Assembly: GCF_036321535.1 (NCBI RefSeq)
Contig: NC_087466.1
Location: forward strand, 2,790,001 to 2,854,000
Source of the DNA: Camelus dromedarius
Taxonomy: Eukaryota
DNA: 64,000 bases
Reading direction: 5' to 3'
Under the pieces are notes generated by a model. The model made no database searches and was not told where the DNA came from. It worked only from the letters and a program-made list of their open reading frames with translations. This document shows, piece by piece, positions 1-64,000 of this stretch. The translations under genes were made by a program, and so were the position numbers. Positions within the stretch are counted from its first letter, which is position 1. Each line of letters begins with the position of its first letter.

Positions 1-1422
1 AATTGAACTTTTAGATAAAAAAAAATGTCTTGATATATATTAATATATTCATTGTTATATCAATGCAGTTGCAAATTATAATTAAAAAAACCATTTTTTT
101 TTTAATGGAGTAAGGGCCCTGCCCATCTGACCTCCAGGTGCACACACTGCCTGTGTCCTTCCAAGAACTAAGGTCTCTGGGATGGTTCACTAACAGGAGG
201 GTTTTGAAGAAAGAGCAGTTTGAAAGGACACCATCTGGGGTAGGTGGATCTGGAAGGCAGGGGGTGTCCCGGTAGAGAGAGCAGGGCGGAGGGGGTGCTG
301 GCTAATCCGACTCTACTCACACCTTCTTAGATCCTGTAACCCCATAAGTGTGGTGACCCCAGCAAGACCTAAGGCCACTTCTTAGAAACTGTGACCTTGA
401 AAATGTTTCTTAGCTCCCCTGTGCCCAGTTTCCTTAACAAAAAATGGGGACAGTAGCACCCAATCCAGTTCCGAGGGCTGTTGTGAGACCCTGCCCCAGC
501 GTTTCTCAAAGCGTGCCTGGGACCATCTACATCAGAAGGAGCGGAGGGTGAAGTCTGAGAACCACAGTGAGGTGAGGCAGTCACAGGGCAGGACTGTAAA
601 GCCCATGAATGCTGATAAACTTTAAGTCCCCTCAACTGCAGCCCACACTAGACTCTCTGGAGTGCCAATTGCATTCAAGGCTGGCAGCCAAGAGCTGGCC
701 ACTGGAGCGAGGCGCTGCTGCTTGGCCAGCTGGCCCCTCGTGGGCAGGCGCTGGGCCAAGGATTACTTCTGCCCTGCAGCGTCTTGTCAAGCCCTCCTGC
801 TACATTCCTTCCAGTCTCAGCTCCCGGCTCCACCCTCATGGAAGCAGCCTCCCCACATCATCCAGCCCAGCCAGCCGAGTGCCAGGCTCCAGTATCAGCT
901 GTGATTCCACTCCCAAGATGGGGAGCCTGTGGGCAACATGTTTCTGGCATTTCTTCCTCTCGTCAGAGCCTGGGCAGGGGTGGAGTCCCAGCGCAGTAAA
1001 TGTGTGCTGGCCCTATGCGGTGCCCCTCGGGCAGGTAGGCATGGGGAGGAGGCTGGGGAGGGGCAGGTGGCAGCGGCCCCCAGGGTGGTGTGGCACGTGA
1101 GTGAGATCGTGGGTGCCTGAGGCTCCCACCCGCCTGTCTGAGAGGATGGCTGTTTGACAATAAGAATGGGACAGGCCCCAGAGCCATGAGGTCAGACCTG
1201 CTCAGAGACGCCAGGTGGGGGGCAAGGGGTGGGAGTGAGGGCCAATGTCCAGGTAGAAGCTCCCCGGCCTTTTCTGCAGGACACCAGCAGGGAGAACACT
1301 CAGGAGGTGTGTGCAGAATGCAGGGAGAGGCGAGGGAAGGGCTGGAGGGCCAACAGGGACGGGCATGACCCTCTGACAGCAGAAAGGCCTCGAGCTGCTG
1401 GCTCTGGAGAAAACAGAATATG

Positions 1423-1428
1423 TTTAAT
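1423..1428 (-). terminator. TOP3B: TOP3B poly(A) signal (ATTAAA)
   Basis: TTTAAT on + strand, about 40 nt past the stop codon. Confidence 0.65.
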
Positions 1429-1466
1429 GATTTCCAAGGACACGGTGTGGAGTCCAGGCTGGGCCA

Positions 1467-4400
1467 TCACACGAAGTAGGCAGCCAGGGCTGACATCTTG
1501 TCCTTGGGCCGCCTGGCACCGGGCCTTCCCGCCGGCCTCCGGCCCCGGCCCCGGCCCCGGCCCTGCCTCCTCCCAGGCCCACGGTGCATGGGGTGGCAGG
1601 AGGCTGCGTGCTTCAGCTCCACCAGCTCCTGGAAGATGGGGTCGCAGAAGACGCAGCCCGTGTGCTGCGTGCTGTCGCCCGGCAGCGGGGACTTGGCCTT
1701 GTTGAAGTCCACGTCCAGCAGGGCAGCCTCGCAGGCGCCGCAGGTGTCGGCGGACACGCGCACGCGGTGGGCGTTCTCAAAGCAGTGTGCCACCACGTTG
1801 CACCTGTTGCAGGCCACCCGCCACTTGGGGCCAGAGGTTGGGTCAAGCACCAGCACGCCGCTCTCGCACTCCACGCACTGGCCGATGCCCAGCATGCTCA
1901 GCGAGTGCTGGCAGGTGGGGTGTGTGCACTCATTGCAGCCCGTACCTGGCGGGGGAGGGGGGCAGCTGTGATGCACACTTGCCTGCCCACCCCGACCTCG
2001 TCCCAGCAGAATGTGCCCCACCTGCCCTGCGCACCAAGACCCTGGGCCCTGCTTCTCCAAAACCTCCTCAACCTCTGAGGTCCCCCTACCCGGGGGGCTA
2101 TAATGGCGTTTCCAGAAGGCCTTCCTGGCGGCCTCCAGCTTCACCGTGGCCTACGAGGGGCTATCAGTTGCCCTAGAAGCTGCGGGAGGACAGGGATGGG
2201 TATCACTGAGAGTGCTGGTGATCGAAGGCTGGGTGGGGCACCCTTGCACTCACCCCAGCCCCAGATAGGCCCAGCACGCCCACTGCCCAGGTCGTGAGTG
2301 AGCCGACCACAGTCAACCATCCAACTGTGACCAGGGCAGTGGGCCCTTGAGCACATACACCTGGTGTCCCTGCCCCAGGGCGCACGGGGAGGGCAGGGGC
2401 GCCTCAGAGCCCAGAGTGACGCAGAAGCTCAGGGGATGGACAGGCTGCCGGCTCACCTTTCTTCATGTCCCGGAAGGGCGGGTGGTTGGAGCAATAGGGG
2501 CACAGCGGGTAGCTCTTGCCCCGCGAGCCCGACGACCACAGAGCCAGCTCGAAGTCATCCAGCGGGCAGCGGAGCTCCTTGTACAGCTTGATGGTGCCGT
2601 TCTGGGGGAGGCTGTAGGTCTCGTCACAGTGTGCGCAGTGCAGGCGGCTCGGCTTGGCCTGTGAGGGGGGCATGCAGCTGCTGGGGCCACCCACCTGCCA
2701 TGGTTCTCCCGATTCAGGATGTGACGTGTGACACGTCATACCCCGGAGGACAATGTGACACGTGCCACAAGACCCGTGACACAAGCACATAGCACGTGGT
2801 GGCTGCAGCCAGCATCTACCGTGTAACACCTGTGCATGACACATAACACGCGGCGTGTAACACGGCACGCACAGCAGGGAACACGCGATACCCAGCACTG
2901 TCATGGCCTCTCGGGTGTGGACCCCTGGCCACTGAGTCTCAGGACACTTGCTCCACACGCAGAAAGTTCTCAAATCCCTGCACACGTGTTAGTATCCGTG
3001 ACAGCAAGGACTGTGTTGTCCAGAAAAAGGCGGCCCAACAGCTTACATGCTGCTGGGATCTGGGGGTAATGGTGGGAGTTTGCTGGCAGGGCCACCAAAG
3101 CTGGTCAGTCACTTGGTGTGATGCAACTGGGGCGAGGCCTACAGAGGTGACGAGAGCGGCCCTGTCTGTACACACCTGTCCCTGGGTGTCACAGCCCCTC
3201 AGCCCACCTACCTGGATGTACTTCATGAACCGGTGGCACTTCCCACAGCGGGAGAGGGGCTTGCCTGTGGCCGCCAGAGGCGAGAAGGACACCTCCATCA
3301 ACTCATCCATGCCTGAAAGCCAGTGGCGTAGAGTCACACCTCAGCCTCGGGCGCCCACCTCCCCACCAGTGGCCAGGGTACTGGGTGGGTTGGGGGAGCC
3401 ACGGCATGGGGCCAAGGGTCTGAGAGTGAACTGGTCTCTGGCCCCGAGGGTGGAGTTTCCACATCAGTAACTGAACAGTGAGCAGCAGCCCCGTTTGTCA
3501 GATGAGCCGTTTGCCCTGCATGTGCTGTTACCAACTGCTCTGTAACCCCGGCATTGGCCCGTCCTCCCAATGGACGCCTGGAGCCCACAGCCCGGATCTG
3601 GGAGCTGGTCTCACTGCCAGAGGTGGTAGCCCTGACTCCAGCCTCCTTACCGGCGATGGAGTCCACAAAGTAGTGGAACTTCCTCTTGAAGACGTCCAGG
3701 GTGTGGCCCAGGACCTGGCGGTAGTCGGCCCTACCCTGAGCGATCAGGTTCAGCTGCTTCTCAACTGCACTGCGGATGGTGGGGAGCACCAGCTCTGCAT
3801 CTGCGGGGTGGGGAACACCACTGAGCCCCGACACCAAGGGGCCAGCCCTGCTAAGGCAGGTCCTGGGAGGGGCGGTGGCAGGGCTCACCGATCTTGTAGT
3901 AGCCGTGCACTAGCACGATGCCCAGGTTGGTGGGCCGGAGCCGCCGGCCGCTCTCCACCACCACGTAGTTGCGCTGGCAGATGTTGTTGATGTGCACAGG
4001 GATGCTGGCGTCCGTCCCTGTGAGCACAGCAAGGCCCTGTTGCCCTGGGCTCCCCCTTCACCCCACCTGCTTTGGGGCCCCGGATGCCACACCTCAGACC
4101 TTTCTTGTGAACCCAGGGTCCATGCTCCCAGAGGCTCTGTGAGGTTAAGGAACATGGCCAAGGTCACAGAGCTCGTCTGCCTGCCTCTCACACCTGGTAA
4201 ATGCGATCTGCTTGGCCCTCCCTGCCTTGATCCTGTGGCAAAACCCCTTCCAGAACCAGAGCCCAGACCCCAGGAACGTGGAGGGGCCTCCCTGCCAAAT
4301 CATCCCTCTGAAACCCGCCTGGGTTTGCCCACTTTCTGGCTCCTGGGTCCCTCGTGATCAGAACCCGGGCAGGATCCCAGTTCCAGGGTGCACCTCCCCC

Positions 4401-7400
4401 AGAGACGTCAAGGTTGCCCGGCGCTGCCAGGTGACGCCTTTATTGCTCCTGAGGCCGAGGAGCCCACCGAGGTCCGGGCACCGTGACCCGGTTGTCCCCT
4501 GGCCCCCTAGAGCCTGTCACCGCGAGGGACCTGGTCAGCAGTTCCCCTCACAGTGAGCGCTGCCTGGGGAGAAGGCCCCAGCACGAGGCCGGCCCTAAGC
4601 ATGAGGACGGGGGTCACAGCCCCTGGGCCTGGGCGAGACCCCCTTGCCTGTGAGGTGCTTGCATCAGTGTCCCCACAAGCTCACCTGTCCGGCACATCTA
4701 CACCCCCCATAGGGAAATGGTCTGGTGAGAACTTGGTTTTCCTATCGCCTGTGTGGGTTCTGATCTGAGTTTTGTGTCTTCCTTGCAGGTGAATCACTTG
4801 CGCCCTGGGCCAGCACTCGGCCCGGGGGTGGTGGGTGGTGGTCCTGTGGCCAGGGCCCCAGGCAGAGGCCCCAGCCCCGGCTCGGCTGGCTGCCCTGGCA
4901 CTGCTGGACCCACCGATGCCGTGCTTCTCCATGAGCGTGATGAGCTCGGCCTCCGTCAGGTAGTCGGGGGGGCTTGTCTGCTTCTCCAGCATCTTGACCT
5001 CGCCCACGGCGAGGCTGTCACCCCTCTGGCAGGTGGGCAGGCTCTCCTCCAGGGGGATGCTCTGCCAGGGCATGATCTCTGTGAAGCCTGCAGAGACAGG
5101 GCGCCGCCGCTCAGGGCCTGAGAGCAGGGCTGCCCACCTGGGTCCCCCGAGGTGCCCGAGCGTCTGTGGACGGGGAGGGGCGTCCGCCTGGCCGCACCCC
5201 ACCTGGGGAGATGACGGTCTTGCCCGTGCAGGTGAAGCGCTCGGGCCCGATGCGGAAGGAGACGCTGCTCTGCAGGTACCTGCAGTCGTGGCTGACCGTG
5301 GCGATGAAGTGCCTGGTGATGTACTCGTACAGCCGCCAGGCCTCGCCCCCTGTGGTGGGCACGGCTGGTTAGCGGCCGGGCGGGGGCACCAGGAAGCCCG
5401 GCATGCCAGCACTGGCCTGCTCCAGAGCCTGAGACCGGGAGGGACCTGCTCCCACCTCCTGCCCCTGCTCCCAGGGGATCTGCTCTCCAGGGCCTGGCCT
5501 GCCCCACAAACCACCTGCCACCTTCGCTTCAGACTGGGGCTTCTGTCTCCACCGCAGCCTCGCTCCCCTGCCTCATCCTGGCACGCGGGCCACCAGCATC
5601 ACCTTGTGGCAGGGAGGTGAGGGCACCCCATGGTTGAGCCTGTCCCCTGCCCGGTCTCAACCGATCTGTCTGGCCACCTGCCTGCCCACCCACCTCACCC
5701 CACCTCCTGCAGCAGCACCCACACCTGCTTTCACACACCTGCTGCCACCACTTCACTCCTGTCCCATCCATGGAGACAGAGCACAACTTTCAGGTGGCCC
5801 CTTCATCCCAGCCGGGGCAGGGGGACCCCACACTGCCAAGGAGGCCTGATAAGGGCCAGAGGTGCCATGTCCCGAAGCCCCTCACCCCACCCTCCTTGGA
5901 AGCTCAAAGCCTGAGTGTGTGTGTGCACGTGTGTAGGAATGTGTCTGTGTGAGGGCGTGAGCATGTGTGTGGGGAGTGTGAGGGTGAGAACGTCGGAGGA
6001 GCCGCAATACCTAATTCGGCCTCTGTGGCGGATCTCATGGGGGTGATGGGGGGGTGGTCGCCAGCATCGTGGCCTTTCCGTGGGCGGTTGATGCCTTCCG
6101 CCAACAACCGCTTCACCTGCAGGGGGGACATGAGGCAGAGCTGAGTTCAGGTGCGGCTGCCCACCCACGAGGACGAGGCCCGTGGGCTGGGGCTCCAGCC
6201 TCACCGTGTCGGCCCAGTAGGGGTGGTTGGCCTGCTGCCGCAGAGGCCCCTTGAGGTCGAAGTTCTCGGGGTAGTGGGTGGTCTCGGTCCGCGGGTAGCT
6301 GATGTAGCCCTGCGTGTAGAGGCGCTCGGCCGTCTGCATGGCATGCTGCGGGCCCATGCCTGCGGAGACAGAGGCCCAGCGGCCCCAGTGCCAGGACGGC
6401 AGACGCCCGCCCCGGGCCTGGGCACTCAAGCTCCTGGGAGGCGAGCGTGGCTCTGAGCAGCTGGGGGACTGTGCCCACACAGCCTTCCCCAAGGCCAAGC
6501 TTCCCACCTCCAACAGGCACGCCTGTGTCACCCGAGATGTTGAAATGTGGCCTTCAGAAAACCTGTCTCATGCCCTGCCTGGAGCCACCCTAAGCCCTGG
6601 GCTCTGTGATGTCTGGCTAAGACAGTGGAATCTGCACATGCCCTCCGTCCTGAGCCCTCAGGGGTTTCTGTCCTCCAAATCCAGGGCCACTGATGGAGGC
6701 TCATCCCTCTGTTCCTCCCTGAGCCACAGTCTGGCCTAGCTAGCAGGTACTCGATGTCATCGCTGACCCATGAAGGTCCCCAGAGGTGCTGCTCTGACAG
6801 GACACTGCCTACGGTTTCCTGAGGCTGCAGAGGGGTCACTGGTGCCTGGGGGCCGACAGCTGTGAGAGACCAACCTTTCAGCATAACCTTCTTGCCACTG
6901 TGGAAACGAGGCTCAGAGAGGCCACGTCACACCAGTTACACTGTCCTGAGCAGGAGACACGGGCCTCAGTGCCCTGCCCACACCTGGCCTCTCCCTGCAC
7001 CAGGGACGCCAGCGCTGCCTGTCCCCCTTGGTGGCCACCTTGTCACAACTGCTATTGTTAGGATGCTCAGTTTCACACCAGGGAAACCTAAGACAGCTTA
7101 GAGAGAAGGGGACTGCGGTCGCCCATTTTCTCACGAGGAAACTGAAGCTTCAGGACAAGGAAGCAAGGGGCCTGGCTGGGATTTGTACCAATTTTTCGTT
7201 CTGGAGCTGGAACTCCACTGTTTAACGCCTTGGAGTGGGTGGCACCCAGCCAGGGACACATGAGGGCCCAGTGGCTGCTCAGACACTTAGTGACATGAAA
7301 TGGTCTGGTTTTCCCCACAATTCAAATACGCTGTTGAGTGTTAACCAACAGTCCTATGAAAGGGAATCCTCCCTGCTGTTTGTTGTCACTTGTTACTGCT

Positions 7401-10400
7401 TTGGAATTTAAGAGAAATAAAATCCACGTGATGTTCTGACTCCCTCTAAGCCTCGGGTGATGGTGCATAGTGGGGGTGCCAGCATAGGTGAGCAGGGGTG
7501 GGGGGTCCTGGCACAGGTGAGCAGGGGTGGGAAGGGTGCCAGCACAGGTGAGAGTGGGCACTGTCCTGAATTCCCAGGCGTGGTACCAGGGCTGAACAAG
7601 GTCGCCACACACCTGCCCCAAGAATTCTCCTGGGGACTTTGAAGTGATGTCCACACTTACCCAGAGAAGAGCTGGCCACACGTAGCATCTCCACGGTGTT
7701 CAGGGCCAGGGGCCTCTGCTTGGCCTTCTCTTTCCTGCTTGTGGCCTCCACCTGGGAAACAGAACAGATTCAGAGGGGCAGGAACACAAGAGGATCAGGG
7801 CGTGTGGCCAAGGGTCTGGTCTCTTCTGTTTGGTTTCCCTGCTTCTCTGATTCACTCATTTTTTAAAAAATTGCTTTATATTCAGTTTACAATGTTGTGT
7901 CAATTTCCAGCGTACAGCACAATTTTTCAGTCATACACAAACATACATGTATTAATTTCCTATTCTTTTTCACCATGAGCTACTATGAGGTCTTGAATAT
8001 ATTTATTTCCCTGTGCTGTACAGTATAAACTTGTTTATTTCGATTCACTCTTCACAGAGGTCTTAAGGCTTGAATGAAATTTGTTCAGGCCCATGAAGGG
8101 CAAAAGGAAGGAAGTTCTTTCCTAGAGAATTTTCTAGGGAAACAGAAAACCTGGAAGAACTGGGAAGGGTCAGGAAAAGGGGCCACAGACTGAAAGCCCA
8201 ACGGCAGCCAGTGCCATCTAGGCCGCAGGGATGGTAGGGCCCAGAGGCCAAGGGAAGCAGGCCCCTCGCAGGGCAGCCGTGTGCCTCGCTGCACCCACTA
8301 GTGTTGCTACACCTTCCAATTTGTCAAGAGAAGCTGGAAATTGGAACTTTTATGTGAAATATCATAACTTTTATATGTGGTAACCATTTTGAAAGTTTTG
8401 TAAACAGCACGCACTTTAAGTAAAATTGTGGTTCAACCTCTGGGCTGAATAGGTGTCAGAAGAGATGTCTGTGGCAAAAACAATCTAAACCTGTCAACTG
8501 CCACGCCTCACCCCTGCCAACCCCACACAGACCTGGCCAGGGCCATGTCCCCTGCACCCTGGGTAAACGTGGGGCTCACGCGGAAGCCAGGTGGTGCCTG
8601 TGCAGCAGTGGAGGCTGGGGTCACAAGGGGTGGGATTCGAGCATGGTGGCCGTCGAGGGGAGAAGCATGGGGCAGCTTTAGGAGAAGTTCTGGAGCCTGA
8701 GTCACCTGCAAGCTGGCCAGCAGGGCACCCAGGACTGCTTAAGAAGGACAGGGAAGGCGGCTGAAGGAGGCAGGTGTGCCTCACTGACCACAGTAGCCAA
8801 CACAATGGCAGGGCGTAAGCTGCAGCGGTCTCGGACCTGCCCCGCCCCACGCCGCCAGCTCCAACCTCATCCTAACAGCCGCGCGGCATGGGCTTCCCAC
8901 TCTTGAAACCCTGAGCAAGAAATGCAGCACATAAAGGCCACAAAAGCAGAGGCCCAGAGCTGCCCACACTAGCTGCAGGCACACAGGGCCCTCCGGCTGT
9001 CAGCTGGAGGCATCGCAGGAAAAGGACCTGTGGGAGGAATCTGCTCCAAGGAAGCAATGCCCACAGGGTGGCGGCAAGGGGAGTGTGGAGGGGCCTGGTA
9101 GGTAGCTGGCGGCGGGTTGCATCTCCTGGTCAGAGCAGGTAGGCGATGCACTAAAGCTACTGCCCAGGCACAAATATCTCAGTAGGAGCACACACATGAG
9201 TAATTGTTCTTCTTTCTAAAGGTGTCTGTTTTAGGAAGCGGCAGAAACACGTGAGCCTAGGTCAGCAGCGGCATCCCAGGGCTGCCCCTCCCAGAGGCAA
9301 GTGGACAGCTGTGCTGGAGCAGGCCCACCTGGGCTTCCTTCTCCAGCTTCGTCATGTTCAGAAACATCTGGGCGATCTCCCGGTCGAACACTCGCACTCG
9401 GTCCCAGTCCAAAAGGAGAGATCTGTCCTTATCAGTGATCACCTGCAGGATGAGGGACACAGGACAACCCGGGAGAGAAAAGGTCCAGGTGAGCCACTGC
9501 TGGGGGAGAATTGAGACAGATGGAGCTGGTCTTTGTGAGCAAAACGGTCCCGGCTCTAAAGCTCTCGCAACCATACCTGTTCAGGTGTGCAGGCACACAG
9601 GTACACAGGCTGAGACCCAGCCCCACTCCAGGTGGAGGCTGCTCTGACACCAGGACCCCTGCTGAGGCCAGGCGGCAGGATTCATGAGGCAAGCCCAAAG
9701 CCAAGGCTGATGTGTCCTTCAGGGGCATCGGAGCCCCCACCTTTCACGCGATCCCTGCACACCCACTGAGCCAGTACAGCACCAAGTGTGGTCCCAGACC
9801 CGCATCAACCAGAGCAGCTCTGAATTATGCTTTAAATCTCAGGAGAAGCTTCCATGTCATGCAGAGAAGGGGGTCTAAGACTTTTTGTTTGCTTGTTTTG
9901 TTTCATTGTTTTTTGTTTTGGGGGAGGTAATTAGATATTTATTTTGATGGAGGCACTGGGGATTGAACTCAGGACCTTGTGAGCAAAAGGCACATGCTCT
10001 ACCACTCAGCTAAACCCTCCCACCTAAAAGTCAGTGGCTCAGGGCCCTCAGTCCAGTCCTCGGGCCTGACTGCCACAGCTGTGGCCCCAACACGTGACCG
10101 CACCCCACACTGCCAAAGCTGAGATTACTCCCTCTAATCGAGATTCAACGCACCCAGGCCCAGCCTTGTCCTGCCGCCTCCATGAAGGCTGGGGCCTCCC
10201 TGGGCACCTGCGACCACTGCCTGGTGGGCCAGCTGTCCACACATGTGCCCTTGGCCTGGGGACTAAGACGACGAGGATGGGGGCTCCCAGAATCCACACC
10301 CAAGCCAGAGGGAGCCAGCGTGAACACAATGGGGCGAACCTTGGCCTGCAGCACCCAGTAGGTCTCGGGCTTGAAGGACTGGATCCTGTCATGTCTCTCC

Positions 10401-13400
10401 ACGCAGAAGCCCAGCGTGGGGGTCTGGCATGGCCCGAAGGAGATAAGCGAGCTGTCCAGGTTGCCGTATTTCCCCTGGAAGTACTTGGTCTGGAACCTGC
10501 CAGGGCGGCGGGAGAGAGGAAGACGGTTCAGTCCCGCGTTCAGTCAAGCATCATGAGCCACCGGTGGGAGGCAGGTAGGGGCTGGCTGGCGGGCGCGGGA
10601 GGCCCAAGGCAGATGCTCTGGGCTCAGAAGGCCCAGTAAGAGGACCTGCTGGGCACAGGGCCAGAGGGAGTCGTGTGTGCGCTGACAGAGCCACAGGAGA
10701 GAGCAGAGGCTGAGCGCTGGGCAGGAAGGAGAGAGCAGAGGCTATGAGCACTGGGGCAGGAGATCCTCCCATTTTACTCCAAGCACCCCCTAGACCCGCC
10801 CACTCTTCTTGTGGAGCAGGGGCCTCTGTCTGTGGTCTGCGTCAACTACAGAGGGAGTTTTCACAGGGATTTAAAAGTGGTGACACTCTCGCGTTGCTGA
10901 TTAGACAGGGCACAGACTAGGACCAGTCGAGGCAGCGGCCGGCGGGGGGCAGGGGCACCTGGTGAAGGCGCAGCCGATGCGCAGGTCCAGCTCCTGCCGC
11001 GCATCTACTGAGAGCGCCTCGTTGTGGTCGGGCTCGCCCAGGCGGGCCATAGCGTTGCAGATGTCTGTGTCGGTGATGGAGCTGAACCTGGCCCGGAACA
11101 CCGTCTTCTCGCCCCCATGGGCCCGACTCATGACCGGCAGCACAGCGTCCAGGACCTGCGGGAGGCGCCCGGCTGTAAGGCTCCGCTCTGCCCCGCCCTA
11201 ACCTGCACCGCCTGGCTCCTCCCACTCCCGCCAGACCCGCCTCCATCACCTCCCCTCCCAGAAGTCTGTCTCGCGCAGGACTCCTTTCCTTTGGGCAACA
11301 AACATGTTCCAAGTCCCACTCCTCTTGCTGCCCCCTCTCTCCCTATGGCTGCTCCCCCAACCCCCACCAACCTCCAAACCCAGAAGCATTTCTGCCAAGA
11401 ACGCAAGGGAACTCAGCCTCCAAGTCCTCCCAATTTGGACCCACTTCCCCTCCTTCTAGAGGAGGGAGTTTAGGAGGGGTGGGTCGATTTGAGACTTTTC
11501 AGAGATGGGAGGAAAGACAGAGAAGAAAAAAGAAGGAAAGGCCGTGGACGGGAGCGGGGGGCTGGGGCGGCTCAGGCCTAGAGCACAGTGGGGTCCTGGG
11601 GTCCTGGAGCCCAGACTCACTAAGAATTAGTGAAGGCCGTGCAGTGGGAGGGGAGTCACCGCTGGAGCCTGGCCACGCAGCTTCTTTACGGGGAGGAAGT
11701 GGCCTGTTTCCAAGGGGAGAAAGCCGGTGAGCTGCCACCCTTCTCCACCCCAGACGCAAAGGTCCCTGGGGAGGAGCAGCCCTGTGGGAGACGGAGGGCC
11801 TGATGGGTTTCCTGAGGGCGCCAAGCCATGGGTGAGAGTAGGGGACGGAGGCAGGAGGGGACCTGTCTGGAGTCATGGCCTGGGGTACCTGTGCAGGCAG
11901 GCAGGGAGCTCCACCTTCTCCTGGGGGAGGGCTGCCTGGGGGTGGCAGAGACAGAGGTGGTAGAAGAGGACGGAGCAGGTGGGAGGTGAGAAGAGGGAGG
12001 CGAGTGAAAGGCTGTCGGCCAGCACTGGTGGAAGGTGGGAAGGTCGCTGCCTTGAGATGGGAGGGGGGGCCACTGCGCTCAGCACCACCCTCCCCTGGAG
12101 ACAGCCCTGTTCCAGCCCCCACCTGGGAAATCCTGCTCCCTCACAATGTACCAGCAGGTGAGGGGAAGCTCTTCACCCTGAGTGGAGCCTGTGCCTCTCA
12201 AACTGTCTATAGAATCTCCAGAGCGAGGGGAGAGGCTCTGGTGCCCCGGCAGGGCTGGTGCCTCTGCGGCAGCGTGGGCCCAGGGAGGGCAGGGCAGCGG
12301 CGGGCACGCAGCCCCGGGCCTCACCTCGAAGCAGATGTTCTCCCCCTCCTTGTCGCAGTCCAGCCACAGCACAATGTAGTCACAGCCTTTGCCCTCCACC
12401 TGCGCACAGCACACGGGGACTCGCGTCTGCCTCGGCCCAGCCCCGGAGCCCTGAGCCCAGTCAGGAGGCCTGGAGCCCAGGGCAGGCCCAGGCGGGGCGG
12501 AGGAGCCGGCTACAGTCAGCTTCCTTAGGCTCTCAAGAAAGAATTTCATACACAACTGCTGCTTTTTGGACAACAAATGTTATAAGTGCCATATGATCTT
12601 AACCCCCAAAACTGCATTAAAAAAAGGCTTAGAGGAAAGAACTAAACGTAACAGTGGCTGCCTGGGGTAGTGTGACCATAAATAACTTTTTCTTCTTTCT
12701 ACTTATCTCTATTTTCCAAGTTTCCATCACATGTATGCATTTGTTTTAAAATCAGGAAACCACCACCACCAAATGCTCTACTTTAAGAGCAGGCCCTGCT
12801 CTGGGGGCTGACGGTGTTGGGGAGGAGTGGGCCCGGGGCACGTCGGGGCGAGTGGGGCGCTGGGGCCAGGACGCACCTGCAGGAACTTCACCATGTTCAG
12901 CTTGGGGTTGGCCTCCTTCTTCTCGGTCGGGGCCTGGCTGAACAGCTCGGCGGGGTCCACCTTGTCCCACTTGTTGTACCTTCCTACAGATGCGGCAAGG
13001 GGACGTCAGAGTCACACACTTCTCGGCTTCTCCCAGCCCCCTCTGCCCCACCCTCCTCCTCACAAGGACTTGGACCCAGGAGGACGGTGGGGACAGAGAG
13101 TCTCAGAGAACCACTTGCTCAGAGCAGGCCCTTCCTTGCCCTGAGCTGTGAGCCCACACCACACCTCAGCCATGTGCAGGAGTCACGCAGGCTCTGGGCA
13201 CACCCTGTCTCCTCTTCCAGCCTGGTGGTCGGCCAGCACCCGACAGGGGCTCAGCAGATCCCGGGAGCATCAGCCCCGTTTTGCCCTATGTCCGGGGCAC
13301 CCCCTACTTCTCCATGTGGGGTTTGGGGCTCATGTGCCCAGCCTTGAGGCTTCCTTCCAGGCCTCACCGGTCAGACATAGCCAAGTTCAAGTCCTGGCTC

Positions 13401-15050
13401 CCCACCTGCTTCTGCTGGTGGTAAATTTGGGGTCCAACTGCCTGGCCATACTACTTGGTGGGAGTCACAGAGCAGCAAGAACTGTCGAGGCTTCACTGTG
13501 GGTGGCCTGTGCTAAGCGTTGCCACCTCCCTGCTGCGCCCGGGCCTCAATAATCCTGAGAGGCGATGGCACTGTCCTCACAACCCTTCACACACACAGAG
13601 GCCCAGCCCCAGCAGAGCTAGGGTCATGGCCCATGTCGGACCCTCGGCAAATGCAGCCCTGCACCTAGCCCCAGCCTTGTAATAACAACCACCAAATGCC
13701 CACTGGACAAAAGCCATGTGTGGCAGGGCAGTAGCCCTCTCCCAAACACCTGAATGGGCCAGGCCCCTGCTGAGGTGGGCACCAGTGCCTCCAGTTTGCA
13801 CAGGAAGGGGCACAGGGCACACAGTGACTGAGGGGCACCACTGGACGGGGACCCATGGGTGCTGATCTGAAACCTGGTTCTGGGCACATGGCCTGGGACC
13901 CCAGGTCAGCTCTCCTCAATCCGCTGGCCACAGGACTCATGGATTCTGGACAAATCTCTCTGTCCTGGGCCCTCCCCCAGCTCCACCAGGACCCCAGGCA
14001 GCACTGTGCAATGGAGGTAGGCAGGCGGTGGGGGGCTCACCCAGGAAATCCAGGGTCATCACATGACCGCAGACGGATGTCATCTTGAAGCGGACAGGCT
14101 GGCCAGCGAAGGTCCCTGAGTACTCGTGCACCGAGCATGTCCCGTTCAGCCCTTTGCGTGAGGACATGCTCCCTGGGGAGAAGCAGGGTAATGGCCACTC
14201 CAGCAAGCTGCACCCCACAGAGCCCCGGGCAGGCCAGGGACCCCCTCCCTGCAGTGGTCAATGATGACCTCCCTTAGGCCACCGAGGGTGCTGAGAGATC
14301 TGATGGCTCCCCCTCAGCTGAACTTTCTCAGCCTCAGGGGACCAGGCACTTATGGGGGCTCCCTTCCCCCTCAGACCACGACTTCTCAGCCTGCTGCCCT
14401 GGGGTGTCCTCCGCCCTCAGCCACCAGACGCCTCTGGGTCCACAGCACCCAAACACTCTTCCTACTGAGGGAATTCAGAGGCAGGAGGGAAGCAGCTTCC
14501 TCCCAATCACCCAGGGGCCAGGGTGGGGCGAGGGCAGGCACCCTGGGGTCCCTCCAGTGACATGAGGCGCATGGCTGCAGCTGCCGGGTCCTGGACAGCA
14601 GTGCCCACAGCAGGGCCTCATTAGATCAGGCCGTGCAGGGTCTGGTCATGTCTTCCTCCTTCCAGCAGACTCTCTCTGTATGAGTTAGCAGGGCTGGTTT
14701 CTGTTGACTGTGACCGACAGCCCTGCCAGGGCCAGGGCTCGTCCAGGGGCCTGTGTGCACCTCCCTGCCGTGTGGGAGCCCCGGCCTGCTCACGCTGAGT
14801 AATCACCCCCCATGATGACCAAGTGACTAAGTGGCCGAGAGCTCTGTCCATGCCTGCTGGCCTGAACACAATCTACTCCAGTGGGCTGGGATCACCCTTC
14901 GGAAAAGAAAGAAATGCCCTGCAAGTGAACCGACCAGCTTATGGATCAAAGCTGGTGAGAGGACCGGGCTGCCCTCCTACCTCGAGAGAGGATTTTGGCG
15001 ATGGACTGGGCCAAGGATGGCTTCTCTGCCACCATGAGCACGGTCTTCAT
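1467..15050 (-). CDS. TOP3B: DNA topoisomerase III beta, 17 coding exons, 861 aa
   Basis: Coding exons with GT-AG ends: 14981-15050, 14041-14172, 12877-12983, 12325-12399, 10959-11155, 10340-10496, 9329-9442, 7661-7751, 6205-6359, 6011-6116, 5203-5349, 4914-5087, 3889-4017, 3651-3800, 3212-3312, 2457-2658, 1467-1945; total 2586 nt, in frame. Starts [22 protein letters not shown]; catalytic GYISYPRT (Tyr336); Cys-rich zinc-binding region; GR-rich tail ending [12 protein letters not shown]. Confidence 0.98.
7471..7560. repeat. ~29-bp minisatellite, 3 copies, in a TOP3B intron
   Basis: Repeated unit GGGGTGCCAGCA(C/T)AGGTGAGCAGGGGTG. Confidence 0.7.
7860..8040 (-). mobile_element. LINE-1 3'-end fragment
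   Basis: T-rich tail followed by tattcagtttacaatgttgtgtcaatttcc...ccctgtgctgtacagta, the reverse complement of a typical L1 3' UTR. Confidence 0.7.
9908..10021 (-). mobile_element. tRNA-derived SINE (Vic-1-like)
   Basis: Reverse complement of GGGAGGGT(T/A)TAGCT..GTGGTAGAGC...GTCCTGAGTTCAATCCCCAGT with CTAATTACCTCCCC tail. Confidence 0.85.
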
Positions 15051-15869
15051 CGTGTGTCAGTGCTGTGGGGCCCCGGCCTCACGCACGCTCAGGGCAACGA
15101 CAGTGACCCAGCTCGTACGCTGCCCCATGCAGCTGCCTGCCGCCACCACACCACCTCCTAAGGAGGAAAGACACACAGGAAATAGCCATGCCTCCTGCAG
15201 GAGCCACACCACCAACGGGCAACTCCCGCTCTACACAAAACAAACCCTAGGCAAGAAAGAAAACTCAGGGAGACTTGAAGGCACCCAGCAGATGACTGCC
15301 TGAGGGAACTGAGCCTCCGGGATGACCTGAGGAATGTGGCTTCACTCAAGAGAGGTTGAGGTGGCCCCACAACCCCAGGCTGATTTTGTCCCCGAATCCA
15401 CACTACGAAGACGTGAGGGCCTCTGGGCCTAGCCCCCTGCCCTTGGAGCCACTGTGTCCCCTAGGGGCCGAGAGTGGCACCTCCACCTTGGTGGCGCATC
15501 AGGGTCCCTGGGTGCTTCACCTAACACAGGCCCAGGCTGGGCACCCATTTCCTCCTGACCCCCAAGTGGAGCTCATGAGGCCTTCCCGACAGGGTCTGGT
15601 CCACCTTTCAGCCTGGCCTGCCCCACCTCTCATTTTGCAGGCCATCCTCCGGCCAATTAAATTGGACACTGTCGCCTAAAGGAAAAATACATCCGCTAGC
15701 CTGGAATGCTCCTTGGAGCCCGAAGGCAGCTGGATGCAGAAGGCCTGGTTCAAGGGCTAAGTCTCCTTTAAAGGGCTCTCCCTCTCAGGGAAGGCAGGTG
15801 GATTCTTTCCTGTGAACTGCCTGCTCATATTTGTGCCCATTTTTTTTTCAAGAGGGTTGCTGTTTTCCT

Positions 15870-18468
15870 ACTTTTTTTCGTTTTCATATTCTTTTTCATT
15901 ACAGGTCAGTACAAGATATTGAACATAGTTGCCTGTGCTATACAGTAGAAACTTGTTGATCTACTTTACATAAACTAGTTAGTATTTGCAAATCTCAACC
16001 TCCCAATTCATCCCTCTCCACCCCTTTTCCCCCCTGGTAACCATAAGTTTGTTCTCCATGTCTGAGTCATTTCTGTTTTATAAGTANNNNNNNNNNNNNN
16101 NNNNNNNNNNNNNNNNNNNNNNNNNNNNNNNNNNNNNNNNNNNNNNNNNNNNNNNNNNNNNNNNNNNNNNNNNNNNNNNNNNNNNNNNNNNNNNNNNNNN
16201 NNNNNNNNNNNNNNNNNNNNNNNNNNNNNNNNNNNNNNNNNNNNNNNNNNNNNNNNNNNNNNNCAACTACTTTGTCTAGTCATCTGTTGATGGACATTTA
16301 GGTTGTTTCATGTCTTGGGTATTGTAAATAGTGTTGCTATGAACATTGGGGTGCAAGTATCTTTTTGAATTAGAGTTTCCTCTAGATATATGCCCAGGAG
16401 TGGGATTGCTGGATCATACGGTAAGTCTATTTTCAGTCTTTTGAGGTATCTCCATACTGTTTTCCACAATGGATGCACCAAACTACATTCCCACCCACAT
16501 TGTAGGAGGGTTCCCTTTTCTCCACAACCTCTCCAGTATTTATTGTNNNNNNNNNNNNNNNNNNNNNNNNNNNNNNNNNNNNNNNNNNNNNNNNNNNNNN
16601 NNNNNNNNNNNNNNNNNNNNNNNNNNNNNNNNNNNNNNNNNNNNNNNNNNNNNNNNNNNNNNNNNNNNNNNNNNNNNNNNNNNNNNNNNNNNNNNNNNNN
16701 NNNNNNNNNNNNNNNNTTTGATAGGGTTCCTTGTTTTCTGATATTAAGTTGTATGAGTTGTTTCTATATTTTAGAAATTAGTTCCTTGTCAGTTGCATCA
16801 TTTGCAAATATTTTCTCCCATTCTGTACGTTGTCTTTTCATTTTGTTGATGGTATCCTTAGCTGTGCATAAGCTTTTAAGTTTAATTAGGTCCCATTGGT
16901 TTATTTTTGCTTATATTTCCATTACTCTAGGAGCTGATTTGAAAAAAATATTGTTATGATTTATGTCAAAGAGTATTCTGCCTATGTTTTCCTCTAGGAG
17001 TTTTATAGTATCCGGTCTTACATTTAGGTCTTTAATCCACTTTAAGTTTATTTTTGTATATAGTGTTAGAGAATGTTCTAACTTCATTCTTCTATGTATA
17101 GCTGTCCAGTTTTCCCAGCACCACTTATTGAAGTCTTTTCTCCATTGTATACTCTTGCCTCCTTTGTTATAGNNNNNNNNNNNNNNNNNNNNNNNNNNNN
17201 NNNNNNNNNNNNNNNNNNNNNNNNNNNNNNNNNNNNNNNNNNNNNNNNNNNNNNNNNNNNNNNNNNNNNNNNNNNNNNNNNNNNNNNNNNNNNNNNNNNN
17301 NNNNNNNNNNNNNNNNNCCAGCTCTGTTCTTTCTCAAGACTGTTTTGGCTATTTGGGGTCTTTTGCGTTTCCATACAAATTTTAACATTCTTTTGTTCCA
17401 GTTCTGTGAAAAGTGTCATGAGTAATTTGACAAGGATTGCGTTGAATCTGTATACTGCCTTGGGTAGTATGGCCATTTTAACAATATTGATTCTTCGAAT
17501 CTAAGACCATGGTGTATCTTTCCATCTGTTTATGCTGTCCTCAATTTCTTTCATCAGTTTCTTACAGTTTTCAGAGTACAGCTCTTTTGCCTCCTTAGAT
17601 AGGGTTATTCCTAGGTATTTTATTCTTTTTGATATGATGGTAAATAGGATAGCTTCCTTAATTTCTTTTTCTGCTATTTCATTGTTAACGTATAGAAATG
17701 CAACTGAGTTCTGTATACTAATTTTGTATTCTGCAACTTTACCAAATTCACTGATGAATTCTAGTAGTTTTCTGATAGCATCTTTAGGATTTTCTACGTA
17801 TAGTATCATGTCATCTGCAGATATTTCATTTCTTCTTTTCCAATTTGGATTCCTTTTATTTTTATTTTTTTCTGATTGCTGTGNNNNNNNNNNNNNNNNN
17901 NNNNNNNNNNNNNNNNNNNNNNNNNNNNNNNNNNNNNNNNNNNNNNNNNNNNNNNNNNNNNNNNNNNNNNNNNNNNNNNNNNNNNNNNNNNNNNNNNNNN
18001 NNNNNNNNNNNNNNNNNNNNNNNNNNNNNNNNNNNNNNGTTCTCTTTGTGCCCACTTTCTGGAGGGTTTTTATCATAAATGGATGTTAAATTTTATCAAA
18101 AGCTTTTTCTGTATCTATTGAGATGATCATATGGTTTTTATTCTTCAGTTTATTAATATGGTATATCACATATTGAAAAAAAAATCCTTGCATCCCTGGA
18201 TAAAACTCACTTGATTATGGTGTATGACCCTTTTAATGTGTTGTTGGAGTCGATTTGATAGCATTTTGCTGAGGGTTTTTGAATCCATATTCATAAGTGA
18301 TATTGGCCTATAATTTTCTTTTTTTGTGGTATCTTCCTCTGGTTTTGGTATGAGGATGATGGTGGCCTCATACAATGAGTTTAGAAGTGTTCCTTCCTCT
18401 GCAATTTTTTGGAATAGTCTCAGAAGGATGGGTGTTAACTCTCCTGGAAATGTTTGGTAGAATTCACC
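15870..18468 (-). mobile_element. 5'-truncated LINE-1 (3' UTR plus part of ORF2), about 2.6 kb, in TOP3B intron 1
   Basis: Minus-strand ORF fragments typical of L1 RT ([46 protein letters not shown]), with stops and four N-runs. Confidence 0.93.
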
Positions 18469-19258
18469 CTGTACCCCCTCCCCGAGTGTCCTGCTTGTTC
18501 CTGCCCTCAGGCCTCACCTCGGTCTACCTCCTCCACCCCCTGCCCCTCCCAGGAAAAACCACTCCTGCCACCATTGCTGTGCCCCTCCATGGATGGAGTG
18601 TAGTTCATCTAGGACACCCAGCACTCACTGGGCAAGTGTTGGCTGAATGAATGAATGAATGAATGAGCAACCACAGCTGGTCTTATGCAGCCTCCGCTCT
18701 CCGTCCCAGGGGATAGTCAGAGGCCCAGAACAGACCTCCCGCATCCCTCCCAAACCCACAGAAGCCAGAGGCCTCGGGGAACATGGAAGCAAAGGGAGAG
18801 TGCTTTGCAGGGGCTTTCCCATCCCTTTGCCCTAAAATCCTAAAATCCTTCAGATTTTCTCACTTCTGCAGCATAAGAGCTGCCAGCCATCACACTGGAG
18901 GCATCCTGCCAGTGTCCTCGGGTGTGCGTGCTGTGTTGAGCTGCCCTGAGCGGGAGCTGGAGGGTCATCGGGGAGACCAGAGCTCACCCACATTTATGCT
19001 GTGGGCCTCTGTGAGCATCCCTCCAGCACTTCTCTCTGTACCGGAGAGCATCTCCACTGACTCATCTGGTTTTTGTCTCACAGTTCCCGGAAGGTAAACT
19101 CCAGGGGAACAGGGATGTTACTCTAGTGGCAAGTAATATAGGCAATTAACAGATACTGCCTGAATGAATGACTCTTGATTATATAAAAGCCCAAGTCTGC
19201 TTGCAAACTAATAATAAAAATACTTTTTTCAATATCTAAAAGTTATTTAGAAAAAAAA

Positions 19259-19374
19259 TTTTTCTTGAGGTGGGGAGGTAATTAGATTTGTTTGTTTGTT
19301 TAATGGAAGTACTGGATTGAACCCAGGACCTCGTGCATGCTAAGCATGTGCTTTACCACTGAGCTGTATTCTCC
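19259..19374 (-). mobile_element. tRNA-derived SINE (Vic-1-like)
   Basis: ttgaacccaggacctcgtgcatgctaagcatgtgctttaccactgagct plus ggggaggtaattag tail. Confidence 0.85.
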
Positions 19375-20086
19375 ATGCCTCTGATGTCCAAAATTTAAAA
19401 ACTGACTTTAAATCAGTATGAGTATTGCAAACATTTCCCCTTCTCAATGTTCCTTTCTCCGTGGGGTCAAAGTTTCTAAAAGTTTCACGTCTCTACTACT
19501 CCCCTTCATACCTAAGGATCCTGAACACTTCTCCAGTAAATAATTAACACATTCTTCAGTACAGATCCCTTCAGAGAGAAACATTTTGCCCTAGCATCTT
19601 TAAAGAGATCACATTTACCCAGGACCAGAGGTACAACTGGGCAGTCAGTCATACAAAGGTACAGCAGCGTTAGTCCCAATTTCAGGTCACCTGTCCACCT
19701 GTCAGACTGTGTACCTGCTATGTGGCCCATCTCCAGCAGCTCTGGCTGTAAAGAAACACGTGTTCTGTTTTAACAGTTTATACTCCAGTATTGCACGAGT
19801 ACTTTGTAACGTTCTGAGTACCACTGCTTTATTAGGGAAAAAAAATCACATCCTTTACAGATACGGAATCATGGAATCCTGGGGAAAGGAGTCTTGGTGA
19901 CAATCTGGTACAACCATCTCAAGGAAGAACAAACTAAGACCCAAGGAAAGCAATTTTTCCAAAGGTAAGCTGGGAAATTTACCAAGCTGGGGCTGAAACA
20001 CATGCTACCTTACTTCAAGCCAGGTACTTTTTTTTTTTTTTTTAAACTGCACCAGGTTCCATCTCTTAAGAGATTTCAGGAGTCTT

Positions 20087-20226
20087 TTATTTATTCATTT
20101 ATTTATTTTGGTTGGGGATGGGAGGCAATTAGGTTTATTTATTTATTTAATGGAGGTACTGGGGGTTGAACCCAGGACCTCTTGCATGCTAAGCAGGCAT
20201 TCTACCACTGAGCTATACACTCCCCC
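20087..20226 (-). mobile_element. tRNA-derived SINE (Vic-1-like)
   Basis: ggttgaacccaggacctcttgcatgctaagc...ctaccactgagctatacactcccc with (TTTA)n tail. Confidence 0.85.
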
Positions 20227-21149
20227 ATTCTGCAGTCTTAACATTAATTTTTTGTGATAATCTTGGAGCCTCCCTACTTTTCCATTAAGGCATATCTCCA
20301 ATTTCAAAATGGAAGCCAGCAAGAACAGAAGCTGAAAGCAATGGTTTGCAAACTTCATTTATATACCATCTTAACACCTTTGCCTTACCGACATTATTAT
20401 TTTTTTAAGTTTTTGCTTTTTAATATATAAAAAAGGAAAATTTTTATAGCCTCTTTGGAGCTGAAGGCCTGTAATCAATCATGAGAACTAGAGTCCTTCC
20501 AGTGACCTACATGGTCTATCAGGTTCAATTTCGTTGTCTGCCAAAGCTCTGAGCCTGAAGTCTGTCCTCTTATTTCAGAAAGGAAGATGAGCAAGTGCTA
20601 AGAGTCTGTCGACACCCAACACCCCAAATTAGAGCTGTAATTAAGAGGGCTGAAAGTCAAAGGGAGTAGAGGTTAGCCTATTATTACCCTGCCAACTCAC
20701 CAGGGACACCACAATGGCATGTGTCCTTGGCAGATACTGTAGATAAAGTCCTTTCCTGTCAGTGTCTTACGCACAAGTGGATGGCGTTTGGGCGTGAAGG
20801 CTTAGCAGTGGTCCGCACAGCATTTAGACCCCTGAGATTTCCCACCTTAGTATCGCATCAAACACCTATGGAGTCAGAGAAAGAAACAACCATTTCTTAA
20901 GCTCCTCCTTTGCGGACATGCTACAGCTATAAACGCTCCTTTATTTAATCTCGCCAAGAACCCTACAAGGCCGCGCTGTAACTTTTTAAACAATGAGTAA
21001 AGTAAGGTTGAGAGCAATTCAGACTAGAGCCAGGTGACCTTTGCCAAGGTTCTAGGGACCCCAGGGCTCGCTGGCCACCAAGCCCACGTGGGGCTGAATT
21101 CTCACGTCCTGTTCTCAAAGGCCGAGCGACAAAGAGGCAAGACGAGGCC

Positions 21150-21760
21150 TCTGTGAGAAAGTACTGCCCCGGATTCCAGCTAATTTGTTCACAGAGGTGC
21201 CCTCCCGCCGCCCCTCGTCTACACCGACCCCTCATAAAAGCACGCCCCGGCGCCTCAGTCGGGCCGGGGAAGGCGGGTGGAGCCTGCCGGAACCCCGACC
21301 CCGCCGGGACCGCCGCGCGGTCTCCACAGCCTCAGCTCCCGCTTGCGACACGGACCCCGCCTCAAGGCGCTGCCGGGGGCTCGGCGCGGAGGGGCTACCC
21401 ACGGCGTCCCCGAATCCGCCGCAAGCCCGGGGGAGGTGGCGAGAACGCAGGGCCCAGCCCGGCCCACCGCCCGAGCCGCCCGCCGCTCGCCGCTCCCGCT
21501 CACCAGCGTCCCGGCTCCGGCTCCGGCTCCGCTCCGCCTCCTGCTCACAGCGGCTGACGGAGGCCCTGCTTCCGGGTCCGGCCGCGGACGGCGTCCCCCC
21601 GTCTGCCTTCTGGCGCCGCACGCCCGCGTCTGCAGGTTCCCAGTCTCGCGCGTTCCGGGGCACACCCTCCAGTCGGCCCTAGCCGGCGGGGGTCCGCACG
21701 GGCCCCCAAACCCCACCCTGGCCCCTCCTCTCTTGGAGTCTCTGGGTGTCCTCTAGCCCT
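21150..21760 (-). promoter_or_regulatory. TOP3B: TOP3B CpG-island promoter and non-coding exon 1
   Basis: CpG-dense; minus-strand donor GTGAGC at 21498-21503; ETS-type CCGGAAG near 21570. Exon 2 acceptor at 15158-15159 gives 5' UTR 15051-15157. Confidence 0.8.
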
Positions 21761-21917
21761 TCACCCCATTCTTCCCCTCCGCGGGAAGGCAATAATGACA
21801 ATTATTTACAAAGATAAAAACTGGATAATAAGCATGAAAACATATATGCTGTTAATAATTAAAATATTAATATTAAAATATTAATTATTTTGTAGATTTG
21901 TAGATATTAACTACTAA

Positions 21918-22102
21918 ATAAAAGATAGATAAACAGCAAGGTCCTACTGTATAGCATAGGGAACTATATTCAATACCTTGTAAAGGCCTATAATGAAAAA
22001 GAATATAAAAAGGAATATACATACGTAAAAATGAATCACTATGCTGTAATTCACCAGAAATTAACACAACATTGTAAATCGACTATACTTCAATTAAAAA
22101 AT
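21918..22102 (+). mobile_element. LINE-1 3'-end fragment
   Basis: aacagcaaggtcctactgtatagcatagggaactatattcaatacc...acattgtaaatcgactatacttcaattaaaaaa. Confidence 0.8.
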
Positions 22103-22943
22103 TATTCTTAAAAAGTCTATATGCTGTTGATAATTAAAATAACTAAAAACTGCAGGTTTATGTATAACAGGCTTCTTTCAATGCTACAAATATTTGTGGA
22201 GTGAATGAATAAACTATGCAAAACATATCTGGAAGATGAATTGGAGAATAAAAGTAATTTTTTGTGTTAGAGCAACAGGATTATGGAAGGTTTAAGATAA
22301 TTTTCATGACTTTATTTTATTGTGTTTTAACTAATAGCATGCATGCAATTCCTCTTCTCCCTTAGACATTTCCCAGAACTTGCCTTTATTGGAAGACTAT
22401 CCCTGAGAGATGCTCTGGAAAAGAAAGTTCTGTGGTGAAAAGATTGGGAAAGGCCAAAAATTAAGAGTCACAGGAAAATTGCACTTTCAAAACAGAACTC
22501 CTGGCAAACCCACTCCTTGGCAGGGTCTCCACCTCCAAAATGGCAACTCCATCGTCCTGGTTGTTGAAGCCCAGTGCCTGCAGGCTCCCTGGATTCCTCT
22601 CTTCCTCTCACCCAATATCCATCACTGTCTATAGAATACATCAGAGATCCAATCAGTCCTCCCTGCCTTGGCTGCCCCCATCCTGCTCTGTCTCCCTCCT
22701 GGCCCCCACCCTGCCACCCTGCAGTCTGTCTCCACACAGCCCCCACTTAAGGTGGCCAGGGCTAAGGTTGGGTCCTGGGGTGCCACCAGTTAGCAGAGAG
22801 GCAAAACCAGAGCCCCTCTGCCATTGACCCAGCTCCAGGGTTCATTCTGCAGGAGGAAGGACCTGAGGCCTGGCCTCGCAGAGGGCATTGAGCAGTCAGC
22901 TCTGGAAGCCTGGGGGTCTCCATCAGAGCTGAGAAACTGCAGC

Positions 22944-23454
22944 TGAGACAGGAGGGGAGAGGGCAGGGCACAACCATTAAAAGAATGACACAGCCATTGA
23001 GGATATGACAAAAACTGGTTAGAACCTACTACACCCCAGATGGCGGAAGACTCGACTTCCAGTGGATCTTGTACCTTACACACTCATTGTATTACATTAG
23101 CTACTAAATGGCACGGCCATGGGCACCATGGCAGTTCCCAGGCTGACCATAAAAGGCCAAAAATGGGGTGCGGCCCAATTCCTAGTAATCCCTGCTTCTC
23201 CCTAAAATGGTTGGAATAATCCTCCCACTTGTTAGCATATGAAAGTACCCAGCCCATAAAAACTAACCACCCCACACTCCTGGGCCAGTCTCCTGTGACA
23301 GGCCACATTCTGTCTATGGAGTGTGTATCTCTCTGTATCAACTTGCTTTCACTCTACTATGGCTTGCTCTTGAATTCTTTCCTGCACTAAGCCAAGGACC
23401 CTCGCCTGAGACCTAGGACACGACCATCCTCTCGCACTCTATTTTTCCGCAACA
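22944..23454 (+). mobile_element. ERV1-class solo LTR (511 bp)
   Basis: TG...CA termini; 4-bp target-site duplication CAGC (22940-22943 and 23455-23458); U5-like ttgctcttgaattctttcctgcactaagccaagga; CATAAAA boxes. Confidence 0.75.
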
Positions 23455-24520
23455 CAGCTGCCCTGTGTGCTCTGCCTGGGCAGCCCTGCAGCTGCATCCT
23501 CCCCACAGACCTCCCAGGGAGCTGCGGTCTGGCCATCCCGGGGGCCCTTACGTGGACAATTGACCCAGGTTCAGAGGAACCCTTAGCTTCTCCTCACTTA
23601 CTCACAGGTTCTGGGTTGTGGTGGATGGGATGGCTGAGAGCTCCTGGGTCCCTCTTCTCTCCAGTTGGGCAAAGAGTCGGCCACGGTCTTCATGATACTG
23701 TTGGTACTTAATACCACCCAGTGCTTACTCCGTTTTAGGCACGTCTCTATTCTCAGTGCATCTAATTCTAGGAGTTAGATGTTATTAGTATTATCCTTAT
23801 TGTACGCATAAGGAAAGAGGTCACACAGGTGTAAAAGGCAGAGCCAGGTTTCAAAACTAGACAGCCTGGTTCCAGAAGCTAAGTTCTCACCCGCTGGCCT
23901 TAGGGCTTCTTCCTGCTTGCTCCTCCTGCCATCTTTTCCGGCTCCAAGTCCAGTCTGTGCTGACCCAGCGGGCCTCGGTGCCTGGGTGCCTGGGATGTAC
24001 GGTCACCAGATTCCGCACAAGAAGCAGCAGCAACTTCTGGGGTATGTCCCAAACTGGTAGCAGCGTCTGCCAGGTCCCCAGAGTCCTCACCTACGAGAGG
24101 AACAGTCAGCCCTTAGGGGTCCCGGCTGTGTTCTCCGGCTCCACGTTGGGCAACCCAGCCTTCCTGGCCATTGCAGGGCTGCGGGCTGAGGACAAGACTA
24201 GTCGTTACTGTCCCCTCTATGACACCACAGTTGAACCTGCATGGCTCAGAGCCAGACCTCAGGAGAAGTGAGGCCCACGCCTCCCGGCTCCTCCAGCACA
24301 CCAGGGACCTTGTCTGCTGGGTAAATCTTATTCCTTCTTGTCACCAGGATGGCTTGTAAGTCAGTTCTGGCATGTCTGTGCTTCTTGGACTCACATCTTA
24401 TTTCTATCGGCTCCAGGTACATCTGACTTTGTGGCTAACCATGGTGTGTTGATGACAGTTCAGCTGTGGCCTTTGCACTTGAAAGTTGTCTGGCTGGACC
24501 TAAAATCCTCAGCTTGGAGA

Positions 24521-24660
24521 GGGGGAGGGTATAGCTTAGTGGCTGAGTGTATGCTTAGCATGCACAAGGTCCTGGGTTCAATCCCCAGTACCTCCATTAA
24601 AAATATGAATTAAATAAATAAGCAAACCTAATTACCTTCCCCCTGAAAAAAAGCAAATAA
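24521..24660 (+). mobile_element. tRNA-derived SINE (Vic-1-like)
   Basis: GGGGAGGGTATAGCTTAGTGG...GTCCTGGGTTCAATCCCCAGTACCTCCATTAAA...CCTAATTACCTTCCCC. Confidence 0.9.
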
Positions 24661-25370
24661 AGTCACCCTGTGCCCAGACTCACACACTCAAATGCCCACA
24701 CAGGTTAAGGGGAGGCTGTAAATGAGTAAATATGGCTCAATGCAAAAAAGAAAAAATTAACCACCAGAAATTTACTAAAATTTGTTTATTCATCTACAGT
24801 GTGAACGTACAACAGACACAAATATCTATGGTGATGATTGTTTAAAAATGAAAGTGGAAAAATAGATCTTAAAAAGGAAACATTTACCTATTTTTACTTT
24901 GATAATTCATTACTCACTGATTTGAAATAAACTATCTCATTTGATTAAAATTACAGTGGAAAATTACTTCTCACAAGTGTAGATCCATCCAAATGTTGAT
25001 AAATTGATTGTAAAATTATTCTTCTTCTGTTTCCTCTCATCCAGATATTTGCATGGTAGTTGGCACTTAAAAAAAAAAAAAAGTGAACCAGAGCATGCGC
25101 CTCCCCTCCATGATTTTACCCTAAGAGAACATTCCTCTGGTCCCTTCCCTGCCTGCCATGTGGCACGGGAGGAACCCTCTGTCCTTTTTACCCTGCCTCC
25201 TCTACCCTGAGACTCTTGGGGATAGGCTGTGGGTNNNNNNNNNNNNNNNNNNNNNNNNNNNNNNNNNNNNNNNNNNNNNNNNNNNNNNNNNNNNNNNNNN
25301 NNNNNNNNNNNNNNNNNNNNNNNNNNNNNNNNNNNNNNNNNNNNNNNNNNNNNNNNNNNNNNNNNNNNNN

Positions 25371-25644
25371 CAGTCAAAGGATCTCTCCTTGGCTTGTAGA
25401 TGGCTGTCTTCTCTCTATGTCACTTCAGATGGTCTTCCCTCCACGCGTGTCTGTCTCTGTGTCTGCATTTCCCTTTCTTGTAAGGACTTCAGTCATATTG
25501 GGTTAGAGTCCACCCTAATGATCTCACTTTAACTTAATTGCTTCTGTGAAGATCCTCCCTCAAAATAAGGTCGCATTCTGGGTACTGGGGGGTTAGGACT
25601 TCAGCATGTAAACTTGGGGAGGGGACACAGTTCAACCCATAGCA
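25371..25644 (+). mobile_element. MLT1-type (MaLR) LTR, 3' part; probably extends into the upstream N-run
   Basis: cttggcttgtagatggc...taaggacttcagtcatattgggttagagtccaccctaatga...ggacacagttcaacccatagca. Confidence 0.7.
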
Positions 25645-26199
25645 CCCTCCAATGGGTGTGTCCCATTTCCTGCAAACGCTAACTGATCCAATGGCTGCGA
25701 AAAGATTCAGTCTTACCTCTTCCTTGAGCCCAGTTAATATTTCCTTTCTATCCTTATCCTGGAGAACCCCAGAAATCAACTCCTTTTCCCTCAGTGGTTG
25801 GGATCCTGGGGGAAGGGGAACATCCATCAGCGGTCTGCCAAGATGGCGGCCAGAAGAGGACATGTGGTTTACAGGATGACTGGGGACGTCGTAGGCCCCA
25901 ACCTCTCCAGCAGGCCCGCCAGCCTGTCTCTCCACGGGACCTGGCCCTCACATTTGCCATGGCCTCTGAGATGCTGGCAGAGCAGGAGCAGGGTGGATAT
26001 TTATTGAACAGAAGGGGGCATGATGATTTCCCTTGAGATTTTTTGGCTCACTCAACTTCATGCAGAGGAAATTTTGTTTCACTCAATGTCTTGGTTCCTG
26101 TTTGTGGGCTTCCTCTAGTTCCAAGACTCTGTAATTGCCTCCTAAGTGTCTTTGGAGAAATACAGGCCTGCGGTTTCAGGAAAGAATGAGTGTTGGGTC

Positions 26200-26390
26200 T
26201 GTGTTAGCCTGTTGGGGCTTCCACAACAAAGGACCACAGACTGAGGACCCTAAAGCACAAAAATTCATTTCTCACAGTCTGGAGGATAGAGATCCAAAAT
26301 CAAGGTGCCATCGGGGTTGGTTTCTGGTGAGACCACTCTTCCTGGCTTATAGACGGCCGCCTTCTTGCTGTGTCCTCTCATACAGAGATA
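26200..26390 (+). mobile_element. MaLR (MLT1/MST) LTR fragment
   Basis: acaacaaaggaccacagactg...ttcatttctcacagtctggagg...tccaaaatcaaggtgcca...ggccgccttcttgctgtgtcct. Confidence 0.65.
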
Positions 26391-26484
26391 TGGATGGATG
26401 GATGGATGGACAGATGGATAGATGGACAGACGGATGGATAGATGACAGACAGATGAACTAGGTAGGTAGATAGATGGATGGATG
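26391..26484. repeat. (GGAT/AGAT)n simple repeat
   Basis: Directly visible tetranucleotide array; similar arrays at ~34351-34405 and ~42020-42160. Confidence 0.9.
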
Positions 26485-27008
26485 GTCACTCCAGCTTCAT
26501 TCCAGGAGGGAAAGGGGCTGGGTTTGGAGGATGGGAGTGTCAGGCACATGGGAGGGGCAGAGCATCCCACTCATCCCAGGGTCCCCTTACATTTTCCGCA
26601 GCACCGAACAGGTGTTTTCCACCCCAAAGACCTGTGCACTCTTCTCGGTTCACCAGGCATGTAAATGTGGGCATGAACCTTATTGTGTGGGTTTGGCTTC
26701 CTCCAGGGAACGTTGAGGTCACTCTCCCTTGGGGACTCGAGCCTGCAGGCTGGCCTCCTGGGCACTGGCCCGCGAGCTCCCAGCAGGTGCTTCCTCCCTA
26801 AACGGGGCCAAATCAGACCCACAAAGGCCACCATGAGGCCGTTCCCCTAACTGACAATGCAAACCCAAGAAAGTTTGGGATGGTGGTGCCCAGGAGCTGA
26901 GTACGAAATTGCCCCACCCCTGGGAGGCAGAGGAGGGTGCTGGCCCAGCCCTGTGAGGGCCCTGGAGCCGTGGTGCCCGCAGGTGGCAGAGCTCTGCACG
27001 GCTGCATC

Positions 27009-27547
27009 ATGTTCTGGGCTCCTGTCCTGCTGGTGCTCCTGGCCCACTGCACAGGTGAGAACCGCCGGACCTCCCGGCTCCCCACTCCGGCCCTTCCCTT
27101 GCCCTGCTTTGCCTCAGCTGCCCACGTACTTTTGTGTCCCCAGGTTGTGGCCCTCAGCCGGTGCTGAATCAGCCACCGTCTGTGTCCTCGCCCCTCGGAA
27201 CCACCGTCCGCCTGGCCTGCACCCTAAGCGGTGACCTTGATGTCGGCATGTACAACATCTACTGGTACCAGCAGACGCCTGGCCACCCGCCACGGTTCCT
27301 GCTGAGATACTTCTCCCACTCAGACAAGAGCCAGGGCCACAAGGTCCCTCCTCGCTTCTCTGGATCCAAAGACATGGTCAAGAACACGGGCTATTTGAGC
27401 ATCTCTGAGCTTCAGCCAGAGGACGAGGCTGTGTATTACTGTGCTGTGGGGGCCCAGAGCCTGGAGCGGGAGATGGAGAGGAAGGAAGAAAGGGAGCCTG
27501 CTGCTCCGGGGCCCCTGGCACCCCAGGACACACTTACCTTGAACTGA
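27009..27547 (+). CDS. VPREB1: V-set pre-B surrogate light chain 1 (VpreB1), 149 aa
   Basis: Leader exon 27009-27054 (MFWAPVLLVLLAHCTG), exon 2 27144-27547: QPVLNQPP...LACTLSG...YWYQQTPGHPPRFLLRYFSHSDKSQG...PEDEAVYYCAVG plus acidic tail; no RSS follows. Confidence 0.97.
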
Positions 27548-27664
27548 AGAAAGAGGGGCGTGCGTCCTGGCAGGGAGGTGGGTGTAGGCGGAGGTGGGGG
27601 ACGGTCATTGGCTGTGTGGATGTTGAGATGCTTCTGTGAACCCCCTTAGAGGTCGGATGAGGGC

Positions 27665-27670
27665 ATTAAA
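27665..27670 (+). terminator. VPREB1: VPREB1 poly(A) signal (ATTAAA)
   Basis: First hexamer after the stop codon, about 120 nt downstream. Confidence 0.6.
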
Positions 27671-27927
27671 GCTGCTTATGTCTTGGGAAGTTGTTTGGCT
27701 GAGTGGCCTGATGGGTGCTCTGCCCAGATGTTCTGTGAACGGTCAGTGTGATGCACTCAAGTGCCAACTAGGTGAAGGTCGCAGAAGACTGGCCATCATG
27801 GCCTGCTTGGCTGGGGCCTCTGGTCTTGTGGGTCCTGGGGGGGCAGGGGTCTGACATAAGCACCTTAGAGGACACCCCAGCTGAGGACAGCAGCCCCTGG
27901 TGTCACCTGATTGTGCACAAGAGTTAC

Positions 27928-28039
27928 AGGGTAATTAGGGTTATTTATTGATTTATTTTTAGAGGAGGTACTGGGGATTGAATCCAGGACCTTGTGCATG
28001 TTAAGCATGTGCTCTACCACTTCATCTATACCCTCCTCC
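27928..28039 (-). mobile_element. tRNA-derived SINE (Vic-1-like)
   Basis: ggaggtactggggattgaatccaggaccttgtgcatgttaagcatgtgctctaccac. Confidence 0.85.
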
Positions 28040-28114
28040 ACAGGGTAAGCAGTTTATAAAACACCTTTATTGGGCCTCTGGGGAGGAGAGGGGTGCAGAG
28101 TGATAGGTGGGACT

Positions 28115-28317
28115 AGTCCTCCGCTGGGTGCTGGAGACTTTGCAGACAGTTCTTTGTTGTGGGGGGCTGTCCCGTGCACTATAGGAGTTGGAGCAGCAAC
28201 TCTGGCCCCTACCCACCAGATGCCCTCCTGCCCCTAGTTAGAACAACGAGAAATGTCTCCTGGCATTGCCAGAGGTCCCCAAGGTGGCAGAATCACCCCA
28301 GCTGAGAACACTGGTCC
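28115..28317 (-). mobile_element. MER20-like hAT DNA transposon fossil
   Basis: ttctttgttgtggggggctgtcccgtgcactatagga...ggcccctacccaccagatgcc...aaatgtctcc...gcagaatcaccccagctgagaacactg. Confidence 0.75.
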
Positions 28318-28361
28318 AGGTGAAAGAAATGAAGTTAGTTTTTTGTGCAGGAAGGCGGCGG

Positions 28362-28563
28362 CAGCTGGAAACTGTTTTCTATAAAGGGCCAGATAGTGAA
28401 TATTTTTGGCTTTCTGGGCCATATGTTCTTCATGGCAACTTAACTCAAAAACAACGGCAGACAATACCTAAACACGTGGGCAGGACTGTTTCCTGTTGAA
28501 CATTATTTACAGACACAGGGCTGGGTTGGATGTGGCCCTAGGGCCATACTTTGCTGACCCCTG
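28362..28563 (+). mobile_element. MER58A-like hAT DNA transposon fossil
   Basis: ttttctataaagggccagatagtgaatatttttggctt...gggccatactttgctgacccctg. Confidence 0.75.
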
Positions 28564-29422
28564 CTCCAGAGAAATACCCAGTTCCTGCCTCCATGTTTCA
28601 ACCCAACCACACTTGGTTGGGTAATCAGGGTCGCCCTCACTTCCTCCTGCCTGACGACTCCAGGGGTGCTCATGCTCTGGACCCATGGGAAGACACGGGG
28701 GCAGGAGGGACATGAGAGGCGTGGCCCCGCCGATAGGCTCGTTAGGTAGAGGGAACGGGTGGGTTCCTGCAACGCTGGCCCATGGCACTGCACCCTGAGC
28801 CCCTGGGTGGTGGGTCAACATGTCCCCTGTAGCAAGAGACCCCCTACATCAGTGTCCACACCATCTGTGGACGTATCTCCCATTCAGAGAGGAGCCAGGC
28901 AAACCATCTCCCCTGTGATTCCAGATGTGACTGAGACCATCCACTCATCCTGGCAGAAAAATCCCTTAGGGGTCCCCTCAGAGAGGCAGGTTCACATTAA
29001 TATCAGCCTTTCCACATGTGGCCTGAATCTCCTATAAAACAATGTTTCCAAAGCCCAGCTAGGTGGTCCCCGAAGAACTGTCTCTGGCCTGTAATGGCCC
29101 TTCTCTTGCTTTCATCTTTTGTGATCCTGGGATTCCAAGCCACGACAAGAAACCCAGAGAACTGGGAGTCAGGTTGGCTCCTCTGTCTTCCAAAGAGGGC
29201 CTTCCAACCGGGAAGTCACCAAAAAGTCCTTCAAATCTGAACCCTCCTCTCCTCTCCTGCGTCTCATCAGTACATCCCTGAACCAGAGACACGGCTTCCT
29301 GAGGTCCCACCATCTGACAATCCAGGTCAAACTCAGCTTCAGTTCAGCACAGGTCAGAGCTGTCCCTGGGAACCGCTCCTTTGGCCCCGGGGCCACGGAG
29401 GCCTCCAGCACCTGTGGGACAA

Positions 29423-29438
29423 GGCCACCAGGGGGCAA
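29423..29438 (+). promoter_or_regulatory. CTCF consensus motif
   Basis: GGCCACCAGGGGGCAA matches CCASYAGRKGGCR; motif only, binding not shown. Confidence 0.55.
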
Positions 29439-30625
29439 TGCAAGGTTAGGTCGACCTCCCGTGACTCCATGTGTGGTCTGCAGGCTGGCCACGGCCACCC
29501 CACCTGGGAGCGTTTGAAAAATGCCTCGTTTCAAGGCCACCCCAGACCTGCGGAGTCCGAACCCACATTTTCACAAGTTCCCTGGTGGTTCCATGCACGT
29601 GAAAGTCTTAGCACGCTCACTGCGCCCTCGACATCGGATTCAACCTCACTTGTTCAGACGCTTTCACTCAAACCACAAACGTGGTCAAGCAGGTGATGCT
29701 CTGGAGAGCTAAGGATGCTTTTCAGGAGCACCTGAAAGCTGAAAGCCATGGAACAGGCATGCCCGGTACCCACAGCGTGTGCTCACCTCCTGGGGCAGGT
29801 CTCGGGCTCCATCTGGTTCTGAACTGCGGGCCCCTCCCCCAGCTCAGCCCCTGCTGTTTGGCCATTTCGACCACCCTTCAGCTGTGGCTTCACAGCCCTG
29901 ATTCCCAGATTGCAGTCTCCTGGGAGCCCCACTCCCAGCTGCATCCATTGCCCTCTCCCTGGATGAGTTCCCACCCCACGCCCCTGACCCTCCGCTTTCT
30001 CAACCCGCAACCTGCGGGACCCAAGAGCCTCTCTCCCTCGCTTCCCAGGAGACAAACAGGGATATGGCACTGCCAGCGATTCAAACTGCCTCCTGCAGGG
30101 ACCACTGGGTGAAAGGGTCTGGCTTGTTCTTTGTGAGTGTGTTTAGACCCAGGCCTAGGAAATTCCTGAAATGTAAACGACCCTCAATAAATGCAGATTC
30201 CAAGGGAAGTATGACTGGGGCCAGGTAGCAGGGCAGCAGACATCACAGGGGAGCAGCTGGGCTCTGCTCCCACTTCTGCTCTGGTGGCTCTGAGATGCCT
30301 GGCGGGGGTGCTGACGAGAGGAGGTGTGTGGATCCCCCAAATCTGACCCTCCTGGGAAGCACTGGCTCCACCCAGCCCTGAGGCTAGTTCTGGGTCTGAC
30401 CACCTCTCAGACCCAGAAGCAGAATGCACCACCCTTGAGGCAGGAGGGCAGAGGAAGAAGCCCTCCAGAGGACAGAGAGCCTCGTGAGAGGGCCCCGCTC
30501 CACCTGCTTCTCGTGGGATCAGCCCCTCAGATGCACTGGAGCCCACAGCAAAGACAGGAGGGGTCGGATTAGTGTGAGCCAACAAGAAGAGGGTCTGGGG
30601 GAGCCTTGCCCAGCTGCAGGGCTCC

Positions 30626-31120
30626 ATAGTCTAGACCCCTTCCTGCTCCCCCTCCTCAGTCTCTGCCCAGGCCCTGCCCACAGGCTCAGCACCCACAGGG
30701 CCCTGGGTGGGGCCTGCCCCAAACCCAGAGCTCAGCCTCGGGGCGGGTCCCCCTGGGAATGGGCGCTTCATCGTCAAGCCCCCTCTCCCCTCCTCTCCTA
30801 TGGACTGACCCAGCCACCCTAAGTGTCCAGTGGCTCCTGGACAGACGTCCAAGGTGACCTGCTCCTGAGATAACAGGGATAAGCAGGTACCTTGGTACCA
30901 GCAGAAGCCGGGCAGGCCCTGGTGCTGGGCGTCCATGAGGACAGCAGCCGGCTCTCAGGGGTCCTTGACTGCTTCTCTGGCTCCACTCGGGGAACACGAC
31001 CTGACAGTCAGCAGTGTCTGCACAGAGGACGAGGCTATCACAGTACCTACCACAAAAGTGGAAGCAGTTTACAGTGACTCCCAGTGACACAGACAGAGAG
31101 GGACATGTGGCACAAAACTG
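30626..31120 (+). pseudogene. Ig lambda variable pseudogene, IGLV3-like, with degenerate RSS
   Basis: Leader relic ATAGTCTAGACCCCTTCCTGCTCCCCCTCCTC (ATG changed to ATA); V3-type intron; V exon from 30796 TCC TAT GGA CTG ACC CAG CCA CCC TAA (SYGLTQPP*), ...VTCS*...WYQQKPG...EDSSRLSGVLDCFSGS...EDEA, with stops and frameshifts; CCCAGTG (31080-31086) + 25 nt + ACAAAACTG. Confidence 0.88.
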
Positions 31121-31296
31121 CCCGCCCAGGCCTGGCGCTCAGTCCGTGGCCACCCTTCCCCCACCTCCATGCCAGATGAAGACAGGCCTACTCTTTCCCC
31201 GCTCTGCAGCCTCGGCTAAGTCACTGCACCTACGCAAAGGCCCTCACCGCCCCCGTCTGAGACATGGGGATGACAACCACCATGCCATGGAGTTAG

Positions 31297-31720
31297 CTGT
31301 GTGAGCCAGGGTTCTCCAGAGGAACAGAACCAACAAGGGGTGTGTGTGTGTAAACAGAGAGAGATTTATTTTAAAGCATTGTTTATATGCGTGTGGAGGT
31401 GTGAGTCCAAAATCTGTAGGGAGGGCCAGCAGGCTGGAGACCCAGAAAAGAGGTGCAGTTTGAGTCTGTCTGCTGCAGAATTCCTTTTAGCTCTGGGAGG
31501 TCTGTCTTTGTTCTATTCAGCCCTTCAACTGATTGAATGAGGCCCACCCACTTGAGGGAGAGCAATCTTCTTTACTCAAGGCATTGATTTAATGTTAATC
31601 CACTGATTTAAACGTCAACTTTATCCAAAAACACCCTCACAGATACATCTGGACTAATATTTGACCAAATATCTGGGCACTGTGGCACAGCCAAGCTGAT
31701 ACATAAACTTAACCATCACA
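31297..31720 (+). mobile_element. MLT2-type (ERVL) LTR
   Basis: gccagggttctccagaggaacagaaccaac...ttcaactgattgaatgaggcccaccca...cagccaagctgatacataaacttaaccatcaca. Confidence 0.8.
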
Positions 31721-32711
31721 CTGGCCTTAAATAAACCACCTCAGATGAAACCTCTAGACCTCCAGGCTTTGGAGAATGTTTCGCACCTTCCACAATAGCA
31801 GAGACCACCCCCAGAGGAGGGCTATAGAGCCACAGAGTAGGTTCAGTGACCCCAAGACCCTGGAAGTTTCTAGAACATTCACACTTGGGACCTGGGGACA
31901 ACGGACCTGTATGTCTGCTCTGGAGATGACCTGGGAGAGAGGAGTCCTGCTGGCCTGTGGGATGGAGAGCGGTCAGGGGCTGACCAGCAGGAGGCGGGGG
32001 CTCCCTCTGACTCGGAAGCAGGGCAGAAATGACTGGACGTGACGTACCTCTCTTGGGGAGTAAAAGGGGGTCAAACCTATGGGGGGGGTGTGTTTGACAC
32101 AGAGATGAAACTTGTGAGACACTGAACATGGTGCATGAAACACCAGTTTTATAATTAAATCACGATTCCCAGACTGGAACCCTGGCTTCCTGCTAAACCT
32201 GCAGCTGTTTCCTCCCTCCCCCTCAGCTTCCCCCCTGCCCCCCATGCAGGGCTGGTCAGAAGAGGAACCCAGCCCACTGAACTCAGGCCACTCCTTTTCT
32301 ACAGGCACCCAGCCACCCTCCACGGCCTCCCTGTGCCCCCAGGGAGAAGCTCCACAGCCAGGAGTGCCCTTAGGGAGCCAGACCAGGAGCAGGTGTGCCC
32401 CACCCAGGGTCTCAGGGGTCGGGGCTGTAGGGGGCTGCGGTGCAAGGCAGTTGAGGCCCGGATCTCAACCACAACAGAGCAGATGGCAGATGTCCCGCTG
32501 GGAGAGGCCCCCAGAAGTAACGGCCATGGGCCCTGGAGGGGGCCACGCACTGGGGCCAGGAGTGAGAAGGCCCAGGGGGAGACTGAGGCCACGCGGGCTG
32601 GACGCGCTGGGACAGCCACAGCCAGCTAGAGAGGCTGGGGTCACCTGCCAGCCCCCTCCAGGGAGCCCACGACAGCTTGTCAGCCAGAGGTACCTTTGAC
32701 CCTGAGGGCGA

Positions 32712-35700
32712 ATGAGACCCAGGACAGGCCAGCTGGGCCATGACATCCCCAGGGGGCAGCACTGGCCTCTAATCCTGCTAGGCCTGGCAGTGGGTGCCCA
32801 TGGCCTGCTGCCCTCGACAGCGGCACCGCCGAACAGGGCTCCCCGCACGGAGGCCTCAGCAGAGAGCAGCCCTTGGAGCAGGTGGGACAGGTAAGGGGCC
32901 AAGTGAGTCATGGCGGGACATGAGGGTCCCTGCAGCCCAAACTGTGAGTGGGGACAGAGAGGGGCAGTGAGGGGAGAGGGGAGGAGCCGCGGGAGAGGAT
33001 GCCCCTGGGTGGGCAAACAGTAGCTTTATGTGAGTGATGACATTTTGTCCAGTGTGGGTTTGTTTGCATCCATTTTTATTTTTTCTATTGTATTAAAATA
33101 TTAGTTATCTTAATTACTGAGGTCTCTGGCACTTCTTCAACTTTGCACCCAAGCCTAGGGCCTCGCCCTCCTCGCCCTGGTCCTTGGGGCAGAGCAGAAA
33201 AGGGAGGCAGGGCAGGACATCCGCAGGGGGTGGCTGCTGTCATCCTAGGGTGCCCAAGCCTCAGGTGATGGGCCAGCTCCCTGCCCTTCCCCTCACTGGG
33301 CGGGCACTGGTCCCTGGAGCACCACACTGTGTGGTGGGGGGAAACTTCCTTGGTGTCCCCAGGTCCCTGGAGCCTGAGCCAAGGACCATCAGGCAGGGCT
33401 GTCTCCTGGGACTAGCCCCCAGGAGCCAGAGTCCACCCGGGGAGCAGATGCCTCCCTGGAAAGGCCCAGGAGAGGGTCTGTGGGGGCCACAGTCTGCCCC
33501 TCTTCCTCTGTGACCCCAGCCTCCTCCTCTCTGCCATGGAGAGTGGGTCAGCACCTGTGGGCATCAGGTCAGGCTGGCATCGCAGTGCCCTGCAGGGACT
33601 GCAGAGCAAAGGCGGGGGCCAGGAGGACATGGGGAGAGATGGACCTCCCCCATTGGGGTCAGGCCTTGTGCTGGGGCTGGGGTTCCAGAGGAATGAGATC
33701 TGGTCGCAACTCAAGGTCCATGGGAAGAGGTGGCCAGGTGACAACTACATGCAATGTGATGCCTGCAGGGCAGAGGGGCCTCCGTGAGGATGGAGTACAA
33801 GTGTGCAGATCCACCTGGGTGAGGGAGCGCAGGCACAGAGCGCTCAGGGAGCTCCCGGGGGTCTGCGTGGTGTGGGAGACCTGAGAGGAGGCAGCAGAGG
33901 TGGCCAGGCTCAGACCTGGATGAGATGTCCTGGGAGGACAGACCTCACCTGGGGAGTTCTGGGGGACTTTTGCAAGGAAACGCGACCAGACTTGGGTGGG
34001 TGGGAAATCAGAACTAGACAGACCTCGGGGTAGGGGGCCAGGTGATGTCCCAGGCAGAGTGGACAGAGAGGTGGACAGATTCAGGAGGTGGGAGGAACAG
34101 GAAAGGGAGGAGCCAGGATGTCCCCTTGGCTCTTTTGCTGGGGAATTAAGAGAACGCTGTGTCCTGCATTTTAACAAAATGGTCCAAGAGAAGCAGTGGT
34201 CTCTCCCAAGAATGTCCTCTCANNNNNNNNNNNNNNNNNNNNNNNNNNNNNNNNNNNNNNNNNNNNNNNNNNNNNNNNNNNNNNNNNNNNNNNNNNNNNN
34301 NNNNNNNNNNNNNNNNNNNNNNNNNNNNNNNNNNNNNNNNNNNNNNNNNNTGAATGGATGATGGAGGGATAATGGATAATGGATGGATGATGAATGATGG
34401 ATGGAAAGTCAGAAAGACAGTGCTCTGAGAGATCAAAGAAGGCTTCACAAAAGATGTGGAACTGAACTATGTCTCAGTGGGTGGAGACAATCGGGCAGGG
34501 TGTCCCCACATGGGAGCACAAGGAGTCAGGAATGACTTGGTGTCCACAGGCCCAGCGAGGAAACCACCTGGCTGGACTGTGGGAAATTGTGGGGCAGGAA
34601 CACTCAGAGGCCCTAAAATGAGGCCAGGAGAGGTCGGGCAGGTCCGAGCCAGCTCAGGACTCCCTCTGTCGCATCACATGGCTACCTGCCGGCACGCAGC
34701 CCTCAGCATCTCCATCAGCACTGAGGATTCAGGGGTGACCAGGACAGCCTCGGGTGGGAGACACACTGGGTGACTCCAAGGCGTGGGAGGCACCTGCCTA
34801 GGACAGGGGGCTGGGGACAGAGATGTCTCTGGGCCATGGGCTCACCCGGGGTGCTCTGGCCTCTAGGGGGCTGGCTGCTCCCTCCCCCAGCCCCAGGACA
34901 CAGCCCCCCCACTGCAGCCCTGTGCCCATCACGCCCAGCAGGTCACCATTGCAGCCCGGTCCCCGGGGGGCAGGCCCCAGGTGCTGGCCCGGCAGATTTT
35001 GGTCTGAGCCTCAGTCACTGTGGTATGTCTTCGGCAGCGGGACCCATCTCACCGTCCTAGGTAAGTGGCTCTCATGCCTTTCCCAGCCTGTCCCATCCTC
35101 TGCTGTCTTGGGAAAGTCACTTTTCCATGTCTGGGGCTGCTCCCCCTCTGCCTTCCCACCCTTAAGGATCGACCCCCATCTTTCTCCACAGGGCCAGGGG
35201 AGGGGGGCTGGGCTTGGGGTGACCAGCAGAAAGAACCCCAAGAGCAGGGGCAGCTGCCTCCAGAGTCTGACAGTCAGACATGGCCAGTCCAGAGACCGAG
35301 GCCGGTTCTGATGGGGGGCACTGGGGTGGTCTTGGGGACAGTGCCCGAGCCCTGGGGTCTGGCTGAGGGCTGGATGCCCAGCCTGGGAGGGCCACACAGG
35401 AGGTTGGGGATTGGGGGTCTGTGACCCCAGCCTCCAGGGACACAGAGGGGCAGCCCAAGGGAGGCCCTTGGAGGGTGGAGAGTGGGGTCCCGCTCACTCT
35501 GGGCTGAAGCTCTCGGGTCCCCTGCTGGGCCAGGAGGACACAGGGACGCAGAGACACGAGTGAGACAGGGCGGGGTGACCAGCAGCCTGGCGCTCCCAGG
35601 ATGGTGGCCAGAAAGGAGAGGGATCCGTGGGGCAGAGACTCCTCTGTCCCTGGATCCCTGACCCCCAGGGGCCCAGGTGTCTCCCCTGCCCACGGGTTGG

Positions 35701-36701
35701 GCTCCTGCCAGCCTCAAAGGGCGCAGTACACTCAGGAGATGACAGACAGGAAGGGAAGGGGGGCTCGGAGCTGCTCGGCTGCCCCATAAAATCAGGGTCG
35801 TAGAGTCAGGGCAGCAGGGATGGGGAGACGGGCGGAGGGGCCTGGGGCTTTGGTGGGGAGGACCCAGGCCTCGCCGGGAGAGCAGAGGCCTGGCTGGGGC
35901 AGAGCTGATGCCTGACGGGGAGGAGAGGCTCTAGGACCCACCGTGAACAAGGCTCTGGCTCGGGGCCACCCCGCACGACCTCAGGATCGTCCTGGCAGCC
36001 TGAGTGGGGAACCTAGTTCAACTAGGAGGCAACTGGGCTCTGGAAGAATGAAGTGAGATGGGGGCCTGATGCTGGGCTGAGGGCTCAGGATGTCAAGGTC
36101 AATTCCAAATTCAGACTCCAGGGCCCAGGAGGAAGGAGGGGAGCTTCCTGGTCACACACGGGGAGATGGAGGCTGCAGGTGGGACGACTCGGCTGGGTCA
36201 CCTGGAAGAGTAACATCGAAGGGCTTCTGGGGGGCTGTCTGCTTCCGAGGGCTGAGTGGGAGAGGGGACGAAGAAGGAAAACAGGGCCACCAAGTGCACC
36301 ATCACAGAGGCCGTGATGGGTAGGGGAGCCCCACCCTGTGACTCCCACCTGCATCTCACACCCTCTTCTCTGTCCACACAGGTCAGCCCAAGTCCGCACC
36401 CTTGGTCACTCTGTTCCCGCCGTCCTCTGAGGAGCTCAAAGCCAACAAGGCCACCCTGGTGTGTCTGATCAGTGACTTCTACCCGGGCAACGTGACGGTG
36501 GCCTGGAAGCAAGATGGCACCACCGTCACGCAGGGCGTGGAGACCACCAAGCCCTCGAAGCAGAGCAACAACAAGTACGCGGCCAGCAGCTACCTGACCC
36601 TGTCGCCCAGCACGTGGAAGTCTCACCGCAGCTACAGCTGTCGGGTCACGCACGAGGCGGGCACCGTGGAGAAGAGAATGGTCCCTGCAGAATGTCCTTA
36701 G
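32712..36701 (+). CDS. IGLL1: Ig lambda-like polypeptide (lambda5 surrogate light chain; IGLL1/IGLL5 type), 205 aa
   Basis: Exon 1 32712-32890 (MRPRTGQ...[14 protein letters not shown]...SRWDR), exon 2 34942-35060 ([28 protein letters not shown]), exon 3 36382-36701 ([19 protein letters not shown]...PAECP*); 618 nt in frame. Symbol chosen from adjacency to VPREB1; exon 2 is IGLL5-like. Confidence 0.9.
34995..35022 (+). other. 12-bp-spacer recombination signal sequence 5' of the J segment
   Basis: GATTTTGGT - CTGAGCCTCAGT (12 nt) - CACTGTG, immediately followed by J-lambda coding GTATGTCTTCGGCAGCGGGACC...CTAG|GTAAGT. Confidence 0.85.
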
Positions 36702-36804
36702 GTCCCTGAGCCTCCCCCACCACCCTCAGGGGGCCTGGAGCAGCAGGACCCTCCCCTCTCACCCTGGTCCACCCAGCCCTTCTCCCTGCACCCAGTCAAC
36801 TCAC

Positions 36805-36810
36805 AATAAA
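36805..36810 (+). terminator. IGLL1: IGLL1 poly(A) signal (AATAAA)
   Basis: About 100 nt after the stop codon, as in C-lambda genes. Confidence 0.8.
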
Positions 36811-38050
36811 TTGTCCTCATTGTCAATCCAAAATCGTGCTCTCTGCTCATTTTTTGCTTGTATTTAACTTGCAACCTCTCTGGGATTCTAGGGGTGGAGT
36901 GTGGGGACTCCTAGGCACCCAGTGGGAAGGTAACCCAAGGGGAGAGGCTCAAGGTCTCACTGAGGTGGGGGGAAGGGGGGAGGGGGGAGCAATTCCCAGG
37001 AAACTCTCCAGGACACATCCGCCCTCCCCTCCCTCCCACTCCTCCTCCAGCACCAGGCCCTGCCCACCCCTGTCACCTTCCTGGCTGGAGCTGCCCATGG
37101 CTGGTGACCTTCAGATAGGCCCTCTCTGCCAGCCCTGGTCCGGACCTTTTACCCCTTCCTTCATCCCACCATGTCCTTTCTTTGCAGAATGACTGACACC
37201 ATCTTGGTTCCTTACAGTTTCTCCTGTCCTTCTGCTGACCCTCCCCAGGACTGTTCTGTGCAGCGAATCACTTCTCTTTCATCAGGACCTTGTAGTTAAT
37301 AGAGATTGTTTAAAAATCATGAGGACGAGGCAGCCTCTATGCTCTGTTAGCCCCGGAACAATGACGAAAACCTTCTGTCACCTATTCCTGCTGCCCATGA
37401 CACTAGTTACCCACCCGTAAATCTTTACCTACGAGTGCACGTCCTGTTTCCGAGCACCTACCCGCAGACCCTGTTGTCCCAGGTGCCCCTCAGCGGCATG
37501 GAATGCCTCTGCAGGTGCTTCCCGATAGTGGTCTGCCCCACCCCAACCCACCCTGGGAGTCATCTGACAATAAGTTCAAACACCAGGCCCCAAATGCAAG
37601 TCCCTTTGGCTTCTGCCCCTCCCATCCCCCACAGCCTTCTCCACTGCCTCTCCTTCCCCCAACACCTTCCCCTCCAACCAGACTAAGCTGGAAGTTTACA
37701 TCCCCAAAGGCCACCTGCCTTCTGCCTCTACCCTTTTGCTATTGCTGTTCCCTTTGCTGGCAGGATATTCCTGGTCCCCGTCTGCCTGACAGTCAGCTCC
37801 CCGAAGCCCTGCCGTCCGCTCTTCCCGTGTGACCTTCCCTGACCTTGCAAGTGGGCAACGCTTGAACCACAGTTGATCTGGGCTGAGAGGAGCTGCTCCC
37901 AGGCCTCTCCTACCCGCTCCCACCTCCCCAGGGCTGCAGGAGGCAGGGCAGGGATGAGGCCTTGTGCCTGGGCCCTGGACACAGCTGCTGGCCACGGTTG
38001 CACCCCCTCAGTGCCTCAGCTGGGTACTGGGCGGCTGTCATCCAGCTCCT

Positions 38051-38194
38051 TTTTAAATTAAAAAAAATTTTTCTTGGAGGGGAGATAATTTGGCTTACTT
38101 ATTTACTTACCCTTGGAGGAGGTGCTAGAGATTGAACCCAGGACCTTGTATGTACTAAACAAGCACTCTACCACTTGAGCTACACCCTCCCGCC
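38051..38194 (-). mobile_element. tRNA-derived SINE (Vic-1-like) with 13-bp TSD
   Basis: TSD TCATCCAGCTCCT at 38038-38050 and 38195-38207. Confidence 0.9.
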
Positions 38195-38233
38195 TCATCC
38201 AGCTCCTCCGTGACTCCTGATCAACTTACCGCA

Positions 38234-38353
38234 GGACTGACCCCAGCTCTGCCCATTCATGGGACTGACTGTCCCGAGCTCTGCCTGGTCGTGGGACTGA
38301 CTGTCCCCAGCTCCATCTGGTTGTGGATTGGTTGTCCCCAGCTCTGTTGCAGG
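38234..38353. repeat. ~32-bp minisatellite, about 4 diverged copies
   Basis: Units GGGACTGACTGTCCC(C/G)AGCTC...GT at 38261-38292 and 38293-38324 with diverged flanking copies. Confidence 0.7.
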
Positions 38354-41300
38354 TGCCATCTCTCTGCCTTGAGGACGGTGACCCTGGCCGAGAGTTGCCC
38401 ATGGCTCGTGCTTCACTTCCTGTGATCCCCAGACCACCTGGGAGATGGGTGCTAGTACCCCTGACCTCAGGGACGAGACAGAGGTTCTCAGAGCTGACAC
38501 AGTCCGCCCTGGTCCTGCAGGTGCTCAGGGCTGCACACAAGCTGACCTGCCCCCAGGCTCTTTCCAAGGCTCCTTGGCCCTGTGTGATGGGTCACTCATT
38601 CACTCACTCACTTATTCATTCAACAAACCCTCAGCGAGTACTACTGTGGGCCAGTGCTGGGGGCAAGTAGACAGGACCACCTGCTCACTGCGGGGGGTGG
38701 GGTGACACTGCGGAGACCGCTGCTGACCCCACCCCATCCTTAAGCCCTTAGATCAGGTCCCCTCTCATGGCTGACCCTACCCCATCCTCGATTCCTAGGT
38801 CAGCTTCCTGCCCACCGCTGACCCCACTGTGTCCTTGAGCTCCCAGGTCAGCTCCCCGCCCAGGGAGCATCTCCTGCACTCGTGGGATAAGATTTCATCC
38901 ACCCGCCTGGCCCCATGTGGGGGATGCCCCCAGCGGCTGACACTGGGCACCTCTCCAGGCTTATCACAGCCCCTCATGGAGCCTCAAAGTCCCTGTTGGG
39001 GCCACCATTGCCCATTTCACAGAGGAACACTGACCATGAGGGGCTCACAGGGCCTGCGTGCCCAGCTCAGAGCCGGGGCAGCCCCTGCAGGACTAGTGGC
39101 CCCAGGGCACAGCGTGGTGGAGACCAGGTAGGGATGAGTCCTCTGGGGAGCCTTGTCCCAGGGGAAATGGGCAGGAATCGGGGAGACTGTCTCAGGGCAG
39201 CCAGGACAGGGGCCAGGGGAGGGGTTGGGTCATCAGGCACCCTGTGTCCACTCCGGGGATAGAGTAGCTGACAGTCAGCATGACCCCAGGACACCACCAC
39301 TTGTGTGTTTCCCCACAAGCCCCCACTTCGTGGTGACACCGTCTTCCTGTAGCCACATCAACACCCCAGGTCCCTCCTGCTCCTTCGCATTCGGCCTGGG
39401 GACATGGGATGTCAAGGCTGGTGTCCCCTGTGCCTGGGTCTGTGCTGGCACCACAGCCTGAACCACCCTCAGGTCCTCACCAGGATGGACCATCCCTGCC
39501 CACCCAGGGCCCGGCCTGCCAGGGAGATGTCGGGGTCTCCTGAGCATCCTGGGAGGAGGGAGGATGCTTCGGAGGGTCCTGGGCCTCGGCTACAGGGCGT
39601 TGCGGCTGGGGAAGGGGGACCCCAGGCCAGTCTGAGCCCACCCCAGGTTTTCTGGTCGGGCAGGGTTCCTAGTGTATATGGACATGGCCCAGAGCAAAGC
39701 CACCGCCCAGCAGCCCTTTCCTGAGCCCATACATGTGCGGGGACCTCAGTGGTGGCAATGTAGCCCAGCTGGGGGCTCAAGACAGTGGTGGCGGACAGGG
39801 AACTGGCTGGTAGTGAGATAGATGGTGTTGTGCAGGATGGGCTCCCGCACTGGGAAGACCACCCGGGGTGGGGGGGGGGGCGGGGCAGGGGTGGGGGGTG
39901 CCTGGCACGGAGGCAGCCAGGGGCCAGGAGAGCCCTGACTCCAGGTTGGTGGCTGGGGACCCGTGTCCCCTCTGTGCAGTCGGGTTGGGGATAAGGGAAC
40001 CTCACTCCCTGGAGGGACAGGAGGGACGGTCAGATGGAAAATGGACGTTTGGCTCATCTCTGTGTGTGACTGTTGTGGCCGTTGGCATTGGCCTGTTCTG
40101 GCCCCAGCCGGCCTCAGGCCAGCACCCCTGGGCTCCCCGCGTGCCCCACACCCTCACCCCCTGCAGCTGCCCTGGCGAAACCAAGAGGCCCTGACACTGA
40201 CAAAATAGCCAGGAAACCCCGCCTGGCTCGGCCCTGGCAGCATGTGCCGCCCTCTACCTGGGGTGGGGGGAGGGGTGGCTCCAGTTCTGGAAGCTTCTGC
40301 CAGCCCAGCTGGAGAAGGGGGCTGCATCCCAGCATCCAGGCCTGAGTAGGGCAGAAATCATACCAATCAATTGTCGGAAGCAGCATTTTCTGTCCTGAAT
40401 TGTGAGTTTGTGGCACCCTCTCCTTGGAGCCCCCAGGAACTTTTCTAAATGCTGGGCACGGAGCTGCAGCCAACCGCACAGCCAGACACTTGGAGCTCAG
40501 GGGAGCCCCAGGTGGGCAGGGCTGGCCAGGGCTGGCCAGGGCTGGCCATGGGACACTGTGGGTCACACCTCACCTCCTGCCCCCACATCTGGGACTCTTT
40601 GCGAGTGAGTATTGGGCCAAGTACGGGGACAGAGAGAGAAATGGGGACCCTCACAATTGCTGCCCTAGGAGCCCTGCCTCTGGGGTAACAATGAGGGCCC
40701 AGAAGCATGACTATCCTTCAAGAAGCTGGTCACTCACTCATCTGACCATCCGTCCATCCATCCCTCAGGCCCCTGAAGACTGGGGCAGGGTGGGCTCTTG
40801 GCTTCTCATGCCCCAGGCAAGGTGGGTTGGGTCCAGTGAAGGTCAAAGTCAGTCCTGGAACAGGGCTGCTCATCCACAACGGGGGTGGGGGCTGTGGCCC
40901 TGGGTGCCTGGGGAGACTTGTCCACACACAGCCTGGAACTCGTGGCACAAATGAGACCCCCTGGGAGGAAGACAAGGGGAGGGGGGTCCTGGGGTCCTGG
41001 GTGGTCAGCGAAGGGGTCTGGGAGCAGCAGCAACTTCAGCCACCCAACAGGGTGGGCTTGGGGATTAAAGGAGCCAATGCCTGTGACGTGCCTGGACCAT
41101 AGCGACCCTCACCCATCCCAGCCATTGCTGTCACCACCACCAGCACTTGCCTGGGCCTGTCTTTGACACGCTGTGTGATCCTGGGCAAGTTGCTTCCTTT
41201 CCCTGGGCCCCAGCCTTCCCCTCTGCTCAGGGAGAGCTGGGTAAGGGGCCCCAAGGGCCAGAAATTGTAGGAAAACTAGGATTCCTGGACGAAGGGGTTG

Positions 41301-41464
41301 GTACTGGGGCTCTGGCTTTGGAGGGGCAGGGAAGCCCCAGGTAATACAGGGATGGAGTGGGTTTGGTCGCCTCCTTCAGCTCTGGTGGCCCTGCTGGCAG
41401 CCCCCTGGGGTCTGCAATCTAAAGCTAACCCTACCTTTGACCTAAACCAGAACTCCAGGTGACA

Positions 41465-41496
41465 AAAGAGGAGAAGTAAGGGGAAGAGAAACCTAG
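41465..41496 (+). promoter_or_regulatory. Ig-lambda 3' enhancer lambdaB-like element (ETS-IRF composite GGAAnnGAAA)
   Basis: AAAGAGGAGAAGTAAGGGGAAGAGAAACCTAG, 24/32 ungapped identity to the mouse lambdaB probe as recalled; CAGGTG E-box at 41456-41461. Confidence 0.6.
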
Positions 41497-41891
41497 CCCG
41501 TGGTCAGCGGGGTGTGGGACGGGTGACAAACAGGGCCAGGTGCGGCCTGGGATGGGGACGGGGCAGCTTCAGGGCTGTAGCCGGATGTTTGCAGCTCACA
41601 GAAGGAAGCAGAGCCCTCCCCACCCCCCACCGAGCCCCCTCCCAGCCCTGGACTGGGCCTGGTGCAGCTCCCTGGCTGCCTCCCCGCATCCTCTACAAGC
41701 TTCGTCCTGGGTCCTGGAATCCTGGAGAGCTGGACCCCAAGGGATCTCAATTCCCTCTGCCAGGACCCTCACTGACAGAGGAAAAGCTGCCACTGCCAAG
41801 GGTGTAGCCCCTTCCCAGGTTTGCCGACTCCGCATCTGATCCCCAGCCTAGTGCCTCGTAACTTCAAGGCTCTCAATAAGTAGCTTGGCAA

Positions 41892-41992
41892 GGGGCGAGT
41901 GTAGAGTGGTAGAGCACACACTTAGCCTGCGCGAGGGCCTGGGTTCAATCCCCAGCACCTCTATTAAATTTTTTTTTCTTTAATTAAAAAAA
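41892..41992 (+). mobile_element. tRNA-derived SINE (Vic-1-like)
   Basis: gtggtagagcacacacttagcctgcgcgagggcctgggttcaatccccagcacctc. Confidence 0.8.
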
Positions 41993-42320
41993 AATAAGCA
42001 GTTTGAAAGAGGGAAGGAAGGGATTGGTGGGTGGGTGGGTGTATGGATGGACGGAGAGGGAGGTAGATGATTAATCGATGGCTTGATTAGTGAGTGGATT
42101 GGTATGTTCATGGGTAGGTTAGTAATTAGATATGTGAGTGGATGGATGGATAGTTGGGTGGGTGGGGAGATCTAATTATTAGAAGCATAGTTCCCAGTCT
42201 CAAAACTTGCTAAAAGATAAAGTAACCAAAACAGTGTGGTATTGGCATAAAGATAGACATATGAATCCAAGCAACAGCATTGAGAGTGAGAAATAAAAAT
42301 ATATATCCATGGTCAATTAA

Positions 42321-42430
42321 TTTATTTTATTGTTTTATTTTTTAAAATTTTAATGGAGGTACTGGGGATTGAACCCAGGACCTCGTGCAGGCTAAGTGTG
42401 TGCTCTACCACTGAGCTATACCCACCCCAC
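42321..42430 (-). mobile_element. tRNA-derived SINE (Vic-1-like)
   Basis: ggaggtactggggattgaacccaggacctcgtgcaggctaag...ctaccactgagctataccc; flanked by CAATTAA repeats. Confidence 0.85.
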
Positions 42431-42449
42431 CAATTAAAAAAGAACACTA

Positions 42450-42985
42450 TTTTCTAGAGCAGTTTTAGGTTCACAGCAAAATTGAGCAGAAGATACAGAG
42501 ATTTCCCATATACCCGCTGCCCCACACATGCATCACCTCCTTTACCATCAATCTCCCTTACCAGAGTGGTGCATTTGTTACAACTGACCGAACTACACTG
42601 ACACAACACAGTCCAGAACTGTTTACATCCTGTACGTTTGGACAAATGTGTAATGGCACGTTTACCACTGTAGCTTCACGCAGAGAATTTTCACTGCCCT
42701 AAAGATCCTCTGTACTCCACCTACTCACCCCTCCTAACCCCCAACTCCTGGCAGCCACTGAGCTTCTCATTGTTTCCATACTGCTGACTTTTCCAGAATG
42801 CCAAATAGTCTGAATCATATAGTGGTAGCTTTCCAGATTGGCTCGTTTCACTTATGAACACACATTTAATGTTCTGCTAGGTCTTTTTGTGGCTTAATAG
42901 TTTATTTCTTTCTTTATTGCTGAATAATATTTCATTGTCTGGATGTACACTGTTTATTTATCCTTCACCCACTCTGAGACATCTT
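42450..42985 (-). mobile_element. Old L1M (MB/MC-type) 3' fragment
   Basis: gagcagttttaggttcacagcaaaattgagcagaagatacagagatttcccatatacc...gctgaataatatttcattgtctggatgtacac. Confidence 0.75.
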
Positions 42986-45900
42986 GGTTGCCAGCTCCAG
43001 CATCTCTGGGAGGTCTCAGAGCCTGGGCTGTCGGGCACAGATGTGCGGGAACAGCAAAGAGGCCAGCGGGGCTGGATCCAAGGAAGGGGGCAGGGCCCTC
43101 AGGGCCTTGCAGAGCAGGCTGAGCACCTTGTGATTTGTCCAAGTTTTCAAATGTACCTGGACAGCATCATGCCGACATACCTGCGCCTTCTAGCCTCTTG
43201 CACGTATGTCTCTAGGACTGGGAGCCAACCAGTCAAGTAGGGGGAGCCAGACAGTTCAGCATGTAGACACACAGCAGGTGCTGGCCGGACCGCAATGGCC
43301 GTTTGTGTGGACAGACATTGGACAATTCCTCTCCCTCCTTCACAAACACGGCCCCGGAAGCCCTGGGCATTCCTGGTGGGTGGGTCAGCACTTACTGGAC
43401 GGCTCATGCCCCCCTGCAACAGTGGGGACACGGGGGCGTCTATGTTGGGGTCACTGCGACCTTCAGCCAGCTCTGCAGAGCAGCTGGGCTCACTTACAGA
43501 CCCGGGTCCAAGCCGATCCTGGTCCCGTATCCACATTCCTCCTTGGATTGTGGACCCTGGACCTTGTCCCCAGCGGTGCGCATGCCCTGAGGCGTTAAGT
43601 GTGAACCAAGCGAGGCCCACGGGCGTCACTGGGTGGTCACTAAGCCCGTCCCCCCATCCTGGTTCCCATTCTGCCACCGCCTGGGATGACCCTGGGCTCC
43701 AGGCCTCAATGTCCAAGGGGCATCATTCGGAGGTCCCTGAATCTGCCATCTGGGGTCCCCTCCTCCAGGTCTGGGCGCTGGGTCCCCCTGCACTTCAGCG
43801 AAGGGACAGCGACCTCTGGCGGCCAAAGAGGGGGCGGCAAGCCCTGGAACCAGATGGGCAGGCCTGGGTTAGAGGGGAAGGGGTGGGGTGTTCCCCCTCA
43901 ACCCAGGGAGCACAGGGAGCCCCAGAGCCCCTCCTGGACCCACTCTCTGGGCAAAAGCTGGGTCAGGTGTGCCCACAGGGGGATCCCAGGCAGGTCTGGC
44001 TTCTGGCCTGAGAGTATCTAAGGCAAAGAGGAAGAGGAGGCAGTGGGTCAGCTTCTGGGGAGAAGCCAGTGCAGAGGTAGCTGCTTGGCCTCCTACAGGC
44101 GGGTGAGCACCGGGCAGGGGTGGAGGTCCTGCTGACCCCATCTCCGAACAGGCCAGGCTCATGCTCCACACTTAGACTTCAGGACTGCGCTGGGATCTCA
44201 GACAGGGTTCTCCTCCTACATCCTGGGGACAGTGGGGTCCTTCCCATTTGCCAAACTGGCCCATCCTAGGTTGAGGGGACCAGCCTGGGACAGACAGGTG
44301 ATGGGGAGAGGGGTACACGATCAGGGTCCCCACCTCTCTTTCAAATGACTGCATGGGTTCCCTCAGAAAGGGTGGACTGTTCCCTGGTTCTCACTCTTTG
44401 CTGCATCTCATAGTATTTGCTAAAAGGCAAAGCACTATGGAATGTTCTAAGTTATGTTGAACAAGCTTTGGGAGTAATAAAGAACAGAAACTTAAAGAAA
44501 TATTTCCAAATACTAATAGTATATTCAGACCTCCAGTCCACCCAGAAGTGATGCTCACATGTGGACAGTAATTCACAGAGATGAGGTGGTGAGCATGACC
44601 TTTTGGGGTTAAATGAGTTAATATATATCAAATATTAAGATGAAAATAAATTATGCATAACTCTAAGCAATAATGTTAATGATAGGACTTCTCATGTAAG
44701 AAGAAGAATCACAGAAAGAACCATCAAACAAAATCTAACAATTCGCTGTTTATAAGTTACAGATATGTAGCAAAATATACACAAATTTTAAAATAAAATG
44801 CAGAGCTAAATAAACACTCATGCATATGAAAATTCAAAAAAAGTAAGGGGCTTCAATTATATTTGGAAAAGAGAAGTTGAAGCTTGAAGCATTAAAAGAG
44901 GCAAAGAGGGTACTCAAAGGCACAATTTTTCAGAATATCACTATTAAATTATTACGCCCCAAATATGATAAGTTACTTGCTGATCATTTACCCTGCCTAT
45001 TTCTTAAGAAGATAACTGCACCACTAACACAGTAACGGCATACATAAGATAGAAACAGAAATGAAAGCAAAACAGAAATACATGAAGAAAAACAAGATCT
45101 GACTATGACTTGACCAGGTGAATGAGTATTCTTAAGTACTTTGGGGTCACAGAGCCCATCAAAAATGTGGTGAATGCTACAGACCACCCCCTCCCAGAAT
45201 AATTCATTCGTCCACGTATCCACAAGGCTTTGTTCAGTCCCCAGGGGTCCACAACCTCAAAACCCTTGCCCGCTCATGGACTGCTAGACAGTCGTTAGAC
45301 CCCAGATTAAGAACTCTGAAGTAAAGAAAAGTTAGTGAAAATATGGATTTGAATAAAATAATTTAAAAATTGAGTTAATGAATAGAATTGATGGAGTAAA
45401 AACACATTTCCTGAGAGTGCACAGAGGCTTCATAAAAGCCGGTAACATACTCCAGCCCAGAGAGCTTCCATGGACGCTTAGAAATGTTCATACCGTGTAA
45501 AATAGAAACAGCAATGACCCCAGAAGTCACCGCTTTGCAATATTAAAAATAATAATACTTGGGCCAAAGGGAAAGTCTTAATACAATAGCAAAAAATATT
45601 GCATATCAACCTTATGGAGCACAGAAAAAGCTCTAACTATAAGAAAAAAAATCATAGGCCAAAGTACCACATTTACTAGAAACATTGAAAACAATAAACT
45701 GTATCTAAATAATTAATCTTAGAAATGTAAACTATTAATTCAAAAAAAAAAAAAAAAAGGAAAGGAAAGAACATGTACTTTGACAAAACAATTCCATCAG
45801 GAAACAATCAAGAACTGGTGTTTTACAACACCCAACAACATCTGTGAAAAGAAGGAAAAAAGGTAACACAATAAACAAAAACACACAATGAAATTCAAGG

Positions 45901-48343
45901 ACAATTAAAGTATTACCAGGATGATCTCTTATAACATCACACTGTTCAAGAACCTAAATAAATGAAAGGATTTAAAAATACATAATAAAAGGATGAAAGA
46001 ATCTGAACCGAAGGAACCAGGTCTGCCCACGCTTCCGGAACAGAAAGCACCCGCCTGGCCTCACCGTGGTTATGAGAATCGGTGGAGACTTCAGAAAGCG
46101 GGTCGTAACCCCCACGTCACATAAATTGTCAAAAGGAAGAAAGGATGTGGCAGGGAGGAGAAAGTGCATATTCAACAACGTGAGAACCGCACACCATGAG
46201 CTGAGAGAAGCTGGGAGTGGGGGCATCTGGGGGTGGCAGGAGCCCAGGAGGCTTGTGGGAGGGGACCCCAGATTGCCTGAAAAGGGGGTTTACGTGTGGA
46301 ACAGCCCCTGAAGGCTGGTTTTAAGGAGAGTGGTGACGTGTGCAAAGTGATGCTGCAAAGAAAACAATTTAGTTTGGTGTGCAGTATGCGGGGTGGGGGG
46401 TGGGGGATGTCCAGGTAGGAAGCAGATGCTCACCCTGCCCAACAGGGACAGGCCTGGCCAAGGCCGAGGCAGAATGGGGGGGTGGGGGGCGAGGAGGTAG
46501 ATCTTGGGGGGGGGGGCGCTGTCCTGCACCGAGCAAGGGTGTCAGCGTTCTCTCTTCACTCCGGGTCAATGACGGAAGCTCCTCTGTGCGGGCTGCCCAG
46601 TCAGGCCAGTCCACCCGTTCATGTGGGGGTTCTGGGGGACCCTGGGCTGCTGGTTAAATGCTCCACATACTCACATAGCAGAGAGGAGCTGGCCAAAGGC
46701 CATCTTCCCAGCCCAAGAGGCCTCTCATTTTAACATCTCTGGCCAACCAAGCCCCACTTACGAAGGAACAATTATGGCTTGTCCATTTTTATTCATCAAA
46801 ACTATACTTAGCTGCCAAGCTGAGCTTCGGATTGGCTGAAATCACCGGCATTACCATGATGGGTTCGTGGGATTTTAGCCATTAACTTTCAGAAATCTTC
46901 AAAAGAGCTTAGACTGCCTCCCCCAACACTAGCTCTGAGGAGCCTGGGGGAGCCAGTACTAAAGACCATCGTGGACACACAAAGGCCCGGGACAAATGCT
47001 TACCAACCAGCCAGACATGTCATGGCCCAGGCCCACTCCTGGGTCGGGGGGCTGGGGACGCAAACACCTTCAAGCTCTGCGTAGCCAGGCGAGCAGGCCT
47101 GCCATGTGGGAGACACCGGGGCTGTGTGGGAGCCAGTACAGTGCTCTTAGCCTGCCACACGGTGAGACCTTCCCATCACCTGGGGAGCTTCTAAAACACC
47201 ACTATGTGGGCCCCAGCTCTGGGGATGCCCGACTGAACTGGCCTGGGCGGGAAGCCGGGTGGGGGGGACAGAGAGGAGTACAGGATGGGACACACTGCTG
47301 TTGCAGCCCAGGGCACCCCCAACCCAGGGTACAGGCTTGAGGGAGCGTGGAAGAGCCTGGTGTTAGGAGAGGGCTGGCTGCAAGCCTGACCTGCTGGGAA
47401 CCAAACAGGGGTGCGTCTCCTCTCCAGGAGGGGCAGGGATCGCTCCAGTTTCCAGTCTCAGTAGCCAGTTGACAAAGGCCCTCTGAGTGCGGTCCCATTC
47501 TGAACGGGAGCCTGGCGCCAACCCCTGGCGGGATGTGGCGGGGTCCCAGTGTCCCTGCCTCACAGAAGGGGAGACAGAGCCTTGGGGCTTCCTCCAGATG
47601 ACAGAGGCAGGAGGGGCCAGAAGTGGCACTTGAACCCAGACCTTCTGTCTGAACCACCGCTGGTTCCCTGGCCCTGGATGGCGGGGAGGAGGCTGAGAGC
47701 TGCCAGACCAGAAGCTGCCCCGCGGACGTCCGAGGCACGCTGTAGTCGGTGGAGGGGGTCACTCCTGGCGGCAACCATCCTCTGGCCCCCAGGACCAAGC
47801 CTCTGCCCTCTGTGGACCAGACCAGCCAGCAGCCAGAAGTGCCCTTGCTCCAACCCCCGTGGCGGACTGAGACCTGCTGTGGCCTAAGCTCACCCCCCAT
47901 CCAGAATCCTTCCAGACTATTCGTAACCTGGTTTGGCTGACCCCACCAACGCCCGAGGACAGCTGCTGCGCCTCTACTTTGGATTTCTCTGTCTTTAGTG
48001 GATTTGGACTGTGAGCTCGCTTACTGCTAAAAGGGCCTGATGGTAGAGTTCATCTCCTGTTTTCGTGGGTTTAACTCCACTTTCTCCCTCATGTTTATTC
48101 TTCAAGATTCTGGAAGAAGCAGAGAGGGCAAAACTAAACCCTCTTGGCTTGGGAGTCACCCGTGAGCACGAGCTGACTGAGAGCAGCTCTGTCCTGGTGC
48201 CCTTCCTAGGCTCCCCTGCCTTCACCCAGTCCACCTGCTGGGCCTCAGGGTTTCTAGGCAGCCTGGGTACCAGGGAGGCGGGCAGGTCCCTGGGACGGAG
48301 GACAGGGTGCCAGTTCCATCTGGGGGAGGCGCGGGCCCGCCCT

Positions 48344-49690
<1,347 letters not shown>

Positions 49691-51299
49691 TGTGAGTCCA
49701 GGCTCCCCGCCAGCACCTGGATTTCTGGGGGACACACTGACTGCTCTCACAATCTGAAAAGAAAACAAGGGACACTTTCGAGTCAGCAAGTCAAACACTC
49801 AGCATGTGCTGCAGTCTTAGTGGATGGAACCAAAGAAGAGGATGCCATCTTGCCCCTGTGGTGATCGTCACCGAGTCGGAGACAAGTCTGACTTACCAGA
49901 AACAACTGCCAGGAAGACAGACAGACAGACAGACAGAAAACACCACACTGTGAGACTTGAAAGGCTCAGGATGTTCAGAAAAGTGGGCGGGGACAGGAAG
50001 TGGACATGTTCTGGAAAAGGGGCAAGACTCTGGCTACTGGAGGATGTTGGGGATGGGGTCTTGATGGGAAAGAGGGCCCACCTCCCTCCCACACTCAGTT
50101 GGCTGCACACCCTCTAGCCCTGTGTCCCAGCCAGAACCCTGGGAGGCAGTCTGGTCCTTCTCACTCTCTCACCCACACACCTTGCCCATCCATTTCCTGA
50201 GGGGTCTCTGCCTCTTCCTCGGTGCCACTGCGCAGCTCAGGTCTCAGTGTGACTCGCCTCCCATTGGCTGCCCATCTCCAGCATCTGCTCCTCCCTCCAG
50301 TCTGTTCTTTGCATGGACGCCAGGTTCAAATGCCCCAAACACAGGCCTGATGGTGTCACCCGCCTTACAGCAGCCCAGCCCCTCCACGCCCGCTGCTTCT
50401 CCTCCCACACACCCCTAATCTTCCAGCGTGACAACTCCTGTGTGCCTCCCAACTGGTCCCACTGTTTTCTCAGATGGTCACCTGCTCATCCTTCCAGATT
50501 CCGTCCAAAGGTGCCCCCTCCTCCACACCCTCAGACTGACAATCTCAGGCCGCCGCCTCTGTGACCTGTGGAGCTCAGTGTGCACGTCCATCACAGCACA
50601 CACCACCCTGATGGCCAAACAAATATGGGGTGACTCTCCCCACCATCGCCTGCACCCTCCCCAAGGGCGAGTACAGGACCCCCCACACTGGAATCCCCAG
50701 ATGCCAGCACAACCACACGATCTACACACACACACATCAGTTAACTAAATAAATGACCAAATGAAGGAAAAGCCATTTGTTTTTGTGTTCAAATTGATTG
50801 CCACTTTTTTTTTTTTTGGCCAAAGAACTCTTTATTCAAGTAAGTCAATTACCTGGGAGATAAAAATAAATAAAGCAGAGCTGCCCCGTAGAGGGGGTAG
50901 AGGGGACAGTTTCGCAGGGACGAGGGAGGAGGCCAGACCATCCCACTTGGCCCCCCACCCCACTGTGGAGGCCCTGAGGGAGCCCTGCAGGACCCCATTC
51001 AGAAACAGCTGTGTGGCCATGTGGGCTCAGGGGGAACACCTCAAGTACCTTTGTGATGACAGCTCGAGTTTACTGAGCACCTACTGTGTGCTGGGCACTA
51101 CCAGGACTTTTACAAGCATATCTCATTTACTCCTCATGACCCCGTACAAAGGTACTAGTCCCCTTGCACTGAAGCTCAGAGGGTAACTGCCTCAAAAAAA
51201 CCCAAAACCCTAAATTAATTAGAACAATCATGATGGAACTCATTCCTATTTGGATTCTTTTTTTTAATGAATCTTAAAAAGACCAGGTGTGGGGGGGAG

Positions 51300-52190
51300 C
51301 ACAGAACTGAAGTATTCTCCTGAACCCTATGATCACCCCCACTTCTCTCTCCTCTTCGTAATCACGATCTCCAATCCTCCCCGACCTCTCACCCGACCCG
51401 TCAAGCCTAACGTCCCACCATCTTCACCCTGGTCCTCCCATCCGAGTTCCAGCCCTCTCCATCTAGCCAGAGTTTTTCTTTAGTGGGTCCAACCATGGGC
51501 GTCACTTCAGCCAGCTCTCTGACTAGTGTCCCATTCCTCACTCCCCTGCCCTGCTGCCGCCAGCCACTAACCACCAGCCTCCTCTGCCAGCTCCTCCTAA
51601 GATGCTGCATGTCGCCAAGGAAAATCATGACTGTGTCTGGCACGAAGACAAACTTCAAGTTTCCAGTTTCGGCTGGGACTTCAGCTCCAGCCTCCAACGA
51701 CCTCCTTACAGCCAAATCCTCTCTCCTGGGCCCTCACTTTCTCCCTTCTCTGGCAGTACTCACCAAGACCGCCTTTTCAAACCCCTCCATTTCAGAGGCT
51801 GCAGATTGGCACAGCCACGTTCTGTTTGGCTCTCAGAAGCAAGCTTTTCCTTTTTGTTCGACTTAGCTGCCAATATTTAAAACTCAGCTGGTTTTCTCAT
51901 GAAAACCTGGAAGATGTAACACTATGGGCCCACCCTCCACTGACCCACCTTACCTACCTGGACGCCTCCAGGTTCTGAGCTTGCTTGACAGCCCACCCCC
52001 TACTCCCACATCCTGCGTTTCTCCCTTAGTTTCAGAAGGTTGCTTTTCCCACTCTAATTTTCATGCCCTCCGATCCCTCTTTCTCAGCATCTGGAGACTG
52101 TAACTCTCCCTGCACCCGTCTGTTAAATCCTGCTGTTCCCAGGTACCAGCTACACGCTGCAGTCTGCACTGCGGTGAGAAGGTTGCCGAT
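51300..52190 (+). mobile_element. LINE-2 remnant
   Basis: Degenerate RT-like NDLLTAKS segment and pyrimidine-rich L2-type sequence. Confidence 0.55.
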
Positions 52191-52299
52191 ACTTTATCTG
52201 CGCCCTACGATGTTTTCAAAATTTTTGGACCTAAAATCCAAAGGTCTGGAACCCCATGCTTCCCACATACTCGGGGCTTTCCCAGGCCCCTCCTGCATC

Positions 52300-53050
52300 G
52301 GTCACCCCATCCTCCGGGGGCCCCAGGGCCCGGACACTCGGCCGACCCTCGGGCCCGTCAGGACCTCCGGGCTGGAGGCCCGCACCTGCCTCCACCGACC
52401 GGGGCCGCCCACACCCACGCCGCCGAGGGACAGTGGCCACACTGGCTGCCGCAGAGCCACTCACCTGGGCCGGGCGGGGCCGCTCACCTGCGGGGGCGGG
52501 GCCGAGGGCGGGGCAGGGCGGGGCCGCACCTGAGCGTCTCCAGCGCGGGGCCACAGCCTCCTCGGCGGCGGCTGCTGACGCGGAGCCCGCGGCAGCCCGA
52601 GCGCCCGGAGCCCCGCCCCCGCCCGCGGCACTTCCGGGGCTGCTCTAGGCCTCGCGGAGGCCCGCGTCTCGCTGGTCCCGCCGCGCCGCGGGTAGCTGTC
52701 TGGCCGCCGGGCTCCGGGATGCAGGGAGGGGTTCGGGGGAGTTCGTCTGGTTGGCGCAGGGCTCCAGGCCGTCCCCCAACACGTCCCGGCTGGGCGGGCG
52801 TTGGCGGGAGCGCAGAGGAGGAAACTGAAGCCGGGAGGGCACCTGCCCGTGGGGTGGGGCCAGCCGAGGCCGTGGAGCTGCTGGGGTCCGCAGGAGGCGT
52901 GCCTAGGGCTGCGGAGCCCGTCACCCTGCGCAGGCCCCGGGTCCTTTGGGGATGCACCCTCCCTTCGTGGGGAGCCGTGGTTCTGCCTGCCCACCCCGTC
53001 CCCGCGGAGATAGATGAGGAGGGCCAGGAGCGCATCCAGGAGACTGCTGG
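52300..53050 (-). promoter_or_regulatory. ZNF70: ZNF70 CpG-island promoter and non-coding exon 1
   Basis: CpG-dense, GC boxes, CCGGAAGTG near 52630, minus-strand GTGAG donors at ~52464 and ~52487. Confidence 0.7.
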
Positions 53051-53875
53051 GAGCATAGGCGGGACCCTCGAGACCCCAACTCTGCATCTGAGGGATGACC
53101 TCCGTTCAGAGGGCGCCTCTTAAGGGAACTGGGAGGGAAGAGGCATGTGTTCTTAAACCTGCTCCCCCACCCCAGAACTCGATTCGGCTTCTGATGACAA
53201 GACTTGCCCCTCCACCCAGTAGTCCCCCAACACCAATGCTCCGGTCCATCCTGCACCTCCCTTGGGGGCCACAGCCCTATAACAGGAAACCTCTAGAACA
53301 CACTTTCCTGAGAGGAGGGCTGCTTCCTATTCTGCCCACCTGCCCTCAGCACCTCCTGTCCTGGCCCTCAGGTGTCTTTGAATGCTCTCACCCTCCCCAC
53401 ACACCCACGTGCCTTCCTGCCCCATCCACAGTAGGCAGAGGCTGCCCCTCCCCAAGCTAGGAGCCTGGGCACCAAATGCAGTCACCCCGAGAGCGTTGGA
53501 CCACAACCAGCCATGCAGAGCCGGGACCAGCAAAGGCTGGTTCCTTTTTCTCTCCCTTCGGCTCCTCAGGTCACAGGAAGGCAAGAGCCACCAGTCTGAG
53601 CCCCCTGGGAGACAGTGGGGAGGCTGGGCCCCACCCCAAGGTTCTCAGGTGCTTCCTCTTCTGCAACAATCCCCAGAATCCCTGCCCCCATACTCTCAGA
53701 TGGACCACAGTCACTTTTTCAGCAAGGATTTCATGACCCTCCGAATAGTTATTGTTGATATATTGAGTATTACTAACCCATTTTACGGAGGAGGGAAATG
53801 AAGGCTCAGAGAAAGGTCAGGAGCAGAAATAGGAGGCAGACGGGAGGCACTCATCCCACATCCCACATCCCACCC

Positions 53876-54977
53876 CTAGAATCCGTAGCCCACGGAGCAG
53901 TAATAATCTGCTTCGTCCTCTGGCTGCACGGGGCTGATGGTCAGGATGCAGGCGTTATGGGCTTTATCTGTGGCTGCTGAGAAGCGATCAGGGATGTCCG
54001 GGGGCCGGTGGTAGTCCTCCTCTGAGCGATAGTAGATGAGGTAGCGGGGGGCGCTGCCTGCCCGCTGCTGATACCAAGACACACCGTAGTCCCCGACGGT
54101 GGCGTAACGGGGGCTGAGCATGCAGGAAAGTTGGGCCACTTGGCCTGGGAAGACCAGCAGTGCCTCTGGCTGGGTCAGGGCTGGGTGGGAGACTGAGAGA
54201 CAGACACACTCAGGCCTGGCCTGGGCCCCTTCCCTCCTGCCCCACCCTACAAAGCCTTGGTCAGACTCCTGGGAGAATCCAAAAACTCACAGCCCCGTGC
54301 CACTGGATCAGCACTGGGTGGAGCACTGATTTGGCACCCCCTCAGCCCCCATTAGTGCCATGTTCACAAGGATCTATGTTCAGTTAAGGACCTAGAGTTC
54401 AGAGAGTGGGACTGGTGGCCTCTGTGTTCTTCTGCTGCCCTCCCTCATCCCTTACCCTGCTGACCCCTAAAACTTTGGTTACACTGGCTCTTCCAAACCC
54501 TGGCTACAGACTGACCACCCCCAGAGAGGCTCTTGGGCTGTTACTACCCATTAGCTGAGCCTCAGGCCACTGGCCCTTCGGGACTTTCTCAGTGTTAGTG
54601 TGTCCTGAGGTTCTGTCGGGACCAGATCACACCAGTTTCCCCTCTGTATAACCCAAAAGGTGACTAGTCTCTGAGACCCCAGAGAGTCAGTGTCAAAGGG
54701 ACCCTAGCAATCTGGTCATGCACAAATGGGGAAACCGAGGCCCACGCAGAAGAGTGACCTGCCTAAGGTCTATGGCAGAGCCATCTGCAGTTTATCTTCC
54801 CCCACCTCAATGTCCCTTCCAGAACCCTCCCCACTGCCCATAGCAATTTGCTTCCATTCAAGGGCTTTCTGGAACCCATGCTGTGTCCCACCCCACCCCC
54901 AGGTGAGCCGGGCCCAGGGAGGGCTCACCTGCCAGGAGGGCCCCAGCTAGGAGGAGAGCCAGACGACAGCAGACCAT
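53876..54977 (-). CDS. VPREB3: V-set pre-B surrogate light chain 3 (VpreB3), 121 aa
   Basis: Leader exon 54929-54977 (MVCCRLALLLAGALLA), exon 2 53876-54192: LLVFPGQVAQLSC...DYGVSWYQQRAGSAPRYLIYYRSEED...DRFSAA...PEDEADYYCSVGYGF*. Confidence 0.96.
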
Positions 54978-55072
54978 GGCCAGGGGCAGGGAGGCCGGCG
55001 GGAGTCGTTCTGTTGGACGATACCCAGGTGCTTCAGGGAACAGCAGGGGAGGCTGCTGGACCACAGCAGGGC

Positions 55073-55080
55073 ATGCAAAT
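55073..55080 (-). promoter_or_regulatory. VPREB3: Octamer motif of the VPREB3 promoter
   Basis: ATTTGCAT on the sense (minus) strand, 96 nt upstream of the ATG. Confidence 0.75.
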
Positions 55081-55314
55081 CAGCCCATTGACTGGGGCAT
55101 GGGAGGGGTGGCGCTGGGGGGCCCAGCAGCCAGGCCCTGTCTTCCCAAACAGCAGGGTCCTGGCCCCACAGGACCTTCAGAGAACAGGAGCCTGGAAATC
55201 CACGTGTACAGTTATAGCAGGTGGCTACCTTTTCTTTGAGGTGTAACTCATATGGTAAAGTGCACACATCTCAAGTGTATGTTTATTTTATTTTATAAAA
55301 TTGAAACTTAAATT

Positions 55315-55513
55315 CTTTTTTAGGCTTTTATTTTGGTAGGGGAGGTAATTAAGTTTATTTATTTAAATTTTTTTCTTTTTTTTTTTTTTTTTTTTGGTGG
55401 GGGAAGGTAACTAGGTCAATAAATTAATTAATTAAAATAGACGGACGGGAGATTGAACCCAGGATATTGTGCATGCTAAGCATGCACTCTACCACTGAGC
55501 TATATTCTCCCCC
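55315..55513 (-). mobile_element. tRNA-derived SINE (Vic-1-like) with duplicated tail
   Basis: One tRNA-like head (ends 55513) and two successive GGGGA(A)GGTAA(T/C)T tail segments separated by poly(T). Confidence 0.8.
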
Positions 55514-55519
55514 AACCCC

Positions 55520-56030
55520 GATTTTTATGTACCCTGCAGCCTCTACCCAGATGAAGATTTAGAACATTTCTACCTCCCCCGAAGTCTCCCTCATAAGCCG
55601 CCCCTGTTAGTGACGGCCTCTTCACCCCCACCTGTAACCATCTTTCTGACTCTGTGGTTAGATCAGTTTGGGGTAGAAAGTCAACTTAAATGGGATGCTA
55701 GTGTGTCCTCTTTAGTTCTTGCTTCTTTTGTTCAGCAGTAGAAGAATCATCTGTGTGTGCAGCCATGTTTAATTCATTTTCACATCCACTGTGTGGATGG
55801 ACCACAATTAGTTTATCCATCTCCTATTAGTAGACATTTGGGTGCTTTCGTCTTCGGCCATAACAAAGAGAACTGCTGTGACTGTTCCTGCCTGTGACTC
55901 TGGTGCACCTGTGCTCTTGTTCCTGCTGAGTAGACACCCAGGACTGGGGACCCCGGGGGGCCGGGAACATTTCCATTTAGTATTAGTAGATACCACCAGG
56001 GTCCCAATGTGGTTGTGCACATCGTAGGTA
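55520..56030 (-). mobile_element. Old L1M 3' fragment
   Basis: tttatccatctcctattagtagacatttgggtgcttt...ataacaaagagaactgctgtga. Confidence 0.6.
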
Positions 56031-57309
56031 AGAGAGTTCTGAGACGTGGGGTCAACGTTCAGTCCCTTTAATTTGCCAGACAGAGGGGAGCTGACTGATT
56101 GGGATTCAACCTGAGTGAGCTGGGATTCAAACTTGACGCTTTGACATCTTGGACCTTGCTGACCTTGGAGAGAACTTGGAGAGATCTGGAACCCTCCCAG
56201 GGTCAGTCAATTCCTAGAGACAGTAGCACACTTTTCAAATGCAAACCAGCCACTCCTGAGCCCACACTCCCAACCACCTTCTCTAAGGGAGCTCTTGCAT
56301 TGAGCCACTGTCTTCCCGCCCTAGTCACCCAGGGCCAGGTACCAGACAGCCAGGGACAGCCCCTGTGCCCCAGAGCCCTGAGGTTATTCCAACCAGTTAT
56401 CCTGCCTTGCAGGTTGGTTCCTTCTCTCAGAAACCACAAGAAGGGGTCCTGCTCAGAGCTCCCCTCCATCTACCTCCTGACCAACCCTGGTGCTTTCCCA
56501 TGTGGCCTGGCCCCCCACAGTGTGTCGTGCCCCCTCCTCTTGGGAACTGTGCGTCACAAATCATCTTCTCAACGGTGGTCATCTCCTGATCTGTTGGCCT
56601 TCCCATACCTGAATACTAAGAAAACAAGTGAAAACAGTGCCCTATTGTTGCAGTCTGAGGGCTCACTTAGGGGAGGTTATGAAAGCCCCCCACTGTGGGT
56701 CCTACTCCGTTCCTAACCTCTTTAGAGTACCTCCGTGACGCTCAAGACAAAAGACCCCTCCTCAGCGGCACTACAGTAAAACCCTTTGGACGACAGGGTG
56801 GTGGTCATTGGAGCTGAAGTTCCAGGGCCCCGAGCAGCCATCCCTTCCAAAATCTAGCTGCAGCCACTCCTGCGCTTGTTCTGCAGGTCATGGGTCCCCA
56901 GAAACAGTGGCGTGCCGGGAAGGAAGTGCCCTGCGTGTAGGTAGGTTTAGGACATGCTGCCTGTTGCCCCAGTACTGCCTCTGAGCATCTGCTGTGTGCT
57001 CAGCCAGAGGCTGCACTCTAAAGGGAACTGCGTTTAATCCTTGTGCTGACCTGCTGCACGGTGGTGCTGTGAGCATGCTTTTCATCCCCTTTACAGGTGT
57101 TAGTACCGAGGAAAGTCTTGTCAGGAGCAACCCTGGTGAGCTGCACGGAGGAGCTGGTCCTCCTCCTGCCTCCTGCCCAGAGCTCTGCCTGAAGAGGGTG
57201 GATGATCAGCCTACTCCCCAGGGAGCCAGTTGGGGGCACAGCTAAGAAAGAGGTGCTCGTGACCCGCTGGGAATCCGGGAGCCCCAGCCACAAGCAGATG
57301 GGTAGAGGA

Positions 57310-57910
57310 GCAATATGAAAGGGGTGGCATGCTGGAAAACATGGGCAGTTTCTTGCAAAGAAATTAAATTTCTCTCCCCACGTGACCAAGCAATCCCTCT
57401 ACTGGTCAGTATTTACGGTATTTACCGCTATCTACTGGAAATGGAAAGGTGTCTCTTCACCCAGAGAACTGCAGGCCAGTCTTTGTACCGGCTTTATTCA
57501 TAATCGTCAAAAACTGGAAACAATCCAAACAGCAGCACATGAGTGGGTCCCCAGACTGTGGTACCTCCAGGCAGGGAGCCCTCCTCGGTGATGAGAAGGA
57601 GCCACTGATACAGTGACCACCTGGGTGAGTCTCACGTGGGTGTGTGGAGCTGAGTGAGTGACCGGACTTGAAAGGCTCCACACTCTGTGTGGCTCCCCCT
57701 ATAAGGCAGAGAGAGAGGGCAGGGGCCAAGAACACTGCAGTGCTTGCTAGGGCTGGGAGTGACCACAAAGTGGCATAAGGGAATTTGGTGCGGGGGTGAT
57801 GGAAACGTTACTTATCCTGACCGTGTTGGTGGTTGCATGATATTTGTCACAACTCGAGGACACTAAAAAGGGTGAATTTTGTGGTATGTAAATCATACCT
57901 CAAGAAACTA
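57310..57910 (+). mobile_element. Old L1M (MC/MD-type) 3' fragment
   Basis: gctttattcataatcgtcaaaaactggaaacaatccaaa...ggtgatggaaacgtt...ggtgaattttgtggtatgtaaatcatacctcaa. Confidence 0.7.
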
Positions 57911-58547
57911 GACTGAAAAAGGAAAGAAACAGGGACAGAAGAGAGGGAGGCTGGGAGTGAGCCCAGGGACGGGGGCCTGGAGGGTTAATGGGGACCCTGC
58001 TTCTGACACAGCCTTGGCCGGCACCCCACCCCCAGGACCTCCCCCACTTTCAGCCTGGGAGCTCTGTCTCTTCTGGTCGGAGGATGTGGTCTCTGGACAT
58101 CCCTGGACCCTGAAGCTCCAGCCCCCATTGTAGCCCTGTGTCAGGGAATGCCTGTACCCTTCCCAGAACCCGTTACCCAGACACTGGGGGGAAGGCATTT
58201 CCTGCCTGACGTCTTGGCAGTTCCCACTGCCATGGAGACCAGCTTGGAAGCTGGGAGGGCCTCAGCCTTCTCTGGCTGCTCTGATCCAGCAAGTGGGAGG
58301 AAGAGGAGGCCAAGGGTCCAGGAGTAGCTTCAGGGACCCCTCTGGGCTGGGGGAACCCAGCCCCAAGGGTGGCAGGCAGGGAGCTCCCCTGGGCCCACCC
58401 AACTATCACCCACCCGTCACCTCCACACACATACATCTCCTGCAGGGCCCAACCCAGAGTAGATCTGAGCCCTGGATCCTTGCTTTATCCAGAAGTTGGG
58501 GGTTGGAGGACCAAAGCCCCCACATCTGTCTCCTCTCCTCTGCAGCC

Positions 58548-60771
58548 ATGTTTATCACAGTGATGTTTGGGGGTAAGTGGAGTCCCCTGTCCTGGCAGAT
58601 GGGTGGTGAGGTTCAGTCCCACTGCCTTGGGGGTGGGTGGGGAGGTAGTGTGGGGAAGGGGGTGCATGTGGGAAGGGGATGGGAGTGTCTGGAGTGAGTG
58701 CCTTGAGGTCCTGGGAAATTCACTTGGGTTCCTCAAGGGTGGCCCCTACCCCGCCCCTACTCCGCTCTCACCACCACTGTTACCTTGGAGCATGTTTTCA
58801 AACTGCTCCATTTCTTAGCTGATCAGCGGTCCTCAAGCTCCAGGATGCATGGCGCACCTGAAGCTCTAGTCACTGCTGCAGATTCTCAACCGTCTGGGGG
58901 AGGCAGGGCTAATGCAGGTTGAGGGGGGCTGTAGGGGGCAGGGGGGCTGGAAGTGGGGCTGAAGTGGGAGTGTAAGGTCCCATGCAGGAAGCATGAGCTG
59001 TGCACCCATCACTGATATCTTGGGAGATGGAAGGGAGACATTGCTATTCTGTAGCTCCCTTCCCTGCTCTGTAGGGAAGAGGCAGGAGGGAGGCAGAGGG
59101 TCTCAGTTTGGGGGAAAATAGAGGGTCCCATTCACTCACCTCTGCCCTTCCCCTACAGCTGGCTGCTGGGAGCTGGTGAACCCCTGTTGCAGCCTGGTGA
59201 CCCTCACTGCCCACCTGAGGCGGAGGGGGCAGGTGCCCCCAGATGGTGAGGGGGTGGGGAGGGGTGCTGGGAGGACTGGCTGATGGCCCCCAGGCAGGGG
59301 TGCCTGCCCTGCCCTGCCTCCCTCTCTGCCCTCCCAGTGACCATCGCCCTCCTGGCTGAGGACGGGCACCTGGTGAGCCTGGGTGAGGGACTGGAGGAGG
59401 AGACTTCCCTGACGCCCTTCGTGGGCAGCCTCCTGCTGCAGGAGCGTGGCACATATGTCCTGGTGCAGGTCATCAGTAAGTGGGGCCTAAGACTCCCTGC
59501 TGTGGCTATGTTGGAATGTAAGGGTGGGGACAGCAGCTGAAGACTACCCAAGCCCTGCCCCACCCTCGCTTTGGCCAGGACCTAGCCCTGACTTTCCCAT
59601 CCAATGCCTTGTCCTGGCCCCAGTCTGGGCCAGCAAGTGGGTTCAGAGTGAGAGGTGGGGGTGGAGACCACCAAGCCAGCCAGGAAATCAGTCTTCACCC
59701 CTCTGCAGAGGGGGAAGGCGCAGCCCCCACCCGCTATGAGTCCATGCTGGAGAACCTGGATGACTGGTATCCAGAGCTGGCAGGTGAGTGTCACAGAAGT
59801 GCCCCCCGGTGGGGGGGGTGCATCTTCTGGGCAGCCCCATGGGCAGGGCTTCTTGGGCCTTCCAGAGGAGCTGCGCTGGCTGTCAGGCCTGCCCTCCGTG
59901 GGTGATGGCTGGAGGAGGCGCGCAGGCACTCGGCGTGGCCACCAGGAGCAAGGCCCTCCTTCAAGGCAAAGGGTGGGCTCCCTGCTGTCCAGGACCCGCC
60001 AGCTGGGCCAGGAGCCAGGTAAGGAAACGACAGAGATACCTGAGGGGATGCTCACACCCAGAAGTGCAAACCCTTCCCAGGGGAAGATGTGTGTGCTGAG
60101 AGGTGGACCCCAACACCAGCCTCCCTTGGACACACATATACCCCTGTGATGGAACACACTATACTGGGAGACAGGTCTCCACCATCCGGCTAGAGTCTAA
60201 GAGCCCAAGGACAGGAGCATCCTCAGGGTCCAGGAGGCACAGGGGAGGCGCTCATTGCAGAGCTGTTGAACAAAATCCCTGTGTGATGGCGTTTGAAGGG
60301 CCGGCCCCTCTGTTCTGAAGGCCCTGTGACCTGGCACACCACAGCCAAGTGGCCAAGCTGGACTCAGACCCAAGTGGGTTGGCCATGACCTTTACCTTGT
60401 GTTATCAAGCCCGAAGTCCCAGCCGCATTCCTCTTGCAGAATCGGGAATTACTGGGAAATTGCATCAGCAAGAGGGGGAAGGTCACAGACAATACAAAGC
60501 TGCCTCAGACGCCCCTAAGATGTGGGAGCTAAGAAAGGGATCGGAGGCAGAGAGAAGGGCGTGGAGAGGCCGGGGTCCCTGAGAGGAGACAACATACTCC
60601 TCCAGGGATTCCAGCCCCAGGTGTCATACGCCCTTGAGATCACCTGCTGATGCCTCACCCCCATTTGGACTGCCAGAGACTGATTACAACAGGATTACAA
60701 GGTCACCCTCCCAACCCAGGACACCAGCTCACAGTGAAGCATCTTCCCCCACCCTGCAGACAGTCCAATGA
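58548..60771 (+). CDS. C22orf15: C22orf15 homolog (uncharacterized, testis-enriched in human)
   Basis: Exons 58548-58572 (MFITVMFG), 59159-59245, 59338-59475 (TIALLAEDGHLVSL), 59709-59783 (TRYESMLENLDDWYPELA), 59866-59972 or 59866-60018; last exon probably from 60677, stop 60769-60771 if the 60018 donor is used. The C-terminus is tentative. Confidence 0.85.
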
Positions 60772-60798
60772 CAGAGGACACAGCAGACTTGGGTCTAA

Positions 60799-60814
60799 AA
60801 TAAACTCTTTTAAT
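60799..60814. terminator. Back-to-back poly(A) signals of C22orf15 (+) and CHCHD10 (-)
   Basis: AATAAA on + at 60799-60804; ATTAAA on - at 60809-60814. Confidence 0.75.
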
Positions 60815-60967
60815 TGCACATTTTCGTCTCGGGTCACCTGGGGGTTGAGAAACCCCCTCCTCACTCCTAGTCCCAGCTACACGGGTACAACCTGACATCA
60901 TGGTCTGGCTGGTGGTGAAGGAGTGAAGGCGGGTGCAGGGTTGGCCCCTGAATCTGCAGCAGTCTCT

Positions 60968-62577
60968 TCAGGGCAGGGAGCTCAGACCTGCAGAGGGAGG
61001 GGTGCACAGGCTGGAGGTGAACCTGCAGGTGCAGGAGGCAGGACCACCCCTCCCGCCCCAGCCTGGGTCAGGGGCCGCCTACTCACCGTGGTTGTACTTG
61101 CACTGCTTCAGGGCCTCNNNNNNNNNNNNNNNNNNNNNNNNNNNNNNNNNNNNNNNNNNNNNNNNNNNNNNNNNNNNNNNNNNNNNNNNNNNNNNNNNNN
61201 NNNNNNNNNNNNNNNNNNNNNNNNNNNNNNNNNNNNNNNNNNNNNNNNNNNNNNNNNNNNNNNNNNNNNNNGAGTGGCAGCCAGAAGAGGACTCCAAAGC
61301 TGGGGGGGCCAGCTGCCCCTCCCCACACGCCCAGCCCGGGTGCCCCAAGGGTCCCTGGCAGGCCAAGTGACCCAGGGCCAGTCTGCCCTGTCCAGTCTCA
61401 GCTGCTCCATCCATGAAACAGGGTGAGCCCACAGCTCTCTCAAAACCACCCTGCTGATGCTACCGCTGGTACCATAACAAGCATGTTGGCAGGTGGTGGA
61501 GTGAGGTAGAAGGTTCTAGAAAAGCCCAGTGTTCTGCTGGAGTATGAGCCCCACCCCAACAAGTTCTAGCACCTTCCAGGCTCAGCCACACTGATCCTCA
61601 TGGCCCCTGACCCTGCCACAAAGCCCGAATTTGGCTTAGGACTGGTGGGGTGCCTAGTGGGGGACAGGCCAGCAGGGAACAGGCCCAGAGTCACTCGCTA
61701 CCCTTTTCCCTTGGGTGCAGGGGTTACAGGGCAGACCTGAGTGGGAGAGCTGGGACTCAGGAACTTCAACTCCCTTCTACTAGGGTTAGGTGACCTTGGG
61801 CCAGTCTGAGTTCCTTAAGAACCTCGGCTTTCCCATCTCCACCGGGGTCTAGGGACCTTGGCCTCAGGGGAGGGGCTGGAGACCCTGCTATTACTGACCA
61901 GAGGCCAAAATCAGAGCGAGGAATAGGACCCTCCCTGCTCAAAGTCCTTGGCCGAGGCAGCTCTGGACACCCTCGGACACTCCTCGCTGGACATTCAGGG
62001 AGCTCTCTGCTAGGCGGCCTTGAGAGAAGGCGGCCTCAGTTTCCCCTGAGCCCGTTGCTCACCTGCTGGGCAGCAGGCTGGGCAGCAGGCTGGGCGGGCT
62101 CCGAGCTCCCCCCGCTGAACGCTCCGGTCAGAGCGCTGCCCATGACGTGTCCCACAGCCGAGCCCACTGCCACTCCGGCGGCCGTGGTCGCCATCTGCGC
62201 CATCAGGCCGGGCTGGCCCGACGGGGCGGGCGCCGGGGCTGCAGCCGAGGGCGGTGGGTGCGCTGGCGGGTGGGCAGAGGGCGCGGCGGTGCGGCTGCAA
62301 AGTGCGGGGGAAGCAGAGTTAATCCGGGCCGGCCGGGGGCCCCAGGGCCCTCAACTTCGGAGAGGCACCCTCTTTGCTTCCCAGAGGGTGGTGACCACCG
62401 TTTTAGACCCTGGGTTGCAGCACCCCGCCCCTCCCCCACCAAGATGGCGCTGCAGCCGCCAAGGTCACGCTGGCTCGCCCTTGGGGGTACCGCTCTTCCC
62501 GGCCCCCTCCCCGCGGGCCTCCGGTCTCGCTCACACCTGGCTGGCCTGGCGGCCATGCTGCGACTCCCCCGGGGCAT
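60968..62577 (-). CDS. CHCHD10: Coiled-coil-helix-coiled-coil-helix domain protein 10 (mitochondrial)
   Basis: Exon 1 62537-62577 ([14 protein letters not shown]), exon 2 62063-62294 (AHPPAHPPP...[34 protein letters not shown]), exon 3 ending 61087 ([10 protein letters not shown]; 5' part under Ns), exon 4 60968-60987 (GLSSLP*). Confidence 0.96.
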
Positions 62578-63200
62578 GGTCAGGGCAGGGGGACCGACGG
62601 AGCAGAGTCAGAGACGGCGACGGCGGCAGCGGTTCTGCCTCGGGGACTAATACAGTAGCGCTGCGCACAGCCGGTGCAGCGGGGCGGGGCCGAGGCGGGG
62701 ACTCGCGGACACGCCCCTAGCGGGAGCGCGGCCGGGGGGGGCCACGCTGCTCTCCTGCGGGACCCCAGGACTCTCCCTTCCCTCATCCTCTGGTGTCGGT
62801 AACCCTGCTCCCTCACGGCGCCCTCCCGGTGCCCTCCTCGCTCCTGGCTGTGTGCGCCCTGGAGACACTGGCTGGTGTCGCAGGGCCCCAAGGACGTACG
62901 CAGGGACGACGGGCATGGTCCTTCAAAGACCACCGTGGAGCGCAGCGAGCTGTCCCTATCGGACAGCGCTTGCTGGCTACGGCGTGGCATCAGGGTCGCG
63001 GGTGAACTGGGTCGGGATAGAAGCACCCACCCCTCACTTGGCTAGAGGAAGGCACGCACGACTGTCCCCGGAACCCCCGCCAGGGGGCGTCCGGACGGGT
63101 CTCGGACTCCTTCCCGGCAAAAACGCGACCCGCGCCCTAGGCAGCCCCGGCAGAGATGAGATGAGCCCCCCCGCGTGGCCCTCCACCCAGCCCGAACCCC
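62050..63200 (-). promoter_or_regulatory. CHCHD10: CHCHD10 CpG island and promoter
   Basis: CpG-dense; GC boxes at ~62680-62700; CTCF-like CCGCCAGGGGGCG at 63077-63089. Confidence 0.7.
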
Positions 63201-64000
63201 TGTCCCACGGATGCAGCGCCAGACCCTGATAGGGTTTGAGCAGCATGTCCCTCCCAAAGGCGGTGACCTGAGTGCACAGCGGCGTCTGTGCAGGTTGGAA
63301 TCCTGTGGCTTCGAATTTTACCACCTGGTTCCAGGCCCTGGGCAGGGCAGAGGCTGGATTTAGGACGCTTCCCAGCCCTTAGGAATTCGAGGTTTTCATG
63401 GTCTTTCCTGAGGGACTTCTCAGTGGTCATATCATTACCCTTGGAGGGGAGGAGCCCTGATTTCTTTACCAACACCGCTATCACTGTCCCTTGTGCCTGT
63501 GGGAGGCCTCCTGGCCTCAGGATTGTGGGAAGGATGAAATAGCCCAGAGCAAAAGGATGGGGGTGGCTCCCAGGTGGGGAAATAAGCCCCTCTGTGAGGA
63601 GCGGAGTGAAAGAGAAGGTGGGGAGAAAGGCAACGGCAGTGACTGGCAGGCTTGGTTATGTCTCTACTGTGTCCCTAACACACAGTACTCACAGCCAGCC
63701 TGCGAAGCAGTGCCCTTCCTCCCCTGACTCCCATCTAGGCTGGGCCTCAGTTTTCTCCTTTCTGAAGTGGGGGTGACCACCCACCCTGAGGTGAGGGGAG
63801 CATGTGAAGGGTTGGTCACTCTCTCCTCACATACATGCGGGGGCTGGTCCAACTTTTGCCCATGCAGTCCCTGCCCACCTGTTCCTGTTTGCCAAACTGG
63901 CCCATCCTAGGTTCATCAGGGTCCTCCTCCTAGAGGAAGCCCTCTGTGGCCAGCCCACCTTGCTGTAACCATGGCTCTGCACTGTGGCCTACAGCGTGGG

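Follow-up and report, generated by a model that had tools for sequence, protein, structure and literature searches.

The dromedary IGLL1 (lambda5) locus beside VPREB1 retains a dead V-lambda3 gene and colinearity with the 3' end of the Ig-lambda locus

Earlier publications have already described the IGLL1 gene, its synteny and the relatedness of its three exons to the germline J-lambda1-C-lambda1 unit. That human 14.1 and Ig lambda 1 resemble each other across three exons has been on record since 1991 (Evans and Hollis 1991, PMC2118775), and published TOP3B-VPREB1-IGLL1 synteny covers the camel (PMC9614664). In IGLL1/lambda5 (mouse Igll1, human 14.1), exon 1 is unique, exon 2 combines a unique part with a J-like strand, and exon 3 is C-lambda-like. 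Human IGLL5 (germline Ig lambda 1) has the order exon 1, J with a 12-RSS, C, downstream of V3; it belongs to the main IGL locus, where more J-C units come after it and its J is joined to live V genes by rearrangement. One example of a dead V-lambda beyond the main locus is the human orphon IGLV(IV)/OR22-1, which is listed with IGLL3P (PMC9443941). Gene conversion has been described among human lambda-like genes, between 14.1 and 16.1/16.2 (Conley 1999, cited in PMC6249383).

We analyzed a window of 64,000 nucleotides of dromedary DNA together with eight loci from other mammals, among them the lemur main IGL (L004), the lemur IGLL1 locus (L005) and the main IGL of Kogia, the pygmy sperm whale (L007). 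The stretch 29423-43822 is the dromedary's ordinary, intact IGLL1 (lambda5) surrogate-light-chain locus adjoining VPREB1. The features discussed below are as follows.

29425-29437, + strand: predicted CTCF site, strict core motif CCACCAGGGGGCA, about 1.2 kb 5' of the V relic.
30626-30670, + strand: leader exon of the V-lambda3 relic, with ATG changed to ATA; aligns with leaders of lemur and Kogia V3.
30796-31079, + strand: V-exon of the relic (SYGLTQPP, then a stop), with stops and frameshifts.
31080-31118, + strand: decayed 23-RSS of the relic (CCCAGTG, 23 bp, GCACAAAAC), heptamer without the essential CAC.
31952-32052, + strand: remnant of the spacer element; identity 84.5% with L007 22980-23082 (Kogia main IGL), 87% with L001 7114-7216 (minke IGLL1 locus).
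32712-32890, + strand: IGLL1 exon 1, carrying the start codon and encoding the signal peptide and unique region; GT donor at 32891.
34223-34350, no strand: assembly gap (N) in intron 1, with 1.33 kb separating it from the exon-1 donor and 0.59 kb from the exon-2 acceptor.
34942-35060, + strand: IGLL1 exon 2 (tail of the unique region, then the J-like strand), containing the 12-RSS at 34995-35022.
36382-36701, + strand: IGLL1 exon 3 (C-lambda-type C1-set, C-terminal Cys), stop TAG at 36699-36701.
36781-37139, + strand: 3' flank homologous to DNA past main-IGL C genes, 73% identical to Kogia L007 38428-38778.
36805-36810, + strand: polyadenylation signal AATAAA, downstream of exon 3.
41482-41491, + strand: EICE/lambdaB-like motif GGAAGAGAAA, one of five matches in the window.
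43809-43823, - strand: weak reverse CTCF-like motif, one base short of a loose consensus.

IGLL1 occupies 32712-36701 on the + strand in three exons. When exon 1, exon 2 (acceptor 34942, placed from the reading frame and orthologous gene models) and exon 3 are joined, the spliced frame is open over 205 aa without stops. The predicted protein consists of a signal peptide and unique region (exon 1 and the 5' part of exon 2), the J-like strand and a C1-set domain, and its C terminus reads ...VPAECP. The C1-set assignment is supported by Pfam (E = 6.5e-31, on the near-identical dromedary protein P0001) and by matches of the C-lambda-type domain to lambda light chains in PDB (E about 1e-58). Protein identity of exon 1 with minke and horse IGLL1 exon 1 is 62%, and an alignment with 16 orthologues shows that GPRCWP...YVFG.GT.LTVLG is conserved in the camel. 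Exon 2 matches J1, together with the flank upstream of it, at 90% identity in both main IGL loci (lemur and Kogia). In the 12-RSS of this exon, 12 bp separate the nonamer GATTTTGGT (7/9) from the heptamer CACTGTG (7/7). The J-C intron spans 35061-36381 (1321 bp). In its exon structure, a frame of about 205-213 aa, the GPRCWP motif, J-like strand, C1-set domain, C-terminal Cys and position after TOP3B and VPREB1, the camel gene is like IGLL1/lambda5. Among sequencing runs, 14 guessed to be RNA shared 0.41-0.56 of their words with the exon-1 stretch (as a fraction of that stretch), and the three of these 14 that recurred in a second search contained 0.05-0.06 of the V-to-spacer words, which is no more than a hint of RNA containing exon 1.

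The assembly gap sits inside intron 1, so the reading frame is unaffected. Whale, horse, panda and lemur match both of its flanks colinearly within their orthologous introns, order and strand being the same, and there the matching points stand 4.8 to 14.4 kb apart. The distance between exon 1 and J in the camel is therefore probably underestimated and, judging from these relatives, the gap probably hides kilobases of intron 1.

In lemur and Kogia, the 3' end of the main IGL matches the camel stretch colinearly, non-coding DNA included. The common order is a CTCF site (weakly alignable), the last V3, a spacer element, an IGLL5-type exon 1, J1, C1 and a 3' flank. Non-coding homology to both main loci spans the flanks of exon 1, J and C, and was found also in the spacer and the 3' flank. 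The original prediction that the segment V3 - exon 1 - J - C from the 3' end of IGL is preserved here as a copy containing lambda5 is thus borne out, as is its reading of a V3-type pseudogene, exon 1, J with RSS, 1.3-kb J-C intron and C exon, all on the + strand in that order. In the main IGL, the spacer element is about 800 bp long and separates the last V from exon 1; the camel retains a 100-bp remnant. The IGLL1 loci of minke, horse and beaver also carry the element, with the V relic on one side and exon 1 on the other; in panda, whose V relic is gone, it lies 5' of exon 1. It was not found in the lemur and vole IGLL1 loci examined. On the 3' side, the horse flank aligns to the matching Kogia flank across about 2.4 kb; in the camel, homology to the lemur and Kogia main IGL was not found past about 37.15 kb. 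Orthologous colinearity extends over 29.0-43.0 kb with minke and over 29.2-40.5 kb with horse, and the VPREB1 flanks are colinear with those of lemur (L005) and bat (L006).

The V-lambda3 pseudogene lies 1.6 kb 5' of IGLL1, on the same strand. It has the architecture of the IGLV3 subgroup (leader, intron, SYELTQPP-like start of the V-exon, 23-RSS) and is thoroughly disabled, having lost the start codon, open frame, Cys104 and CACAGTG heptamer of a functional IGLV3 gene. The V-exon has stops in all frames, and a 4-bp deletion 5' of the second Cys accompanies the loss of that Cys codon. It is 68.9% identical (E = 8e-44) to the last V of the lemur main IGL, which translates as SYELTQPPSVSV..., and 73.4% identical to its minke orthologue. 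The relic is present also in the minke whale, horse, bat and beaver IGLL1 loci (in beaver as an inverted fragment), although the relic clade is weakly supported in the tree (74/49). The horse orthologue carries the identical ATA in place of ATG; the minke leader keeps ATG and is 94.8% identical to functional Kogia V leaders. Disabling lesions, including the 4-bp deletion, are common to camel, minke, horse and bat, which indicates that the V3 gene died before these lineages parted; it has been dead for roughly 80-90 million years. No V3 relic was found in the lemur, vole or panda IGLL1 loci examined. In panda, the CTCF site and the spacer both persist, whereas the intervening DNA is lost. The vole and lemur IGLL1 loci examined have neither of two features of the camel locus: a recognisable V-lambda3 pseudogene in the interval from VPREB1 to exon 1, and an RSS heptamer that is intact within exon 2. 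By description, it may be likened to the V-lambda orphons of IMGT such as IGLV(IV)/OR22-1, a dead V-lambda outside the main locus beside a lambda-like J-C.

The core CCACCAGGGGGCA is the only strict CTCF match within 29-44 kb; this predicted site upstream of the V relic is conserved, core and flank being identical in minke (L001 4285) and panda (L003 1361). An identical core lies 0.85 kb 5' of the last V in the lemur main IGL, with 37 bp of alignable flank (E = 3.5e-4). The reverse CTCF-like motif at the far end misses even the loose consensus by one base, but its surroundings are conserved: block 43764-43838 aligns with the lemur IGLL1 locus (L005 32687-32758) with 77% identity over 75 bp. 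Between about 37.15 and 43.7 kb, no homology of the camel to the lemur loci or to IGL was found. The proposed Ig-lambda enhancer at 41482, which falls in this interval, is not supported: five matches to the lambdaB-like EICE in the window correspond to the chance level, and the motif is broken in the minke whale, where GAAA reads GACA.

In trees, IGLL1-unit sequences fall with main-locus exon1-J1 sequences of their own lineage instead of forming groups by locus. AU tests, for which the groups were defined only once the trees were known, reject one common clade of IGLL1 loci (J region, p = 2.6e-6; exon-1 region, p = 1.5e-61). This is a warning that exon trees cannot assign orthology in the IGLL1/IGLL5 family. 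Lineage-wise clustering points to gene conversion, and lemur IGLL1 and the lemur main IGL are 87-95.5% identical across non-coding DNA, up to a point 435 bp 5' of exon 1 at which the homology ends. From these sequences we infer that recurrent conversion with the main-locus J1-C1 unit keeps both paralogues alike, and conversion is likely the reason why a near-perfect 12-RSS persists within coding exon 2. As in the conversion between human 14.1 and 16.1/16.2, lambda5 would exchange sequence with paralogous J-C units; unlike that case, the partner here is the main-locus exon1-J1-C1, the exchange involves kilobases of non-coding DNA, and it recurs in separate mammalian lineages.

Overall, the data are best explained, with good probability, by a canonical dromedary IGLL1 locus that arose as a copy of the 3' end of IGL including the last V3, followed by V decay and conversion. 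A rearranging IGL locus would have had its 3' end duplicated beside VPREB1, giving rise to lambda5, and the V3 would have decayed after the duplication. The original prediction had held instead that the gene may be positionally IGLL5-like or co-orthologous to IGLL1 and IGLL5, that is, the first exon1-J-C unit of a shrunken IGL locus, and this we consider very improbable. It draws on the order V3 - exon 1 - J(RSS) - C, as in human IGLV3-1 - IGLL5 - J1 - C1, on a slightly higher score of the camel unit against the lemur main IGL than against lemur IGLL1, and on one NCBI record that names the protein IGLL5; the camel exon 1 and its non-coding flanks are indeed homologous to the lemur IGLL5 counterpart (L004). 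On the other side, IGLL1 is reported to be mislabelled IGLL3, IGLL5, IGLL7 or VPREB1 in 25 of 40 genomes (PMC9614664). The gene order is TOP3B-VPREB1-IGLL1-ZNF-VPREB3, the conserved IGLL1 position, with neighbours supported by PDB matches for TOP3B (topoisomerase 3-beta, E = 4e-33) and VPREB1 (2H32 iota chain, E = 1e-56), and by a V-set (VPREB3) and C2H2 fingers (the zinc-finger gene) on the other side of the gene. This position is colinear with lemur L005, 2.4 Mb away from the IGL J-C array of the same lemur. The camel gene neither heads a J-C array nor follows a functional IGLV: unlike IGLL5, it stands isolated beside VPREB1, with one C exon and one J-C unit in the window, and the nearby V genes are all dead. 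Finally, the main IGL of both Kogia and lemur has a separate exon-1-like sequence 5' of J1; the IGLL1 and main-locus paralogues therefore predate the whale-lemur split, and the camel gene is neither IGLL5-like nor co-orthologous to the two human genes.

Two further histories concern the order of events. With conversion between the loci demonstrably active, also in non-coding DNA, the V and the spacer could be later copies: IGLL1 would first have been an exon1-J-C copy, and V3 and spacer would have arrived before or around the boreoeutherian radiation through a long conversion tract or a second, duplicative transfer out of the main IGL, and the V3 would have decayed thereafter. The intact ATG and Kogia-like sequence of the minke leader, unlike camel and horse, the end of lemur homology close to exon 1 and the absence of the relic from lemur and vole are consistent with such a late arrival. 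We nevertheless regard it as rather unlikely. The relic occurs in Laurasiatheria and in a rodent at the same place relative to the spacer, the 4-bp deletion is shared by four lineages, and the relic evolves as neutral flank (73% camel-minke identity versus 75-76% in the surrounding DNA), while the absences can be explained by local deletions of the kind seen in panda. Alternatively, the TOP3B-side cluster (V1 relic - VPREB1 - V3 relic - IGLL1) could be no duplicate but the stump of the ancestral IGL, which stayed behind while most of the locus moved elsewhere, with VPREB1 and lambda5 born in situ. A V-lambda1-type relic does lie upstream of VPREB1 (23951-24217), TOP3B marks the 5' border of IGL in apes (PMC13617356), and human VPREB1 lies among IGLV genes, adjoining a V pseudogene (PMC8945572). 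Yet TOP3B-VPREB1-IGLL1 reportedly lies apart from IGL in armadillo, hedgehog, cattle and mouse (PMC9614664) and the V1 relic is absent upstream of bat VPREB1, and we regard a stump as unlikely; even then a duplication would be required, since the main locus keeps its own set of last V3, spacer, exon 1 and J1.

Under the preferred duplication of the IGL 3' end, pro- and pre-B cells would transcribe the unrearranged IGLL1 from its exon-1 promoter. The protein would act as it does in mouse and man: its J-like strand would complete the V domain of VpreB, and its C domain would pair with mu CH1 in the pre-B-cell receptor.

Within the literature searched, three observations appear to be new: a datable dead V3 and spacer 5' of lambda5 in many mammals, which extend the known paralogy to the whole V-to-C segment; the lineage-wise homogenisation of the lambda5 unit with the main-locus exon1-J1 over kilobases of non-coding DNA; and a second V relic flanking VPREB1. 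The V3 relic, the homogenisation and the second V relic explain why automatic pipelines name IGLL1 as IGLL5. More tentatively, the whole TOP3B-side cluster (V1 relic, VPREB1, CTCF site, V3 relic, spacer, exon 1, J and C) might be one fossil miniature Ig-lambda locus, in which both surrogate-light-chain genes were born together, VpreB1 from one of its V genes and lambda5 from its exon1-J-C, and which stayed readable over about 100 million years, partly through continuing conversion from the working IGL. We hold this possible rather than probable; if true, the cluster would be a direct record of a pre-B receptor light chain derived from a rearranging locus. Together, the V relics, the spacer and the homogenisation provide a testable picture of a surrogate light chain carved from a rearranging locus.

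The camel gene is IGLL1 (lambda5); both the gene and its location are already known. When exons 1–3 are spliced, an open 205-aa protein results. The usual eutherian order is TOP3B-VPREB1-IGLL1 adjoining a VPREB3-bearing block, camel being among the genomes in the synteny analysis (2022, PMC9614664); the same source records IGLL1 as misnamed IGLL3, IGLL5, IGLL7, or VPREB1 in 25 of 40 genomes. In camel, a single 64-kb window holds VPREB1, IGLL1, and VPREB3 together.

Genes and related features in the window.
1 to about 21.7 kb, minus strand: TOP3B (PDB topoisomerase 3-beta, E 4e-33)
23951–24217, plus strand: V-lambda1-type relic
27009–27054, leader, and main exon to 27547: VPREB1 (PDB 2H32 iota chain, E 1e-56)
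29423–43822: the camel stretch examined in detail here
32712–32890, plus strand: IGLL1 exon 1, read from the sequence and spliced in a script
34942–35060, plus strand: IGLL1 exon 2, acceptor set by the reading frame and by consistency with gene models of orthologues
Between exons 2 and 3: J-C intron of IGLL1, 1321 bp
36382–36701, plus strand: IGLL1 exon 3, followed by AATAAA at 36805
48344–49798, minus strand: C2H2 zinc-finger gene (ZNF70-like by position), downstream of IGLL1
53876–54139, minus strand: VPREB3, downstream of IGLL1

When the exon-2 region was searched against a protein word index, the sole match was a Camelus dromedarius protein (100% identical over the exon-2 stretch) that has two NCBI records, as lambda-like polypeptide 5 and as lambda-like polypeptide 1. 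The RefSeq model of Camelus ferus (449 aa) fuses VPREB1 to IGLL1 over the equivalent of 26.9–36.7 kb; this fusion arises from translation of non-coding DNA upstream of exon 1 and is an annotation artefact. An assembly gap (34223–34350) falls within intron 1, so the IGLL1 frame cannot be affected. Both gap flanks align in order with the introns of minke whale, horse, panda, and lemur, where the matching points lie 6.7, 14.4, 4.8, and about 8.1 kb apart, respectively. Judging from these orthologous introns, the camel assembly probably lacks several kilobases of intron 1 at the gap.

Between the TOP3B promoter and VPREB1 lies another V relic, this one V-lambda1-type (QSVLTQ...SSSN...). It has a stop-free frame of 123 codons, has lost Cys23 and Trp41, and finds IGLV1-type light chains as its top PDB matches; Pfam V-set gives no match. 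No such relic was found upstream of bat VPREB1.

Searches with camel exon 1 and then with the full-length whale protein retrieved IGLL1-type proteins from many orders, and their loci were compared. The minke locus is colinear with camel from 29.0 to 43.0 kb, the horse locus from 29.2 to 40.5 kb, and the bat locus from VPREB1 through intron 1. In the lemur (Eulemur rufifrons), 7.4 kb separates the gene from VPREB1 upstream, and the sequence is colinear with camel near VPREB1 and again beginning at exon 1. Rodent IGLL1 loci were represented by beaver and vole. In the panda locus (L003), the exon-1 region is present as a tandem duplicate (6503–7321 and 9470–10827), with both exon-1 frames open.

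The original prediction held that the gene might be IGLL5-like or co-orthologous to IGLL1 and IGLL5. This reading is not supported: the camel gene has only one J-C, it occupies the IGLL1 position, and Kogia breviceps and lemur carry both units separately, IGLL1 and a main-locus exon-1-type copy. The lemur main-locus copy of exon 1 has an open frame. Its Kogia homologue (25640–25900 of L007, the 3' end of the main IGL locus, upstream of J1) has degenerated, its ATG having become GTG alongside several indels, and retains the splice donor.

We compared the camel stretch with two main IGL 3' ends. That of Eulemur (L004) comprises a live V3 gene, an IGLL5-type exon 1, J1-C1, and J2-C2; that of Kogia comprises four V3 genes, the exon-1-like sequence, J1-C1, and a second C.

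Camel segments matching the Eulemur main IGL 3' end.
30795–31136: V exon
32318–33533: exon 1 plus flanks of about 400 bp (5') and 640 bp (3')
34382–35746: J with flanks on both sides
35874–36950: C with flanks

The Kogia locus gives the same chain plus the 3' flank (camel 36781–37139). In the main IGL loci of Kogia and lemur, an approximately 800-bp spacer follows the last V and precedes exon 1; it is found again in IGLL1 loci.

The spacer in IGLL1 loci.
Minke: between V relic and exon 1, 82.6% identity
Horse: between V relic and exon 1, 78% identity
Beaver: between V relic and exon 1, present
Panda: upstream of exon 1, present
Camel: 31952–32052, a 100-bp remnant, 84.5% identity

Horse IGLL1 and the Kogia main locus align in an unbroken chain of V, RSS flank, spacer, exon 1, 5' intron, J, C, and 3' flank, the last being about 2.4 kb. 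The camel stretch had been proposed to preserve a whole segment of the IGL locus, an idea that an absence of colinear non-coding homology would have contradicted. Since such homology to both main loci was found, that proposal stands for the V-to-C part: the sequence comparisons support a preserved copy of the IGL 3' end.

The enhancer part of the proposal was not borne out. The lambdaB-like EICE motif at 41482 is not conserved in minke, and the pattern occurs five times in the window, a chance-level count that leaves it without weight. Between about 37.15 and 43.7 kb, no homology to the lemur IGLL1 locus or to main IGL was found, the main-IGL sequences ending at most 1.5 kb past the last match, with E-lambda outside them. 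The CTCF core at 29425, the sole strict match to the pattern in the stretch, is conserved in minke and panda, and an identical core lies 0.85 kb upstream of the last V of lemur main IGL, in a weakly alignable flank. The 3' CTCF-like site is one base short of even the loose consensus; the block around it (43.76–43.84 kb) has a conserved counterpart at lemur IGLL1. A convergent CTCF pair enclosing the V relic and IGLL1 is possible.

Trees were built from the spacer, from exon 1 with flanks, and from J with flanks. Lemur IGLL1 grouped with lemur IGL (100%), and the IGLL1 sequences of camel and minke joined Kogia IGL (98%–100%). A single clade of all IGLL1-locus rows was rejected for the J region (p 2.6e-6) and the exon-1 region (p 1.5e-61), with groups named post hoc, after the trees; the later constrained-tree alignment omits camel 33086–33121. 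Exon-wise and flank trees were therefore set aside as uninformative for orthology, as they group by lineage rather than locus, and orthology must be called by position. Identity between lemur IGLL1 and the lemur main-locus exon1-J1-C1 unit is 87% in the exon-1 region and 95.5% across the 2 kb spanning J to C. The two lie 2.4 Mb apart in opposite orientation, and their predicted proteins differ by a single residue in the C domain. We read the trees and identities as recurrent gene conversion between IGLL1 and the main-locus unit. Separate duplications in each lineage are a less likely source of the grouping, as both genomic positions are conserved.

Exon 2 of camel IGLL1 contains a 12-RSS (34995–35022) with a 7/9 nonamer, a 12-bp spacer, and a perfect heptamer, CACTGTG. 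Camel exon 2 is 90% identical to lemur main-locus J1 and the flank preceding that J1, spacer and heptamer being the same. The heptamer is also intact in minke and is mutated in horse and beaver (CACTATG), panda (CACCCTG), and lemur IGLL1 (3-bp deletion). It is plausible that exchange with the main-locus unit preserves this exon-2 RSS.

The V-lambda3 relic upstream of exon 1 is heavily damaged. The leader starts with ATA; the V exon opens SYGLTQPP and then meets a stop, with stops present in all frames; the second-cysteine codon is gone, behind a 4-bp deletion; and the RSS remnant reads CCCAGTG-23-GCACAAAAC. A pattern scan of 26–44 kb found neither a V-lambda octamer nor a consensus nonamer. 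Among sequencing runs, 14 that we guess to be RNA carry 0.41–0.56 of the words sampled from a 401-bp stretch, 45% of which is exon 1; three of them recurred in a second search with 0.05–0.06 of the words of the 1.9-kb V-to-spacer region. These shares fit spliced IGLL1 RNA and a silent V relic, and at most hint at them.

The relic occupies the equivalent site in minke and horse, survives as a 125-bp fragment in bat, and in beaver is an inverted fragment of leader and half-exon. It is missing from the panda, lemur, and vole IGLL1 loci; in panda, CTCF core and spacer persist, one on each side of the deletion that removed it. Searches of the literature on OR22 orphons and lambda5 concerted evolution turned up no V relic described ahead of IGLL1, and the relic's absence from vole may be a reason for its being overlooked in mouse work. 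Camel, minke, horse, and bat have the 4-bp deletion and an odd CDR3-side sequence in common, and camel and horse also the ATG-to-ATA leader change. Hence the V3 gene was dead before Cetartiodactyla, Perissodactyla, and Chiroptera split. The beaver copy suggests that the relic was already in the boreoeutherian ancestor (relic clade support only 74/49). The founding step, in which lambda5 would have arisen when the IGL 3' end with its last V3 gene was duplicated beside VPREB1, is one that we lean toward slightly.

What the first reader, a model, noticed from the sequence alone, without database searches (positions are those of the whole stretch)
34995..35060. lambda5 exon 2 carries a J segment with an apparently functional 12-RSS that also encodes protein
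Seen: nonamer GATTTTGGT (the critical A-tract is intact on the other strand), an exact 12-nt spacer and a perfect CACTGTG heptamer abut an in-frame J ([12 protein letters not shown]) with a GTAAGT donor to an intact C exon. The same bases encode RFWSEPQSL of lambda5. Knowledge (recalled): this is nearly the human IGLJ1 RSS inside IGLL5, whereas human IGLL1 and mouse Igll1 have degenerate RSSs and do not rearrange. Inference: the gene could act both as germline lambda5 and as a RAG-competent J-C cassette, or the RSS is kept only by coding constraint.
Basis: partly seen in the sequence, partly recalled or inferred. Interest (0 to 1): 0.78.

Follow-up and report, generated by a model that had tools for sequence, protein, structure and literature searches.

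The report
Camel lambda5 keeps an intact RSS
The dromedary's surrogate-light-chain gene lambda5 still carries a textbook V(D)J recombination signal inside its protein-coding second exon, next to an intact J segment; this ancestral feature is also kept in a lemur and a vole and has been known since 1991 from human Ig-lambda-1/IGLL5, and nothing found here shows that camels actually rearrange it.

Summary
At 34995-35022 lie a nonamer (GATTTTGGT), an exact 12-nt spacer and a consensus heptamer (CACTGTG). They abut an in-frame J (35023-35060) with a GTAAGT donor, spliced to an intact C exon. The same bases are read as [10 protein letters not shown].

The gene is the dromedary lambda5 (IGLL1/IGLL5 co-orthologue). 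It has three exons giving an intact 204-aa ORF with the GPRC motif, in the order TOP3B, VPREB1, pseudo-V, lambda5, VPREB3.

By sequence, the signal is as good as those of conventional camel IGLJ segments. It is the only such site in the 64 kb.

It is not camel-specific. Lemur catta (identical spacer) and a bank vole keep the same intact signal. The dual-use idea was published for human Ig-lambda-1 in 1991.

Coding constraint can explain its retention, since only 17 of 84 possible substitutions in it are synonymous.

No deposited camelid V-J-C protein uses this J-C. The nearest verified IGLV segments lie 1.3 Mb away on the opposite strand, so only inversional joining could work.

One RNA-seq run does hold the lambda5-specific 3' UTR.

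The scan's earlier notes on this stretch are all from this same window; none comes from other DNA.

The parts
32712..32890 (+). lambda5 exon 1 (ATG, signal peptide, start of the unique tail). It ends in phase 2 before GTAAGG.
   Evidence: The peptide is identical to the published camel lambda5 (PMC9614664 Table_2).
34942..35060 (+). lambda5 exon 2 (acceptor cccagcAG|G). It carries the rest of the unique tail with the GPRC motif, the translated RSS and the J-like segment.
   Evidence: Spliced to exons 1 and 3 it gives an intact 615-nt CDS (204 aa).
34995..35003 (+). RSS nonamer GATTTTGGT (canonical strand ACCAAAATC, 7/9). It is read as (R)FW(S).
35004..35015 (+). 12-nt spacer CTGAGCCTCAGT, read as SEPQ(S). 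It is identical in Lemur catta.
35016..35022 (+). RSS heptamer CACTGTG (canonical CACAGTG, 7/7), read as (S)L(W).
35023..35060 (+). J coding segment [12 protein letters not shown](G) with the F-G-X-G motif, followed by the donor GTAAGT at 35061-35066.
   Evidence: It differs by one residue from a conventional dromedary J ([12 protein letters not shown] in P0033).
36382..36698 (+). lambda5 exon 3: C-lambda-type C1-set domain ending ...KRMVPAECP plus the stop codon.
36440..36675 (+). Core of the C exon, 99.1% identical to conventional camel IGLC exons (gene-conversion tract). The exon's ends are diverged.
36676..36850 (+). lambda5-specific 3' end of the CDS and the 3' UTR (AATAAA at 36805). It is about 85% like conventional IGLC 3' ends.
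   Evidence: Its 31-mers are held by RNA-seq run X1 at 0.86.
27009..27547 (+). VPREB1 (leader exon from 27009; V exon about 27146-27547), 5.2 kb upstream of lambda5 exon 1.
   Evidence: P0124 and P0002 are 99-100% identical camel VPREB1 proteins.
30780..31100 (+). Orphan V-lambda pseudogene with in-frame stops and a broken signal heptamer (CCCAGTG). It is not a usable 23-RSS partner.
53879..54286 (-). VPREB3 V-type exon (VFPGQ motif).
   Evidence: The motif criterion comes from PMC9614664.
1470..14257 (-). TOP3B exons, head-to-head with VPREB1.
   Evidence: One search matches PDB TOP3B chains at E=5e-33.

Best explanation
This is the dromedary surrogate-light-chain gene lambda5 (co-orthologue of human IGLL1 and IGLL5). 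Its exon 2 is an ancestral 'J-lambda-1-type' segment taken over together with its 12-RSS, and the RSS is now translated as part of the lambda5 tail ([10 protein letters not shown]). In Camelus the signal has simply not decayed, because almost every change in it would alter a conserved peptide and because the whole RSS-J block evolves very slowly. By sequence the signal should be bound and cut by RAG if it is paired with a 23-RSS (inferred). No partner lies nearby, and the gene sits 1.3 Mb from the only IGLV segments located, on the opposite strand. Its working role is therefore the germline-encoded lambda5 chain that pairs with VpreB (inferred from family membership). Any V-J use would be rare or absent.
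For: Gene identity: three exons give an intact 204-aa ORF. Exons 1-2 are identical to the published camel lambda5 and carry its GPRC motif. The order TOP3B(-), VPREB1(+), lambda5(+), VPREB3(-) is the typical cetartiodactyl layout. There is only one J-C cassette in the 64 kb.
Ancestral state: the same intact signal occurs in Lemur catta (GGTTTTGGT / identical spacer / CACTGTG) and in a bank vole. FW...S.W is widespread in about 36 eutherian lambda5 proteins.
Coding constraint: only 2/27 nonamer, 7/21 heptamer and 8/36 spacer substitutions are synonymous. The nonamer A-core sits in the Phe codon, and two of the three critical heptamer bases sit in the Trp codon.
Against use as a light chain: all 20+ camelid V-J-C proteins carry the conventional C end (TVSPSQC). 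KRMVPAECP occurs only in lambda5 models. No 23-RSS-like site lies in the window, and the pseudo-V heptamer is broken. In CamDro3, IGLV segments with good 23-RSSs lie at 21.90 Mb on the + strand and VPREB1/lambda5 at 23.22 Mb on the - strand.
Against: The signal is as good as those of conventional camel J-lambda segments, whose nonamers match 9/9, 8/9 and 7/9. It also fits the experimentally derived CACNRYR rule. lambda5 chromatin is open exactly when RAG is expressed (general knowledge), so some cleavage is plausible. The opposite orientation does allow productive inversional joining. The lambda5-specific 3' UTR is held at 0.86 by an RNA-seq run labelled as reproductive-tract material, where pre-B cells are not expected. 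Between camel and lemur there are 0 synonymous differences over 16.3 synonymous sites of the RSS-J block, against pS of 0.32 (VPREB1) and 0.23 (C exon). That gives P about 0.002-0.014, post hoc, so something beyond the protein code constrains the block.
Confidence: 0.6

Rival explanations
1. True dual use. Besides encoding lambda5, this J-C is a working extra IGLJ-IGLC cassette. RAG pairs its 12-RSS with IGLV 23-RSSs and, by an inversion of about 1 Mb, makes V-J(lambda5)-C(lambda5) light chains in a fraction of camel B cells.
For: All sequence criteria for a functional J are met: RSS, F-G-X-G, donor and intact C with the inter-chain Cys. The signal quality lies within the range of conventional camel J signals and fits CACNRYR. 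V and J lie in opposite orientation in cis, the geometry in which inversion gives a chromosomal V-J-C. The lambda5-specific 3' UTR is present in peripheral-tissue RNA. The human precedent is Ig-lambda-1/IGLL5.
Against: No V-containing camelid protein carries this C end. The distance is 1.3 Mb to the IGLV segments located, across about 26 non-Ig genes by the synteny paper. The nonamer is non-consensus; in an assay, cryptic nonamers with two or more changes fell to 22% and 1% activity. The 3' UTR signal is equally explained by germline J-C transcripts; the NCBI model P0001 starts in intron 1 and reads through the RSS.
Confidence: 0.17
2. The signal is kept fresh by gene conversion. A conventional J1-type cassette, whose RSS is under selection for RAG function, repeatedly overwrites lambda5 exon 2, as has clearly happened to the C exon.
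For: The C exon core is 99.1% identical to conventional IGLC while its ends are 85-95% identical. Intron 2 is 91.7% identical to a conventional J-C intron. The dromedary has a conventional J that differs from the lambda5 J by one residue (P0033). Synonymous divergence in the RSS-J block is zero between camel and lemur.
Against: Homology with the best-matching conventional cassette stops at 35150, downstream of the J. The three conventional camel J signals that could be read have different spacers and nonamers. The spacer is identical in camel and lemur, which fits slow evolution of one orthologous block better than independent conversions. The donor J1-type segment could not be fetched.
Confidence: 0.12
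3. The signal is a regulated RAG target that permanently switches lambda5 off, cutting exon 1 and the promoter away from J-C once light-chain rearrangement starts, in the manner of the kappa-deleting element.
For: Only indirect evidence exists: an intact signal in three distant lineages and unexpected synonymous conservation.
Against: No 23-RSS partner lies in the 64 kb. Most mammals have replaced the Leu codon of the heptamer, and human IGLL1 and mouse have lost the signal altogether while lambda5 is still silenced normally (and general knowledge).
Confidence: 0.03

Closest known systems
Human Ig-lambda-1 / IGLL5 (IGLJ1-IGLC1 with an upstream 14.1-like exon 1; Evans & Hollis, J Exp Med 1991, PMC2118775)
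   Same: Both have a three-exon lambda5-type gene whose exon 2 is a J segment with a working-type 12-RSS and whose exon 3 is a C-lambda exon. In both, one transcript comes from the germline gene and a second is proposed after V-J joining. From my recall of the IGLL5 protein, the RSS-encoded peptide is nearly the same (FWSEPQSL-).
   Different: The human gene is the first cassette of the J-C cluster, directly downstream of the V cluster in the same orientation, and its J is a proven rearranging segment. The camel gene stands alone beside VPREB1 and TOP3B, 1.3 Mb from the IGLV segments located and inverted relative to them. Its rearrangement is unproven.
Human IGLL1 (14.1) and mouse Igll1 (lambda5)
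   Same: Same gene family, exon plan and GPRC motif. In mouse and most non-primates the gene also shares the VPREB1/TOP3B neighbourhood.
   Different: Their exon-2 peptides (human ...HNSVTH-VFGSG, mouse ...KPQFW-YVFGGG) cannot encode CACTGTG, so the signal is degenerate. The camel signal is intact.
Conventional camel IGLJ-IGLC cassettes (C. ferus scaffold KB016347, locus L003)
   Same: The signal architecture is homologous: nonamer, 12-nt spacer with a GAGCCT/GAGGCT core, then CACTGTG. They also share a J with F-G-X-G, a donor and a C exon. The C exon core is 99% identical.
   Different: Conventional cassettes have no lambda5 exon 1 and no open frame through the RSS into an upstream coding exon. 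Their C ends read TVSPSQC, they are tandemly clustered 3-4 kb apart, and they are the ones seen in V-J-C models.
lambda5-type exon 2 of Lemur catta (L011) and bank vole (L010)
   Same: Both have an intact 12-RSS in the same reading frame: GGTTTTGGT, a 12-nt spacer and CACTGTG, then (W)YVFG.GT. The lemur spacer is identical to the camel's.
   Different: Their nonamer is one step closer to consensus (8/9). The vole gene lies 3.6 kb upstream of a conventional J, an IGLL5-like layout. The lemur gene lies 18 kb downstream of VPREB1, as in the camel.

Membership tests
lambda5 / IGLL1 surrogate light chain gene | Three exons: signal peptide plus unique region; unique region plus J-like; C-lambda-like. 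They splice to one open frame without rearrangement. | tested here: met
   Exons 32712-32890, 34942-35060 and 36382-36698 have compatible phases and give 204 aa.
lambda5 / IGLL1 surrogate light chain gene | GPRC motif about 30 residues before the C region (criterion of PMC9614664). | tested here: met
   ...[12 protein letters not shown].... Exons 1-2 are identical to the paper's camel lambda5.
lambda5 / IGLL1 surrogate light chain gene | Synteny: next to VPREB1, with TOP3B on the far side of VPREB1. | tested here: met
   TOP3B 1.5-14.3 kb (-), VPREB1 27.0-27.5 kb (+), lambda5 32.7-36.7 kb (+), VPREB3 53.9-54.3 kb (-).
lambda5 / IGLL1 surrogate light chain gene | Expressed from the unrearranged gene in pro/pre-B cells and pairs with VpreB and mu heavy chain. 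| not testable with these tools
   No bone-marrow reads could be laid.
Functional IGLJ gene segment (IMGT-type criteria) | 12-RSS with a CAC-initiated heptamer, a 12 (+/-1) nt spacer and an A-rich nonamer. | tested here: met
   7/7 heptamer, 12 nt spacer, 7/9 nonamer with A4-A7. This lies within the range of conventional camel J signals and fits CACNRYR. A formal RIC score was not computable here.
Functional IGLJ gene segment (IMGT-type criteria) | In-frame F-G-X-G motif and a donor splice site to an intact C exon. | tested here: met
   FGSG, GTAAGT and a C1-set exon.
Functional IGLJ gene segment (IMGT-type criteria) | Found joined to V segments in rearranged DNA or transcripts. | tested here: inconclusive
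   No V-J-C protein with this J-C appears among 1369 hits; the best 120 were inspected, and a perfect match would rank among them.
Functional IGLJ gene segment (IMGT-type criteria) | Lies in cis with V segments in a geometry that allows a chromosomal coding joint. | tested here: met
   Met only through inversion. IGLV with 23-RSSs lie at 21.90 Mb (+) and VPREB1/lambda5 at 23.22 Mb (-) of CM016658.2. The 1.3 Mb distance makes efficiency doubtful.
IGLL5-type dual-use gene (human Ig-lambda-1) | A lambda5-type exon 1 upstream of a J-C whose RSS is intact. | tested here: met
IGLL5-type dual-use gene (human Ig-lambda-1) | The J-C is the first cassette of the rearranging J-C cluster. | tested here: not met
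   The window holds a single J-C, with none within 29 kb downstream or 35 kb upstream.

The most novel reading that the evidence does not exclude
Camels use their VPREB1-linked lambda5 J-C both as the surrogate light chain and, through megabase-scale inversional V-J joining, as a genuine extra lambda light-chain cassette. That would explain the lambda5-specific 3' UTR seen in peripheral-tissue RNA. More broadly, an intact, synonymously frozen RSS inside lambda5 in camel, lemur and vole would then be a maintained RAG target rather than a relic.
Probability: 0.15. Interest if true: 0.75.

Novelty: new member of a known kind. Interest (0 to 1): 0.4.

Why it matters
It shows at nucleotide level what lambda5 came from. 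The gene is a J1-type J-C cassette whose recombination signal was absorbed into the reading frame. That state survives intact in at least three distant eutherian lineages, even where the gene has left the J-C cluster.

A consensus-grade RSS in one of the most actively transcribed genes of RAG-expressing pro-B cells is also a potential hazard, so camels offer a natural test of how such sites are tolerated.

There is a practical warning too. The lambda5 J differs by one residue from a conventional camel J, and its C exon core is 99% identical to IGLC. Camelid light-chain repertoire pipelines can therefore mis-assign reads between the two.

Tried and rejected
- **Protein search with the exon-2 peptide.** It found only camel models, so orthologues had to be reached through VPREB1 neighbours.
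- **Neighbour loci.** The bat (L002), Eulemur (L008) and dolphin (L009) loci did not reach a lambda5 exon 2 within 10 kb of VPREB1.
- **Other look-ups.** P0036 was not on record. P0051's gene was too long to return DNA or coordinates.
- **Full-text search for the J and C peptides.** It found nothing.
- **Inference withdrawn: orientation.** I first inferred from an annotated gene range that the IGL locus has the same orientation as lambda5, which would put coding joints on an excised circle. Searches showed the opposite orientation.
- **Inference softened: Leu-to-Pro changes.** I first read the frequent Leu-to-Pro change in other species as decay of the heptamer. One search shows heptamer position 4 is not read by RAG, so a CCG codon (CACGGTG) could stay active. 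Those codons could not be fetched.
- **VPREB1-lambda5 fusion proteins.** I rejected them as evidence of rearrangement because most keep RSS-encoded residues.
- **RIC scoring.** It was not possible, since the model is not available offline.
Full report
**What is in the sequence**

One search shows, on the + strand:
- nonamer GATTTTGGT (34995-35003)
- a 12-nt spacer, CTGAGCCTCAGT (35004-35015)
- heptamer CACTGTG (35016-35022)
- a J coding segment (35023-35060) reading [12 protein letters not shown] plus the first base of a Gly codon
- the donor GTAAGT (35061-35066)

On the canonical strand the signal reads CACAGTG / 12 nt / ACCAAAATC. That is a perfect heptamer and a nonamer with two mismatches, at positions 3 and 8, which leaves the A run at positions 4-7 intact.

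The same bases are read in frame as [10 protein letters not shown].

A scan of both strands of the window for a signal of this quality finds only this site. Expectation was 0.0 in 200 shuffles.

**The gene**

Exon 1 (32712-32890) opens with MRPRTGQ..., has a hydrophobic leader, and ends in phase 2 at a GTAAGG donor. Exon 2 starts at 34942 after cccagcAG. Exon 3 (36382-36698) is a C1-set domain (Pfam E=1.6e-32). Spliced together they give an intact 615-nt CDS of 204 residues.

Exons 1 and 2 are identical to the camel lambda5 listed in the supplement of PMC9614664. They contain the GPRC motif that paper uses to define lambda5.

The surroundings match the typical cetartiodactyl layout described in the same paper:

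| Feature | Position | Strand |
|---|---|---|
| TOP3B | 1.5-14.3 kb | - |
| VPREB1 | 27.0-27.5 kb | + |
| dead V-lambda | about 30.8-31.1 kb | + |
| lambda5 | 32.7-36.7 kb | + |
| VPREB3 | 53.9-54.3 kb | - |

Only one J-C cassette exists in the 64 kb.

The only database proteins with the exon-2 peptide are Camelus models named IGLL1 or IGLL5.

**How good is the signal**

Three conventional J-lambda segments of C. ferus (locus L003) all have CACTGTG and 12-nt spacers. Their nonamers are GGTTTTTGT, GGTTTATGT and GGTTTCTGA, matching the consensus at 9/9, 8/9 and 7/9. Their spacers are visibly homologous to the one here. The lambda5 signal (7/9) lies inside that range.

A high-throughput recombination study (PMC9723617) finds the effective heptamer rule to be CACNRYR. 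It also finds that the first spacer bases matter, and that cryptic nonamers with two or more changes retain 22% to 1% of activity. The camel signal fits CACNRYR. Its spacer starts AC, the same start as the best conventional camel J.

I infer that RAG would cut it if it synapsed with a 23-RSS, perhaps less efficiently than a consensus nonamer. A formal RIC score could not be computed here.

**Is it special to camels**

No. Loci fetched through annotated VPREB1-lambda5 models show the same intact signal in the same frame:
- Lemur catta: GGTTTTGGT, the identical 12-nt spacer, CACTGTG.
- Bank vole: GGTTTTGGT, TTGAATCTCAGT, CACTGTG.
- C. ferus: identical to the window.

Among about 36 eutherian lambda5 proteins:
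- The F-W pair, which encodes the nonamer core, and the Trp before the J, which encodes the critical end of the heptamer, are widespread.
- The Leu codon in the middle of the heptamer is often Pro, Ser, Ala or Arg.
- Human IGLL1 and mouse Igll1 have lost the signal altogether.

The dual-use concept itself was published in 1991 for human Ig-lambda-1, now IGLL5/IGLJ1-IGLC1. The camel gene is therefore a new member of a known kind. One difference is that it stands apart from the J-C cluster.

**Why the signal persists**

Only 17 of the 84 possible single-base changes in the 28 nt are synonymous: 2/27 in the nonamer, 8/36 in the spacer and 7/21 in the heptamer. The nonamer A-core is the Phe codon. 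Two of the three critical heptamer bases lie in the Trp codon. Purifying selection on the peptide is thus enough to keep most of the signal.

Something more is present, however. From the nonamer core to the end of J, camel and lemur show no synonymous difference in 16.3 synonymous sites. The synonymous proportion is 0.32 in VPREB1 and 0.23 in the C exon of the same loci, giving P of about 0.002-0.014. This test is post hoc on small numbers, and most of the signal comes from the J part. The conserved block runs from 34976 to about 35075, across the donor, while the first third of exon 2 and the introns are diverged.

Splicing constraint, general J-segment conservation, gene conversion and RAG function are all compatible with this. 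I cannot separate them.

**Is it used for V-J joining**

Evidence against, or not supporting:
- A search with J+C returned 20+ camelid V-J-C models. All carry the conventional C end (TVSPSQC). KRMVPAECP occurs only in lambda5 models.
- The window contains no 23-RSS-like site. The nearby pseudo-V has CCCAGTG in place of the heptamer.
- In CamDro3, two IGLV segments with good 23-RSSs lie at 21.90 Mb on the + strand, and VPREB1 lies at 23.22 Mb on the - strand. Any V-J joint would need an inversion of about 1.3 Mb to those segments. By the synteny paper, that span crosses a block of about 26 non-Ig genes.

Evidence keeping the question open:
- Opposite orientation is exactly the geometry in which inversion gives a chromosomal V-J-C.
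- The lambda5-specific 3' end and UTR (36676-36850) are only about 85% like conventional IGLC 3' ends. One RNA-seq run labelled 'reproductive system metagenome' holds 0.86 of their sampled words. Germline J-C transcripts could explain that equally well. The NCBI model P0001 starts in intron 1 and reads through the RSS, and human IGLL5 is transcribed in mature B-lineage cells (PMC10912717, seen).

The decisive step, laying reads, failed.

**Verdict**

The J, RSS and C are structurally complete and the signal is plausibly RAG-competent. However, the feature is ancestral, shared with other lineages, largely explained by coding constraint, and conceptually known since 1991.
- Actual rearrangement is unproven and, given the geometry and the databases, probably rare or absent. 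I put it at about 0.15-0.2.

**Limits**

- Stretches written N were not filled or looked up.
Local scripts read only the stored window file.
- The human IGLL5 peptide is recalled from memory, not checked with a tool.

Noticed in passing
window 36440-36675 (against L003:10064-10298 and 13987-14221): The core of the lambda5 C exon is 99.1% identical (233/235) to conventional C. ferus IGLC exons. The first 58 nt are 93-95% identical, and the last 23 coding nt plus the 3' UTR are about 85% identical with indels. This is a clear gene-conversion tract between lambda5 and IGLC.
   Followed up: partly
window 35150-36675 (against L003:3413-4930): Intron 2 of lambda5 is 91.7% identical over 1526 nt to the J-C intron of a conventional-cluster cassette. 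That cassette's C begins GHQEGAPSV and it has no J at the homologous place. Homology stops abruptly at 35150.
   Followed up: partly
window 36676-36850; run X1: An RNA-seq run labelled 'reproductive system metagenome' holds 0.86 of the sampled 31-mers of the lambda5-specific 3' end and UTR. Two runs of unknown type hold 0.64. Expression outside bone marrow is unexpected for lambda5, and the form of the transcript is unknown.
   Followed up: partly
proteins P0003, P0147, P0199, P0204, P0207, P0221, P0227: Public annotations of camel, dolphin, goat, buffalo, deer, cattle and lemur contain models that fuse the VPREB1 V exon to the lambda5 J-C. Most keep residues encoded by the RSS region, so they look like model artefacts or cryptic splices rather than RAG joints.
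   Followed up: partly
window 30780-31100: An orphan V-lambda pseudogene lies between VPREB1 and lambda5. It has three in-frame stops and has lost the YYC motif. Its signal heptamer is CCCAGTG, followed by a spacer of about 23 nt and an A-rich nonamer remnant.
   Followed up: partly
L010:3000-6800 (bank vole): A lambda5-type exon 2 with an intact RSS lies 3.6 kb upstream of a conventional J (WVFGGGTKLTVL) that has its own 12-RSS. This is the human IGLL5-like layout rather than the isolated camel layout.
   Followed up: no
window 1470-14257 (- strand) and 53879-54286 (- strand): TOP3B exons lie head-to-head with VPREB1. The VPREB3 V-type exon, with its VFPGQ motif, lies 17 kb downstream of lambda5.
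   Followed up: yes
window 36382-36698 against P0001 and P0003: The window's lambda5 C exon differs from the CamDro3 protein model at three residues (V/M, PS/LL) and from the C. ferus model at four. At those positions the window agrees with conventional IGLC, so conversion-tract alleles may be segregating.
   Followed up: no
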